Source: an uncultured Planctomycetales bacterium
GTDB taxonomy: Bacteria > Omnitrophota > Gorgyraeia > Gygaellales > Profunditerraquicolaceae
Direction of reading: 5' to 3'
Length of the DNA stretch: 48,280 nucleotides
Assembly: GCA_964593005.1 (NCBI GenBank)
Contig: CAZQGT010000004.1
Coordinates: 1-48,280 of the forward strand
Shown here: in pieces, positions 1-48,280 of the stretch
Layout: each line of letters starts with the position of its first letter
How positions within the stretch are numbered: the first letter of the stretch is position 1
The notes under the pieces: generated by a model
The model's input: only the letters and a program-made list of their open reading frames with translations
Told to the model about the DNA's origin: nothing
Database searches by the model: none
Program-made: the position numbers and the translations under genes

Positions 1-583
1 ACCAAAGCAGGAGAAAGTGCTTAAATTTATTCAAAAACGGGTAGGGGAGAGGCTGCCTCCTACGATTAGAGAGATAGGGGAGGAGCTGGGGTTTAAATCT
101 ACCGGAACAGTAAGGGACTACCTGAAGGTTTTAATCCAGAAAGGATTGGTGAGGCGGATGAATAATAAATCCCGGGCAATAGAATTAACTGAACAGGCCA
201 GTTTCAATAAAATTCCCATAATTGGTACTATAATGGCTGGTAAGCCTAATCTGGCTTATGAGGAAATTCAGGGTTACGTAGACAGTGATGATTTATTCCT
301 TGGCCGTTTAGGCTTTGATGATGTTTTTGCCCTAAGGGTTAAAGGCGATAGTATGGTTGATGCCGGCATACTTGACGGAGATATCGCAGTTATCAAGAAG
401 CGCCCTAATGCCGAGAATAATGATATAGTTGCTGCTTTGCTGGATAACAACGAGGTTACTTTAAAAAGGTTGCGTAGTAAATCCGGTAAGTTCCATCTGG
501 AGGCTGCCAACAGCAATTACCCGCCAATTTTTGAAGAGTTTAAGGTTATAGGAAAGCTTATTACGGTAATCAGGAAGTATTAA
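1..583 (+). CDS. lexA: LexA SOS repressor (5'-truncated by window edge)
   Basis: Winged helix PPTIREIG...FKSTGTV, Ala-Gly cleavage site (IMAGKP), catalytic Ser in GDSM and Lys in VTLKR. The frame is open upstream of the listed GTG (PKQEKVLK), so the true start lies before base 1. Confidence 0.95.
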   Translation, partial: PKQEKVLKFIQKRVGERLPPTIREIGEELGFKSTGTVRDYLKVLIQKGLVRRMNNKSRAIELTEQASFNKIPIIGTIMAGKPNLAYEEIQGYVDSDDLFLGRLGFDDVFALRVKGDSMVDAGILDGDIAVIKKRPNAENNDIVAALLDNNEVTLKRLRSKSGKFHLEAANSNYPPIFEEFKVIGKLITVIRKY

Positions 584-594
584 CTCCGCTAGCT

Positions 595-903
595 ATGAAT
601 CAGAATAGCTTTAACCCTAAAGCCCGCTGGGACAGGTTTGAGCCCGGGGAAACTGTTTTTGATCCGGATATCTTAAATGAGCGTATTGAAGTCCTGGCGC
701 TTTTTAAATGCGCCAAAATATTTCCCAAAAGCTTTGCCTGGAATAATAAAGAATATGTTGTTGAGAAGATTACTTATAATTGGCAGGAGCGCATTGGCCA
801 GGCATTAATTAACTACTTTTCCGTATCTTGTGCAGGTTCAATGTACCAGATATCTTTTGATAATTCCACCTTCCGCTGGCAGATTGACAAACTCATCCAA
901 TAA
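595..903 (+). CDS. Small beta-rich protein in the lexA-dinB cassette (DUF6504-like, tentative)
   Basis: 102-aa ORF 11 bp after lexA, with a P..F.W..Y.V..I..W...YFSV...Y.I.F....W pattern of the kind seen in small dinB-associated proteins. The family name is tentative. Confidence 0.65.
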   Translation: MNQNSFNPKARWDRFEPGETVFDPDILNERIEVLALFKCAKIFPKSFAWNNKEYVVEKITYNWQERIGQALINYFSVSCAGSMYQISFDNSTFRWQIDKLIQ

Positions 904-962
904 GGTTTATTTAGAAAAGTCCTTACGAGCGCAGCGAGTAAGGGTTAATTCAACACAAATAC

Positions 963-1645
963 AATCCCGGTAAGTTTATATGATTCTGCATATTGATATG
1001 GATGCTTTTTTTGCTTCGGTTGAAGAGGCAATCAACCCGAGGCTTAAAGGTAAGCCTCTAATTATCGGCTCGCGCGGGAATAAAATGCATACCGTGGTTT
1101 GCGCGGCCAATTATGCGGCTAAAGCTTTGGGTATTCATTCCGGTATGCCTACCAGGAGAGCTTATAGTATTTACTCTAAGTTGGAATTTGTGGCAGCTGA
1201 CCAGGCTAAGTATATTTGGACTTCAGAGCAAATTCTTGAGCTTCTCAAGAGGTTTAGCTTGCCCTTAAATTATGCCTCAATTGATGAATTTCAGCTGGAC
1301 CTTAGCAGCTATCCAGGCCCAAACCCGGTAAGTTTGGGTAAAGAGATTAAGGCGCAGATATATGCAAACTTTAACATTACTGCTTCGGTTGGAATAGCTA
1401 AGAACTGGCTTCTTGCCAAACTTGCTTCAAAGCTGAATAAGCCGGATGGGCTGACTGTAATCGATGATTCAAACTTTGAACAGGTTTTACAAAGGGCAAG
1501 CCTGGATAAACTTTGCGGGATGGGCGGTAAAAACGGCCAGGTTTTAATGGCTCGAGGCCTGAAAACATGCTGGGATCTATACCTAAACTTACCGGGATTT
1601 TTTGATAATAATTCCGGTAAGTTTGAGGAGAATCCCGGTAAGTCT
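963..1645. repeat. Cluster of the 15-mer AATCCCGGTAAGTTT in and directly before dinB
   Basis: Copies at 963-977 (+, exact), 1321-1335 (+, 14/15), 1585-1599 (-, exact), 1610-1624 (+, 14/15) and 1631-1645 (+, 14/15). Weaker copies at 479-493 and 2175-2189. Confidence 0.75.
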
Positions 1646-2089
1646 AGTGAAAAGCCAAAATCAATAAGCCATTCATATACATTGCCTAAACATCAAACAA
1701 ACCCCCAGGTTATTCAAGCCTGGATCAGGTTACTGTCTGAAATGGTTGCTGTAAGGCTTAGGCAGCAGGATTTGTTTAGTTCAACAGTTCATCTTTGGTT
1801 GAATGGTCCGGAAATTGGTAATTTTGGGGCTCAAAAGACTCACCAGTCGTCAACTAATGACGGTTATGAGATTTGCCAAAGAGCCCTTAAAATAATGGAG
1901 AAATTAAGTCATAGAAATCCCAGAATCCGGGCAATTGGGGTCACTTGCAGCGGTCTTTCCTGGAAGACGTATCAACCCTTACTTAGTGAAGAAGTACGCA
2001 GAGAGGGGCTTATTCAGGCCCTAGACCGCATAAATAACCGCTTTGGGGAGGGGGTAATTTACCCTGCAATTACTGCTTTAACCCGTTAA
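980..2089 (+). CDS. dinB: Y-family DNA polymerase IV
   Basis: ILHIDMDAFFASVE, ASIDE, ASVGIA..LLAKLASK..KPDG, KSISHS little-finger domain and C-terminal LD.IN.RFG motif. Confidence 0.93.
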   Translation: MILHIDMDAFFASVEEAINPRLKGKPLIIGSRGNKMHTVVCAANYAAKALGIHSGMPTRRAYSIYSKLEFVAADQAKYIWTSEQILELLKRFSLPLNYASIDEFQLDLSSYPGPNPVSLGKEIKAQIYANFNITASVGIAKNWLLAKLASKLNKPDGLTVIDDSNFEQVLQRASLDKLCGMGGKNGQVLMARGLKTCWDLYLNLPGFFDNNSGKFEENPGKSSEKPKSISHSYTLPKHQTNPQVIQAWIRLLSEMVAVRLRQQDLFSSTVHLWLNGPEIGNFGAQKTHQSSTNDGYEICQRALKIMEKLSHRNPRIRAIGVTCSGLSWKTYQPLLSEEVRREGLIQALDRINNRFGEGVIYPAITALTR

Positions 2090-2207
2090 ATTCTTCGTAG
2101 AAAAATCTTTAATTAAACGCAAAAAATCCTTATAGCTAGATAAAGAAAGTTTCCTATAACCGTTAAGCTTATAGAATAGCGGTAAGTTTAAGTAAAGAAG
2201 AAACGTA

Positions 2208-2257
2208 TTTTCCACAGGTAAAAAACACCCCAAGATAACCCATTGTCTTCCACAGGT
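2208..2257 (+). promoter_or_regulatory. Two DnaA-box-like sites (TTTTCCACA 2208-2216; TCTTCCACA 2246-2254)
   Basis: The first matches TTWTNCACA exactly and the second has one mismatch. Both sit in a repeated TTCCACAGGT. Confidence 0.4.
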
Positions 2258-2283
2258 TTAGGGATACTTACGTAAGATTGACA

Positions 2284-2311
2284 AGTTAACATAAGATATA
2301 TTATAGGAAGT
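2284..2311 (-). other. Chromosome dimer resolution site dif (XerC/XerD)
   Basis: The minus strand reads ACTTCCTATAA-TATATC-TTATGTTAACT, an 11-6-11 layout closely matching Bacillus-type dif (ACTTCCTAGAA-TATATA-TTATGTAAACT). It is intergenic and lies exactly where gene orientation converges. Confidence 0.88.
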
Positions 2312-2393
2312 ACACCTTTGGGTCAAAATAGGCTAAAATAGCCTGAAAGTAACTTGTTGGATAAGATTTTAGTATGGTTTTTAAGGGTTTGAT

Positions 2394-2741
2394 TTAGGCG
2401 GTTTGCTGTTTCTCTACAGTATTCTGATTAGTGTCTTGGCGAGTACTGATTATATATTGGCCGCCTTGTATTCTAATTGCAGATCCGGTAGTTATTCCCT
2501 TGGCTATTAGGCTGTGTGCTTTTCTTAGGATCCGGCTAAAGGTTTGTTGTGATATACGCATAGATTTAGCTGCCTCTTTCTGGGCTAAACCCTGGTAATC
2601 TGCCAGCCTTAAGGCCTCAAATTCGTCAATTTTAAGCTCTACCTCATCAGGCCTCCCCGGCTTGCCCCTTGGGCTAAATTGACTGATTTTAGGGTCAATC
2701 TTGACTATTCTGTATTTTCCCGGTCTTCCTCGTGGGCGCAT
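2394..2741 (-). CDS. DUF134-family HTH DNA-binding protein
   Basis: MRPRGRP..R, DEFEALRLADYQGL.Q.EAA..M.IS..TF.RIL..A..IA...I.I.GG signature. Confidence 0.88.
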   Translation of the reverse strand: MRPRGRPGKYRIVKIDPKISQFSPRGKPGRPDEVELKIDEFEALRLADYQGLAQKEAAKSMRISQQTFSRILRKAHSLIAKGITTGSAIRIQGGQYIISTRQDTNQNTVEKQQTA

Positions 2742-2772
2742 TTACTTAGACTTACCTACGTTTAACGCCGGT

Positions 2773-2834
2773 TTTATTATGAGTACCTACTCGCAATAAA
2801 TCTGTATTTATTATGAGTACTTACTTATAAATAG
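2773..2834. promoter_or_regulatory. Two tandem palindromic operators TTAT(G/A)AGTA-N2-TACT(C/T)..AA upstream of the DUF134 gene
   Basis: TTTATTATGAGTA-CC-TACTCGCAATAAA (2773-2800) and TTTATTATGAGTA-CT-TACTTATAAATAG (2807-2834), 34 bp apart with identical 13-bp left arms. Confidence 0.65.
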
Positions 2835-2844
2835 GCGTTTTTTA

Positions 2845-2870
2845 GGGCCTGTTTTGTGTTTAACAGGCCC
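2845..2870. terminator. Hairpin downstream of the ParA-CBM48 operon
   Basis: GGGCCTGTT-N8-AACAGGCCC 9-bp stem just after the stop at 2876. The U-tail on the minus strand is poor. Confidence 0.5.
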
Positions 2871-2875
2871 CAGGT

Positions 2876-3295
2876 TTATACTTTATAAACTTTATCCCCT
2901 TGCCTGACTCTGGAGCTTACCAGGAGCCCTATTTCATCGCCTTTCTTAGCTCTTGAGATATCTATCCGGTCTATCTGCATTGAGCTTATAATTTGAACCA
3001 GGTCCGTGGTGTGCCCCATTATCTTCACTGTGTTTCCTATGTTTAATGGTTTTTTTAGCTTGATTACTGCTGCTTGAACATGTGGGAAATAATGTGTAAT
3101 TAAGCCCACAAGATTGCCTTCTTGTTTAGCCGGTTTTTTCCCTGCGGGTTTAGCTCTTTTTACGGCTGGTTTACGTTTTTTTAAGGCAGGTTTTTTTCTT
3201 ACTATTTTTTTCTTAATTGGTCGTTTTTTTGGCGTTTTCTTTGTTGTTTTCTTAGCCGCCTTCTTGACTTTCTTCCCCTTTTTCTTCAAAGCCAT
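2876..3295 (-). CDS. Lys-rich (histone H1-like) N-terminus fused to an EF-Tu domain II-like / U32 peptidase C-terminal-like beta-barrel
   Basis: About 58 aa of K/A/P repeats, then G.ITHYF....AVI.L...L.IG..V.I.G.TTD..Q.I.SMQID...I..A..GDEIG..V..RVR.GD.VY. Strong RBS (AAGGAGGTG). Confidence 0.8.
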   Translation of the reverse strand: MALKKKGKKVKKAAKKTTKKTPKKRPIKKKIVRKKPALKKRKPAVKRAKPAGKKPAKQEGNLVGLITHYFPHVQAAVIKLKKPLNIGNTVKIMGHTTDLVQIISSMQIDRIDISRAKKGDEIGLLVSSRVRQGDKVYKV

Positions 3296-3319
3296 AGCGA
3301 CACCTCCTTATAGGATTTT

Positions 3320-3646
3320 CTAAAGGATAACTTTCTCAGATATTTCGGTTATTACCGGTATACGGCAGTATATCCCAAGTGCTGCCTGCATAATACCCCA
3401 TATGGAGATTAAAAGGAATACCGCATAACCGAAAACTCCGATTAACCAGCCTAATAACGGTATAATTGATAGTATAAAAGCTGCAACTTCCATAACAAAA
3501 AGAACTAAACCCTGCTTGGCATGGTAAAGGGCGAATTTATTATCTTTTTTTAAGGCCAGGGTTATGATACAAAGGAAAGAAGCATAAGAAATTACAGCGA
3601 AGAATTTGCCTTCGCGGACTATATCTTCTTCAAAAGTTTGTGCCAT
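3320..3646 (-). CDS. Small membrane protein (DUF4870/Tic20-like)
   Basis: A.ISY...KDNKFALYHAKQGLVLF...IP.LGW...GI.QA..G...RIP pattern with 3 hydrophobic segments. The start was moved to the ATG at 3646 (GAGG RBS). Confidence 0.8.
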   Translation of the reverse strand: MAQTFEEDIVREGKFFAVISYASFLCIITLALKKDNKFALYHAKQGLVLFVMEVAAFILSIIPLLGWLIGVFGYAVFLLISIWGIMQAALGIYCRIPVITEISEKVIL

Positions 3647-3653
3647 AGTTTCC

Positions 3654-4748
3654 TCAGGTTTTAATCTCAAGCAGTGAGTCCATGGTCCCGTAAGGATTAA
3701 CCTGCTTTAGCGGGTTGTTCGGGTCTTCGGACCAGTTTCCATCAATCACAAAGCGGTAACGGTATTTTCCGCTGTTAAGGTTTATTCTTTTACTCCAAGA
3801 CCCGTTATTTTGTTCCATACGGCTGTTTTCATCCAGCTTCCAGTTATTAAATTCGCCGGCCAGATAAACTTCTTTTGCTTCAGGCGCCTTAACTGTAAGG
3901 GTGGTTTCATTTAACTTAGGTAAGGTTTCTTTCAAGATCTCATTCATCCTTTTTTCCAGTGTTTTTTCAGCAGCAGCCTCTCTGAAAGAGGGATTTTCCT
4001 GGGTAATTATTTCACGTGAAAGGCTGAAATAATCTTTTGCCCCGCGGCAGTATTTGTCGTAGGTAAAGACATTTAAGCCCTCATTCTGCGCTTCCTTTAG
4101 TTTTACATTTACATGTATAATATTTGAGAACATTTTTTCTTGGTAGTCAGCCTTAATTTTGTCCAGCATTTTAAAAGAGTGCTGCAGGCGGGAGTCAAAA
4201 TTAGTAACTAATACGCGGAAGCCTACATTGTGGTTTAACCTTGTGTTGACCAGCTCAATAATGCTGGTTAACTGGCTTAATCCTTCAAGAGAAAATCTGC
4301 TGGCTTCAACGGGAATAATGATTTCATTGGCTGAACGGATAGCGTTAATCGTCAGTATTCCCAGATTCGGCGGGCAATCAATCAGTATATAGTCATAGTT
4401 ATTTTTGAAGTTATTCAGGGTTTCGTAAAGCCGGCTTTCACGGCCGATTTCTCCGCTTAATTCCTGCTCCAGGGTGCTTAATATCAGGCTGGATGGCGCG
4501 ATATCAAAATTTTCACCCAGGTTCTGAATGATTTCGTCTAACCGGCATTTCTTATGAGTAATTTTAGAAAGCACATTATATATGCTTAAATCTGATTTAA
4601 TATTAAGGCCGCTGGTTGCGTGTGCTTGCGGGTCAAGGTCAATAAGCAGTACTTTGCGGTTATTCGCCGCCAGGGCAGCCGCTAAATTTATGGAAGTTGT
4701 TGTTTTGCCGCATCCGCCTTTTTGATTAGCGATTGATATAATACGCAT
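3654..4748 (-). CDS. ParA/Soj-family ATPase fused to a C-terminal AMPK-beta-type glycogen-binding domain (CBM48)
   Basis: Deviant Walker A KGGCGKTT, DLDPQ and DCPP. The C-terminal ~85 aa read APEAKEVYLAGEFNNW...W...L..GKYRYRFVIDGNW..DPNNP...NPYG. Confidence 0.92.
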   Translation of the reverse strand: MRIISIANQKGGCGKTTTSINLAAALAANNRKVLLIDLDPQAHATSGLNIKSDLSIYNVLSKITHKKCRLDEIIQNLGENFDIAPSSLILSTLEQELSGEIGRESRLYETLNNFKNNYDYILIDCPPNLGILTINAIRSANEIIIPVEASRFSLEGLSQLTSIIELVNTRLNHNVGFRVLVTNFDSRLQHSFKMLDKIKADYQEKMFSNIIHVNVKLKEAQNEGLNVFTYDKYCRGAKDYFSLSREIITQENPSFREAAAEKTLEKRMNEILKETLPKLNETTLTVKAPEAKEVYLAGEFNNWKLDENSRMEQNNGSWSKRINLNSGKYRYRFVIDGNWSEDPNNPLKQVNPYGTMDSLLEIKT

Positions 4749-4773
4749 GAGCGCTTCCTCCTTAAGAAATAGT

Positions 4774-5346
4774 TTATTTAGTTACCTTAATATTATCTAT
4801 ATAGACAATCCCTGATTTTTCTTTAGCGTTCCATTCCTCAACGCTAAAAGACAGGATTTTCATTTGTTCCCAATTATTTATTTTTGCAAAACGGGTTAAA
4901 TCAACCTGATGGTTTGTCCATTTGGCCGGAATGTCTTTTACATAAACTTCCGCTTTTTCGTTGAAACGGTTGATGAATTCAATTTTTAAAGCAATAGTAT
5001 CTTTAGGGTTAACTTTTCTAGCCGCAAAACAGAGGGTTTTGTATTTTGAAAGGTTTAATTGCTTGAGCTCAAGCGAAAAAGTTTCTTTTTTAGCAGGATC
5101 AAAGTTGAAATTCAATTTTGCCGTGTCTTGGAATAAAAACAGGGAAATTTGAGCGTTTTGGTTTCGGTAATTAAGATGAGAATACGCTACCCCGCTGCCC
5201 AAACCTAAAACCAGGAGTAATCCGACGAGGATTATTTTGCGGATTGGTTTCGGAGATGACTTTGATTTACGTTTTCTCTTTGATGATTTAGAAGAGGCAT
5301 CCAGGTAAATATTCGCCAGATGCTCGTAGATTTCTTTCTTATCCAT
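4774..5346 (-). CDS. Single-pass membrane protein with a galactose-binding-like/CBM11-like beta-sandwich domain
   Basis: Basic N-terminal tail and one TM helix (IILVGLLLVLGLGSGVAY), then NLSKYKTL.F..R...LKIEF...W....VDL..F...W.....F.......SGIVYIDNI. Confidence 0.7.
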   Translation of the reverse strand: MDKKEIYEHLANIYLDASSKSSKRKRKSKSSPKPIRKIILVGLLLVLGLGSGVAYSHLNYRNQNAQISLFLFQDTAKLNFNFDPAKKETFSLELKQLNLSKYKTLCFAARKVNPKDTIALKIEFINRFNEKAEVYVKDIPAKWTNHQVDLTRFAKINNWEQMKILSFSVEEWNAKEKSGIVYIDNIKVTK

Positions 5347-5356
5347 ATGAAATTAT

Positions 5357-5385
5357 TTTATAACACAAAAGTCAAGCTGTGTCAA
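5357..5385 (-). promoter_or_regulatory. Sigma70-type promoter for the CBM-ParA/CBM48-DUF4870-Lys-rich operon
   Basis: TTGACA (5385-5380, overlapping the GH57 stop), 17 bp spacer, extended -10 TGtTATAAA. This would give a nearly leaderless mRNA. Confidence 0.6.
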
Positions 5386-6917
5386 GGGTTTAGATATGTT
5401 GGGGTATCCTGATTAATAAGTTTATAGAAATTAGTCAGGTGTATCCGAAACAGTCGGTCAAATGAGCCATCAGGGTCTTCTCCGGCCCACCAAAACCAAT
5501 CGCTCCCTTCTAAAATATACATTTGTTTTAAAGCCAGTTCATTTATCGGTTCTTTAGTTTTTTCTAATGCCTTTCTGGCGTCAGCTAGCCATTCCCAACA
5601 TTTAACTTTACTGGGATTTCCAATCCATTTGCCGAATTCACCGTAAATCCATGAGCCGGCGCTTAAACGTTTAATTTCATTTTCCGCGGGGTTGAGTTTC
5701 AAGTATTCACTTACCGTGGTTGTCTTAATAAAATCGCTATCCGAAAGACGCTGATAAAATAACTCCAGGAAATCATGGCCGTCATTACGGAAAAACTCCC
5801 AGGCGTTTTCTCCGTCCATAGCAATGGTAACCAGGGTATCTTTTCCCTTGAAAGCCCTATCTATATTCTCCAAATGGCCTATGAAATTATTTACCGCATC
5901 ATTTTCTTTCATCCCGTGGTAATTAAAACCGATTAAATCCGAAAGGTTGCGGTCACGAAAAACGATATTTAACTCTTTCCCCTTTCTTTTTAATAAATGA
6001 GGCTGATATAAAAGCCGGGTATTACGTTTCTTAATTTTTAGTGATTTAAAAAGGATTGCTTCATCCGTAACTATCCATTTTATTCCGGATTCAATTATAA
6101 ATGGAAGGATGTGCTCGCTGACTGCCTCTTCCGATGGCCACATACCTTCTGGGGCTCCGTCAAACTTTTGTTTATAGAATTCCACTGCGCTATCGATATG
6201 CCTCTTTGCATCAAGCGGGTAGTTAAATTCTTTCTTGGGTAGCGTGGTCTTTTTATTTGCTTCCTTGGCAATATTGGTGCTACATAATAAAGGTAAAATT
6301 GGATGATAATACGGCGTAACGCTGATTTCTATCTGGTTATTTTGTTTATAAAGACGGTATGCCGGGATAATTTCTTTTAATATGAGCAGCTGTTTCTCTA
6401 AGACAATATGTTTATCTTCTTCGCTAAAGAACCTTTCCTTGGCGGATATTTTCTTTAACTCCGGGATATTTTGCCTGAATGATGGGTCTATCCAGGCTAA
6501 GTTGAAATAGAGTTGCAGGTCAAGGTAGTCCTGGGGAGAAAACTCCTGTCCGCGCTGCCTTTTAAGGTATAGCTCATAATAACGCGGAAAAGTTGCGATT
6601 ACCCTCTCTCTGTTTATGGAAAAAAAATTCTGCAGGATGAAATCTTTATCGGATTTGGTTAATTCCTGAGCGGGTTTCTTGGTTAGTTCGCTGAATTTGT
6701 CTTTTACCAGGCCATTGTTATAGTCTTCCACCTGTTCGAATAAAGACGGGACAACATTAAAGGTTTGTTTAATTTTGGGGAATTTCTCTAAGATCTGCAC
6801 CATATCCAGGTAATCTTTAACCCCGTGCAGCCTTACCCAGGGCAAGTTACTCTCCTGTGTCAGGAGGTTCTTGTAATACGGCTGGTGCATATGAAAGATA
6901 AAGGCAAGATTTAGCAT
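5382..6917 (-). CDS. Glycoside hydrolase family 57 (amylopullulanase-like)
   Basis: HMHQP, LPWVRLH..KDY, TPYYHPILPLL, nucleophile region WPSEEAVS, acid/base region MDGENAWE, EGSDWFWW. Confidence 0.92.
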   Translation of the reverse strand: MLNLAFIFHMHQPYYKNLLTQESNLPWVRLHGVKDYLDMVQILEKFPKIKQTFNVVPSLFEQVEDYNNGLVKDKFSELTKKPAQELTKSDKDFILQNFFSINRERVIATFPRYYELYLKRQRGQEFSPQDYLDLQLYFNLAWIDPSFRQNIPELKKISAKERFFSEEDKHIVLEKQLLILKEIIPAYRLYKQNNQIEISVTPYYHPILPLLCSTNIAKEANKKTTLPKKEFNYPLDAKRHIDSAVEFYKQKFDGAPEGMWPSEEAVSEHILPFIIESGIKWIVTDEAILFKSLKIKKRNTRLLYQPHLLKRKGKELNIVFRDRNLSDLIGFNYHGMKENDAVNNFIGHLENIDRAFKGKDTLVTIAMDGENAWEFFRNDGHDFLELFYQRLSDSDFIKTTTVSEYLKLNPAENEIKRLSAGSWIYGEFGKWIGNPSKVKCWEWLADARKALEKTKEPINELALKQMYILEGSDWFWWAGEDPDGSFDRLFRIHLTNFYKLINQDTPTYLNP

Positions 6918-6930
6918 AATTTTTACTATT

Positions 6931-6967
6931 AAAAAACCCTCGGAGGATTTACATCCCCCGAGGGTTT
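6931..6967 (-). terminator. Rho-independent terminator of the porin gene
   Basis: The minus strand reads AAACCCTCGGGGGATGTAAATCCTCCGAGGGTTTTTT: a GC stem plus U-tail. Confidence 0.85.
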
Positions 6968-6988
6968 GGTATTTCTACATAAGCTGTA

Positions 6989-8311
6989 TTAGAATGTTAC
7001 TTTCATTGAACCGATTAACTGAGTTGCAGCCTTCTCATTATCTGAGAGAGCATTGCCAGCTTTAAACATACCACCGGTTAAGGCAAACTGTACATCTTCA
7101 GTATAATCATAGGCAGCGGTAATATCCAGGGCATCGCCAAGGTGTTTTTTACCAGTGTAGGTGGCGCCGCTTAGATAAGTACTGCTTCCATCATAAGAAG
7201 ATGGGCTGTTAAAAGTTGATCCAGGATGTTTTTCAGCTACATCATAGTAACCGTAGACAGCTGATAATGTAACATCTTCAACTGGTTTACAGCTAGCTTT
7301 TAGATTCAAAGCGCTCATATTGGTAAAAGGTAAAAGCGCATATACGATGTTGTTAAGCTGTTGATTGTAGAACATGGAATCCCATCCTTCATTTCTGGTG
7401 CCACTAGATTCGCCACCAGAAAGATATGTCCAGGAAGCTCCGATCTTAGGAGTCATTTTTACTTTAGCAAAGGTGTAATCTGCCATTGCCTGAATAGCCC
7501 AAGCATCGTGTTTTTTCTGTCCAGCTGTAGCAGTGTTTTTTCCAAACTGATAAGCAGCTTCTAATGAAGCTGTTAAATTCTCAATCGGTGTGGTAGAAAC
7601 TAAACCGCCGATTGTGTTAACCTTATCTTTTTTGTCACCGCTTGTAGTGTTATCTTTCTTTATCCAGTAATAACCGGAAACATTAACCTTTGAATTTAAT
7701 GTGTAGGTAGCGTTAACACCAGCTAAGCTGATTGTGTCTCTGTCAGTTGTTGTGCTTTGTTTAACTTGAGCATAAACCAAATCCACAACTAATGGATCAT
7801 AGTCTAAGGTAGCGCGTATTGCATCAAATGCGGCTCTCTTAGAAAGATCAGTAGGTATGCTGGTTGTTCCACTAGCTGCACCTGATTTTCCAATTACCAA
7901 ACTATTGCCAAAGCTAATTTCCTGGCGACCAATAGTTAAGCTCAAAGGAGAATACAGGAATTCTTTTAAGGTAACATAAGCAAGATCTAAATCAATGTTG
8001 GTATTATTGTTGCCAGACTCGGTGTCATTCTGCCCGTTCCAGATTCTTTCATTGATTAATCTTACAGTAGCCATAACATTATCAGTAAGATCTGCGTCAA
8101 TACGCACCCTTGTTTGAGTCATTAGAAAAGTTTGTTTCAGGGCGCTTTTGTCACCATCGGTTTGATATCTTAAACCAAAATGGCTTCTTGCTACACCACT
8201 TGCTGTGATGTCACCACTTACCTTTACATTCTGAACTTCGGCGTAGACAGGGCTAAATACTAACCCGGCTACCAAAGCAAGCGCTAATACTATAATCAAG
8301 CGTTTACCCAT
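6989..8311 (-). CDS. Outer-membrane beta-barrel porin (alginate-export-family-like)
   Basis: Signal peptide (..VYA-EV), alternating amphipathic beta strands, LTIGRQEI.FG and FDAIR motifs, C-terminal Phe (MKVTF). Strong RBS. Confidence 0.82.
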   Translation of the reverse strand: MGKRLIIVLALALVAGLVFSPVYAEVQNVKVSGDITASGVARSHFGLRYQTDGDKSALKQTFLMTQTRVRIDADLTDNVMATVRLINERIWNGQNDTESGNNNTNIDLDLAYVTLKEFLYSPLSLTIGRQEISFGNSLVIGKSGAASGTTSIPTDLSKRAAFDAIRATLDYDPLVVDLVYAQVKQSTTTDRDTISLAGVNATYTLNSKVNVSGYYWIKKDNTTSGDKKDKVNTIGGLVSTTPIENLTASLEAAYQFGKNTATAGQKKHDAWAIQAMADYTFAKVKMTPKIGASWTYLSGGESSGTRNEGWDSMFYNQQLNNIVYALLPFTNMSALNLKASCKPVEDVTLSAVYGYYDVAEKHPGSTFNSPSSYDGSSTYLSGATYTGKKHLGDALDITAAYDYTEDVQFALTGGMFKAGNALSDNEKAATQLIGSMKVTF

Positions 8312-8410
8312 GTTTTTACTCCTCCTTTTTTGTTAACTGTGATAGATATATAGTTAACTAGGCTAATAAACATTATCGCCTAGGATAATTTCTTCAAGTT
8401 ACTTATAAAC

Positions 8411-8438
8411 ATTTTACATATAACTCTTTAATTGTCAA
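8411..8438 (-). promoter_or_regulatory. Sigma70 promoter of the porin gene
   Basis: TTGACA-16 bp-TAAAAT on the minus strand. Confidence 0.7.
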
Positions 8439-8471
8439 GAGTTTTTTACCTTGCCGGTGACCTTGCCGAAT

Positions 8472-8522
8472 TAATAGGGACAGCGACCATTATCCAAACG
8501 ATAATGGTCGCTGTCCCTATTA
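8472..8522. repeat. Palindromic element copy 1 (23-bp perfect inverted repeat)
   Basis: TAATAGGGACAGCGACCATTATC-caaac-GATAATGGTCGCTGTCCCTATTA, nearly identical to 25937-25986. Confidence 0.85.
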
Positions 8523-8523
8523 T

Positions 8524-8994
8524 CTACTTTACCGGGGATTTAGCTTTTTTACCCGCAGTTTGTGATTTTGGGCCTAAGGAAATGATTAAAATAATACTGC
8601 TTCCCTTTGGTTCAATAGTAATAATACAGCTCTCGTTCTCCCTTTCAAAGTTCAAAAGCCTCTGGCCGTATTCTACAATATTCACCAGGTTCCAGTTATA
8701 CATAGCCATTTGTTCTTTGTAAAAACTCACTACCTGATCAGGGCTATTCTTACCCTGGTATTTCAATACCCCCACGCGCACGCCGGAACTCTCAAAAGAA
8801 TATGACTGGTTGGGCAGGTTTCTTAAACCTACAGGCACAGGGATATCGCTGAATTTAAGAATCGCCTGCGGTTCAAGCATTCCGGGATTAGCTGATTTGG
8901 CGTCGCTGTTTCCTGAGAGGCTGGCGCATCCTGTAAGAACTGTTGCCAGTAAACAGAATGCAGCGGGTAGTAAAAAAAGTTTTAAAAATTTCAT
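8524..8994 (-). CDS. Lipoprotein of unknown function
   Basis: Signal peptide with lipobox LTGC and a basic C-terminus. Confidence 0.8.
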   Translation of the reverse strand: MKFLKLFLLPAAFCLLATVLTGCASLSGNSDAKSANPGMLEPQAILKFSDIPVPVGLRNLPNQSYSFESSGVRVGVLKYQGKNSPDQVVSFYKEQMAMYNWNLVNIVEYGQRLLNFERENESCIITIEPKGSSIILIISLGPKSQTAGKKAKSPVK

Positions 8995-9644
8995 CTTACC
9001 TCCTTCTTGGCTAAGAAAATTCCGACATCTCCATAAATTTTGTTAATCTCATCTTGAGTCAATCCTGAGTCCAGCCCTGTTTTGATTAATTCCTCGGGTG
9101 AAATAATATCTTCCGGGCAGTGGCTGTCATTATTTAAGATTAATTTTGCCTCAAATTTTCTTGCTTGTTTTACAACATAAGAATTAGTTTGCTTGTGCCC
9201 ATGCCGGCTGGTAACTTCGAGGAATACCCCCCGTTCTTTTGCCAGTTTTGTGTCTTCGTCAGAAATTAATCCCGGATGGGCCAGGATATCAATATCAGCT
9301 AACAAGGCGGAATGGTTGGTATTTTTTGCCACCGGCTCAACGCAAGTTTCTCCGTGAGCAATAATAATTTTAATCCCTTCCCTCCTTGCCAGGGCGGCTA
9401 AAGGTTTAAATTGTTCAGGAGGAAGATGAGTTAATTCAATCCCCGGTAATACCTTGATTTGTGAGTTTTTAGGCCAGCGTTTGCAGAATTCAACAATCGC
9501 TTTGGCAGCCTGCTTGATATTGCTATAATCAGCATGGTCAGTTATGGCGATTACCTTATAACCTTTGTCCTGATAGCGCACGGCTACTTCTGAAGGAAGC
9601 AGGTCTCCGTCGCTTAAGAATGTGTGTGCGTGTAGATTATACAT
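8991..9644 (-). CDS. PHP-domain metallo-phosphoesterase (histidinol-phosphatase-like)
   Basis: HAHT..SDG, AITDH, HGET, DILAHPG, DSH metal ligands. Confidence 0.88.
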   Translation of the reverse strand: MYNLHAHTFLSDGDLLPSEVAVRYQDKGYKVIAITDHADYSNIKQAAKAIVEFCKRWPKNSQIKVLPGIELTHLPPEQFKPLAALARREGIKIIIAHGETCVEPVAKNTNHSALLADIDILAHPGLISDEDTKLAKERGVFLEVTSRHGHKQTNSYVVKQARKFEAKLILNNDSHCPEDIISPEELIKTGLDSGLTQDEINKIYGDVGIFLAKKEVR

Positions 9645-9654
9645 AAGATTTAAG

Positions 9655-9728
9655 TGCGCCTGGCAGGAATCGAACCTGCCGCACGCAGTTTAGGAAACTG
9701 CTGCTCTATCCTTATGAGCTACAGGCGC
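9655..9728 (-). tRNA. tRNA-Arg(CCT)
   Basis: GCGCCTG acceptor stem, D arm GCTC/GAGC, anticodon arm GCAGT-TTCCTAA-ACTGC, T-loop GGTTCGATTCC. CCA is not encoded. Confidence 0.95.
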
Positions 9729-9756
9729 AAAATTTAATTTACACCCCGCCGCGGGC

Positions 9757-10290
9757 TTATTCTCCGTGCAGTTTAACTAAAGAATGCAGCGGGTACTCTT
9801 TTAATTTATCCCTGCCATGCAAGTCAACCAGCTCAATAACAAAACCTATTCCTATGATTTTACCTTGCAGTTGTTTTACTAGGCCGGTTACTGCTTTGAT
9901 TGTCCCGCCGGTAGCTAAAAGATCGTCAATGATTAAAACTTTTTCTCCGCCGGTTATAGCATCTTTATGTATTTCCAGGGTATCTCTGCCGTATTCCAGT
10001 TTATAGGTTGTGGAAATTGTTTTGTAAGGAAGTTTCCCTTTTTTGCGCACCGGCACAAATCCTGCCCCGATCTTATGCGCAACCGCCGCGCCGAATATAA
10101 AACCGCGTGCCTCTACCCCGACAACCTTATCAATTTTCTTACCTTTATATTTCTTGACCAATAAATCCACGGATTTCTTAAACGCGGATTTATTCTGAAT
10201 TAAGGTGGTTACATCATAGAAAATAATTCCTGGTTTGGGAAAATCAGGAATATGTCTTATGGATTCTTCCAAAAGGCGGTTGTTCTTCAT
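9757..10290 (-). CDS. apt: Adenine phosphoribosyltransferase
   Basis: IPDFPKPGI.F.D, EARGF, RKKGKLP, LEYG, IIDDLLATGGT. Confidence 0.96.
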   Translation of the reverse strand: MKNNRLLEESIRHIPDFPKPGIIFYDVTTLIQNKSAFKKSVDLLVKKYKGKKIDKVVGVEARGFIFGAAVAHKIGAGFVPVRKKGKLPYKTISTTYKLEYGRDTLEIHKDAITGGEKVLIIDDLLATGGTIKAVTGLVKQLQGKIIGIGFVIELVDLHGRDKLKEYPLHSLVKLHGE

Positions 10291-11102
10291 AGTTCTTTCT
10301 CCTGTCCGACAACAAATTTTTTTAGTTTTCTTAAAGCCGTTTCTTCAATCTGGCGGATCCTCTCGCGGGAAACACCCATCTTCTTGGCAACTTCTGCCAG
10401 AGTCTGGGGTTTGCTGTGGCTTAAGCCAAAACGCAGGTCCAGGATCTCTCTTTCCCTTTCGGACATAACTTCAAGAAGATTATCTATTCTTTCCCGGTCA
10501 AGAAAATGTTCAATTTCGGCGTCAGGCGGAGTAGCATTTTTATCTTCTATTAATTCCGACATTTGATTATCGCTGTCTTCACCAATCGGGGCTTCCAGCG
10601 ACGATGTGGTGCTGGACATCCAAAAATTAATCTTATCAATTTTATCAGTTGAGAGTTTCAGCTTTTTGGCAATTTCAGCGTCACTTGGGACGCGCTTTAA
10701 CTTTTGGCTTAACCGTTCTTTGCACTTCTTCCACTTAGCGATCAGGTCATTCATGTATACCGGTACGCGGATCATTTTACCCTGTTCGCTGATAGAACGG
10801 GTAATTCCCTGTTTGATCCACCAGGCAGCGTAGGTTGAGAAACGGAAACCTTTGCGGTAATCAAATTTTTCTACCGCTTTCATTAACCCCAGGTTCCCCT
10901 CTTCGATTAAATCCAGGAAAGGAGTCCCTAGCCGCATATACCTTTTGGCAATGTTGATTACCAGCCTCAGGTTAGCCCGGATCATTTCCTTGCGCGCTAT
11001 TTCATCCCCTTTGCGTATGCGTTTATTCAATTCAACTTCCTGCTTAGCGGTTAAAAGCGGGATTTGCCTGACTTCTTTGAGGTATGTTTTTAAAGCTTCC
11101 AT
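10287..11102 (-). CDS. Sigma70-family factor, RpoD/RpoS-like, lacking region 1.1
   Basis: YLKEV..IPLLT, ANLRLVI.IAKRY, DLIEEGNLGL.KAVEKFD..KGFRFSTYAAWWI.Q, SRERIRQIE. Confidence 0.92.
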   Translation of the reverse strand: MEALKTYLKEVRQIPLLTAKQEVELNKRIRKGDEIARKEMIRANLRLVINIAKRYMRLGTPFLDLIEEGNLGLMKAVEKFDYRKGFRFSTYAAWWIKQGITRSISEQGKMIRVPVYMNDLIAKWKKCKERLSQKLKRVPSDAEIAKKLKLSTDKIDKINFWMSSTTSSLEAPIGEDSDNQMSELIEDKNATPPDAEIEHFLDRERIDNLLEVMSEREREILDLRFGLSHSKPQTLAEVAKKMGVSRERIRQIEETALRKLKKFVVGQEKEL

Positions 11103-11111
11103 AGGTTTTTT

Positions 11112-11158
11112 CAGGGACGGTTCTATGCAAAATGTTTATACGAATAGAACCGTCCCTG
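11112..11158. repeat. Palindromic element (15-bp perfect inverted repeat, GGGAC...GTCCC type)
   Basis: CAGGGACGGTTCTAT-N17-ATAGAACCGTCCCTG between ppdK and the sigma factor gene. Confidence 0.7.
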
Positions 11159-11167
11159 CATGTTAAA

Positions 11168-13906
11168 TTATTTCCCTTTTTTATCCCTTAACGCTGCCTG
11201 AGCTGCTGCTAACTTTGCGATCGGCACCCTGAATGGCGAGCAGCTGACATAGTTCATGCCGACATTGTGGCAGAATTCTACCGACTTGGGTTCACCACCG
11301 TGTTCTCCGCAGATGCCCACTTCCAGTTTTTTGTTGGTGGAGCGCCCGCGTTTGATACCCATTTTGATCAATTCGCCGACACCTTCCTGGTCAATGCTTT
11401 GGAAAGGATCTTCCGGGAGAATGCCTTTTTTGATGTATTCAGGAACAAATCCTCCGATATCGTCTCGGGAGAAACCAAAACTCATCTGAGTCAGGTCATT
11501 GGTTCCGAAAGAGAAGAATTGCGCAACGGTGGCCAATTTATCAGCGACAATTGCCGCCCGGGGGATTTCGATCATAGTACCAAAGAGATGTTTGATCTTT
11601 TTTAGCCCGTATTTAGCCAACACTTCTTTATAGATTTTCTGAGCGATTGCCAGCTGATCTGTTAATTCTTTTACATCGCAAACTACCGGGATCATTATTT
11701 CCGGATACGGGTCTTTTCCTTCTTTAACCAGTTCAGCGGCCGCTTCCAGTATCGCGCGGATCTGCATGGAGCTGACTTCAGGATAGGTAATACCTAAACG
11801 CACGCCGCGATGCCCCATCATCGGGTTTGATTCATGCAAGGCCTCGGCTCTCTTGGTCAGCTCTTTCATATCGATATTTAAATCATGGGCTAACTGTTCA
11901 AGCTTGGCCTGCTCGCGGGGAACGAACTCATGCAGCGGCGGGTCCAGTAAACGAATAACTACCGGGAATCCATCCATTGCCGCAATCGTTCCCTTGATAT
12001 CTTTTTTCGCAAAAGGGAACAATTCATCTAAAGCCTTTTGTCTTTCCTCAGTAGTTTTAGAAACAATCATTTTACGTAACAGGAACAATGGTTGATCAGA
12101 TCCTTTGCCGTAGAACATGTGTTCAGTACGGAAAAGCCCGATGCCTTCGGCCCCGAATTGCAGGGCTTTTTGAGCATCATCCGGAGATTCAGCGTTAGTA
12201 CGCACGCCCAGCTTCTTGATCGCATCACACATTTTCAGGAATTCTGAAAGTATCATATTTTCTTCAGAGGCATCCATCATCGGAAGCTGCCCTTCATAAA
12301 CATTGCCTTTGGTACCGTTTAAGGTGATCCAGTCGCCTTCTTTGAGAATTTTACCTTCTACCTGGACTAATTTTTTATCCAGGTCAACATGCATCGCGGA
12401 GCATCCGACAATACAGCATTTGCCCCAACCGCGGGCCACTAAAGCCGCGTGCGAGGTCATTCCGCCGCGGGCAGTAAGGATTGCCTGGGCTACGCGCATA
12501 CCTTCCACATCTTCCGGGTTAGTCTCTTCGCGCACCAGGATTACTTTTTTTCCGGTTTTTGCCCACTCCACCGCGTCATTAGAGGAAAAAACAATTTGTC
12601 CGCAGGCGCCGCCCGGACCGGCAGGAAGCCCTTTGGCAAAAGGCTTAACCCCGAGTTCTGTTTTTGGATCAATAATCGGGTGAAGCAGCTCATCTAATTG
12701 CGAAGGCGTAACCCGTGTTACCGCCTGTTCTTTTTTAATCATTTTTTCTTTAACCATATCCACAGCCATGCGCACGGCAGCCGGGCCGTTGCGTTTTCCT
12801 ATCCTGCACTGCAGCATAAAGAGCTTGCCTTTTTCAATAGTGAACTCAATATCCTGCATATCATGATAGTGTTTTTCCAGGCGATTCTGGATAGAGTAAA
12901 GCTCTTTGTATATCTTTGGCATTGCTTTCTCTAAGGTAAGTAATTCTTTATTGTGGCTGCTGGTGGAATATTCATTGATTGGAGCCGGGGTTCGGATACC
13001 GGCAACTACATCTTCACCCTGGGCATTGATCAGGTATTCGCCGTAGAAATTATTCTCTCCGTTTCCCGGGTTACGGGTAAAGGCTACGCCGGTCGCTGAG
13101 TCATTTCCCATATTTCCGAAGACCATGGTTTGCACGTTTACCGCGGTGCCCCAGGCATCCGGAATATTCTCGATCCTGCGGTAGCTGATGGCGCGTTTTC
13201 CGTTCCATGAGGAAAACACCGCGCCTATCCCGCCCCATAATTGCTCCATTGGCTGATCAGGGAATTCTTTACCCAGGACTTCTTTGATCTTAAGCTTGAA
13301 TTGAGCGCAGAGCTTTTTTAAATCATCGTCATCTAAATCCGTATCGCTGGAATAATTTTTTGATTTTTTCAATTCAGCCATCACCTTTTCCAGCTGTTTG
13401 CGGATCCCTTCTTCTCCTTTTGGCTCAATGCCGGCGGCCTTTTCCATAACTACATCGGAATACATCATAATCAGCCTGCGGTAGGCATCATAAACAAAAC
13501 GGCTGTTGCCTCCGCTTTGTTTGATCAATCCGGGAATGGTCTTTTCGGTCAAGCCCACATTTAAAACCGTCTCCATCATCCCGGGCATTGATTTTCTCGC
13601 GCCGGATCTGACGGAAAATAATAACGGATTGTCGGCATCCCCGAATTTCCTGCCCATTATTTTTTCTACCTTTTCCAGGGCTTTTTCTACCTGGGTTTTT
13701 AATTCTTGAGGGTATTTCTTTTTATGCTGGTAATAGTATGTGCAGACCTCTGTGGTGCAGGTGAAGCCCGGAGGTACTGGGAGCATTAAATTTTTATTTC
13801 CGGCCATTTCAGCCAGGTTTGCGCCTTTTCCGCCTAAGAGGTTTTTCATGCTTTCGTTGCCATCTGCTTTGCCGCCGCCAAAACTATAAACATATTTCTT
13901 TGCCAT
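11168..13906 (-). CDS. ppdK: Pyruvate, phosphate dikinase
   Basis: LLGGKGANLAEM, SVRSGA, GGMTSHAA (phospho-His), GIGLFRTEHMF, FSFGTNDLTQM, GICGEHGG. Confidence 0.97.
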   Translation of the reverse strand: MAKKYVYSFGGGKADGNESMKNLLGGKGANLAEMAGNKNLMLPVPPGFTCTTEVCTYYYQHKKKYPQELKTQVEKALEKVEKIMGRKFGDADNPLLFSVRSGARKSMPGMMETVLNVGLTEKTIPGLIKQSGGNSRFVYDAYRRLIMMYSDVVMEKAAGIEPKGEEGIRKQLEKVMAELKKSKNYSSDTDLDDDDLKKLCAQFKLKIKEVLGKEFPDQPMEQLWGGIGAVFSSWNGKRAISYRRIENIPDAWGTAVNVQTMVFGNMGNDSATGVAFTRNPGNGENNFYGEYLINAQGEDVVAGIRTPAPINEYSTSSHNKELLTLEKAMPKIYKELYSIQNRLEKHYHDMQDIEFTIEKGKLFMLQCRIGKRNGPAAVRMAVDMVKEKMIKKEQAVTRVTPSQLDELLHPIIDPKTELGVKPFAKGLPAGPGGACGQIVFSSNDAVEWAKTGKKVILVREETNPEDVEGMRVAQAILTARGGMTSHAALVARGWGKCCIVGCSAMHVDLDKKLVQVEGKILKEGDWITLNGTKGNVYEGQLPMMDASEENMILSEFLKMCDAIKKLGVRTNAESPDDAQKALQFGAEGIGLFRTEHMFYGKGSDQPLFLLRKMIVSKTTEERQKALDELFPFAKKDIKGTIAAMDGFPVVIRLLDPPLHEFVPREQAKLEQLAHDLNIDMKELTKRAEALHESNPMMGHRGVRLGITYPEVSSMQIRAILEAAAELVKEGKDPYPEIMIPVVCDVKELTDQLAIAQKIYKEVLAKYGLKKIKHLFGTMIEIPRAAIVADKLATVAQFFSFGTNDLTQMSFGFSRDDIGGFVPEYIKKGILPEDPFQSIDQEGVGELIKMGIKRGRSTNKKLEVGICGEHGGEPKSVEFCHNVGMNYVSCSPFRVPIAKLAAAQAALRDKKGK

Positions 13907-13950
13907 TACTTTTTAAACCCTTCCTTTCTATGCTTTGTTGATATTATTAT

Positions 13951-15255
13951 CTAACAAAGTTGTTTGGTTAAATAATCCTTTAATTTATCTATTGAAATCC
14001 TTTCCTGTAACATGGTGTCCCTGCTGCGCACGGTTACTTGTTTATCCTCCAGGGTCTGGACGTCTACAGTTACGCAGTAAAGGGTCCCTACTTCATCCTG
14101 CCGGCGGTAAAGCTTGCCGATAGAGCCGGTGTCGTCATAAACCGTGACTATTGATTTTTTTAAATCCCCTGCTATCTTGTTGGCAAGTTCCGTAATCTCC
14201 GGCCTATTGCGTAAAAGCGGCAGCACTGCCACTTTGGTGGGAGCTAAGTCTTTATGGATTTTTAAGACTATCCGTTTATCATCTTTGACTTTTTCTTCAT
14301 GGTAGGCATCGACTAAAAATGCCAGCAAGGCCCGGTCAACTCCGCCCGATGGTTCAATGATATACGGGTAAAACTTTTCTTTTGCGGCATCGTCAAAATA
14401 TTGCAGGTCTTTGCCGCTGTATTGCGCGTGTTGTTTTAAATCAAAATCAGCCCGGTTGGCAATTCCTTCCAGTTCGCTCCAGCCGAAAGGAAAGTTGTAC
14501 TCTACATCCATACAGGCGTGGGCGTAATGAGCCAGTTCGTCTTTTCCGTGCTGGCGTTTTCTCAAGTTATCGTTTTTTATCCCAAGGTTCAGGTACCAGT
14601 TAAAACGGTATTCTATCCACTGCTCAAGGGCCTTGTCTGCTTCAGACGGCCTTACGAAATATTCAATCTCCATCTGTTCAAATTCCCGGGTGCGGAAGGT
14701 GAAGTTTCCCGGAGTTATTTCGTTGCGGAATGATTTGCCGATTTGGGCCAGGCCAAAAGGAAGTTTAGGGTGGCGCGAATCAAGGATGTTCAGGAAATTT
14801 ACGAACATCCCCTGGGCGGTTTCCGGACGGATATAAATTACGTTTGAACTGTCTTCAACCGGGCCCTGATGGGTTTTAAACATCAAATTAAACGGGCGGC
14901 TCTCGGTAAGCTCCCCGGAGCATTCCGGGCAGTGCGCCTTATCTTTAAGGTCGGCGCTTTTAAAACGTTTTTTGCAATTTTTACAATCGCTTTTTAAGTC
15001 AAAGAAATTCTGAACATGGCCGCTGGCCTCCCAGGTCATCGGGTGCATAAGGATAGCCGAATCCATGCCTAGTATATCGTTACGTTCATAGACATTGGCC
15101 TTCCACCAGGCGCGTTTGAGGTTATTTTTAAGCTCTACTCCATAGGGGCCGTAATCCCAGGTGTTGGCCAGGCCCCCGTAGATCTCGCTGCTTTGAAAAA
15201 TAAACCCTCTGCGCTTGCATAGGGAAACAACCTTGTCCATTAAATTTTCTGTCAT
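13951..15255 (-). CDS. glyQS: Glycine--tRNA ligase (alpha2 homodimer type)
   Basis: KRRGF..SSEIYGG, RPETAQG, QIGKSFRNEI.P, RTREFEQME, ELEGIA.R.DFDL, IEPS.GVDR, IGKLYRRQDE. Confidence 0.96.
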   Translation of the reverse strand: MTENLMDKVVSLCKRRGFIFQSSEIYGGLANTWDYGPYGVELKNNLKRAWWKANVYERNDILGMDSAILMHPMTWEASGHVQNFFDLKSDCKNCKKRFKSADLKDKAHCPECSGELTESRPFNLMFKTHQGPVEDSSNVIYIRPETAQGMFVNFLNILDSRHPKLPFGLAQIGKSFRNEITPGNFTFRTREFEQMEIEYFVRPSEADKALEQWIEYRFNWYLNLGIKNDNLRKRQHGKDELAHYAHACMDVEYNFPFGWSELEGIANRADFDLKQHAQYSGKDLQYFDDAAKEKFYPYIIEPSGGVDRALLAFLVDAYHEEKVKDDKRIVLKIHKDLAPTKVAVLPLLRNRPEITELANKIAGDLKKSIVTVYDDTGSIGKLYRRQDEVGTLYCVTVDVQTLEDKQVTVRSRDTMLQERISIDKLKDYLTKQLC

Positions 15256-15389
15256 AGTCCTATATACTTTCGCGTCTTGAAATTAAACTTGGATGGCCGC
15301 TCAAGTATTTCATTTATGCGGCCCCTGAGTTATTCATTTTTAGCATAATATAACTTAAAGAGCAAGAAGATTTTAAGCAGAGGATTACG

Positions 15390-16106
15390 TTAATCTATCG
15401 GCTTGGCAGTTGATATTATAGCAAATACATTGTTTAAATCCAAATGCGCGCCGATATCTTTTATATACACCTTAAAGAAATTATCCCGGGAATCCAATAT
15501 ATTACAATCAAAATAATTGTTTGGCTTAGCCATACTGTAGTTAATAAACCCTTTTTTATCCCCTATTTCAAACTCAATCATCCGGCAAATACACTGTTGG
15601 CCTATATCCGGAGTAAATACGCTCTTCATAATTGTAAAGAAGGCATCGGTAATATTATTTAATTTGCTAAGGTTAGCATACATCAGCCGGCGGATAAATT
15701 CATAGTTATTCTTTACCCCTTGTTTTTGTACGTCAGGATAAAGCTTTATAAAAGCGCCCGGTTCCTGGCGTAAAAGGTAAATCACGGCTTCATTATCAAG
15801 CCGTCTTTTTTTGTAGTACCTCCTTTTGATTAATTCCTGCACCAGGCTAAATCCCTTAGGCGCGGAGATGGACATCTTCGGGAATTTTTGCGGAACGAGG
15901 GTTTCAGTATATTCTTTATTAACCTCAGGCGTAATTATTTCTTCATCCGGCTGCATGCAAAGAATAGGGACAGTCTTGCAATCTCCGATACCGTAGGATA
16001 CATACTGTCTTAAGATATTCGGCCCGGCAAACTTAATTATGAATAACAGGCATATGATCAGTGATGCCGCTTTGATTAAGAATTTCAGGAATTTATTGGC
16101 CTTCAT
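15390..16106 (-). CDS. Hypothetical protein with N-terminal membrane anchor
   Basis: 238-aa ORF overlapping the panB stop, with one N-terminal hydrophobic helix. No recognisable family. Confidence 0.75.
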   Translation of the reverse strand: MKANKFLKFLIKAASLIICLLFIIKFAGPNILRQYVSYGIGDCKTVPILCMQPDEEIITPEVNKEYTETLVPQKFPKMSISAPKGFSLVQELIKRRYYKKRRLDNEAVIYLLRQEPGAFIKLYPDVQKQGVKNNYEFIRRLMYANLSKLNNITDAFFTIMKSVFTPDIGQQCICRMIEFEIGDKKGFINYSMAKPNNYFDCNILDSRDNFFKVYIKDIGAHLDLNNVFAIISTAKPID

Positions 16107-16920
16107 TTATCTTTTTAAACTCCTCTTCTTTTATCCCGAAGGAATGCTCGCTGTCCGGGAATTTCTCTTGGACGACTTCATTCTTGAAATCCTCAATGGC
16201 CTTGGAAATCAGCGGCGAAAGATTGATATATTGTTTGACAAATTTTGGCGTATAGCGGCTAAATAGCCCAAGCATATCATGTATGACTAAAACCTGTCCG
16301 TCGCAATGGATCCCCGCTCCGATTCCTATGGTAGGGATCTTTATTCTATTACTGATCAACCCGGCAAGTTTATCCGGGATGCATTCTAAAACTATGGCAA
16401 AACAACCTTTCTTTTCTAATTCAACTGCCTGGTCAATCAGCCTGCGGGCAGCTTCTGCGTCTTTGCCTTGGACCTTAAATCCGCCAATTTTTTCTACGGT
16501 CTGAGGAGTTAAGCCAATATGCCCCATTACAGGTATGCCTGCTTTCACAATCTTCTCGGTTACTTCCAAGCATTTATCAAACCATTCAAGCTTTACCGCT
16601 TGAGCGCCTGCCTCGCTGATAAACCTTTGAGCATTCTTAACGCATTCTTCTGGGTGTGCTTGGTAAGAATCATACGGCATATCCGCGATGAGCAGGGCAT
16701 TCTTTATTGCCCTTCTGGCTGCCTTGGTATGATGGAGCATCTCCGGCATACCGACCTTGGTCGTTGAATCAAGGCCAAGGACCACATTGGCCAGGGAGTC
16801 TCCAACCAGGACCATATCTATTCCCGCTTTATCCATTAATTCGGCTAGAGGGTAATCATAAGCGGTTAACATGGTTATTTTTCTTTTGTTTTTTAAGGCG
16901 ACTATTTCCGCAGTATTCAT
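16093..16920 (-). CDS. panB: 3-methyl-2-oxobutanoate hydroxymethyltransferase
   Basis: TMLTAYD, LVGDSL, ADMP..SY, GHIGLTPQ, PTIGIGAG..CDGQVLV. Confidence 0.96.
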   Translation of the reverse strand: MNTAEIVALKNKRKITMLTAYDYPLAELMDKAGIDMVLVGDSLANVVLGLDSTTKVGMPEMLHHTKAARRAIKNALLIADMPYDSYQAHPEECVKNAQRFISEAGAQAVKLEWFDKCLEVTEKIVKAGIPVMGHIGLTPQTVEKIGGFKVQGKDAEAARRLIDQAVELEKKGCFAIVLECIPDKLAGLISNRIKIPTIGIGAGIHCDGQVLVIHDMLGLFSRYTPKFVKQYINLSPLISKAIEDFKNEVVQEKFPDSEHSFGIKEEEFKKINEGQ

Positions 16921-17894
16921 CAGCTGTCCATTAATAAAAACTCAGTTTCGGGGAAATTATCTTTTAACATTTCTATACCCGGCTCGCCTGAGATAAAGGC
17001 GGCTGTTGATAAGGCATCGGCTGTCAGGCCGCTATTGCTAATGACTGTCACGGAGAAAATTCCGGAATCAACAGGATATCCTGTTCCGGGATTTATAATA
17101 TGGCAATAGCGTTTTCCCTTATTTAAAAAGAATTGTTCGTAATCGCCGCTTGTGGAAATGGATTTATCTTTAAGTTCTATTATCTTTGAAAATTGTTTTT
17201 TGCGCGGGTTTTGAATAGCAATTCTCCAGCTGCCTTCAGGCCCTTTGCCTAAAGCATAAACCTGCCCGCCGGCATTAATCAGGCAGCTGCTGATATTATT
17301 TTGCTTTAATTTAGCAACCGCGCAATCCAGGGCAAACCCTTTTGCTATTGCCCCTAAGTCAATCTTCATTCCGGGAAGTTTAAATTCTACCATATTATCA
17401 TTTTCATTCAAAATAATTTTATCGCTTCCTACAAGTTTTAGGGTTTCTTTGATCAGGGTTTCTTCGGGTACCTTATATTTTTGATCAGTAAACCCCCAAA
17501 GGTCAACCAGCGGGGTTATGGTAATATCAAAGGCCCCTTTAGTTTCCTGCCAGAATTCCTTTGATTTTTTTATAATATAGAAAGTATCCGCGCTTACTTT
17601 TAATTTGCCGGACCGGTTAAGCCGGGATATTTCGCTTTCCGGGATATATTTGCTAAGCAGGTTCTCGATGCGCTTGGCTTCGGTAAATACAATTACGCCT
17701 GCTTCTTTATCCGGGGAACTTACCTCCCAGAATGTGCCCATTAGGAGCTGATTATTACGGTAAAGCTGTACAATTTTATTTTTTGGGAGGCTGATTTTTT
17801 TGGACCGCGGTAAAAAGAAGCTCATTAAGCTTAATCCCCAGCCGATGGCTAGGAAGATTATTATATATCTGCGTATATTCGCGCTGAAAGCCAT
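16920..17894 (-). CDS. apbE: FAD:protein FMN transferase
   Basis: LMGT, SEISRLN, GAFDIT..PL..LWGF, IDLGAIAKG, STSGDYE, HIINP.TG, ADALSTA. Confidence 0.93.
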   Translation of the reverse strand: MAFSANIRRYIIIFLAIGWGLSLMSFFLPRSKKISLPKNKIVQLYRNNQLLMGTFWEVSSPDKEAGVIVFTEAKRIENLLSKYIPESEISRLNRSGKLKVSADTFYIIKKSKEFWQETKGAFDITITPLVDLWGFTDQKYKVPEETLIKETLKLVGSDKIILNENDNMVEFKLPGMKIDLGAIAKGFALDCAVAKLKQNNISSCLINAGGQVYALGKGPEGSWRIAIQNPRKKQFSKIIELKDKSISTSGDYEQFFLNKGKRYCHIINPGTGYPVDSGIFSVTVISNSGLTADALSTAAFISGEPGIEMLKDNFPETEFLLMDS

Positions 17895-17919
17895 AGGATT
17901 ATTTTCTTAGTGTTTTTCC

Positions 17920-18846
17920 CTAAAGTCTTAATTTATAACTTGCTTCAATCGTTTTGATTAAGTCAACCAGGAGTTTATTAGTCGGCACGGCAATTCCAAG
18001 CTCTTGCCCAAGCCGCACGATGACTCCGTTAATGAAGTCAATTTCCGTACGTTTATTCCGTAACACATCCTGGAGCATAGAAGAAATATTTCCTGCAGTA
18101 CCCTCGCAGACTGTTTCAACTTTTGCTAACGGGTCATCGTAAATAAGTTTTATACGCTTTCTTTTGGCAATACGGGTTGCTTCTGTGACCGCGTCCCTTA
18201 ATATCCGTTTAGTGCCTTCAAATTCCGTAAGACAGCCGTTGGGCAGCCTGGTAATAGCAGTCAGGGCATTGATTCCCGCGTTAATAATCAATTTTGACCA
18301 AATCAGCCCTTTTATATCCCGGGAGAGCCTGGTTTGCAGGCCGACCTTATTGAATATTTCACGTATGCTGCGTATCTCAACCGGGACTTTGCCGTCCAGG
18401 GTGCCGATAAGGGTTTCTCCGCGTCCCGCGTGACGGATTTTTCCGGTTTCCACTAATGTCGCCCCTTCGTTGGTTGCCCCTCCGATTACCCTCTCCTCGC
18501 CTGTTAATTCGGAGATAATTTCAATGTTGCCTACTCCGTTTTGCAATGTCATTATTTTGGTATTCGCCTGCAAAAGAGGCTTAATCTGTTCAACCGCCTG
18601 CTTGGTATGGAATGACTTTACGCAGATAAGTATAAGGTCAGCCTTGTCGATATCTTCTACTCTGGCAGTGGCTATTGGTTTTGCCTGCCAGGATCCGGAT
18701 GCGCCTTCCAGGGATATCCCAAGCTGGTTAATCCTGGCAGCGTTCTCTTTATTTTTGTCCAGTAACCAAATTTCTTCTTTTGATTTTGATAAGAAAGCGG
18801 CAAAAAGGCAACCCATTGCTCCTGGCCCGACAATGACTATTTTCAT
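17920..18846 (-). CDS. panE: 2-dehydropantoate 2-reductase
   Basis: G.GAMG, CVKS, LQNGVG, WSKL.IN..IN, SSMLQD...RTEIDFING. Confidence 0.94.
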   Translation of the reverse strand: MKIVIVGPGAMGCLFAAFLSKSKEEIWLLDKNKENAARINQLGISLEGASGSWQAKPIATARVEDIDKADLILICVKSFHTKQAVEQIKPLLQANTKIMTLQNGVGNIEIISELTGEERVIGGATNEGATLVETGKIRHAGRGETLIGTLDGKVPVEIRSIREIFNKVGLQTRLSRDIKGLIWSKLIINAGINALTAITRLPNGCLTEFEGTKRILRDAVTEATRIAKRKRIKLIYDDPLAKVETVCEGTAGNISSMLQDVLRNKRTEIDFINGVIVRLGQELGIAVPTNKLLVDLIKTIEASYKLRL

Positions 18847-19598
18847 ACAGCCACCTCCAGTTTATTAATCAGCTTCTGGCTTTTTAGCTCCTTGCCCAAA
18901 TGAAAACTTAAGAACGAATTAAGTATTAAGTCCAGCTCTTTCTTTATCTGGGGGTTCATTCCCAGGTTCAGGCTGGCGTTAAAAGTATTCCTTTCAATAT
19001 GCAAGACTGTGGCAATTGTCCCCCGGAATATCCCCCGGCTGGCAGGGTCCTTCTGCATGCAACGCGGGCAAAGCAGTCCTCCCAATGAAAGGCTAAACTT
19101 TGCCTGGCCGCTGATTATATCCGCACAAGAGACGCAGGAATCAAAATGCGGCTTAAATCCGGAAAGGTTAAGCAGCTTTATTTTAAATATAGTCGCAATT
19201 TTAGCGGGGTTGTAATTAGTTTCCAGTTCTTTAAGGCTTGTCAAGGCAAGCTCAAAAATATCTTCATTTTTATCTTCAAGCTGCATTATAGAGTTAATCA
19301 GTTCTATCATAAAAACTGCTTGAGTTGTTTTCTCGAGGCTGGAGCGGATCTGGGTAAAGTTGTCCAGTTTGTCAGCCTGGCTTACCAGATGGATGCTTGA
19401 ATGGGTTTTTCTGTAAAAAATAATTTCATTCAAGGAAAAAGGCTCAAGGTTTGAGGCGAATTTCTCCGGTTCAGTGCGTATCCCTTTAAGTAATCCGGTA
19501 AGTTTGCCGAATTCTTTGCTATAGAAATCCACGATTATTGATGTTTCGCGGATATCCCGTTTATTTAAAACCAGCGCGGTTGCCCTATCTATCGACAT
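18843..19598 (-). CDS. recO: DNA repair protein RecO
   Basis: N-terminal OB fold (E...IV..YS..FGK), helical core, C..C...GGLLC..C zinc finger. Confidence 0.9.
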   Translation of the reverse strand: MSIDRATALVLNKRDIRETSIIVDFYSKEFGKLTGLLKGIRTEPEKFASNLEPFSLNEIIFYRKTHSSIHLVSQADKLDNFTQIRSSLEKTTQAVFMIELINSIMQLEDKNEDIFELALTSLKELETNYNPAKIATIFKIKLLNLSGFKPHFDSCVSCADIISGQAKFSLSLGGLLCPRCMQKDPASRGIFRGTIATVLHIERNTFNASLNLGMNPQIKKELDLILNSFLSFHLGKELKSQKLINKLEVAV

Positions 19599-20004
19599 AT
19601 TTTCTTTCCTTTTTACGCATGAGTTGAATCTGAGTTTTAGTATGATCGTTAAAACCTAATATATGCAGGACTCCGTGAGCAACATAGAGCATTAGTTCGC
19701 TTTCCGGAGAAGTTTTAAAATACCGGGCATTGTTTATCGCGATATCCGTGGAAATCGCGATATCCGCCAGGATAGCCGGAGCGGCTTTATTGCTTAGGTT
19801 AAAAGCCAATACATCGGTAGCCTTAGGGGTTTTTAAGAACCTGGCATTGAGTTCCTTAATCAGGGAGTTATCCGTAAAGCAGATATTGATATACCCCTTC
19901 TTCTTGAAGTTTTCTCCTTTAAGGATTTTGTGAATAAGTTTTTTGATGCGCATTTCGGGTATAGGCAGCTTTTCTTGCAGGTTGCTTATGTTTATATTTA
20001 ACAT
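19585..20004 (-). CDS. ybeY: rRNA maturation RNase YbeY
   Basis: LN..F.....TDVLAF and HGVLHILGFNDH. Confidence 0.92.
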   Translation of the reverse strand: MLNINISNLQEKLPIPEMRIKKLIHKILKGENFKKKGYINICFTDNSLIKELNARFLKTPKATDVLAFNLSNKAAPAILADIAISTDIAINNARYFKTSPESELMLYVAHGVLHILGFNDHTKTQIQLMRKKERKYVDR

Positions 20005-20043
20005 GGTTAAAGAATGGATTGGGTGAAAAAGGTACTCAATCTC

Positions 20044-21360
20044 TTATGAGTAGTTGACCCGGCTATGGTATATCCCGCTTAACATCTTAGTAAAGACGTT
20101 GGAAATTTTCTCAATATCTTTTAAGGTAAGTTCGCATTCGTCTAATTGCCCGTCAATGAATTTGTTGTTAATTATTTTATGGACCACCTCTTCAATTTTT
20201 GCCGGGGTGGGGTCTTTTAACGTGCGCGTAGCTGCCTCAACAGAGTCCGCCAAGAGAACAACGGCTGTTTCTTTAGTATTTGGTTTTGGCCCGGGATAAC
20301 GAAAGCCTTCTTCAGTTACTTCCTGGTCTTCTTCTTTGTCTTCAAGGGCGCGGCGGTAGAAGTAATAAACCAGGCTATTACCGTGATGCTGTTGGATGAA
20401 ATCCCAGAGTACCGGGCTTAAGGAATACTTTTTAGCCAGATCTAAGCCTTCTTTTATATGGTTCATGATAATAAGCTTGCTCATTGTAGGGGAAAGTTCG
20501 TCATGCAAATTCTTTTTTATCTGCTGGTTTTCTATAAAATACTCCGGTTTCTGAAGTTTGCCGATATCATGGTAATATGCCCCCACCCTGGCTAATAGGC
20601 CGTTTGCCCCTATGGTAGTGCAGGCGGTGTCTGAGAGGTTGCCGACTATAAGGCTGTGGTGGTATGTGCCCGGGGCTTCCAGGATCATCCGCTGTAAGAT
20701 GGGGTGGTGAGAATCCGCCAGCTCCAGCAGGCTGATGTTGGTTACCGTCTGCAGCAGGTATTCAAATACAGGCAGGACCCCCAGGACAATAATACCGGAG
20801 ACCAGGTTATTCAGCAGGATAATTAAATACCTTTGAGGCTGGTTTATCCAAAAACGCTCAAGCAGTATAAGGCTTAGCAATTGGGCCAGGCCCGCGATAA
20901 GCCCTGCCAGGATAACCGTTGTGCGTTTGTGCGCTTTATTCACCAAAAGAATAGCCGTGGAGCAGGAGGCCATAAAAAGAAACCATGCCTTGAACGGCTC
21001 AGCGCAAAAAGAAGCCAGTGATAAAGAAGTCGCTAATGATAAGAAATAAGCTACCTCAAGATTATTAAATAACAATACGCAGAGCATCGGGATAATCGCG
21101 ATAGGGATAAAATAGAAAGATAATCCCTGCTTAAGCAATGAATGCCCCATGGTGAAAGAAATCAGAAAAAGAAAACTTAAATTAAGCAAAGCAGCATTCT
21201 TTATCCTGGAAAATTTATCGTAAAAACAAAGGTAGAGGATTATTAAAAACAGAGGAATTGCGGGATTCATGCGGATAATATGGCTGAAGATAAAAATAAG
21301 AATGCATAAGCCGGTAACGGAGAGGTTCTTTTTATTTAACAGTTTTTTCATAAGCTTCAA
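20044..21360 (-). CDS. 7TM-HDIG family HD phosphohydrolase (PgpH-like)
   Basis: Multiple TM helices, then LLEL....HP, APGTYHHS, YYHDIGK, QHHG, FRYPGPKP, LADSVEAA, DGQLDEC. It has the conserved phoH-HD-ybeY synteny. Confidence 0.9.
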   Translation of the reverse strand: MKLMKKLLNKKNLSVTGLCILIFIFSHIIRMNPAIPLFLIILYLCFYDKFSRIKNAALLNLSFLFLISFTMGHSLLKQGLSFYFIPIAIIPMLCVLLFNNLEVAYFLSLATSLSLASFCAEPFKAWFLFMASCSTAILLVNKAHKRTTVILAGLIAGLAQLLSLILLERFWINQPQRYLIILLNNLVSGIIVLGVLPVFEYLLQTVTNISLLELADSHHPILQRMILEAPGTYHHSLIVGNLSDTACTTIGANGLLARVGAYYHDIGKLQKPEYFIENQQIKKNLHDELSPTMSKLIIMNHIKEGLDLAKKYSLSPVLWDFIQQHHGNSLVYYFYRRALEDKEEDQEVTEEGFRYPGPKPNTKETAVVLLADSVEAATRTLKDPTPAKIEEVVHKIINNKFIDGQLDECELTLKDIEKISNVFTKMLSGIYHSRVNYS

Positions 21361-22282
21361 TTATTCTCTGGACCAGGGCATGCCTGACTACATCGGAGCC
21401 GCTAAAATAAATAAACTTTATCCCTTCAATTTCCTTGAGTATATCTTGAGCTTGAAGCAGTCCTATAGGCCTGGCGTTGGGAAGGTCGCTTTGCGTCATA
21501 TCTCCCGTAATTACCGCCTTAGAATCAAAGCCTAAGCGGGTTAAAAACATTTTCATTTGTTCGGCGGTGCAATTTTGCGCTTCATCAAGGATGATAAAGG
21601 CGTCATTAAGCGTTCTGCCTCTCATATATGCGAGCGGGGCAACTTCAATTATCCCTGTTTCAATATATTTCTCAATACGTTCAGCCTCCATCATGTCGTA
21701 GAGGGCGTCGTAGAGAGGCCTAAGGTAGGGTGATATTTTTGCCTGCATATCCCCGGGGAGGAACCCCAGCGATTCGCCGGCTTCAATAGCCGGCCGGGTT
21801 AAGATAATTCTGCGTACCTCTTGTTTTTTCAGCGCTTCTACGGCGCAAGCCATAGCCAGATAAGTTTTTCCGGTACCCGCTGGGCCGACTCCGAAAACTA
21901 TATCATGCTTTTTTATCGCTTCTACGTATTCATTCTGGCCGGTAGTCTTTGGCCCGATTTGTTTTCCCGCGGAGGAGCGCGTAATTTCCGTATCTAATCC
22001 TGCCAGTTGTTGCTTTTGTTTGCCGTTTTTAAAGTTAGATATTAAATAGGAAAGGTCATTTTTACCGATTTCATCATTTCCGCTCCGCAATCCGTTGAGC
22101 AGATATTCAACTAACTGGCTCGCCTTTTTGATATTACTGGCTGTCCCGCTTATTTTTAAATAATCACCGCGTAAAGTAAGCTTGACTTTAAGCTCTTTTT
22201 CAATGCTTTTTGTATTGGAGTCGTGTGCGCCAAAAATCCCCTGGGCTTCTTTTTGCGACTCAAATTTTATAATTTTATCCAC
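21332..22282 (-). CDS. phoH: PhoH family ATPase
   Basis: GPAGTGKTYLA, RPAIEAGESLGFLPGD, APLAYMRGRTL, DEAQN, VVRH.LV. Confidence 0.94.
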   Translation of the reverse strand: MDKIIKFESQKEAQGIFGAHDSNTKSIEKELKVKLTLRGDYLKISGTASNIKKASQLVEYLLNGLRSGNDEIGKNDLSYLISNFKNGKQKQQLAGLDTEITRSSAGKQIGPKTTGQNEYVEAIKKHDIVFGVGPAGTGKTYLAMACAVEALKKQEVRRIILTRPAIEAGESLGFLPGDMQAKISPYLRPLYDALYDMMEAERIEKYIETGIIEVAPLAYMRGRTLNDAFIILDEAQNCTAEQMKMFLTRLGFDSKAVITGDMTQSDLPNARPIGLLQAQDILKEIEGIKFIYFSGSDVVRHALVQRIIEAYEKTVK

Positions 22283-22824
22283 TATTTAAGGTTTTCTTTT
22301 GGTTCCGCTATTTCAATGGTTTCTACTTTAGATTCTATGCCGGCCGGGATTTTTAATGTTTGGCCCGCATAAAGCTTATCCGGTGAACGTAAAACGTCCT
22401 TATTGGCTTTATAGATCTTTGGCCAGTTTTTGGTAGTACCGTAAAATTTATTTGAAATTTTTTGCAGGGTATCATTTTTTTCTACGGTATAGTTTTCAAA
22501 AGTTTGGCTCACTGTTTCCTCAACCAGGGTTTCCTGGATCATTACCGGCTCATCTACGCTGCTTGTTACCGGTATAGTAGATGGGCATTTTGCCTGCGAA
22601 GGCTTGGCAAATCCCAGCTCAACTTCAAAGACCCTGGTAGTGCGGGTGGTTTTTCTTTCTGTTGCTTCAGGCGCTGTCCCCATAATATAACCGCGGTTAC
22701 CGGATGTTGAAGAAAGATCCTGGTCAATCCTATCGCGGGTTAAATTATATGTCCTGGCTACGCAGCCTGATAAAGCCAGAGTTGAGGTTAATACGCAAAT
22801 ACCAGCTAACTTGATTTTATCCAT
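22282..22824 (-). CDS. LysM-domain lipoprotein
   Basis: Lipobox LSGC; LysM motif YTV.KNDTL.KIS.KFYG....W..IY.AN......PDKLY.GQ.L.IP. Confidence 0.88.
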   Translation of the reverse strand: MDKIKLAGICVLTSTLALSGCVARTYNLTRDRIDQDLSSTSGNRGYIMGTAPEATERKTTRTTRVFEVELGFAKPSQAKCPSTIPVTSSVDEPVMIQETLVEETVSQTFENYTVEKNDTLQKISNKFYGTTKNWPKIYKANKDVLRSPDKLYAGQTLKIPAGIESKVETIEIAEPKENLK

Positions 22825-22825
22825 T

Positions 22826-24214
22826 TTACTTCCTCCTCTTAATAGTTATACCTAGTTCTACTAATTGTTTTTCTCCGACATCTGAAGGCGCGCTGGTTAA
22901 CGGGCAGAAAGCAGCTGAAGTTTTAGGGAAAGTGATTACCTCCCTTATGCTGTTTTCTCCGGATAGAATGGTTAATAATCTGTCCAGCCCGAAGGCTACT
23001 CCTCCATGCGGAGGCGCTCCGAATTGAAAAGCTTCAAGAAGAAAGCCAAAACGTTTAGAGGCTTCTTCTTCCCCGATTCCGATTATATTAAAAATCTTTT
23101 GTTGAAGCTCCCTGCGGTGAATTCTTATTGAACCGCTGCCTAGCTCCATTCCGTTTAAGACCAGGTCATATGAGCGTGATTTTACCTTCTCCGGTGATTT
23201 TTCCAGGTTTTCCAAGTCGCAATCAGCAGGCGCGGTAAACGGGTGATGTTCGCTATCCCAGCGTTTCTCCTCTTCATTATATTTGAAGAGAGGGAAATCA
23301 ACAACCCAGCAAAAAGCAAAATCGTTATTTAGTTCAGGCCTTAAATCCGGTTTATCTGATTTATATTTCTCCGTTGCTTCTCTGTAGCTGATCCGCGGAA
23401 AAGGCGTTTTTATATCAACATTCTTCAATTCTTTAAGGATCAGTTTCATTAGCCCCTCAGTCAGATTAAAGATATCTTCTTCATCAATGAAAGACATCTC
23501 AATATCTAACTGGGTAAATTCCGGTTGGCGGTCGGCCCGCAGGTCTTCGTCACGGAAACATTTAGCAATCTGGTAATACCTTTCTATCCCTGCAACCATA
23601 AGAATTTGCTTAAATAATTGCGGAGACTGAGGCAGGGCAAAAAATTGGCCGATATTTATCCGTGAAGGAACCAGGTAATCCCGAGCGCCTTCAGGGGTGG
23701 ATTTTGTAAGTATAGGCGTTTCGCATTCAATAAAACCATTGTTTCCTAAATAAGCCCGGATAACTTTATACAGGTTGCTTCTTAAGGTAAGGTTGTTAAA
23801 AACCTTTTTACGCCTTAAATCAAGATAACGGTATTTAAGGCGCATCTCTTCGGTTATTTCAGTCTCTTCTTCAATCTCAAAAGGCGGATTTAAACTGGGG
23901 TTTAATATCTCCAGTTCTTTTGCTAAAACTTCAATTTCTCCGGTTGCTAACTTTTCATTAACCGTCCCTTTTGGCCTTTTATTTACCAGCCCGGTTATTT
24001 TAACCACAAATTCGTTTCTTAATTCCTGGGCAAGTTTATAAGCCTCTCCGGATTCATTAGGGATGAAAACTATCTGGGTGAAACCACTGCGGTCACGGAT
24101 ATCAATAAAGACCAGTTTTCCGTGGTCTCTTCTGCGGGCAACCCATCCGCAGAGTGTGACCTGTTTTGCGCTGTGCGTAGCGTTGAGCTCACCGCAAGTA
24201 TGCGTCTTTATCAT
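22826..24214 (-). CDS. aspS: Aspartate--tRNA ligase (short form without GAD insertion; probably non-discriminating)
   Basis: RRRDHG, RLKYRYLDLRR, STPEGARDY, LPQSPQLFKQ, CFRDEDLRADRQPEFTQ, GAPPHGG. 462 aa. Confidence 0.95.
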   Translation of the reverse strand: MIKTHTCGELNATHSAKQVTLCGWVARRRDHGKLVFIDIRDRSGFTQIVFIPNESGEAYKLAQELRNEFVVKITGLVNKRPKGTVNEKLATGEIEVLAKELEILNPSLNPPFEIEEETEITEEMRLKYRYLDLRRKKVFNNLTLRSNLYKVIRAYLGNNGFIECETPILTKSTPEGARDYLVPSRINIGQFFALPQSPQLFKQILMVAGIERYYQIAKCFRDEDLRADRQPEFTQLDIEMSFIDEEDIFNLTEGLMKLILKELKNVDIKTPFPRISYREATEKYKSDKPDLRPELNNDFAFCWVVDFPLFKYNEEEKRWDSEHHPFTAPADCDLENLEKSPEKVKSRSYDLVLNGMELGSGSIRIHRRELQQKIFNIIGIGEEEASKRFGFLLEAFQFGAPPHGGVAFGLDRLLTILSGENSIREVITFPKTSAAFCPLTSAPSDVGEKQLVELGITIKRRK

Positions 24215-25446
24215 TTTAATTCCTTGGTTAGGTCTTCTATGTTAATTTCTTTTTGAGTGCTGTTCAACATATCTTTAAGTGAAATAACATTTTTCTTTAG
24301 TTCATCTTCGCCTAAAATTAAAACGTATCTTGCGCCTGCGTCATTAGCGGCGCGCATAGCTGCTTTTAATGACCTGCCCAGATAGTCCATTTCGCTTGGA
24401 ATACCGGAAGCGCGCAACTGGTTTAATATCTTTACGCCGGCAGACTTAGCGGGTTCTCCAAGGGTAATTAAAAAGACCAGCCTGCTCAGGGGTTTGTCTT
24501 TGGTTACCTTTGATGCTAAAAGCAGCCTTTCAACTCCGAAAGCAAAACCAATACCGCCTGTATCCGGGCCCCCTAATCCCTTAATAAGATTATTGTAGCG
24601 CCCGCCAGCCCCGATTGCATCCTGGCTGCCTAAATCTGGGTGCGTGAATTCAAATACCGTGCGATTGTAGTAATCCAGGCCGCGTACGAGCTGCGGCTCA
24701 AGATTAAAAGGAATATTAATATTGTTTAAGCCGTCCTTGACTTCTTCAAAATGTTTCCGGCAAGGCTGGCAAAGGTGGCCGTCTTTGAGCCCGAGTGTTT
24801 TAACTATTTCCTGGCAGCCCACATTTTTACAATCTAATACCCGCAGGATATTATTTTCTAATCTTAACTGGCAGTCAGGGCAGAGATTATGTTTTTCTTT
24901 ATCCAGCCCGGTTTTTAAATTCAGGCTGAGAGTTTTTCTGTCATCAGGGCATCCTAGGCTGTTTATTTTAATATTGTAACCCGTGATAGCAAAACTTTTA
25001 AGAAGTTGATCAGCCAGGCTGATGGTTTCTACGTCAAGGGCGGATTCTTGGGAGCCGATTGCTTCGCATCCGATATGGTGGAATTGGCGCAACCTTCCTT
25101 TTTGCGGCCGCTCCAGGCGGAACATCGGGCCGATATAAAATAATTTTATAAATGCGCTGGTTTTATCCAGGTTATTTTCCAGGTAGCTGCGGCAAATTGA
25201 CGCGGTTCCTTCCGGCCGCAAGGCGTATAAATCATCCTGGTTGTGAATAAGAAACATCTGTTTTTGAACAATTTCGGTAGCAGTCCCGAGTGTGCGGTTA
25301 AAAAGGGATGCCTCCTCAATTATCGGGGTGCGGATTTCCCGGTAATTATAAAGTGAGAAAATATTGCGTGCTGCTTCTTCAATTGTCTGCCAGTGGCCTG
25401 TTTCATCAGGCAAAATGTCTTTGGTGCCGGGGACCCTTTTATACAT
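24211..25446 (-). CDS. hisS: Histidine--tRNA ligase
   Basis: LRPEGTAS, FR.ERPQKGRLRQF, LVRGLDYY, GGRY, GFAFGVERL. Confidence 0.96.
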   Translation of the reverse strand: MYKRVPGTKDILPDETGHWQTIEEAARNIFSLYNYREIRTPIIEEASLFNRTLGTATEIVQKQMFLIHNQDDLYALRPEGTASICRSYLENNLDKTSAFIKLFYIGPMFRLERPQKGRLRQFHHIGCEAIGSQESALDVETISLADQLLKSFAITGYNIKINSLGCPDDRKTLSLNLKTGLDKEKHNLCPDCQLRLENNILRVLDCKNVGCQEIVKTLGLKDGHLCQPCRKHFEEVKDGLNNINIPFNLEPQLVRGLDYYNRTVFEFTHPDLGSQDAIGAGGRYNNLIKGLGGPDTGGIGFAFGVERLLLASKVTKDKPLSRLVFLITLGEPAKSAGVKILNQLRASGIPSEMDYLGRSLKAAMRAANDAGARYVLILGEDELKKNVISLKDMLNSTQKEINIEDLTKELK

Positions 25447-25513
25447 AAATTATTTTTTGGTTTTGATTGACCCTTGATAAGTGCGCAAGGATTTCCGGAT
25501 TAATGCATAAGGA

Positions 25514-25786
25514 CTATTTAATTTTTTGTTTCATTTCCAAGCCAGCCTTAAAGACCACTACCTTTCTGGGGGGGACAGGGATAACCTGGTTGGTGCGTGG
25601 GTTCCTGCCTGTGCGGCTTTTTCTTTGTTTTATTTTAAAAACGCCAAAGTTGCGCAATTCAATCCGCTCTCCTCTAACTAAGGCGTCAACAATACAGTCA
25701 AATGTTTTTTGAACAACTTCTTTGACATCTATTTGTTTTAAGTTTGTTTCGTCAGATACCTTTAAGACAATATCTTTCTTGGTCAT
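25514..25786 (-). CDS. HU/IHF family nucleoid protein
   Basis: MTKKD, IELRNFGVF, R.GRNPRT, V.F.AG..MK. Confidence 0.95.
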   Translation of the reverse strand: MTKKDIVLKVSDETNLKQIDVKEVVQKTFDCIVDALVRGERIELRNFGVFKIKQRKSRTGRNPRTNQVIPVPPRKVVVFKAGLEMKQKIK

Positions 25787-25902
25787 CTTTCATCCTCCTT
25801 GCCCACAAAGGGCACGCTGGCTACTTCCTTTAAAGCCGGGCGTTAATTCACAAGGATACACCCTATTCCACTTTTTACAGGCCCGGGGTGTATTTTCTAA
25901 GC

Positions 25903-25931
25903 ATAATAACAGCAAAAAGTTACGATGTCAA
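25903..25931 (-). promoter_or_regulatory. Sigma70 promoter of the HU/IHF-hisS-aspS operon
   Basis: TTGACA-17 bp-TATTAT with an extended TG. Confidence 0.72.
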
Positions 25932-25936
25932 GCATA

Positions 25937-25986
25937 AATAGGGACAGCGACCATTATTAATTATAATAATGGTCGCTGTCCCTATT
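25937..25986. repeat. Palindromic element copy 2 (23-bp perfect inverted repeat)
   Basis: AATAGGGACAGCGACCATTATTA-atta-TAATAATGGTCGCTGTCCCTATT, overlapping the dnaE stop codon. Confidence 0.85.
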
Positions 25987-28900
25987 ATAGGACTAGCGAA
26001 AGGCGGTCTTCTCCCAGCATTTCATCAAGCTCCTGGATTAATTTTTCTGAAGGAGAAACATAGAGATTCTCGCCTACTACCATTTGAACCCGGGCTTTGG
26101 CGGGAGTATCCAGACGTAAATATATAGGGACACTGCCTTTATGTTCAGAAAGCAGGGTCTTTAAAGATTCGAATATATTTTCTTTAATTCCGGAGAGGTT
26201 TATGCTCATAGCGGTAATCAGCCTGTAAATTTCTTCAAACGGAAAAAGATCTTCTACGACTATTTTAGGGGTATCTTCTGTCAGGTTTAATGTTCCGCGG
26301 ATAAGTACTATTGTATTGGGTAAAATATACCGGCTTACTTTGGAAAATGCGCGCGGAAAGACCAGGGCCTCTATTACCCCGTTCAGGTCTTCCAATTTCA
26401 ATATAGCCATTTTCTCCTGTTTTGCCCGCGTAAGGGTCTGTTTGATTTTGGCGATTAATCCGACGATCTTTATGCTGTCCTGGTCTTTATGCTCATGCAG
26501 GTTGGCGGTAGAGCAGGAAGCAAAACGTTTGAGTTGTTTAGCATAGCGAGCCAGAGGATGCCCGCTCACGTAGAAACCCAGCATATCTTTTTCAAATGAT
26601 AATAATTGCGGCTCCGGCCATTCCTTACAGTCAGCCAGGATTTCTGTGGTTTTTCCAAACCCATTACTGGTAATTGCCTGGTCAAAAAAAGAAAGTTGGC
26701 CGCTGGACTTTTCTTTTTGCATTCTCTGGGACCTTTCAAGAATTGCGTCCAGGCTGGTAAACATCCTTGCCCTTAAGATTCCGAAGCAGTCCAGCGCCCC
26801 GCATTTGATCAGGCTTTCCAGTACTTTGCGGTTTGCCAGCCTTAGGTCAATCCGGCTGCAGAGGTCCTCAAGTGATTTAAACTTAGCTTTGGTTCTTGCG
26901 CTTACAATTGATTCAGATGCGCCCTTGCCTACATTTTTTATCGCTAATAAGCCAAAGCGGATGCTTGATTCATTCTCAACCTTAAAAAGCACATCGCTTT
27001 CATTTATATCCGGAGGCAGTACCTTTAACCCCATTTGATGGGTTTCATTTACGTAAGTTACAATTTTATCGGTATTGTCGCGTTCCGAGGTAAGCAGGGC
27101 GGTCATAAATTCTACCGGATAGTTCGCTTTTAAATATGCCGTGCGGTAAGAAATTAAGGCATAGGCAGTTGAATGGGACTTATTGAAGCCATACCCGGAG
27201 AAATATTCTATTAAATCAAATATTTTAGTCGCGGTGGACTCTTTTATTCCGTTCTTCAGGCAGCCATGAGTAAAATTATTTCTTTGTTTCTCCATAACTT
27301 CCGGTATTTTCTTACCCATTGCTTTGCGCAGAATATCTGCTTGGGCAAGCGAGAATCCGGCTAAGGCAGAGGCAATTTGCATTATCTGTTCCTGATAAAC
27401 CATAATACCGTAGGTTTCTTTCAAGATCGGTTCCAGTTTAGGATGCTCGTATTTTATGGGGACTTGCCCGTGTTTACGTTTCATAAAGTCGTCAAGCATT
27501 CCTGAGCCGATCGGCCCGGGTCGGTATAAGGCTAAAAGCGCAATTAAGTCTTCAAAACGTTCGGGCATAAGTTTTTTAAGTAAATCACGCATGCCTGAAC
27601 TTTCAACCTGAAATACGCCGATTGTATGACTGGAGGCGAGAAGTTTGTATGTGTTTGCATCGTCCAGCGGGAGGGTTTCGATATCAATTTCCATACCGCG
27701 CGTCTTCTTGACCAGTTTTAGTGTCTCATCAATTACAGTGAGCGTTTTTAAGCCGAGAAAGTCTACTTTAAGCAGTCCGATTTTCTCAAGCGTCTCCATA
27801 CTGTATCCGGTGGTAACCTGGTCATCACCGGTTTTAAACAAAGGCATGTAGTTATTTAATGGTTTATCTGCGATGATTACCCCTGCGGCATGGACAGAGG
27901 CATGCCGGTTTAGGCCTTCTAAGGACAGGGCGGTATTAATCAATTTGGTTATTTCCGCATCATTTCTATAAAGATTGCTCAACTCTGGTTCGCTCTCCAT
28001 GGCTTTCTTCAGAGTCATATCAAGTTCAGCGGGGATCATTTTTGCGATGCGGTCAACATCCGCGTAGGGGATTGCCATGACTCTGCCTACATCGCGGATT
28101 ACCCCTCTAGCCTGCATGGTTCCAAAAGTTATGATTTGGGCGACGTTTTCCCTTCCGTATTTTTTAGTTACGTAATCAATTACTTCCTGCCTGCGTTCGT
28201 AACAAAAATCAATATCAATATCCGGCAGCCCCAGGCGGTCAGGATTTAAGAACCTTTCAAAAAGCAGTCCGTATTTTAAGGGATTCAGGTCAGTAATTCC
28301 TAGAAGGAAGCTTACCAGGCTTCCCGCGGCCGAGCCTCTTCCCGGCCCCACTGGAATTCCCTGGCTTTTTGCGTAGGCAATAAAATCCCAGACAATCAGG
28401 AAATAGCTGATAAAACCCATATGCTTAATAATCTTTAATTCATGTTCAAGGCGCGTTTTTGCTTCGGGGTTGCCCGTAAGCCCTTTTTCTTCCAGCCCTT
28501 TTTCGCAGAGCTCAAGCAGAAAGGTTTCCTTGTTTTTTCCTTCGGGCGGCGAATATTTTGGCAAATGCATCTGCGTAAAGTCCAACTCCAGGTTGCAGCG
28601 CTGGGCAATCTCCAATGTATTTTTAATTGCCTCGGGGCAGTCTTTAAAACACTCTTTCATTTCTTCGGGGGGGCGGAAATAAAATTCGCTGGTTTGAAAA
28701 CGCATATGCTTGGGGTCGTCAAGGGTTGCCTGAGTCTGGATACATAAGAGCGCTTCATGTGCTTCGGCTTTATCTTTAGTGGGATAGTGCACGTCATTAG
28801 TGGCGACTAAGGGAATGTTTAGTTCCTTGGATATTTTAATCAGCGCTTCATTTACAATTTTTTGCTCGGGGATGGAATTTGGTTGCATCTCAAGGTAGAA

Positions 28901-29419
28901 GTTTCCCTTACCGAATATATTTTGATAATCTTCTGCTGCCTTGAGCGCGTCGTTAAAACGTTTTTGCTGGATAAGCCAGGCGACTTCTCCCTTCAGACAG
29001 GCGGATAGACCGATTAATCCGTCAGCGTGCAGGCCGAGGACTTCTTTATCAATACGCGGCCGGTAGTAAAACCCTTCAAGGTAGCCGATAGAAACAAGCT
29101 TAATTAAATTTTGATAACCTGATTCGTTGCGGGCCAGCAGGATTAAATGGTTTGCCGCGTCTTCTATTCCGGATCCGCCTTTATCCAGCCTGCTTTTGGG
29201 GGCGACATAAACCTCGCAACCGATAATTGGTTTGATTCCAGCCTTACGCGCTTCCAGGTAGAATTCAATTGCCCCAAACATATTGCCATGGTCGGTTATG
29301 GCAAGGGAATCCATTTTATGGCTTTTGGCTATAGCGAGAATTTCGGGGATACGGCAGGCTCCGTCAAGGAGGCTGTACTGCGTATGCAGGTGGAGATGGA
29401 TAAAATCAGAGTGAGACAT
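25985..29419 (-). CDS. dnaE: DNA polymerase III alpha subunit
   Basis: PHP domain HLHLHTQYSLLDG, GPGRGSAAGS, PDIDID, KVDFLGL, YGFNKSHS, C-terminal OB fold. Confidence 0.97.
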   Translation of the reverse strand: MSHSDFIHLHLHTQYSLLDGACRIPEILAIAKSHKMDSLAITDHGNMFGAIEFYLEARKAGIKPIIGCEVYVAPKSRLDKGGSGIEDAANHLILLARNESGYQNLIKLVSIGYLEGFYYRPRIDKEVLGLHADGLIGLSACLKGEVAWLIQQKRFNDALKAAEDYQNIFGKGNFYLEMQPNSIPEQKIVNEALIKISKELNIPLVATNDVHYPTKDKAEAHEALLCIQTQATLDDPKHMRFQTSEFYFRPPEEMKECFKDCPEAIKNTLEIAQRCNLELDFTQMHLPKYSPPEGKNKETFLLELCEKGLEEKGLTGNPEAKTRLEHELKIIKHMGFISYFLIVWDFIAYAKSQGIPVGPGRGSAAGSLVSFLLGITDLNPLKYGLLFERFLNPDRLGLPDIDIDFCYERRQEVIDYVTKKYGRENVAQIITFGTMQARGVIRDVGRVMAIPYADVDRIAKMIPAELDMTLKKAMESEPELSNLYRNDAEITKLINTALSLEGLNRHASVHAAGVIIADKPLNNYMPLFKTGDDQVTTGYSMETLEKIGLLKVDFLGLKTLTVIDETLKLVKKTRGMEIDIETLPLDDANTYKLLASSHTIGVFQVESSGMRDLLKKLMPERFEDLIALLALYRPGPIGSGMLDDFMKRKHGQVPIKYEHPKLEPILKETYGIMVYQEQIMQIASALAGFSLAQADILRKAMGKKIPEVMEKQRNNFTHGCLKNGIKESTATKIFDLIEYFSGYGFNKSHSTAYALISYRTAYLKANYPVEFMTALLTSERDNTDKIVTYVNETHQMGLKVLPPDINESDVLFKVENESSIRFGLLAIKNVGKGASESIVSARTKAKFKSLEDLCSRIDLRLANRKVLESLIKCGALDCFGILRARMFTSLDAILERSQRMQKEKSSGQLSFFDQAITSNGFGKTTEILADCKEWPEPQLLSFEKDMLGFYVSGHPLARYAKQLKRFASCSTANLHEHKDQDSIKIVGLIAKIKQTLTRAKQEKMAILKLEDLNGVIEALVFPRAFSKVSRYILPNTIVLIRGTLNLTEDTPKIVVEDLFPFEEIYRLITAMSINLSGIKENIFESLKTLLSEHKGSVPIYLRLDTPAKARVQMVVGENLYVSPSEKLIQELDEMLGEDRLSLVL

Positions 29420-29452
29420 TTGATAATTGTCCGGGCAGAGCTTTTTAGTGGT

Positions 29453-30994
29453 TTATTCCCACTCAATGGTTGCCGGAGGCTTAGAGCTGATATCGTAAAC
29501 TACGCGGTTGATGCCCCTAACTTCATTGATGATGCGATTGGATATTTTTTCCATTACTTCATAAGGCAGCTTTACCCAGTCAGCAGTCATGCCATCAAAA
29601 CTGGATACGCAACGCAGGGCTACGACATTTTCATAAGTGCGCTCGTCTCCCATAATCCCCACGCTTTTTATAGGCAGCAGAATGGCAAATGACTGCCATA
29701 TTTGTTCGTAAAGACCGGCTTTGGATATTTCTTCAATTACGCGTTTATCTGCTTCTCGTAAAAGTTCCAGGCGTTCCGGAGTTATCTCTCCAATAATCCT
29801 GACTGCAAGGCCGGGGCCCGGGAAAGGCTGGCGTTGTATGATATTATCAGGAAGATTGAGTTGTCTGCCGATCTCTCTGGCCTCATCTTTAAATATCTCC
29901 CTTAGAGGTTCAATCAGTTTTAAATGCATGTGCGCGGGCAGTCCTCCGACATTATGATGGCTTTTTATTTTTCTACTCGGGCCGCCCGTAGGGGAAACCG
30001 ATTCAATAACATCAGGATAAAGCGTCCCTTGTCCAAGGAATTTTGCCCCTTTTGTCTTTTTCGCCTCTTCTTCAAACACTTTTACAAACTCATCGCCGAT
30101 TATTTTTCGTTTTTCTTCCGGATCAATAACTCCTTTTAAGCGTTCAAGAAACCTTTTGCTTCTGTCAACATAACTCAAATTCAAATGATACATATCTTTA
30201 AATACGCTTTTAACTTGCTCGGCCTCCCCTTTTCTGAGCAGACCGTTATCAATGAAAATGCAGCGTAAGTTTTTTCCGATTGATTTATGAATTAACAGGG
30301 CGGCTACTGAAGAATCCACTCCGCCGCTTAATCCTAAGACTACTTTATCTTTACCGGCATTTTTCTTAATGTTTTCGATAGATTCTTTGATAAATGACTG
30401 CATGGTCCATCTGCTCAGGGCGCCGCAAATTTTAAACAAAAAATTGCTTAGGATTTGGTTGCCTTTTTCAGTATGGGTTACTTCCGGATGGAATTGCACA
30501 GCAAAGATTTTTCTTTTCTGGTTGGAAATTGCAGCAATAGGGGTATTAGCTGTATGCGCGCTTGTGTGGAAACCGGCAGGTATCTTAGTTACGTAATCTC
30601 CATGGCTTGCCCAGCAGGTAAAATTCCCCGGCATATGGCTGAAAAGGTCCCGGTTATCGTCGATAAATAGTTCGGTTTTGCCGAATTCACGCTCGCGGGT
30701 ATGTTTTACTTTTCCTCCCAGCATCTCACAGATAACTTGCATTCCATAGCAGACGCCAAGTATCGGTATCCCAAGCTTAAAAATACCTTTATCAGGGTAA
30801 GGCGATTTCTTATCAACTACCGAGGCAGGCCCGCCGGAAAGTATCAGCCCTTTTGGGTTTAAGGCAGCTATTTCTTTAGCCGGAGTATTATAGGGGATTA
30901 TTTTTGAGAAAACCTTGTTTTCCCTTACCCTGCGCGCGATTAATTGCGTATATTGTGAACCAAAATCCAGAATTAATATTGTCTGCCTTGTCAT
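29453..30994 (-). CDS. guaA: GMP synthase (glutamine-hydrolysing)
   Basis: [51 protein letters not shown]. Confidence 0.97.
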
Positions 30995-31025
30995 TTATCC
31001 TTCTTTCTATATTCTGCCTTCTGAT

Positions 31026-32186
31026 TTATTTACCCATTCCCACTCTTTGTCCTACCTGAAAGATTTTTCCTTCAGTTTGGATTGATGGGGCGATAATAAT
31101 TTCTACGTCATGCATTTCTCTTAAAGTTGACGCGCCTAAGGATCCCATAGAAGTTTTTAACGCTCCTAAAAGATTTTGTGATCCGTCATCTACTTTTGCC
31201 GGGCCAAGCAAAATATCTTTCAGCGTTCCGGTTGTACCGACTTGAATACGCGTGCCGCGAGGCAGATTAACATGAGAAGTAGCCATTCCCCAATGGAAAC
31301 CTCTTCCCGGGGCTTCTTTTGCCCTGGCAAAGCTTGAACCGATCATTACCGCGTCAGCTCCGCAGGCGAATGCCTTGCAGATATCTCCGCCGCGGTTCAT
31401 CCCGCCGTCAGTGATAATGGAGACATATTTGCCTGTACGCTTAAAATAGAAGTCGCGCGCTCCTGCAGCATCAACTGTTGCGGTAACTTGCGGCACGCCG
31501 ATACCCAGGACGCCCCGCGTAGTACATGCGGCTCCCGGACCGACACCGATAAGCAGGCCGCTGGCTCCGGTATCCATAAGTTCTAATGTCGTTTCGTAAG
31601 TTACGCAATTTCCCAGGATAACCGGGATCTTTATATTTTTACAGAACTTTATCAAGTCAAGTGTTTTATACTGCGTAGAAAGGTGTTTGATTGTAGTTAC
31701 GGTAGATTGAATAACGAATATATCGGCTCCGGCGGAAATAGCTAATTTTGAGAACTTGTCGGCATTAGCCGGGATGCAACTGACTATTGCCGTTGCTTTG
31801 GCCTTTTTAATTTCAGCAACTCTTTTTGTAATTAACCGTTCTTTTATCGGGGTAGTATAAACTGTTTGGATAAGCTCAGTTGCTTTTTGAGGGGTGGCTC
31901 TTGCTATATCCTCCAGGACTTCATCGGGGTTTTCGTAGCGGGTCTGGATACCATCAAGGTTTAAGACTGCCAGGCCGCCTAATTTTGACATTTCTATCGC
32001 GAATTTGACATTTACAACTCCATCCATGGCTGCGGCAAGAATAGGTATTTTAATCTTTTTTCCCATGAATTCAAAGCTGGTATCAACTTCATTTGGATTT
32101 ACGGTTTGAGCTCCGGGAACCAGGGCAATTTCATCAAAACCATAGCATCTTCTTGCGCGCCTTCCTATACCTATCCATTCTGCCAT
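31026..32186 (-). CDS. guaB: GuaB3-family IMP dehydrogenase-related protein (no CBS domains)
   Basis: IG.GR.ARR.YGFDEIALVPG, GVGPGAACTTR, DGG...GGDICKA.ACGADAVMIGS, HWGMAT...LPRGTRI. Confidence 0.88.
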   Translation of the reverse strand: MAEWIGIGRRARRCYGFDEIALVPGAQTVNPNEVDTSFEFMGKKIKIPILAAAMDGVVNVKFAIEMSKLGGLAVLNLDGIQTRYENPDEVLEDIARATPQKATELIQTVYTTPIKERLITKRVAEIKKAKATAIVSCIPANADKFSKLAISAGADIFVIQSTVTTIKHLSTQYKTLDLIKFCKNIKIPVILGNCVTYETTLELMDTGASGLLIGVGPGAACTTRGVLGIGVPQVTATVDAAGARDFYFKRTGKYVSIITDGGMNRGGDICKAFACGADAVMIGSSFARAKEAPGRGFHWGMATSHVNLPRGTRIQVGTTGTLKDILLGPAKVDDGSQNLLGALKTSMGSLGASTLREMHDVEIIIAPSIQTEGKIFQVGQRVGMGK

Positions 32187-32276
32187 TTTAGGAATCTCCT
32201 TGAGTTAACTTATTGTTTTATAATAGTTTACGATAATTTGGCCTTATTTTGGGAAATTTTTTGAAAAGGATATTGA

Positions 32277-32305
32277 ATTTTACCCCAGAGAGGTGGTTTT
32301 GTCAA
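32277..32305 (-). promoter_or_regulatory. Sigma70 promoter of the guaB-guaA-dnaE operon
   Basis: TTGACA-17 bp-TAAAAT. Confidence 0.7.
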
Positions 32306-32322
32306 TACATATTTTTAAATGG

Positions 32323-32367
32323 GAAACGCCCTTTTCTCAAATAATAAAGATAGAAAAAGGGCGTTTC
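32323..32367. terminator. Hairpin downstream of the 1892-aa gene
   Basis: GAAACGCCCTTTT...AAAAGGGCGTTTC 13-bp inverted repeat, 10 bp after the stop. Confidence 0.6.
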
Positions 32368-32376
32368 TTTTATTAA

Positions 32377-35300
32377 TTAACGGACGCTATCTGCGATTAC
32401 AATTGCCTCTTTAATATTTGCATCTGTAGGAATAGCCATATCTTCTTCCAGTTTGCAAATACGCATTAAACAGCTGACTAGTTCTTCCTGATGATTGGCT
32501 AATTCTTGTTTATGGTAACAGGCTCCTATCAGTTCTTTAATTCTTTCACTGCTGGGAGCAATGCCGTTGTCAACCATTTGAGATATTTCAATCAGTTCTT
32601 TGTTGATGTTAATTTGAGTAAGCGTGGCAGCCGGAGGTAAAGAAAAGGTTAATCCTTCAAAACTTCCTACTGCTTGGATATTCATGGGTAGGATACGGAA
32701 GTCAATACCGCCTCGTTTTGACTTTTCAGTGTTTATTGGTGAACTGGAAGTAGATTCAAAGAGTTGCTGCGCGCGGTTAAAAATACCAAATGCAGTTATT
32801 AATCCGTCAAAAGTAGAAATGTCAGGTAATGTTACTATTGCGACATCGCGGAAAAATCTCTTTTTATATGTTTCTCCCTGATAATTTATAGCGTCAGTCG
32901 TAACATCCCCGCTCAATGAGCGAAATTCCGCCTTTAAAAATTGCCTGCGTTCTTCATCGGGATAAGCCCCATCAAGATAGTCATTAGCAAGGCCATAGGT
33001 GCTGATTTTGCTTTCAGATTGCACAACTGCTTCGTAAGATTTCACAAAATCTACAAGCAGAGTAAAGACAGCATCATTACCATCAAGGCGGCCCTGGAAA
33101 TTGGCATGCTGGTCACGAGTTCCGATACCATAATCAATGCTTTGCAGCATTTCTCCAAGAATATCTGCGTTAGGGTAAGCAGTATAAAAAACAGGAGAAA
33201 CTACTTTTTTCTTGCCTCGGGCGATCAGCATAAGGGTGGCTAATTTTCTAGCAGCTTCCTCCATCTGGTTGTCAGATAGTTTACCTTTTCCATAACCACG
33301 GATTGATTTATACAATTCATATATCTGTTCATCATTTTTTTCGATAAGAAGTTGAATTTGGATCCTTTTGTCATTGTTTTCTTCTATAGCAAGTTTCATT
33401 TTTGCAGCAAGTTCTTCGTTTTTATGTTTAAGATTATTAATTTCATTAATGGTAGAAACTAATTTAGCAAAAGATATGGAATCTTCGGCGCTTACCGAAA
33501 TATTCTCATCTGCTTGAACTAAATTTATTGCTGTTTCTTGAAGCAACTTATTTTTTTCTTCGGCAGAGAGATTCGTTTCTCTTTCCTGATCAGTTAAGTT
33601 TATTTCTTCATCAAGAATATATTCCCCGTTTTTAATACGTTTTTCAACATCCATATATCTGGCTCTGGTTGCCTCATCGGATTTATCAAGGGTGCTCAAA
33701 ACACTTACCAATACTCCTTTGGCTAGCTCTACCATGGGTTGATTCTGGGGATCCCTTAACCACCAAAAATTAGGCTTATTTTCTAAAACCGATTTATTCA
33801 TTAATGCGGCGCCTACTACTGGTATATTTAAGGTTATGTTGTTTTCTGCAACCAGATCAGCTAAGCTTAACAGGCCATAACGCACGGTAAACTCCTGAAA
33901 CCAAAGGGCAAATTTAGCGTTGGCAAGAGGCGATATCTCTTCTTTAAAATAGCGTATTACAGGAACATCTTGCGGGACTGCCATAGGCGCAAATCCCTTT
34001 TGCTCTACCACTATAACTAAGGGGGCTTTACCGGTTTGTTGTTTTATTTGTCCAATCTTTCTATTCATTTCTTCTTGTCCTGCGCTGACTACTACCCAGA
34101 TACCTTGTCCGTCTTTACCGTTGCTTTCCGGGAATAATTGTTCTTTCTGTAGAGCTTCGGAAGTGGCATTGGAACTACGCACAGATACCAGCATAACCGG
34201 AGGATTAAGCTTACGTGTTAAAATAGCAGCACGCAACGCGCTATTTTTTTCCGGGTTGTTTCCGTCCGTCCCCCAATAATTACTTGCTTGTTTTTGCAGT
34301 CCTTCAGTTATTTGAGTAATATTCAATCCCTGAAATGCTTGTGTAACGGATCCGGATTCACAGTTTTCTGTGAATCTTCCGCCAGTATATTCGGAGAAAT
34401 CAAAGACAGAAATATTAGCTATTTTTAATTCCTTCATTCCCAAGGCAAAGGCGTAAAGCCGGCTGGCATCCGGATTTAAGGACGTAGTAAATACTATTCT
34501 TTCTAAAACCTTGCCTATAGCCAGGCGCTCTTTTTCATTAAATTGCTGGTTAAAATCATCGACAGGAATTCCTTTAAAAAGCGCGCTCTTAGATTTTCCA
34601 TTATTAAAATCTTTTAGGAATGCGCTAAATCTTACTGATAATGCCTGCGCGTCTTTAGGAGTCATTCCCTCCGCTATTCCCATAAGCCTCAGGAATTCAT
34701 TTAAACTTTCCTGATATATAGTTAAAGGTTCATCGGTACTTCCAGATTTAGAACTTGCGTGTAAGACTATTTCATAAATGTTATATCCTGAGTTTAAAAG
34801 ATTCTGGAAAAGCTGTTTAATGCTTACTCCTATCCTGTCTAAAACTATGATTTTTGCTTCTTTATCTTCTCCCCAGTATTCTGCTTGGACACTGTTGGAT
34901 TTTCCTTGGCCGCCTATGCCAATATGCAGCATAACTTTAGCGCCATTATTTTTAACCTGTGAAACCCATTCTGTTATAGGCTTGCGGTTGTCCATTCTCA
35001 AAGCGCCATTGGGATCTTTATATCCAAAACGCGAGTTAAGCTGACCCGTAGGTTCAGGATATTGTTTTATTTCTCCGGTAAGCTCATAATTAGCTGCTAA
35101 TTTAACCGGCAAACTATTGAAAACTTCCGGATCGGTTTCTTCAAAACCTTCAAAGGCGATCGTTGCATCTTGATATCTCATCGGTGGATTTACCGGCGAA
35201 CTGGAAGTATTGCCACTGACAATATTATCTAGCGTATTCTGTACACTAATATAATCGTTGGAAAACGCAGTTGTGGCATTCTTAAGCAGAATGGCGCCTA

Positions 35301-38055
35301 TCCGGGTTATATTGGCGTTACCTTTTGAGATCAAATCCATAATTTCAAGGCTTGAATCGTAACCGGATTCAATGGTTTTAGCTATACTGCCATCGTCATT
35401 TTTAGCAATGCCGTTTTCAATTAAATATTTTATAGTTGGGGTATAGGGAAGAGTATTTACGATAAGCGTACCCTGCAACGGATGAACATATATCCCCGCG
35501 GGATAAGCAGCAGCAATTTTTTCAGTAATGACACCTTTTTTAAGCATATCCGCGCCTTTTGATCCGGTAGAAGCAAGCAGGAATTCCTGAGGGTTAACTT
35601 CTAGACCAATGGCATTGGCATCTGTTTTTAATTTATTCCAAGTTGGATTTTTATCACTGAAGGAATTCTTAAATATTTCATTGTATGCCTTTATGGCAAT
35701 AGCGTTAGCTACCTGGCCATGGGCGTTTTCAGGTGTGAGATTGTTCTCTTCAAAATATACATCCCAGCGGGATATAAAAAAGCTGGCTACAGAATATACA
35801 CGGTTAAACTCATCTTTGCTTAGCCTGCCTTCTTTTACGTTAATTAAGCCGCGTTGTAAACCGCGGATATATGCGTCAACAACCTTTTGATAATGCTCTG
35901 GGGTAAAGATCAACGTTACGTTGACATTCCGTCCGCGGGAGATTACTTCTTCTATTATCTTGTATCCGATGTGATTATCAATACCATCTGCATCAGAGCT
36001 CAAAGCGACTTTGATCATCATATGTGTTGGGTTAATGTCTGTCCAAAGTAGCGCCTCTTTTAATGCTTCCGCGACGTCTGCATTATTAACCGCAGGGTTA
36101 AGTTCAACACTGAATTTGGCGTCTTTTATGCCAGCTTTCTCAAAAATTTCCAACGCGGTTTTAGCTAATTCACTGACAAGCTGATAGTAGATAGTCTTCT
36201 TATCTAAACCTTGAGCTGCCAATTCTTTTGCCTTATCAATTACTCGTTGGTCGCTAAAATAGGCCTTGATCAGAGAAGGATTGGTAGTAACCCCGTTTAT
36301 GCCATGGGTGCGTACTAAGTTCTCAAATTCTCCGGAAAGCAGCATCTCAAAAGTCAGGCCGTCAAGCCAGATCCTCTGGTTGATGTCGGCGTAAACACGT
36401 AAGGATGTGACCGGTTGGATAGAAATTGGACTTGAAGAAGACGGCTCAAGGAATACCTGAAAATCATCCTCGGTAGACTGACCCAGTTCTTTACTGACCT
36501 CCCCATTGGCAACTGCTGTCAAGCTGAGAGTGTTATTATTAGTATTATGAGTTATTTTAATATTGGCATGGAATCCTTTTCTTTTATATTCCCATTCGTT
36601 GGAATTTGTAGGATAGATGTTCTCTCCAGATAGCCATAGCGAAATGTTTTGTCCCAAAACTTCATTTTTCGTTTTTGCCTCAAAAAGCAGCCATCTTTTA
36701 TCGCTATCAGAGAAATATTGATAGACAGCTATTCGTGCTTTTCCTTTTGCCATTTCCGCTGGAATAGGGCTGATTGTGAGAGAATTATTACTATGGTTTC
36801 TGGAAGTAAACATACCCAAACTTTGAGATATCATTGGGCTTGAGCTGATTCCCTGGGAAAGCGAGATAGGGTTATTGATAGTTGCTGTGCCAAAGAAAGG
36901 CACCAGGCCGTTTTTGGTGGCCGCAGCCATAAATACGGGGTTAGAGCTGGAACCGGTGAACCCGGCAATTATTGGGCTGCTTCCCTTGTTTTGCGAGGTA
37001 ATGTTCATATTGGCGCTGAATTCAAGGCCGCCGCTGAAGTAGCTTCTGATCGATGGTCCGGATAATGCGTTTATGTTAGTTTTAAGGTTATATTCACCAT
37101 TTTTAAAGGATGTTTGATATTGTTCGAAATAGGTATTTTTTGACCAGGTTTCTTTAGAGGTAAGTCCCTGGAGATTGGATTTATTAATATAGGAAGCATA
37201 TAAACCACCCTTGCCATAGAACCTTGATTTAAACCAGCGGGCCAGAATTAATGAATAGTAAACCTGTCTAAGGGCAGCATAGTTTTTATCATTGTTGACC
37301 TTTTTTACTAATTCTGGAAGGATAAATTCACGGATAAGTTGAGATGAGTATTCGTTGAGTTCTTTTGCGCGGTTGTCTTCAAAGTTATAATTTGCGGATT
37401 CTTTTAAGTGGTCTTGCTCAAGCAACACTTTTAAGGTTGCCTTATAAATATACGCACTGTTGCCTTCGGCTTCGCGTATGATGATTTCACCGGGCACAAT
37501 CCAGGGCCGGGTTAATGTCGGAATATTTACATTTTGAGTGCCATAGATCTGGTTTGCTCTTTCATAAAGTTTATCCCAATATAATTTTCCAAGCGGGGAA
37601 TCAGGTGTAGTGAGGCTAGCCGTGTCTTTTTTTAGCTGGACATCCGCTTCAAGGAATACTTTACCGATATCGGTTTTAGCCAGTTCATCCTGAATAATAT
37701 TATCTGCTGAATCAGGACGCAGGTTTACCCAGAAGCTATCATCAGGAAGAGTCACCCCAATAAGGAAATATTTTAAAAGTTCTTTTCCTGATTCTTCAAG
37801 TTTTAAATCTTTTAAGTCCTTCAGGTCCCCTTTATCCAAAAGGAGCTGGATGTTATTTGAGGTATTATCATAAGAAAGATACCTTAAGTGCGGCAGGCGA
37901 AGCTTGTTTTGTGTAATGTTTGGCCCAAGACTGGCAAAATGCGAGCTAAGGTTAAGTTCAGCTGCTACTTGAGCAAAACCAGTTTGAGTGAAGAAAAGGA
38001 TGAAAGATAGAAACAGCGATAAGACCTTACGGGTGAGATTTACTTTGCTTGCCAT
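32377..38055 (-). CDS. Large exported modular protein: N-terminal domain / unknown domain / transaldolase / phosphoglucose-isomerase-like / GGIDF C-terminal domain, separated by SSP linkers
   Basis: Signal peptide (RKVLSLFLSFILFFTQTGFA). Transaldolase motifs: IWLD, GVTTNPS, MMIKV, NVNVTLIF, SVASFFISR.D, ASTGSK. PGI/SIS motifs: IGIGG, SKSGST.E, GGRF, EQLF.ES.GK, NQP.VE.AK, DQH. Confidence 0.85.
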   Translation of the reverse strand: MASKVNLTRKVLSLFLSFILFFTQTGFAQVAAELNLSSHFASLGPNITQNKLRLPHLRYLSYDNTSNNIQLLLDKGDLKDLKDLKLEESGKELLKYFLIGVTLPDDSFWVNLRPDSADNIIQDELAKTDIGKVFLEADVQLKKDTASLTTPDSPLGKLYWDKLYERANQIYGTQNVNIPTLTRPWIVPGEIIIREAEGNSAYIYKATLKVLLEQDHLKESANYNFEDNRAKELNEYSSQLIREFILPELVKKVNNDKNYAALRQVYYSLILARWFKSRFYGKGGLYASYINKSNLQGLTSKETWSKNTYFEQYQTSFKNGEYNLKTNINALSGPSIRSYFSGGLEFSANMNITSQNKGSSPIIAGFTGSSSNPVFMAAATKNGLVPFFGTATINNPISLSQGISSSPMISQSLGMFTSRNHSNNSLTISPIPAEMAKGKARIAVYQYFSDSDKRWLLFEAKTKNEVLGQNISLWLSGENIYPTNSNEWEYKRKGFHANIKITHNTNNNTLSLTAVANGEVSKELGQSTEDDFQVFLEPSSSSPISIQPVTSLRVYADINQRIWLDGLTFEMLLSGEFENLVRTHGINGVTTNPSLIKAYFSDQRVIDKAKELAAQGLDKKTIYYQLVSELAKTALEIFEKAGIKDAKFSVELNPAVNNADVAEALKEALLWTDINPTHMMIKVALSSDADGIDNHIGYKIIEEVISRGRNVNVTLIFTPEHYQKVVDAYIRGLQRGLINVKEGRLSKDEFNRVYSVASFFISRWDVYFEENNLTPENAHGQVANAIAIKAYNEIFKNSFSDKNPTWNKLKTDANAIGLEVNPQEFLLASTGSKGADMLKKGVITEKIAAAYPAGIYVHPLQGTLIVNTLPYTPTIKYLIENGIAKNDDGSIAKTIESGYDSSLEIMDLISKGNANITRIGAILLKNATTAFSNDYISVQNTLDNIVSGNTSSSPVNPPMRYQDATIAFEGFEETDPEVFNSLPVKLAANYELTGEIKQYPEPTGQLNSRFGYKDPNGALRMDNRKPITEWVSQVKNNGAKVMLHIGIGGQGKSNSVQAEYWGEDKEAKIIVLDRIGVSIKQLFQNLLNSGYNIYEIVLHASSKSGSTDEPLTIYQESLNEFLRLMGIAEGMTPKDAQALSVRFSAFLKDFNNGKSKSALFKGIPVDDFNQQFNEKERLAIGKVLERIVFTTSLNPDASRLYAFALGMKELKIANISVFDFSEYTGGRFTENCESGSVTQAFQGLNITQITEGLQKQASNYWGTDGNNPEKNSALRAAILTRKLNPPVMLVSVRSSNATSEALQKEQLFPESNGKDGQGIWVVVSAGQEEMNRKIGQIKQQTGKAPLVIVVEQKGFAPMAVPQDVPVIRYFKEEISPLANAKFALWFQEFTVRYGLLSLADLVAENNITLNIPVVGAALMNKSVLENKPNFWWLRDPQNQPMVELAKGVLVSVLSTLDKSDEATRARYMDVEKRIKNGEYILDEEINLTDQERETNLSAEEKNKLLQETAINLVQADENISVSAEDSISFAKLVSTINEINNLKHKNEELAAKMKLAIEENNDKRIQIQLLIEKNDEQIYELYKSIRGYGKGKLSDNQMEEAARKLATLMLIARGKKKVVSPVFYTAYPNADILGEMLQSIDYGIGTRDQHANFQGRLDGNDAVFTLLVDFVKSYEAVVQSESKISTYGLANDYLDGAYPDEERRQFLKAEFRSLSGDVTTDAINYQGETYKKRFFRDVAIVTLPDISTFDGLITAFGIFNRAQQLFESTSSSPINTEKSKRGGIDFRILPMNIQAVGSFEGLTFSLPPAATLTQININKELIEISQMVDNGIAPSSERIKELIGACYHKQELANHQEELVSCLMRICKLEEDMAIPTDANIKEAIVIADSVR

Positions 38056-38108
38056 GGGGTTTCTCCTTATTAAGGTTTATACTTTTAAAAAGTCCTTATT
38101 AAGAATCT

Positions 38109-38135
38109 AAAAAAATTAGCCAACCTTGACTAATT
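38109..38135 (-). terminator. Terminator-like hairpin within the 5' leader of the 1892-aa gene
   Basis: The minus strand reads AATTAGTCAA-GG-TTGGCTAATT-TTTTT, between the predicted promoter and the RBS. Confidence 0.5.
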
Positions 38136-38188
38136 GCTTTAGTTTTGCCCGTGGCAGGCAAAAACAGATTTGCGCAAAACTTTTTTAT

Positions 38189-38216
38189 AGTTTAACATAT
38201 TATTAGGATTTGTCAA
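38189..38216 (-). promoter_or_regulatory. Sigma70 promoter of the 1892-aa gene
   Basis: TTGACA-16 bp-TAAACT with an extended TG. Confidence 0.6.
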
Positions 38217-38240
38217 GAAAAATTGCGGATTTTTAGGTGA

Positions 38241-38285
38241 AAACAAAGACAGCGGCCATTTTAATGACGACCGCTGTCTTTGTTT
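38241..38285. terminator. Hairpin downstream of groEL, related to the GACAGCG(A/G)CCATT palindrome family
   Basis: AAACAAAGACAGCGG-N15-CCGCTGTCTTTGTTT 15-bp perfect stem. Confidence 0.7.
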
Positions 38286-38317
38286 ATATTCAACTGTTGA
38301 TTATTTTCTACTGTTTT

Positions 38318-39964
<1,647 letters not shown>

Positions 39965-39978
39965 TTAGTCCTCCTTAA

Positions 39979-40269
39979 TTACTTGATTATAGCTAAAATA
40001 TCCTCTTCGCGTAAGATAAGCAACTCTTCGCCTTCTTTGGTAGTAATTTCATTGCCGGAATATTTTCCGTATAATACCTTGTCACCAACTTTAACTTCTG
40101 GAGCCTGAACAGTACCGTTATCCAGTACTTTGCCTTTGCCAACTGCAACGACTTTTGCCTCTTGCGGTTTTTCTTTAGCCGTATCCGGTAGGACAATTCC
40201 GCCTTTAGTTTTATTTTCTGCTTCTAAAGGTTTGACTACTATGCGGTCTCCTAATGGTTTAATCTCCAT
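39979..40269 (-). CDS. groES: Co-chaperonin GroES
   Basis: [30 protein letters not shown]. Confidence 0.98.
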
Positions 40270-40302
40270 CTTGTCACCTCCTTAAGAATAATGTTGTTAT
40301 TT

Positions 40303-40329
40303 TTAGCACTCTTTTCTCTAGAGTGCTAA
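40303..40329. promoter_or_regulatory. CIRCE element (HrcA operator)
   Basis: Perfect TTAGCACTC-N9-GAGTGCTAA upstream of groES. Confidence 0.96.
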
Positions 40330-40356
40330 TTATAGACAAAAAAATTTTATTGTCAA
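40329..40356 (-). promoter_or_regulatory. Sigma70 promoter of groES-groEL
   Basis: TTGACA-16 bp-TATAAT immediately upstream of the CIRCE. Confidence 0.85.
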
Positions 40357-40389
40357 GTTTTTTTTATATTTTTATAGACAAAGTTTTTC

Positions 40390-41025
40390 TCATCGCCATT
40401 GCCATAACCATTCTTTGCGTGCCTGGCTTGAGATTTCATTAACCATGCTCTCCATTTTAGTGTCGCTGTTCAATAAGCTGAATTCACCGTTATTGTAAAT
40501 AAAGCTTAAGGTGCATATGTTGGTAACTGTGTATAAATACGGTTTGATATCGCTGACATTAGAATGATGGGATTTCTCCGCATAAAGTTCTTCTATTATA
40601 ATTACTGTGGCTTTATATGTCGGGACTACAGATTCAGTCTTAAATATATCGTTGTCAGTCACGCTGTACTTATATCCTCTCAGGTAGTATTCGTAGTTTA
40701 CCGGCAGGATCATGGCAACCCGCGCCTGTTTATCCCAATCCTGGGGAATAACCCTACCTAACTGTTCTTTTCTTTTTTCTTCAGTAGCGGAGAGCCAATT
40801 TTCCGTCGCTTGCCCCAGGCGAAAGTTAAGCTGGGCCCTTAGTTCGTCCTGTTCGTTTTGTTTTTTTGTTTCAAAATCTTTCAACGCCTGTTCCACGGCT
40901 GTTTTTGTTTCGTTAGTTTCTTTCAGGGCATCCGAAGGTTGAGCATAAAAGGCCTGCGGCAGAATGGACAGGCCCAGGATGATTATTATACTGATTTTAA
41001 GGTTAGCTATCTTTTTTGGTCCCAT
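40390..41025 (-). CDS. Hypothetical exported protein
   Basis: 211-aa ORF with an N-terminal signal peptide or anchor, overlapping the coaX end. No recognisable family. Confidence 0.7.
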   Translation of the reverse strand: MGPKKIANLKISIIIILGLSILPQAFYAQPSDALKETNETKTAVEQALKDFETKKQNEQDELRAQLNFRLGQATENWLSATEEKRKEQLGRVIPQDWDKQARVAMILPVNYEYYLRGYKYSVTDNDIFKTESVVPTYKATVIIIEELYAEKSHHSNVSDIKPYLYTVTNICTLSFIYNNGEFSLLNSDTKMESMVNEISSQARKEWLWQWR

Positions 41026-41752
41026 TCTTATAAATAAGGTAAATTCCTCTTAGGGTTAGATTTTTATCAATCTTGATATTTGTTTTAGAGTATTTCTTGA
41101 TCCGGCAGATATTCCCTCCGGTGCCGATAACCAGAGAAGCTTTGCCGACATCTTGTTTGATTCTTCGGATTAGCCCGCTGCATAATTCAGCTGTGCCGAG
41201 AACAATTCCGTTTAAAATGCTGCTTTCAGTGTTTTTTCCAATTAGTGTTTTAGGATTAGCTAATTTTACCTCTGGCAACAATGCTGTTTTTTCTGCCAGG
41301 GCCTTAAGAGACATATCCATGCCTGGAGTAATTAACCCTCCTAAGTATTCGTTCTTCCTGGAAATTACATCAAAGGTAACAGCAGTCCCTGAATCTATGA
41401 CTATCAACGGTGTTTTATAGAATATACTTGCCGCGTAGGCATTTACCAACCGATCCTGGCCTACCTGTTTTGGTTTATGGTAAAGGTTTTTTATTGGGGC
41501 TTTTAGGTTCTTACCTATAATATAGGGTAACTTTCCGGTTAAAGAAAGCAGGCTGTTTGAAACAAGCTTAGTTTGTTTTGGGACAACACTGCAGATTACG
41601 CTAGCGGATATTCTAGGGAGATTCTTAAGTTTTTTGCTTAAGATGGCCCTGGAATAATTTTTTGAAGGAATATCAAATTTTTTAATCAGCCTGCTGCCCT
41701 TAAATATGCCACAGGAAATATTGGTATTGCCGATATCAATAGCCAGTAACAT
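41003..41752 (-). CDS. coaX: Type III pantothenate kinase
   Basis: LAIDIGNTN, SVVP, VGQDR..NA, VIDSGTA.TFD, GG.I.PG, IGTGG, LTL.G. Confidence 0.94.
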   Translation of the reverse strand: MLLAIDIGNTNISCGIFKGSRLIKKFDIPSKNYSRAILSKKLKNLPRISASVICSVVPKQTKLVSNSLLSLTGKLPYIIGKNLKAPIKNLYHKPKQVGQDRLVNAYAASIFYKTPLIVIDSGTAVTFDVISRKNEYLGGLITPGMDMSLKALAEKTALLPEVKLANPKTLIGKNTESSILNGIVLGTAELCSGLIRRIKQDVGKASLVIGTGGNICRIKKYSKTNIKIDKNLTLRGIYLIYKNGTKKDS

Positions 41753-41779
41753 AGCTTAACTCTTGCCTCCGCAGACCGC

Positions 41780-43750
41780 TTACTTATGTTTTAGGCTGGT
41801 GATTTCCTTAATTTTATCTCTTAATCCGGCTGCTTTTTCAAATAGCAGGTTACGGGCAGCCAGTTCCATTTCATATTCTAACTCAGAAATGTATTTATGC
41901 AACTGGTATTGCTCTTGTGGCTCTCCGGTTAGCTCCCGCACAAATTCACCGGCTTCATCCAGTACCTCAATTCCTTCTTTAATTGATTTTTGAATTGAGC
42001 GGGGAGTAATCGCGTTTTTCTTGTTAAATTCTATCTGAAGTTTTCTTCTGCGCCTGCTTTCGCTGATAGCTTTTTTCATAGAACCGGTAATAGTATCCGC
42101 ATACATTATTACCGTACCGTTTATGTTGCGTGCTGCGCGGCCTCCGACTTGTATAAGGCTGGTAGCCGAGCGCAGGAATCCCTCTTTGTCCGCGTCCAGG
42201 ATCGCTACTAATGAAACTTCGGGCAAATCCAGGCCTTCTCGTAGCAAGTTTATCCCTACCAGGCAGTCAAACTTTTTTTCCCTTAATTCCTTAAGTATCT
42301 TTGAACGCTCTATGGTTTTTATTTCAGAATGCAGGTATTTTACCTTGATTCCGTTTTCAGCCAGGTAATTAGCCAAATCTTCGGACATCCTTTTTGTTAA
42401 AGTGGTTACCAGTACTCTTTCTTTGTTTTTTGCCCGTTGTTTAATCTGGATAATTAAATCTTCGATCTGTCCGGCTGTTGGTTTAACTATTATTTCCGGG
42501 TCAATTAGCCCGGTAGGCCGGATGACTTGTTGAATAACCTTATGGCTGCTTAATTTCAGTTCATATTCGTCAGGGGTGGCTGAAACAAAAATTGTCTGTT
42601 TTGTGAGTTGGCTAAATTCGTTAAATTTTAACGGCCGGTTATCCAGACAAGATGGAAGCCTGAATCCGTATTCAACAAGGGTCTCTTTTCTCGCCTTGTC
42701 TCCGGCGTACATACCTTTTATTTGCGGTATAGTGGCGTGGGATTCATCTATTATAGTCAGGAAGTCTCCCGGGAAATAATCAATCATTGAATATGGCCGG
42801 CTGAGCGCAGGCCTGCCGCTCAAGTGGCGGGAATAGTTTTCTATCCCATGGCAGTAACCTATTTCTTTGAGCATCTCTACGTCATAATTTGTGCGTGACT
42901 CTAGGCGTTGAGCTTCCAGTAATTTGTTTCTTTGCCTCAAGTTCTTAAGCTGACCAGCTAGTTCCTCCTTGATTGAAGCAATTGCCCCTTCCACTTTTTC
43001 TCCGGATACGATAAAGTGTTTAGCAGGATAAACAGCTATTTTTTCTATATTGCTCAATAGTTTAGCTGATACAGGCTCAAATACGGAGATTTTGTTTATG
43101 CTGTCCCCGTTTAATTCTATACGTATTGCCTTTTCGCTGTACGAAGGGAATATTTCAATAATCTCCCCGCGTACCCGGATTTTACCGCGTTTAAATTCGT
43201 AGTCATTGCGCTCGTATTGAATCTGGATTAGCCTGGATATTAATTCTTCGCGCGCCAGTCGGTCATTCTTATTCAGGATTAAAAGATGCCCCTGGTAGTC
43301 TTGGGGAGAGCCTAAATTATAGATGCAGGAAACCGAGGCTACAACAATTACATCCTGGCGGCTCATCAGCGAGGTAGTTGCGGATAGCCTTAGGCGGTCC
43401 AGACGCTCGTTTATTGAGGAGTCTTTTTCAATATACGTGTCTGTTGATGGAATATACGCTTCCGGCTGGTAGTAATCATAGTAGCTTACGAAATACTCAA
43501 CTGCGTTATGCGGAAAGAATTCTTTAAATTCAGAATACAACTGGGCGGCCAGTGTTTTATTGTGTGAGATTATCAGTGTGGGCATATTTACTTTAGCTAT
43601 TAGGTTAGCTAAGGTAAAGGTCTTGCCGCTGCCGGTAACTCCCAGCAGAGTGGTATGGCGGTTTCTAGAAAGTATTGCTTTGTTCAGTTCTTGGATTGCT
43701 TTTGGCTGGTCGCCGCAAGGTTTGAAACTGGAAATAAGCTTAAATTTCAT
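41780..43750 (-). CDS. uvrB: Excinuclease ABC subunit B
   Basis: P.GDQP.AI, GVTGSGKT, YFVSYYDYYQPEAY, GINLLREGLD, FE.AA.LRD. Confidence 0.97.
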   Translation of the reverse strand: MKFKLISSFKPCGDQPKAIQELNKAILSRNRHTTLLGVTGSGKTFTLANLIAKVNMPTLIISHNKTLAAQLYSEFKEFFPHNAVEYFVSYYDYYQPEAYIPSTDTYIEKDSSINERLDRLRLSATTSLMSRQDVIVVASVSCIYNLGSPQDYQGHLLILNKNDRLAREELISRLIQIQYERNDYEFKRGKIRVRGEIIEIFPSYSEKAIRIELNGDSINKISVFEPVSAKLLSNIEKIAVYPAKHFIVSGEKVEGAIASIKEELAGQLKNLRQRNKLLEAQRLESRTNYDVEMLKEIGYCHGIENYSRHLSGRPALSRPYSMIDYFPGDFLTIIDESHATIPQIKGMYAGDKARKETLVEYGFRLPSCLDNRPLKFNEFSQLTKQTIFVSATPDEYELKLSSHKVIQQVIRPTGLIDPEIIVKPTAGQIEDLIIQIKQRAKNKERVLVTTLTKRMSEDLANYLAENGIKVKYLHSEIKTIERSKILKELREKKFDCLVGINLLREGLDLPEVSLVAILDADKEGFLRSATSLIQVGGRAARNINGTVIMYADTITGSMKKAISESRRRRKLQIEFNKKNAITPRSIQKSIKEGIEVLDEAGEFVRELTGEPQEQYQLHKYISELEYEMELAARNLLFEKAAGLRDKIKEITSLKHK

Positions 43751-43755
43751 AAATC

Positions 43756-44637
43756 TTAAACAACATCCAGGCTAACATCAACTGATTCTACCGAGTCAGT
43801 CAATTCTCCTACGGAAATTATATCTACTCCTGTTGCGGCATAATTCTTGATATTGTCAAGGTAGATACCGCCGGATGCCTCGAGCTTGGTTGGAAGGTGG
43901 TGGCTTTTAAAATCAGTGTTATCCCTTATTTTAACCGCCTCTTTAATATCCTCGATGTTCATATTATCAAGCATTATAATATCAGGTTTAAAGTATAGGG
44001 CGTGTTTAAATTCTTCCAGGTTCTGCGCTTCAATTTCAATTTTATAACCTTTGGGCACACTGGGCAGCTTGGTATAGCCGTCAGTTACTTTGATATGATT
44101 GTCTTTAATCAGGATCATTTCATCGAGGCGAATCCTGTGGTTATGCCCGCCTCCGATCCTTACGGCGTATTTTTGCAGCTCTCTTAACCCGGGCATGGTT
44201 TTACGCGTGTCGGTTATCTTTGTTTTGTATGGTTCAATCTCCCGGACAAATTCCCTGGTTTTAGTGGCAATACCGGAAAGAAGCGACAATAAGTTTAAAG
44301 CTACCCGCTCTGCTGTAAGTATACTGCTGGCCTTTCCGGAAATAAGCGCGATTGTTTTGCCAGTCTTGACCAGTCCTCCTTCCTTTATTTTTTGAACAAA
44401 CTCCACGGACGGATCTACGGACTTAAATACTTTTTCTGCTACCACTATTCCGCAAACCAGGAAATCTTCCTTGGCAATAATTTTTGCCTTGATTATTTTA
44501 TCTTTAGGGATAGTAAGTTGTGTAGTAATATCCCCTCTTCCGATGTCTTCAATCAGGGCGTGTCTGATTATGGATTCCAGTTTTTCGGGGTTAATTTCAG
44601 GTTTATTTTCTGACAGGAAGTATTTATCGTAACCCAT
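43756..44637 (-). CDS. nadC: Quinolinate phosphoribosyltransferase
   Basis: EDIG.GDIT, ER.ALN, DTRKT.PG.R, HR..L, LIKDNH, IMLDNM, EASGG. Confidence 0.95.
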   Translation of the reverse strand: MGYDKYFLSENKPEINPEKLESIIRHALIEDIGRGDITTQLTIPKDKIIKAKIIAKEDFLVCGIVVAEKVFKSVDPSVEFVQKIKEGGLVKTGKTIALISGKASSILTAERVALNLLSLLSGIATKTREFVREIEPYKTKITDTRKTMPGLRELQKYAVRIGGGHNHRIRLDEMILIKDNHIKVTDGYTKLPSVPKGYKIEIEAQNLEEFKHALYFKPDIIMLDNMNIEDIKEAVKIRDNTDFKSHHLPTKLEASGGIYLDNIKNYAATGVDIISVGELTDSVESVDVSLDVV

Positions 44638-47278
44638 TTTTTATCACCTCCAGCTTAATTACCTGCTCATGCAGGTCTTTTAATTTAGCCTGCTCGGTAT
44701 CAACAATTTCCTTCGGGGCTCGACTGAGAAAGTTCTTATTGGATAACGTAGCTTCCTTATTTATAATTTCAGATTTTATCTTATCTATTTTTACCTGGTT
44801 CTTTTTAATTTGTTCGCTTACATTTGTTATTCCGTTCAGCGGCATCACAATATGCATATCTTTAAGCACGCATGCGAATTCATTTTCCTGGGGATGGTAT
44901 TTCTCGCTTATTTTTAGAGCAGCTACCTTAGCAAGGTTTTTAATGTAATCTGTTAAAGGTGCGATAGTTTTTTCTATGGATTTATCGCTGAAACTTAAAT
45001 TAATCTCAATATGGCTGCTTAAACCTACATCCATTTCCGCGCGCATATTCCTTATAGTATTTATGACATCAAAGGCCACCTGCATCTGTTTTTCGTCGGA
45101 AGGATTGATTAAGTCCGGCTGCATATGCGGCCAGCTTTGCTGCATAATTGAGCCCTTGGCGCCCGGAAGGCGTTGCCATATCTCTTCTGATATAAAAGGC
45201 ATAAAAGGATGAATTACCCTCAGCGTTTTTTCCAAAACTTTATACATAATTAATTGAGTTTGTTCCTGGTTAATCTGCGGTTTGATTAATTCTAAATACC
45301 AGTCGCAGAATTCATGCCAGAAGAAAGAATATAAATTGTTAGCCGCTTCATTGAATCTATAAGCAGCCAGGTCTCCCTCGGTTTTTTTGAGGGTGGAATA
45401 AAAACGGCTGAGTATCCAGCGATTGGCAATATCCAGTTTTTCTTTTTTAAAAAAAACGCACAAATCTGCATTTGCGTTTTCCGGCTTAAGGTTCATTAAG
45501 ATAAACCGGGAGGCATTCCAGATCTTGTTAGCGAAGTTTCTTCCCTGCTCAAACCTTTCCTTAGATAAATATACATCCTGGCCCTGGGCAGTTATAGAAA
45601 TAAGGCTAAAACGCAAGGCATCTGTGCCGTATTCTGCGATGACCTCCAGGGGGTCAATGACATTTCCCGACGATTTAGACATTTTCTTGCCTATAACATC
45701 GCGTACAATCCCGTGGATATAGACGTCTTTAAAGGGAATTTTCTTTTTAAATTCCAGCCCTGCCATAATCATGCGGGCCACCCAGAAAAAGATAATATCC
45801 GAAGCAGTAACCAGGGTTGAGGTAGGGTAAAAATATTTTAGATCCGCGCTATCTTTAGGCCAGTATAGTGTGGCAAACGGCCAAAGCCAGCTGGAAAACC
45901 ATGTATCCAGGACATCTTTATCCTGGAATATATCGGTTGATGCGCATTTGGGGCATTTCTCCGGTTTTAGTTTGGATACAATAATACCTTTTGCAGGGTT
46001 CTTTGTTTGGCAATTTCTGCAGTAGTATACCGGTATGCGGTGGCCCCACCAGATTTGCCGGGAAATACACCAATCTTGTATATTTTCCATCCAACTGAGA
46101 TAAACTTTTGTCCAGCGTTGCGGGTAAAATTTTATTTTTCCGTTTTTTACCGCCTTAATTGCCGGTTTAGCCAGAGGAACCATTTTTACAAACCATTGTT
46201 TTGATAGATATGGCTCAACTATTGTCTGGCAACGGTAACAGTGCCCGATAGAAAGATTATGTGCCTGAATTTTTTCTAATAAACCTATGGTTTTTAGTTC
46301 TTCCAGGACCGCTTCTCTTGCTTTAAAACGGTCAAGGCCGGAGAACTTTCCGGCTGATGAATTCATTTTTCCGTCAGGAGCCATTACATTAACAAAATCA
46401 AGTTTATGTTTTTTACCCATACGATAATCATTTGGGTCATGGGCGGGAGTAACTTTTACCGCGCCGGTTCCAAATTGCATATCTACCATGGTGTCTGCGA
46501 TAATTTTAATCTCGCGGTTTACCAGGGGAAGGATTAAAGTCTTACCTATGTGTTCTTTATAGCGGGGGTCTTTGGGGTTTACGGCTACGGCAGTATCCCC
46601 GAGCATAGTTTCCGGACGGGTAGTAGCAACACAAATAAACTCGTTTGGATTATTCTTAAAGGGGTATTTAAGGTAATACAGGTTGCCTTGTAATTCTACA
46701 TGGCTGGCTTCCTCATCGCTTAAGGCTGTCTGACAGCGAGGGCACCAGTTAATAATGTAGTAACCTTGATAAATAAGTTTCTTTTTAAACAGCCAGATGA
46801 AAGCTTCGGTTACGCTCTCCGAATACGCCGCATCCATAGTAAAGCGCGTGCGCGACCAATCGCATGAAGCGCCTAATTTCTTTAATTGGGAAATAATAGT
46901 TGAACCATTGCGTTCTTTCCATTCCCATACCTTTTCAATAAATCTTTCAATTCCCAGGTCTTGCCGCTTTAATCCTTCTTTTGCCAATGATCTCTCTACT
47001 ACGTTTTGAGTGGCAATCCCCGCATGATCTGTCCCGGGCATCCAAAGGGCAGCTTGGCCTTTCATCCTGTGATAACGAATAAGGATATCCTGGATAGTAT
47101 TATTTAAGGCATGGCCCATATGGAGTATTCCCGTAACATTAGGCGGGGGGATAACTATGCAATAGGGTTGTTTATTGGCAGATACTTTAGCGGAAAAAAG
47201 GTTTTTCTGCTCCCAGATTTTATACCATTTTTCCTCTGTTTCCTTGGGGTTATATTGTTTGGATAGTTCTTCAGGCAT
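44624..47278 (-). CDS. valS: Valine--tRNA ligase
   Basis: PPPNVTG.LHMGH, DHAGIATQ, DWCISRQIWWGH, DTWFSS, KMSKS, C-terminal coiled coil. Confidence 0.97.
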   Translation of the reverse strand: MPEELSKQYNPKETEEKWYKIWEQKNLFSAKVSANKQPYCIVIPPPNVTGILHMGHALNNTIQDILIRYHRMKGQAALWMPGTDHAGIATQNVVERSLAKEGLKRQDLGIERFIEKVWEWKERNGSTIISQLKKLGASCDWSRTRFTMDAAYSESVTEAFIWLFKKKLIYQGYYIINWCPRCQTALSDEEASHVELQGNLYYLKYPFKNNPNEFICVATTRPETMLGDTAVAVNPKDPRYKEHIGKTLILPLVNREIKIIADTMVDMQFGTGAVKVTPAHDPNDYRMGKKHKLDFVNVMAPDGKMNSSAGKFSGLDRFKAREAVLEELKTIGLLEKIQAHNLSIGHCYRCQTIVEPYLSKQWFVKMVPLAKPAIKAVKNGKIKFYPQRWTKVYLSWMENIQDWCISRQIWWGHRIPVYYCRNCQTKNPAKGIIVSKLKPEKCPKCASTDIFQDKDVLDTWFSSWLWPFATLYWPKDSADLKYFYPTSTLVTASDIIFFWVARMIMAGLEFKKKIPFKDVYIHGIVRDVIGKKMSKSSGNVIDPLEVIAEYGTDALRFSLISITAQGQDVYLSKERFEQGRNFANKIWNASRFILMNLKPENANADLCVFFKKEKLDIANRWILSRFYSTLKKTEGDLAAYRFNEAANNLYSFFWHEFCDWYLELIKPQINQEQTQLIMYKVLEKTLRVIHPFMPFISEEIWQRLPGAKGSIMQQSWPHMQPDLINPSDEKQMQVAFDVINTIRNMRAEMDVGLSSHIEINLSFSDKSIEKTIAPLTDYIKNLAKVAALKISEKYHPQENEFACVLKDMHIVMPLNGITNVSEQIKKNQVKIDKIKSEIINKEATLSNKNFLSRAPKEIVDTEQAKLKDLHEQVIKLEVIKNGLR

Positions 47279-47312
47279 TGATAGAATTTCAGGGTTTTTC
47301 TATATTAAAAAT

Positions 47313-48280
47313 TTATTGATTATCTTTAAGCAATTTGTATTCTACGCTATCAACCAAAGCTTGCCAGCTGGCTTCTATAATATTCTCATGCACTCCAATG
47401 GTATTCCAGATATCCTTTTCATCCTGGGATTGGATTAATACGCGTACTTTTGCGGCAGTGCCTGCTTTTTCGTCCAGGACGCGTACTTTAAAATCAGATA
47501 AATGCATTTTAGCCAGGGTAGGATAAAAGTCTTTTAAGGCCTTACGCAAGGCGTTATCCAGCGCGTTTATCGGGCCGTCGCCTTCAGCGGCAGTATGCTC
47601 CTTAACCCCTTTTACTTTTAACTTAATTACGGCCTCTGAGGTAATTTTATTGTTTGAACGTTTCTCTATAACTACTTTAAATCCCTCTAAATCAAAAAAT
47701 TTCTTATATTTCTTTAATGCCCTCTTCATCAGTATCTGGAAGCTGGCTTCGGCAGCTTCAAATTGAAAACCCTTATGCTCTAAAGACTGCACCAGTTCCA
47801 GAATTTTCTTTGTTTGAGGGTCTTCTTTACTTAAGTCATAACTTAAATCTTTAGCCCTCAGGAGAATTCCGGTTTTGCCTCCCAGTTCAGATACGAGAAT
47901 CCGGCGGTGATTACCTATTAGCAAGGGATCCACATGTTCGTAGGTTAAAGGGTTCTTCATTATGGCGTTAATGTGCATCCCGCCTTTATGCGCAAAGGCA
48001 GAATCCCCGACAAAAGGCTGCTCGCTTTTTACGCGCATGTTGCTGATCTCGCTGACAAAATGCGAAAGATGAGTAAGCTGTTTTAAGTTGGCATCCGAGA
48101 TACAGTCAATCCCTGATTTAATTTTTAAATTAGCGATAATCGGGATCAAATCAGCGTTCCCGCAGCGTTCGCCATATCCGTTTATTGTCCCCTGAACAAT
48201 ATTCGCCCCTGCTTCTACGGCTGCCAGCGAATTAGCAATCGCGACGCCTGCGTCATTATGGCAATGGATGCCTAAATCTA
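47313..48280 (-). CDS. cimA: Citramalate synthase (LeuA-like), N-terminus outside the window
   Basis: The frame continues upstream of the listed start (GIHCHND.G.A.ANS...VQGTINGYGERCGNAD). Also AFAHKGGMH, YEH..P..GN.R, SEL.G, FEAAEASF and NIIEASW.AL. Confidence 0.9.
   Translation of the reverse strand, partial: DLGIHCHNDAGVAIANSLAAVEAGANIVQGTINGYGERCGNADLIPIIANLKIKSGIDCISDANLKQLTHLSHFVSEISNMRVKSEQPFVGDSAFAHKGGMHINAIMKNPLTYEHVDPLLIGNHRRILVSELGGKTGILLRAKDLSYDLSKEDPQTKKILELVQSLEHKGFQFEAAEASFQILMKRALKKYKKFFDLEGFKVVIEKRSNNKITSEAVIKLKVKGVKEHTAAEGDGPINALDNALRKALKDFYPTLAKMHLSDFKVRVLDEKAGTAAKVRVLIQSQDEKDIWNTIGVHENIIEASWQALVDSVEYKLLKDNQ

Follow-up and report, generated by a model that had tools for sequence, protein, structure and literature searches.

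The window, meaning the whole 48,280-nucleotide stretch of DNA that was analysed, belongs to a Candidatus Omnitrophota MAG; the host organism is uncultured. On its reverse strand lies a gene whose product joins a ParA/Soj-type ATPase to a CBM48 of the AMPK-beta type, and it is accompanied by genes for envelope and glucan-related proteins. In the direction of transcription, the features are as follows:

8411..8438, reverse strand: promoter-like site upstream of the porin gene (an 11/12 consensus match only)
6989..8311, reverse strand: outer-membrane porin-like protein of the Alginate_exp family (Pfam, E 6.9e-36)
5382..6917, reverse strand: amylopullulanase-like GH57 protein without a signal peptide (Pfam, E 3.5e-63)
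4774..5346, reverse strand: TM190, a single-pass membrane protein (AF2, Foldseek and alignment)
3654..4748, reverse strand: ParA-CBM48 fusion gene, an intact open reading frame of 364 aa plus stop (Pfam and AF2)
3999..4748, reverse strand: ParA/Soj ATPase core, residues 1-250 of the fusion (end-to-end alignment with solved ParA/Soj)
3912..3998, reverse strand: linker, residues 251-279 (AF2 low-confidence helix)
3657..3911, reverse strand: AMPK-beta-type CBM48, residues 280-364 (Pfam and alignment with the AMPK beta1 structure)
3320..3646, reverse strand: small DUF4870-like membrane protein, 108 aa when counted from M9 (weak Pfam match, E 2.9e-4)
2876..3295, reverse strand: Lys-rich protein with a histone-H1-like tail (sequence and alignment)

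The two halves of the fusion are recognised independently. In Pfam, the N-terminal half matches AAA_31 (residues 1-175, E 3.9e-57) and CbiA (residues 4-226). The C-terminal end matches AMPK1_CBM (residues 290-363, E 1.4e-14, 54.5 bits against a cut-off of 26.8) and CBM_48 (residues 280-340, 26.6 bits against 22.4), both above their curated cut-offs. The AF2 model of the fusion has a mean pLDDT of 82.4, which reaches 88-93 in the CBM region. The linker of about 30 aa, already recognised in an earlier sequence-only reading of this DNA, is confirmed and is predicted as a low-confidence helix at residues 253-279 (pLDDT 45-57). Neither a signal peptide nor a TM segment is present in the fusion sequence, so that its ligand is expected to be cytoplasmic. 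The C-terminus, which is occupied by the CBM, has no membrane-targeting helix. A chance fusion or a mis-assembly is excluded, as over 120 protein clusters and 41 aligned fusions (the window's own and 40 fetched ones) preserve the same intact frame.

Chromosomal ParA/Soj proteins, and not MinD or BcsQ, are the nearest relatives of the ATPase core. Residues 2-250 align over their full length with the solved structures of this group (E 1.5e-51 to 6.7e-35). Myxococcus xanthus ParA (8RAY) matches end to end with 178.8 bits (E 1.5e-51), Thermus thermophilus Soj with 137.5 bits and McdA with 51.9 bits. With the Soj encoded by its own genome, the core shares 44% identity. It remains below the cut-off of the NCBIfam family ParA_partition (113.5 bits against 180) and gives a weak Pfam match to CBP_BcsQ (37.4 bits). 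The motifs from which an intact ParA core had been read are all present, namely KGGCGKTT (K10, K15), DLDPQ (D37, D39) and DCPP (D124). These five residues are invariant in 41/41 fusions, and the deviant Walker A with its signature Lys, the Walker A' and the Walker B are thus complete, as in chromosomal ParA/Soj (8RAY; T. thermophilus Soj 1WCV/2BEK; HpSoj 6IUB).

The retention of basic residues at Soj DNA-binding positions, also claimed in the sequence-only reading, holds for three positions and fails at a fourth. The positions were mapped through the alignment with T. thermophilus Soj onto the basic patch for non-specific DNA binding named for BsSoj, R189/K201/R215/R218, of which R189 and R218 affect DNA binding when mutated (PMC6393308). 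The motifs FDSR (R187) and NVKLKEA (K216, K218) are found in the fusion. R187, K199 and K216 correspond to BsSoj R189, K201 and R218, so that the patch is basic at three of its four positions, including both equivalents of the mutated residues. The fourth (BsSoj R215, HpSoj K227) is the non-basic V213. Among the 41 fusions, a basic residue occupies position 187 in all, position 199 in 35, position 216 in 28 and position 213 in one; the additional position 218 is basic in 41/41. The fusion further differs from chromosomal ParA/Soj in the usual I-P-K/R-N loop, which reads I-H-V-N, in its added C-terminal linker and CBM48, and in having no ParB/parS beside it.

The fusion is an orphan ParA. Elsewhere in the same genome, a canonical parA-parB pair adjoins yidC, and the genome's only ParB_N match, on contig C31, lies beside that other ParA. 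No ParB domain occurs in any of the scanned open reading frames of the window, and the absence of a nearby parB noted earlier is thereby corroborated. Matches to the parS consensus are absent from the window at up to two mismatches and from the genome at up to one; this search says little, since the host's parS is probably divergent. Unlike the ParA of a chromosomal ParABS system, the fusion was found with no cognate ParB gene. It is also not the genome's only ParA working with ParB and parS, a situation that would have spoken against a separate role.

The CBM finds its best sequence match, with residues 290-363, in the AMPK beta1 CBM structures 1z0n/1z0m (E 5e-12). In rat beta1, which served as the reference, W100, W133, K126, L146 and T148 contact the carbohydrate, and mutations of these residues cut glycogen binding (PMC2642990). 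They align with W303, W339, R332, Y353 and T355 of the fusion. Both sugar-stacking Trp residues, in the motifs FNNW (W303) and DGNW (W339), are therefore kept, as had been proposed, and so is the basic residue, while the two minor contacts differ. W303, W318, W339, Y331 and G354 are invariant in 41/41 fusions, and position 332 is basic in 36 of them. The position of L146 is occupied by Y or F throughout (41/41), and that of T148 is variable. Like the fusion's module, the AMPK beta domain is cytoplasmic, but it sits in a kinase scaffold, within which it serves as an allosteric glycogen sensor (PMC2642990), whereas here the module is joined to a P-loop ATPase. The rate at which the CBM evolves is about as low as that of the ATPase core, and purifying selection acts on it. 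Mean pairwise identity among the 41 fusions is 50.0% for the CBM and 55.3% for the core, and the median dN/dS is 0.071 and 0.035, respectively, compared with 0.14 for the linker. The segment equivalent to the linker varies from 30 to 120 aa among these fusions, with 10-50% identity to the window protein across families.

The constant neighbour of the fusion is TM190. It lies directly upstream in 20/20 loci of the same order and in 9/9 other loci of the same class, and at some of them the stop and start codons of the two genes overlap. From its N-terminus, TM190 has a conserved cytoplasmic helix, then a basic segment, the TM helix and, outside the cytoplasm, a beta-sandwich. Its AF2 model (pLDDT 83.5) retrieves CBM11 (1v0a, E 1.1e-6) and CBM30 (1wzx) with Foldseek, and distant versions give weak Pfam matches to CBM30 (24.4 and 20.2 bits, where the cut-off is 27). 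The conserved part is the cytoplasmic motif Y7, L10, A11 and Y14, which recurs in distant families in longer versions of the protein. Across families, TM190 is 25-44% identical, against 56-62% for the fusion, and the median dN/dS of its outer domain is 0.10. TM190 was not found in any of five genomes in which the fusion was also not found. Loci of family f11 and locus L157 carry the fusion without any TM-CBM neighbour. A complex prediction with two copies of the ParA core (residues 1-255), two ATP and TM190 residues 1-36 scored 0.01, against a mark of 0.32, which speaks neither for nor against binding.

The GH57 protein opens directly with its catalytic region and is cytoplasmic. Its best solved relative is the GH57 amylopullulanase of Aquifex aeolicus (8zyi/9iht, E 5e-86). 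A branching enzyme was considered and dismissed: apart from the Aquifex amylopullulanase, a single further GH57 entry is retrieved among solved structures at E <= 1e-5, and none is named as a branching enzyme. The partnership of GH57 with the module is firm in the order, where it adjoins in 17 of 19 informative loci, but hardly extends to the rest of the class (1/9 loci). Genome G026 lacks GH57, TM190 and the fusion as one clean block, with conserved flanks on either side. The porin gene, the first of the probable operon, precedes the module in 12/20 same-order and 8/9 other same-class loci. The three neighbours that had been described as glucan-related are thus recovered as a GH57 protein, a membrane protein with a CBM11/CBM30-like outer domain and an Alginate_exp-type porin.

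Downstream, the DUF4870-like gene follows the fusion after 7 nt and is present in 13/20 same-order and 8/9 other same-class loci; its orthologs begin at the position of M9. The gene for the Lys-rich protein, which has a highly conserved C-terminal domain resembling a small beta-barrel, follows in 18/20 and 8/9 loci, respectively. Atlas neighbours of this protein are small proteins of the "translation elongation factor family" (score 0.93), which may serve as a lead. Further out, the locus is flanked by core genes (PPDK, sigma-70, aaRS, DnaE, GroEL, LexA/DinB). No defence or mobile genes were found in the 48-kb window, and PADLOC reports no defence match, only a P-loop at 22.4 bits. The operon contains neither a polysaccharide synthase nor a transporter, and an effector domain is not present. 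That the gene lies near dif, as proposed earlier, is plausible. At a convergent gene junction, positions 2284-2311 form a 28-nt stretch that 7/8 loci of the same genus share without a difference and whose likeness to the dif consensus is putative. The genes around the fusion are different in other families.

The fusion looks to have been inherited vertically across much of the phylum Omnitrophota. It was matched in 178 of 301 sampled genomes in a clade-structured pattern, with whole families at or near 100%, and is thus conserved. Its identity follows taxonomic distance, with 78-93% within the genus, 63-76% within the family, 57-64% within the order and values down to 38% in another class. Of 542 relatives, the 80 best were surveyed; nearly all of these come from Omnitrophota, and one fusion is from a MAG labelled Thermodesulfobacteriota. 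The genomes of close relatives are small (1.0-2.5 Mb). None of the apparent absences within the genus was counted as a loss. In G006, G010 and G013, a conserved neighbouring PHP-domain gene was also not found, so that these absences look like assembly gaps, and in G033 the GH57 gene lies at a contig end.

Glycogen is the commonest carbon store of bacteria. The host genome encodes glgA (536.9 bits, cut-off 328), two GH57 genes and a glucan phosphorylase; no glgC match exceeds the cut-off, the best reaching 75 bits. The expected co-occurrence of the fusion with glycogen synthesis is present but discriminates weakly, because glgA is near-universal (274/301 sampled genomes) and the genomes are related: glgA is found in 173 of 178 genomes with the fusion and also in 101 of 123 without it (173/5 versus 101/22, Fisher p 1.5e-5 among related genomes). 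Five genomes with the fusion gave no glgA match at E <= 1e-70. Family f12 has glgA in 16/17 genomes and the fusion in 0/17. Since whole families possess glgA without the fusion, the module is dispensable for glycogen metabolism.

These properties suggest, tentatively and at somewhat less than an even chance, that the fusion may tether or position glycogen on the nucleoid under the control of an ATP switch. It would be a chromosome-type ParA ATPase with a built-in cargo adaptor. In the ATP state, it would form a sandwich dimer through the signature lysine K10, and the dimer would bind the nucleoid non-specifically through the basic patch R187, K199, K216 and K218. The CBM48 modules, one per subunit on a flexible linker of 30-120 aa, would grip cytoplasmic alpha-glucan, putatively glycogen particles, with their invariant Trp residues. 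Many such dimers could tether glycogen to the chromosome, which would keep the store dispersed and pass it to both daughter cells, and ATP hydrolysis would reset the tether. The best candidate for a trigger of hydrolysis is the conserved cytoplasmic N-terminal helix of TM190, whose outer CBM-like domain could couple release to envelope glycans. In this order of Omnitrophota, the cytoplasmic GH57 encoded with the module would join tethering to glycogen breakdown.

Comparable arrangements exist for other cargo. Bifunctional proteins attach PHB and polyphosphate granules to the nucleoid, and McdAB does so for carboxysomes (PMC13052382). The McdAB adaptor for the cargo is a protein of its own, which stimulates the ATPase as well. 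McdA-McdB and other orphan ParA/MinD systems share with the fusion an orphan ParA-type ATPase and the presumed use of the nucleoid as a matrix for non-DNA cargo. In contrast to McdAB, the cargo module is fused here, the likeness to McdA is low, and the cargo would be a polysaccharide. PhaM/PhaF/PhaH (PHB) and AlgP (polyphosphate) are the closer likeness in layout, with a granule-binding and a non-specific DNA-binding end on one polypeptide, and through them the granules stay distributed over the nucleoid and reach the daughter cells (PMC13052382). They have no sequence relationship to the fusion. They use histone-like or HhH domains, and ATP use is not known for them, whereas in the fusion a ParA switched by ATP would bind the DNA and the granules would consist of glycogen. 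Glycogen goes unmentioned in a 2025 review of how bacteria position their organelles (PMC13052382), and we found no glycogen positioning system in print.

The proposal of glycogen-granule positioning, as first made, is backed by the orphan status, the conservation and the invariant motifs, but several observations fit it poorly. V213, which is non-basic in 40/41 fusions, the altered I-H-V-N loop and the lineage-limited GH57 count against a nucleoid-glycogen tether, as do the many glgA-bearing genomes that lack the fusion, the five fusion genomes with no glgA match and the failure to find glgC above its cut-off. Among the conserved neighbours, no cargo-borne activator or partner of the ATPase is evident; hence, a ratchet in the style of McdAB is not shown. 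TM190, the constant partner, spans the membrane and has an extracytoplasmic domain, which goes beyond what a pure nucleoid-granule model needs or explains. This partner is central to another reading, which we consider rather unlikely, of a membrane-linked glycan sensor or organiser. TM190 would read an envelope glycan, perhaps one entering through the adjacent porin, and signal through its N-terminal helix to the ParA-CBM48, whose switch would recruit, release or organise alpha-glucan metabolism at the membrane, with nucleoid binding secondary or absent. BcsQ, which organises cellulose synthesis, offers an analogy. The invariable position of TM190 upstream in the class, the overlapping codons, the cytoplasmic motif recurring in distant families, the CBM11/CBM30-like outer domain, the porin in 8/9 other same-class loci and the five genomes in which neither TM190 nor the fusion was found all agree with a sensor, as do the weak CBP_BcsQ match, the lost fourth patch residue and the role of the same type of CBM as a glycogen sensor in AMPK (PMC2642990). 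Against it, R187, the equivalent of the best-validated DNA-binding residue of Soj, is invariant and K218 always basic, the core is nearest to chromosomal ParA, a C-terminal membrane-targeting helix is lacking, the f11 loci and L157 do without a TM-CBM neighbour, and no polysaccharide synthase or transporter is encoded in the operon. A combination of both ideas, quite improbable in our view, would be a self-contained, ATP-driven glycogen partition and release system, in which the ParA-CBM48 dimer carries glycogen particles on the nucleoid, the cytoplasmic tail of TM190 in place of a cargo adaptor fires the ATPase and the outer CBM reads glycans imported by the porin.

A different function has been put forward for the same architecture. 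A preprint of 22 October 2026 (10.64898/2026.10.19.760177) describes ParA with a C-terminal AMPK1_CBM as "ParA-CBM" of branch ConB5, an immune sensor, with one variant that has an upstream single-TM protein bearing a second, fast-evolving extracytoplasmic CBM, and argues for immunity from rapid CBM divergence and sporadic distribution. The word Omnitrophota is absent from its main text. The architecture and the membrane-CBM neighbour are thus no longer new, and the statement in the sequence-only reading that no system of this kind is characterised holds for experiments only. According to this reading, to which we give a slim chance for the Omnitrophota fusions, the CBM would sense carbohydrates altered by phage or plasmid infection, and ParA multimerisation would limit the invader. 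The window locus does match the variant with the single-TM protein (ConB5 variant 1), and TM190 adjoins the fusion in 29/29 same-class loci. TM190 also diverges faster than the fusion, and other classes of Omnitrophota have a different set of neighbours, possibly the preprint's second variant; the neighbours of the distant f51 and f57 fusions have no Pfam match. However, rapid CBM divergence is not seen in Omnitrophota: the CBM is nearly as conserved as the core, with three Trp residues invariant in 41/41 fusions and a low dN/dS, and even the outer domain of TM190 is under purifying selection. Nor is the distribution sporadic, as whole families carry the gene and its identity tracks taxonomy. 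The small genomes of the close relatives also speak against immunity. Its context is of the housekeeping and not the defence type, and it has no effector domain. In Omnitrophota, the vertical inheritance, the conserved ligand site and the housekeeping context point away from immunity. A role as a cell-cycle or chromosome regulator, in which a glycogen-sensing Soj paralogue would talk to ParB/parS or to replication or division factors and link segregation or division to the state of the carbon reserve, with glycogen itself not moved, is very unlikely. It would suit the identity to the genome's own Soj, the closeness of the core to chromosomal ParAs, the conserved dif-like site at the convergent junction and the sensor role of AMPK-type CBMs in their best-known setting (PMC2642990). 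Nothing ties the fusion to ParB, however, with neither parB nor parS nearby; the conserved neighbours are envelope and glucan proteins and not division or replication genes, proximity to dif is common to many unrelated genes, and other families place the fusion in other contexts.

If the combined partition and release system were true, the external sugar supply would decide when the store is held, shared by the daughters or given to GH57, and no earlier ParA system would be known to combine a polysaccharide cargo with an adaptor fused in cis and a trigger acting across the envelope. More generally, a ParA with a fused glycogen-binding module acting as a tether would extend the ParA/MinD principle to polysaccharide cargo and imply that motor and adaptor can be combined in a single polypeptide. 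The bacteria of the phylum Omnitrophota have very small cells, are uncultured and may depend on hosts, and a conserved module that joins envelope, chromosome and carbon store may show how such small cells manage their reserves.

The intact frame at 3654-4748 joins a ParA-type ATPase to a carbohydrate-binding module.

Domains of the ParA-CBM48 fusion
3654-4748, minus strand: ParA-CBM48 fusion ORF, 364 codons, intact
Residues 1-175: AAA_31 (ParA-type), Pfam, E 3.9e-57
Residues 4-226: CbiA, Pfam
Residues 280-363: AMPK1_CBM / CBM_48, Pfam, 54.5 / 26.6 bits, each above the curated cut-off

An AlphaFold2 model built with 19 orthologs (mean pLDDT 82.4) comprises a confident ParA core (residues 1-249), a linker modelled as a long helix of low confidence (253-279, pLDDT 45-57) and a confident C-terminal beta-sandwich (281-362, pLDDT 88-93). 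Residues 2-250 align with M. xanthus ParA (8RAY; PMC12462528) at E 1.5e-51, with T. thermophilus Soj at E 5.6e-39 and with H. pylori Soj at E 6.7e-35, whereas McdA scores just 51.9 bits, below the chromosomal ParAs. The CBM aligns best with the glycogen-binding domains of AMPK beta1 and beta2 (E 5e-12 to 3e-9), followed by the CBM48s of pullulanase and SEX4/LSF1. The fusion of a ParA core to an AMPK-beta-like CBM48, proposed in the sequence-only reading, is thus borne out by the ORF, Pfam, the alignments and the model.

The non-specific DNA-binding patch of Soj consists of BsSoj R189/K201/R215/R218 in the accessible text of PMC6393308. Mapped through the T. thermophilus Soj alignment and the residue table of that paper, the equivalents in the fusion are R187, K199, V213 and K216; three of the four are basic, V213 is not, and two of the basic positions match residues validated by mutagenesis in B. 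subtilis in the same text. The glycogen contacts of AMPK beta1 (W100, K126, W133, L146 and T148, as far as the available part of PMC2642990 describes them) correspond, by alignment with 1Z0N, to W303, R332, W339, Y353 and T355. Across a phylum-wide set of 41 fusions, K10, K15, T16, D37, D39, D124 and R187 of the ATPase and W303, W318, Y331, W339 and G354 of the CBM are unchanged in every member.

The source genome (1.64 Mb, 113 contigs, 93.65% complete) encodes a second ParA, 44% identical to the fusion, which adjoins yidC and is directly followed by a full ParB (ParB_N, HTH_ParB, ParB_C). Since the genome has no ParB_N match besides this ParB, the fusion is not the chromosome's ParA, and its proposed orphan status stands. 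The genome also carries glgA (536.9 bits; cut-off 328), two GH57 genes and a glucan phosphorylase; glgC had no match above its cut-off there (top score 75 bits). Glycogen synthesis in Omnitrophota is a genome-based deduction in the accessible part of PMC8542988. The sole AMPK1_CBM in the genome besides the fusion is a stand-alone 91-aa CBM48 protein on another contig (G000:C42, L003:1501-1776, plus strand; E 1e-17); it shares 40% identity with the CBM of the fusion and is flanked by lpxI and a radical-SAM gene.

The sequence-only reading depended on conservation of the fusion, which was matched in 178 of the 301 phylum genomes sampled (151/248 among high-quality genomes; both at E <= 1e-65) with a clade-structured distribution. 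Without exception, the 120 closest homolog clusters (identity of 79% or more) are 360-375 aa long and contain PF16561. Among 150 match rows listed, 135 extend to residue 360 or beyond, 13 end at residue 250-280 within longer frames, and two are halves of one gene across two contigs; three of the 13 longer frames were fetched and are fusions with linkers of 68-120 aa. Comparison of 40 relatives located the fusion in 21/24 same-genus genomes and in 10/16 that belong to different families of that order. Families possessing it include f1 (36/41), f11 (14/15), f19 (6/7), f25 (4/4), f29 (7/7) and f30 (8/8); at the same threshold, no match was found in f12 (0/17), f16 (0/7), f15 (0/5) or f17 (0/5). 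Identity is 78-93% within the genus, 63-76% within the family, 57-64% within the order and as low as 38% in a different class. The distribution looks vertical with lineage losses, presence following clades and identity tracking taxonomy. Three same-genus absences were rejected as losses and are probably assembly gaps, because the conserved neighbouring PHP-domain gene was missing as well; one further absence falls at a contig end. Every named homolog is a MAG protein of "Candidatus Omnitrophota/Omnitrophica", with no annotation more specific than AAA family ATPase or chromosome partitioning protein. Outside the phylum, among the best 80 of 542 relatives, a 377-aa fusion occurs in one MAG labelled Thermodesulfobacteriota. 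In f12, the open frames that hold the glgA matches are about 1025-1038 aa long (e.g. G048, G095, G113, G176, G199, G265, G297, G301, G314), and from this doubled length GlgA of this fusion-less family seems to be joined to another domain.

Genes on the minus strand run in the order porin (Alginate_exp), GH57, TM190 (a single-pass membrane protein), ParA-CBM48, DUF4870-like, Lys-rich protein and DUF134, with gaps of 71, 35, 25, 7, 24 and 134 nt. The porin gene is immediately preceded by a promoter-like site (11/12 matches), and no convincing terminator was found within the cluster. Between the promoter-like site and an upstream 156-aa ORF, a hairpin with a perfect 20-bp stem (8474-8520) may be a terminator or regulatory element bounding the operon. 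The nearest relative of the GH57 neighbour, which has no signal peptide, is the Aquifex aeolicus GH57 amylopullulanase (E 5e-86), an enzyme that cleaves glycogen according to the available portion of PMC12106739. In the Lys-rich protein (2876-3295, minus strand), the tail resembles histone H1 and varies in length, and the C-terminal domain is highly conserved; in the Atlas this protein neighbours small proteins of the "translation elongation factor family" (EF-Tu domain 2-like), and it may be a nucleoid protein belonging to the module.

TM190 starts with a conserved N-terminal helix, in which Y7, L10, A11 and Y14 vary little or not at all; a basic stretch and a single TM helix lead to a beta-sandwich (pLDDT >90), for which Foldseek ranks CBM11 (E 1.1e-6), CBM30, CBM29 and modules of that kind highest. 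The basic stretch ahead of the TM helix suggests a cytoplasmic N-terminus and a sandwich outside the cell membrane. In the same-order synteny set (20 loci, 19 genomes), TM190 lies directly upstream of the fusion in 20/20, with the Lys-rich protein downstream in 18/20, the DUF4870-like gene in 13/20 and the porin in 12/20; other same-class loci retain TM190 in 9/9 and the porin, DUF4870-like and Lys-rich genes in 8/9 each. GH57, put forward as an alpha-glucan-related neighbour, keeps this place within the order (17/19 informative loci) but not in the other same-class loci (1/9). Genome G026 retains the flanks and glgA; GH57, TM190 and the fusion are absent as one block, the porin being followed directly by the DUF4870-like gene.

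Of 11 loci at greater distance, two have an upstream gene matched by the TM190 profile (E 6.6e-7 and 3e-4), both also with weak CBM30 matches, and a third has, by inspection, the TM190-fusion layout. Three f11 loci (L065, L066, L069) have very different neighbours and lack a TM-CBM gene beside the fusion. There, judging from N-terminal sequences, the fusion presumably follows purL-like and purQ-like genes and precedes a small membrane protein and what we take to be LOG-like and mnmG-like genes. In five f51/f57 loci (L070-L074; fusion identity 37-39%), a 252-301-aa ORF opening with a KLKRGLKDIS-x-LF-like motif and then a 175-233-aa ORF lie downstream, both with zero Pfam matches.

Elsewhere the window carries core housekeeping genes, namely PPDK, a sigma-70 factor, a number of aaRS, DnaE, GroES/EL, UvrB, GuaA/B, RecO, HU and LexA/DinB. 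PADLOC returned nothing on the window besides a P-loop match. A lexA, 102-aa ORF (weak DUF6504 match) and dinB cassette (2-2089, plus strand) adjoins the module in 8/20 same-order loci. At the convergent junction of dinB (+) and DUF134 (-), an intergenic 28-nt stretch (2284-2311) is 28/28 identical in 7/8 same-genus loci and 23/28 in the eighth; by comparison with the dif consensus it may be a dif-like (XerCD) site. From 2394 to the window end, every large ORF is on the minus strand. A 1892-aa ORF (32377-38055, minus strand) has a transaldolase domain (residues 562-939) as its sole Pfam match, leaving about 1500 residues without explanation.

A full-text search for ParA or ParA/MinD with glycogen or AMPK1_CBM yielded one relevant paper, a bioRxiv preprint dated 22 Oct 2026 (10.64898/2026.10.19.760177). 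Its accessible text describes "ParA-CBM" (ConB5), a ParA with a C-terminal AMPK1_CBM, as an immune sensor, reports "rapid divergence of the CBM" and includes one variant with a single-TM protein upstream that bears a second, extracytoplasmic CBM, an arrangement shared by the present locus, and another with an inactive ParA and an inactive REase, to which the putative f51/f57 downstream pair may correspond. The architecture is therefore not categorically new, being already in print, computationally and with another interpretation. The two features cited for immunity, rapid CBM divergence and sporadic distribution, were tested and not found in Omnitrophota, which makes that role improbable here. 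Averaged over all pairs of the 41 fusions, identity is 55.3% in the ParA core and 50.0% in the CBM, and linker equivalents span 30-120 aa; where two cores share 30-45% identity, their CBMs match equally well (41.9% both).

Median dN/dS (NG86, ten same-genus genes; dS 0.9-1.7, near saturation, pairs with dS >3 excluded; usable pairs 18-32/45 for fusion domains, 6/28 for GH57)
ParA core: 0.035
CBM48: 0.071
Linker: 0.14
GH57: 0.042
TM190 outer domain: 0.10

The ligand of the fusion must be cytoplasmic. The ParA core would dimerise with ATP and bind DNA, each of the two subunits dangling one alpha-glucan-binding module. Since the ligand site is constant phylum-deep and the family sits among housekeeping genes of small genomes, a steady endogenous ligand, glycogen, fits better than an arms-race target, and an ATP-switched glycogen-nucleoid tether or positioner is therefore tentatively placed first. 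Confidence is restrained because the DNA patch has lost one residue, no activator carried by the cargo is evident, glgA-positive lineages can do without the module, and the one constant partner is a membrane protein whose CBM-like domain faces outward. This partner favours the leading alternative, a glycan sensor or organiser linked to the membrane, with ParA-CBM48 as its cytoplasmic output, which is rather unlikely overall; a cell-cycle regulator is slightly less probable even than the immune role. The original glycogen-positioning proposal thus survives in part, supported by the conserved orphan fusion and its ligand site and weakened by the constant membrane partner and the lineage-limited GH57.

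A 2025 review of organelle positioning covers carboxysomes, magnetosomes, PHB and polyphosphate granules, glycogen going unmentioned in its accessible part (PMC13052382). If the glycogen reading is right, the ParA/MinD positioning principle would gain a polysaccharide cargo and a fused adaptor, and glycogen would have in this fusion its first candidate for a positioning factor.

Follow-up and report, generated by a model that had tools for sequence, protein, structure and literature searches.

A gene of an uncultured Omnitrophota bacterium probably encodes an exported head-cargo-tail carrier, that is, a protein whose constant ends enclose enzymes that are exchanged at short SSP joints and work outside the cytoplasm, a reading to which we assign a probability of about 0.6. 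The gene is located at 32377..38055 (-) of the window, by which we mean the whole stretch of 48,280 nucleotides that was analysed, and comprises 1892 codons plus the stop; it was delineated by an ORF scan, its 1892-aa product (P0001) is identical to a public protein (P0003), and contigs of four other runs carry it as well. All further features given here lie on the same strand (-). The protein belongs to a very large family that has so far been seen only in Omnitrophota and that we could not find described: a literature search, which included the motif strings of head and tail, returned no published account of either domain or of the SSP joints.

Genomic Context

The gene is preceded by groES/groEL and followed by a gene for a CBS-less IMPDH (guaB) and then by guaA, which agrees with the placement between groEL and guaB in the first-pass annotation. 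No immunity-like or secretion gene was found among the neighbours examined. The additional claim that the gene has its own promoter and terminator is weakly supported. A sigma-70-like site (TTGACA-16-TAAACT, 10/12, with TG; 38189..38216) in the spacer between groEL and the gene may be a promoter, which is weak evidence given that such sites are no commoner than in shuffled sequence (14 found, 16.2 expected); the promoter and terminator scan as a whole gave counts not above the shuffles. The terminator-like hairpin that starts 9 nt past the stop (32323..32367) is stable (-19.9 kcal/mol, z -4.7), yet it was unflagged by the terminator scan and lacks a clear U tract.

Putative Export Signal

The first 28 residues (37972..38055) look like a Sec-type signal, in line with the signal peptide that had been proposed for this protein, with a K/R-rich n-region, a 12-residue hydrophobic core, and the c-region TQTGFA followed by Q29, and cleavage would presumably occur at GFA|Q. 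The same design recurs throughout the family: the motif G[FLIV][ATSG]Q is present within the first 50 aa in 158 of 198 M-started proteins (GFAQ in 142), the hydrophobic run has a median length of 12 (IQR 12–12), and the n-region carries a median charge of +3. According to the positive-inside rule, such an n-region orients the chain N-in, C-out. The target, which itself ends its signal in G-F-A-Q (aa 1–29), contains no 19-residue window that attains a KD value of 1.6, i. e., no predicted membrane span. Its export probably proceeds via Sec. A possible internal span (hydrophobic 19-mer) is found in 51 of 202 family proteins, for example, at aa 559–577 of the paralog P0002, directly past an SSP joint; if it does cross the membrane, the two conserved ends of such a protein would come to lie on different sides. 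What counts against the export reading is the cargo of the family: much of it (among the listed proteins PGK, GAPDH, PPDK, adenylate and guanylate kinases, DnaJ, MutS, and HATPase_c) depends on ATP, on NAD, or on partners in the cytoplasm and does not fit easily with a normal periplasm.

Head, Tail, and Their Predicted Clasp

Directly behind the signal follows the head, an alpha/beta domain of ~300 aa (aa 49–345; 37021..37911; alignment A1; AF2 pLDDT 82, pTM 0.75) that is 57–95 % identical to the 120 proteins listed out of 722 matches. The motifs previously picked out in this region (FWVNLRPD, LEADVQLKKD, RPWIVPGE, LRQVYYSLILARWFK, and YFSGG) are all present and fall into invariant or nearly invariant alignment columns; those lining the groove of the model are FWVNL (108–112), LEADxQLKKD (135–144), RPWIVPGE (183–190), and LRQVYYSLILAxWFK (262–276). 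A Foldseek search of the confident AF2 model against the PDB matched no solved fold (best E 0.15). A protease was considered for the head and rejected, none being found by this search, as was a hydrolase of the Tiki, TraB, ChaN, or erythromycin-esterase type, none of which occurs among the matches listed (E ≥0.15, TM ≤0.15) and for which a conserved His is missing.

The ~110-aa C-terminal domain starting GGIDFR had also been recognized correctly. It occupies aa 1775–1892 (32380..32733; alignment A2; AF2 pLDDT 76) and consists of a linear GGIDFRILP motif (aa 1782–1790; 32686..32712) and a four-helix domain; the G, G, I, and D of GGIDF do not vary among the 20 tails aligned. When the tail is modelled alone, its helices reach a pLDDT of about 90 and the GGIDF motif is disordered. 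P0001 has a single tail at the extreme C-terminus, in keeping with the family, where the tail HMM matches 157 of the 203 proteins in hand, 156 of these matches end within 30 aa of the C-terminus, and no protein is two-tailed. A fold search against the PDB matched no solved structure; an assignment as known sorting or secretion domain was rejected, the search having returned generic helical-bundle noise only. Cleavage of GG|IDF by a C39 peptidase, one such domain being encoded on contig C1, appears unlikely, the residues preceding GG being variable among the tails and unlike the double-glycine leader consensus.

A prediction outside the claims of the first-pass annotation is that head and tail bind to each other. 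The ipSAE was 0.81 in each of three runs, as compared to 0.00 for the best of three controls; of 80 solved complexes, 58 attain the mark applied, as do 2 of 110 mismatched pairs. At least 74 % of the contacts are common to the runs, the pLDDT of the partner is at least 71, and the contacts of lowest error are those of the GGIDFRILP motif in the head groove. In the model, the invariant GGIDFRxLP strand of the tail would insert between two strands of the invariant groove, while the tail helices pack on helices of the head. Of the 25 invariant columns of the head, 13 belong to its 46 interface residues (3.9 expected, p 8e-6), and of the 8 of the tail, 5 belong to its 30 (1.9 expected, p 0.018), an enrichment that is not independent of the docking model, both being fed by conservation. 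Since neither half resembles a solved fold, the score is not a recall of a known complex. As far as the model goes, head and tail thus resemble the halves of a single clasp-like unit, with the enzymes inserted between them; binding in cis and in trans fit it alike and cannot be told apart. Family member P0178 (537 aa) has its head and tail linked by only 69 residues; its look-up in the ESM Atlas returned only its own Omnitrophota clusters, at low recognition.

Cargo Modules

Between the two ends lie four segments. The first (aa 363–404; 36844..36969; IAGFTGSS..PVF.AAATKNGL.PFFG) is short and clade-specific, occurring in 7 of 224 sequences searched and always right after the head. The second, of ~130 aa (aa 409–540; 36436..36831), has no Pfam match and is mobile, as it recurs at 1621–1736 of P0123, in two copies in P0125, and in P0006. 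The third is a transaldolase of the long TAL type (aa 545–951; 35203..36423), as stated earlier, according to its match to Pfam TAL_FSA (PF00923, aa 562–939, 3.1e-33, 115.8 bits vs. a cut-off of 27). It retains the putative Schiff-base Lys in MMIKV, which aligns to MIKIP of PDB 3r5e, as well as SVEL, TTNPS, NVTLIF, and SFFISRWD, whose catalytic roles we take to be those in other transaldolases.

The fourth and largest segment (aa 956–1770; 32746..35190) is best described as a divergent PGI-like (SIS-type) module, and the earlier naming of a PGI-like region holds in this sense. Its assignment is based on NCBIfam matches, on BLASTP to the genome's own PGI, and on its portability as a unit (see below). 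NF010697 (G6P isomerase) matches aa 1216–1344 at 6.5e-8, below the curated cut-off, and NF007080 (bifunctional TAL/PGI) matches aa 551–1120 at E 8.7e-43, with 146.3 bits as against a cut-off of 712 and with only model positions 4–534 of 949 covered. Neither PF00342 at this locus nor a phmmer search of the module against the PDB gave a match at E ≤0.01; a free-standing 758-aa relative (P0204, 29 % identical) does carry PF00342. The module retains IGIGGQG, SKSGSTDEP, GGRFTE, ESNGK, and GTRDQH, and by comparison with the genome's own PGI keeps four of the five signature motifs checked (GGRF, SKSGxTxE, ExxGK, and the catalytic His), whereas its C-terminal part is divergent and QxGVExxK is not recognisable there. 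A charged insertion at about aa 1470–1610 (33226..33648), coiled-coil-like as judged by eye, is its least conserved part in comparison with the congeneric ortholog G007 (34–54 % identity).

Free-standing genes for TAL (contig C23) and PGI (contig C20) are also present in the genome, so that the two enzyme modules described here represent further copies. An ATP/ADP translocase (PF03219) was matched neither in this genome nor in the control genomes.

Interchangeable Cargo in a Large Family

The proposal of conserved N- and C-terminal domains that frame interchangeable cargo is borne out by close relatives. The paralog P0002, encoded on contig C41 of the same genome, shares with the target only the head (58 % identity) and the tail (33 %), which answers the check that had been suggested, namely whether paralogs share their end domains and differ in cargo. 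The near-ortholog P0004 is 83 % identical over aa 1–955 and 85 % over the tail, and carries a PGM in place of the PGI-like module, exactly between SSP952 and SSP1771. G007 has the same joints plus an extra module of ~150 aa flanked by two SSP motifs. P0035 carries no cargo other than the PGI-like module (48 % identity, 99 % coverage), and the TAL and the ~130-aa modules occupy other positions in other family members. Sister genes combine TAL with PGM, or TAL with PGM and a cupin PGI. In the segment clustering, head, PGI, and tail were fused into one cluster (P0035 offering no SSP to cut at), and only the other clusters were used.

A profile of the head matched 7465 cluster representatives at E ≤1e-3, the head starting at residues 1–19 in all 150 listed. 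A word-based search gave the above-mentioned 722 matches, and the organism labels shown for the 120 listed among them all read Omnitrophota or Omnitrophica, except for one "bacterium". Of these 120 proteins, 56 contain any Pfam domain, 24 contain domains of glycolysis, gluconeogenesis, or the pentose-phosphate pathway, and repeats, for instance of the HEAT and TPR types, make up many of the cargo modules. Whereas the two ends hold constant over thousands of proteins, the middle is variable and frequently built from entire enzymes of central carbon metabolism. Cargo length ranges from 69 to 6898 aa (median 1064; tail-bearing set of the 203 proteins in hand). Among 31 related genomes, 23 have a family match, and of 20 full genes from relatives, all possess the head and 19 the tail.

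SSP Joints

Five (S/G)SSP-[I/M/V] motifs had been noted, and SSP[IMV] indeed occurs at aa 359, 405, 541, 952, and 1771, the first S codons (36981, 36843, 36435, 35202, and 32745) lying within 5–8 nt of the positions then given. In 20,000 composition-preserving shuffles the mean was 0.066 and the maximum 3, and none reached five. Joint 1 (G-SSP-I, aa 359–362; 36970..36981) is conserved in P0004 and G007; joints 2 (S-SSP-M, aa 405–408; 36832..36843) and 3 (SS-SSP-I, aa 541–544; 36424..36435) are defined by the motif count and by comparison with G007. The PGI/PGM swap has its left breakpoint at joint 4 (TS-SSP-V, aa 952–955; 35191..35202) and its right one at joint 5 (TS-SSP-I, aa 1771–1774; 32734..32745), where the right breakpoint of the extra module of G007 lies as well. 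Together with the PF00923 match, which lies inside joints 541 and 952, this swap agrees with the location of the motifs at domain boundaries.

The joints are conspicuous also at the DNA level. Their S-S pair is encoded by AGY-TCN in 23 of 31 cases, as compared to 15 of 70 other S-S pairs in the same ORFs (p 1e-6) and 390 of 1903 in the rest of the genome (p 3e-10), and the consensus in the source genome reads TCC AGT TCT CCG GTN. Of the 100 SSP[ILVM] motifs of the genome, 34 fall in six multi-module ORFs. In relatives, the codon bias is weaker (14/32 vs. 60/235, p 0.04), and the role of the joint DNA may be local to the source genome or may reflect shared descent of the joints. Of the two functions that had been suggested for SSP, recombination joint and processing site, the former is consistent with the breakpoints and the codon conservation; the latter cannot be general in the family, because 12 of the 20 genes from relatives lack the motif.

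Contigs of the four runs X2–X5, compared at 85 % likeness, contained no module-swap variants at the SSP joints. They showed one joint only, from 37263 to 37427 (side 30), which, like loose ends at 37117–37543, lies in the head core; since this core is conserved and the depth there is 25–30 as compared to 3–5 for the gene, both most likely stem from head paralogs of other organisms.

Comparison with Known Systems

The closest parallels, Archaeovorins and a "multi-enzyme metabolic cluster" class, come from the same phylum. West-Roberts et al. described giant Omnitrophota proteins of at least 30,000 aa (10.1101/2023.11.21.568195), and Nielsen and Lui those of at least 10,000 aa (10.64898/2026.06.07.730766). 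To judge by the portions of these accounts available to us, the giant proteins also carry signal peptides in front of strung metabolic enzymes, share cargo with the present family (PGM, PPDK, aldolase, methyltransferase, HATPase_c, GNAT, NUDIX, HEAT/TPR), and raise the same question of why glycolytic domains should lie, as predicted, outside the cell; it has also been proposed that they are cleaved into several products. The same portions describe no conserved head, GGIDF tail, head-tail docking, or SSP joint, and give as defining traits, among others, many membrane spans and C39, S8, or SecA domains (10.1101/2023.11.21.568195; 10.64898/2026.06.07.730766). P0001 has 1892 aa, no hydrophobic 19-mer, and no C39, S8, SecA, or dockerin domain.

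Other resemblances are partial. The match to the bifunctional TAL/PGI model (NF007080, PRK09533) aligns across joint 4 and thus reflects the same order, TAL then PGI on one chain, to which the target adds the head, the tail, the ~130-aa module, and a putative export signal; moreover, P0004 has PGM instead of PGI. In CdiA (VENN) and Rhs proteins (PxxxxDPxGL), a short motif and its DNA mark the recombination border of variable modules, much as SSP appears to do; there, however, variation is confined to the C-terminal tip and the next gene confers immunity, whereas the target has constant ends, several variable internal modules, and no toxin domain, and is followed by guaB. Neither TPS/FHA or YD repeats nor a C-terminal toxin were found in the Pfam scan, and the gene downstream encodes IMPDH instead of an immunity protein. 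In cellulosomes, exported enzymes bear a small docking module that binds a conserved partner and thereby form extracytoplasmic multi-enzyme assemblies. The predicted clasp would resemble this in pairing a conserved docking module with a conserved partner, but both are on one chain, the cargo consists of sugar-phosphate enzymes and not of glycoside hydrolases, and the Pfam scan of P0001 gave no dockerin or cohesin (PF00404, PF00963). Finally, a short extended peptide completes the sheet of another part in pilus donor-strand complementation and in split-domain tags, to which the clasp may be likened by analogy, sequence and fold being unrelated.

Proposed Mechanism and Alternative Explanations

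In the carrier reading preferred here, Sec would move the protein across the inner membrane and the signal would be removed at GFA|Q. The clasp would then close the chain into a loop or join molecules head to tail, and the hexose-phosphate enzymes (TAL and PGI in this case) would act extracytoplasmically, either in the periplasm or on the surface of the cell. The SSP joints would serve as short linkers between modules, and their DNA would provide in-frame microhomology through which multi-module genes could exchange modules. Omnitrophota are reportedly ultra-small, and they have been described as host-dependent or predatory (10.64898/2026.06.07.730766; PMC12583861). A more far-reaching and tentative version, which we consider possible but clearly less probable than the carrier reading as such, is an exo-metabolon, in which rings or head-to-tail chains formed by the shared clasp build a protein-only extracytoplasmic lattice that performs glycolysis-type reactions on prey cytosol, its cargo being recombined at SSP or equivalent joints.

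Somewhat less likely still is a delivery polyprotein akin to MARTX toxins, as favoured by the first-pass annotation, which would bring its cargo into a host or prey cell and be cut at each SSP, the freed enzymes rewiring the sugar-phosphate and nucleotide pools of the victim. The putative Sec-type signal would suit such a function, as would modules that come on top of the TAL and PGI the cell already has, an overwhelmingly cytoplasmic and cofactor-dependent cargo that would be at home in another cell's cytoplasm, and tight, motif-marked linkers that could be served by a site-specific protease. In MARTX toxins, too, conserved ends frame an array of effectors that varies between strains by recombination. 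These toxins are, however, characterized by glycine-rich repeats, an internal cysteine protease that cuts between the effectors, and type I secretion without Sec signal, and the target differs in each respect: its N-terminus appears to be Sec-type, its tail is modelled as a helical bundle docking on the head, its cargo consists of housekeeping-type enzymes instead of toxins, and Pfam and NCBIfam scans at E ≤0.1 gave only TAL and PGI models, with neither the MARTX CPD domain nor the A/B/C repeats. The search for a protease, pore-forming, or translocation fold in the head and tail models was negative, as was that for such Pfam or NCBIfam domains in the protein, and the predicted clasp gives the ends another job. 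As a cleavage site, SSP is not only missing from the 12 relatives' genes mentioned above; the Pro right after the serines also rules out a cut of the signal-peptidase-I type, which does not take place between S and a following P. The lack of an immunity-like or secretion gene among the neighbours speaks against delivery as well. On the other side, as far as the available portions of the sources go, the phylum is reported to be host-dependent or predatory (10.64898/2026.06.07.730766; PMC12583861) and post-translational cleavage has been proposed for its giant proteins by West-Roberts et al. (10.1101/2023.11.21.568195).

That the enzyme folds are non-catalytic bricks of an envelope or "veil", structural or sugar-phosphate-binding parts of a surface layer held together by head-tail contacts, appears improbable. 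The predicted docking could indeed polymerise such proteins, and the many HEAT and TPR repeats among the cargo would fit. On the other hand, the motifs of the TAL module line up with positions that are catalytic in transaldolases of solved structure, four of five signature motifs are retained in the PGI-like module, and sister genes swap non-homologous enzymes within the same metabolic theme (SIS-type PGI vs. PGM plus cupin PGI), which points to selection on activity and not on shape.

Slightly less credible again is a metabolon tethered to the cytoplasmic face of the membrane by an uncleaved N-terminal anchor, with the enzymes beside their substrates and cofactors. This would match the cytoplasmic type of the cargo, and West-Roberts et al. 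state, in the text available to us, that glycolytic domains predicted as extracellular could in fact lie on the other side if a membrane span had been missed (10.1101/2023.11.21.568195). Yet the hydrophobic core has just 12 residues and is followed by the conserved small-residue GFA-Q c-region, the positive n-region (median +3) would orient the chain N-in, C-out, no 19-residue window of the target has the hydropathy of a membrane helix, and soluble TAL and PGI are already encoded in the genome. Lastly, a chimeric contig or adjacent genes read as one ORF can practically be dismissed even for a source as fragmented as this metagenome assembly of 113 contigs, since the frame is open throughout, the full-length ortholog in another genome (G007) is 69 % identical, and the independent contigs from the four other runs bridge the joints with 0–2 differences, so that an assembly chimera is ruled out.

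Significance

Omnitrophota are widespread, uncultured, and ultra-small bacteria that are thought to live off other cells. The target is a compact and tractable member of a family of thousands, with 1,892 aa, two recognisable enzymes, and no membrane spans. It offers several testable handles: a chassis made of two parts with novel folds that, according to the model, dock together, exact module borders together with a PGI-for-PGM swap that already occurs naturally, and a codon-level signature of the joints that points to DNA exchange. The head/tail pair would moreover provide a natural scaffold for the display of arbitrary enzymes. If it is true that the enzymes work outside the cytoplasm, this would represent a new organisation of bacterial central metabolism.

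A Constant Head and Tail around a Variable Middle

The minus-strand ORF at 32377-38055 encodes a protein of 1,892 residues, and it has a paralog in the same genome, P0002, a 2,936-residue ORF on contig C41 (179-8989, plus strand; locus L005). The two share 58 % identity over the first ~350 residues and 33 % over the last ~125, while nothing is shared in the middle, where P0002 carries TPR, HATPase_c, two methyltransferase-like modules and a kinase-like region that are unrelated to the cargo of the target and are set apart by eight further SSP[ILVM] motifs. This is the arrangement that the first-pass annotation had proposed, namely conserved N- and C-terminal domains that paralogs share around different cargo.

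The same architecture recurs throughout the family. With the head as query, a word-based search of longer proteins gave 722 matches. Head identity is 57-100 % among the 120 listed, and each organism label shown for them is Candidatus Omnitrophota/Omnitrophica, except for one that reads only "bacterium". According to precomputed annotation, 56 of these 120 have Pfam hits and 24 carry central-carbon enzymes. The annotated Pfam content ranges over transaldolase (TAL), phosphoglucomutase (PGM), cupin phosphoglucose isomerase (PGI), FBP aldolase/phosphatase, GAPDH, PGK, phosphoglycerate mutase, enolase, PPDK, sugar kinases, adenylate and guanylate kinases, NUDIX, HD, GNAT, methyltransferases, protein kinase, DnaJ, MutS, M48, HEAT, and TPR. 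When 1.84 billion cluster representatives were scanned exhaustively with the head by phmmer, there were 7,465 matches at E≤1e-3 (5,785 at ≤1e-30); in all 150 listed matches, which span 453-7,391 residues, the head starts at residues 1-19. A tail HMM matched 157 of 203 head proteins, ending within 30 residues of the C-terminus in 156 of the 157 and never occurring twice, with cargo of 69-6,898 residues (median 1,064) in between; most of the 46 head proteins that lack a tail are short or marked as partial. Family matches were found in 23 of 31 related genomes (1-18 per genome), and among 20 full genes from relatives the head is present in all and the tail in 19. Judged from these sequence comparisons, the conserved chassis is real and its cargo is interchangeable. 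In one related genome (G016, contig C121; locus L061), two head-tail genes of 3,113 and 1,979 codons stand in tandem, with a gap of ~30 nt from the tail end of the first to the head start of the second.

Joints and Genomic Surroundings

As annotated in the first pass, SSP followed by I, M, or V recurs five times in the target, at residues 359, 405, 541, 952, and 1771, against a mean chance count of 0.066 and with none of 20,000 protein shuffles reaching five. Pfam recognizes a single domain, the transaldolase at 562-939, and NCBIfam places a bifunctional TAL/PGI at 551-1120 and a glucose-6-phosphate isomerase at 1216-1344, both sub-threshold; recognizable domains thus sit between joints, in keeping with the boundary position claimed for the motif. 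Also as described, the gene lies between groEL and guaB, with groES/groEL upstream and IMP dehydrogenase followed by GMP synthase downstream. For the presumed terminator there is a candidate in a stable hairpin that follows the stop codon, and for the presumed promoter the 262-nt spacer 5' of the gene holds a promoter-like site of a kind that is no more frequent than in shuffles. The neighboring IMP dehydrogenase (31026-32186, minus strand) is only 386 aa long, is covered over almost its full length by the IMPDH barrel model and appears to lack the CBS subdomain.

The same gene is found on contigs from four other lake-water runs (0-2 differences per contig), and P0003 from a public collection is identical to the target protein. 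At the conserved head core (37117-37543), extra contigs in four lake-water runs align at 85 % likeness with many loose ends, and depth, summed over all aligned contigs, rises to 12.6 as compared to about 4-5 outside this core. Those samples therefore appear to contain several further genes or organisms with a head.

Module Exchange at the Joints

The closest relative of the target, P0004, has a head identity of 95 % and an identity of 83 % across residues 1-955. Its sequence tracks the target up to SSSPV at 952 and rejoins it at the SSSP before the tail (85 %), and between those joints a phosphoglucomutase (PF02878/79/80) takes the place of the PGI-like module. The ortholog in the congeneric genome G007 (69 % identity) retains all five joints together with the TAL and PGI-like cargo and has an extra module of ~150 residues, flanked by SSP motifs and placed immediately ahead of the tail. 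In these three proteins, modules evidently change exactly at joints. The PGI-like module, of 818 residues, is furthermore the sole cargo of P0035 (48 % identity, 99 % coverage) and has a free-standing 758-residue PF00342 relative labeled Chlamydiae. Other clade members have the TAL module and the 130-residue module of unknown nature at other positions, one of them with two copies of the latter. Among sister genes, P0124 combines TAL, PGM, and cupin-PGI, and P0125 carries PGM alone. The clade thus keeps a hexose-phosphate theme while non-homologous enzymes are exchanged, which argues that the activity is under selection.

Six multi-module ORFs account for 34 of the 100 SSP[ILVM] motifs that the target's genome has in ORFs of at least 100 codons. 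They are the target, P0002, and contig-limited fragments on C57 (locus L006, 3-9716; seven motifs), C59 (L007, two frames at 3-4943 and 4757-9520 with five and six motifs), and C84 (L008; three motifs). These fragments contain TPR, PEP-utilizers_C, HATPase_c_2, and methyltransferase domains; neither head nor tail was found within their contig-limited extent, and the overlapping C59 frames may belong to a single gene that a frameshift or a faulty assembly has split. The joints also bear a codon signature, as their S-S pair is encoded as AGY-TCN in 23 of 31 cases, compared to 15 of 70 for the remaining S-S pairs of these ORFs (p 1e-6) and 390 of 1,903 for the rest of the genome (p 3e-10). In relatives this bias is weaker (14/32 versus 60/235, p 0.04) and SSP[ILVM] is absent from 12 of 20 genes; in contrast, 18 of 20 have a single GGID[FL], located at the tail. 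The SSP motif, which had been suggested to mark processing sites or recombination joints, is accordingly a lineage-specific joint and not a universal processing site. It would act as a short linker and supply, through its DNA, in-frame microhomology by which modules could be exchanged or gene conversion could occur among the multi-module genes of the genome; additionally, it could be a putative protease or O-glycosylation site.

Predicted Folds and Docking of Head and Tail

AF2 modeled the head, from a 24-sequence alignment, confidently as an alpha/beta domain (pLDDT 82, pTM 0.75), for which Foldseek found no match in the PDB (best E 0.15, TM ≤0.15); a hydrolase assignment of the head was likewise not supported by this search. 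In the tail, four helices were modeled with confidence, and the invariant GGIDFRxLP ahead of them is disordered by itself; the tail model also lacks a significant PDB match. Both are thus predicted to be novel folds.

When the head (49-345) was co-folded with the tail, ipSAE reached 0.81 in all three runs, compared to at most 0.00 in three controls. In the calibration, 58 of 80 solved complexes and 2 of 110 mismatched pairs reach this mark. At least 74 % of contacts were common to the runs, with partner pLDDT of at least 71, and the model thus supports head-tail binding as a prediction. The lowest-error contacts join tail residues 18-22 (GIDFR) to head residues 105-110, 134-138, 185-188, and 266-273, which fall in the FWVNL, LEAD..LK, RPWIVP, and LRQVYYSLIL motifs. 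The 46 interface residues of the head include 13 of its 25 invariant columns (3.9 expected, p 8e-6), and on the tail side five of eight invariant columns fall in the interface (p 0.018), although this test is not fully independent of the model, since conservation informs both. We read head and tail as two predicted halves of one unit, with cargo inserted between them, docking in cis or trans. That the groove and the motif are nearly invariant in all paralogs would be expected both with a trans partner common to them and with a fold under strong constraint.

P0178 (537 aa, from a public collection) has only 69 residues between head and tail and represents a natural "empty chassis" that is a good structural subject. 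At its own end (37021-37035; aa 341-345 and on to 347), the head has an S-G-G-[ILV]-x-F motif that hardly varies, YFSGGLEF in the target and YFSGGIDF in divergent members. Given its similarity to GGIDF of the tail, this motif could occupy the same groove as an internal pseudo-ligand.

Predicted Export and Possible Site of Action

The signal peptide noted in the first pass is borne out by heuristic rules: K/R residues precede a hydrophobic core of 12 and TQTGFA-Q. Within the family, G[FLIV][ATSG]Q occurs within the first 50 residues of 158 of 198 M-started proteins (142 as GFAQ), whose hydrophobic run has a median of 12 (IQR 12-12) and whose n-region is positive in 96 %. No 19-residue window of the target, N-terminus included, reaches KD 1.6, which suits a Sec signal that is cleaved better than it suits a membrane anchor. 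The residue directly after the predicted cut, Q29 (37969-37971), is Gln in 158 of 198 family proteins and recalls the Bacteroidetes "Q-rule", in which exported proteins have pyroglutamate N-termini. An internal hydrophobic segment, found in 51 of 202 members including P0002, could alter their topology. In P0002, a signal-peptide-like or membrane-span-like stretch (aa 559-577, KD 1.71) directly follows the first joint (aa 554). It would be either the signal of an exported protein that was once separate and was captured together with it, or a point at which the chain enters the membrane again.

The enzyme modules have counterparts elsewhere in the genome. The genome (93.65 % complete) encodes a free-standing short TAL on C23 (217.7 bits) and a free-standing PGI on C20 (506-codon frame). 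Aligned to solved transaldolases, the TAL module retains the lysine in MMIKV as well as SVEL, TTNPS, NVTLIF, and SFFISR, which we take to have catalytic roles. Compared with the genome's own PGI, the PGI-like module retains IGIGG, SKSGSTDE, GGRFTE, ESNGK, and GTRDQH, with a divergent C-terminus and a charged insertion of ~140 residues. Both modules are apparently surplus to the cell's own copies and look functional. Export signal and redundancy with cytoplasmic copies point to enzyme action outside the cytoplasm; the cofactor needs of much family cargo point to a cytoplasm, be it the producer's own or a victim's. MARTX-like delivery of cargo to a victim, as first envisaged, is possible but unsupported, since no protease, pore, or injection fold was found, with none of the sought protease or translocation folds emerging from the head and tail models against the PDB.

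Relation to Known Omnitrophota Giant Proteins

According to the accessible parts of two preprints, Omnitrophota encode very long, signal-peptide-bearing multi-enzyme proteins, with glycolytic domains predicted to be extracellular and cleavage proposed (10.1101/2023.11.21.568195; 10.64898/2026.06.07.730766). In contrast, the head, the GGIDF tail, the joints, and the head-tail docking of the target are not described in those parts, and a literature search on these features, motif strings included, found nothing further. At the end of contig C1, a 1,258-codon frame (91653-95428, plus strand), preceded by one of 1,880 codons, has a Peptidase_C39 match near its start (92184-92429), an N-terminus of the kind that the accessible part of West-Roberts et al. 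gives for giant Omnitrophota genes (10.1101/2023.11.21.568195).

We group the target with the known Omnitrophota multi-enzyme proteins, of which it is a compact and capped variant, and assign it to a family that is undescribed. To the known picture it adds the predicted docking of head and tail, a PGI/PGM swap located exactly at joints, modules redundant with cytoplasmic copies, and a codon-level joint signature.
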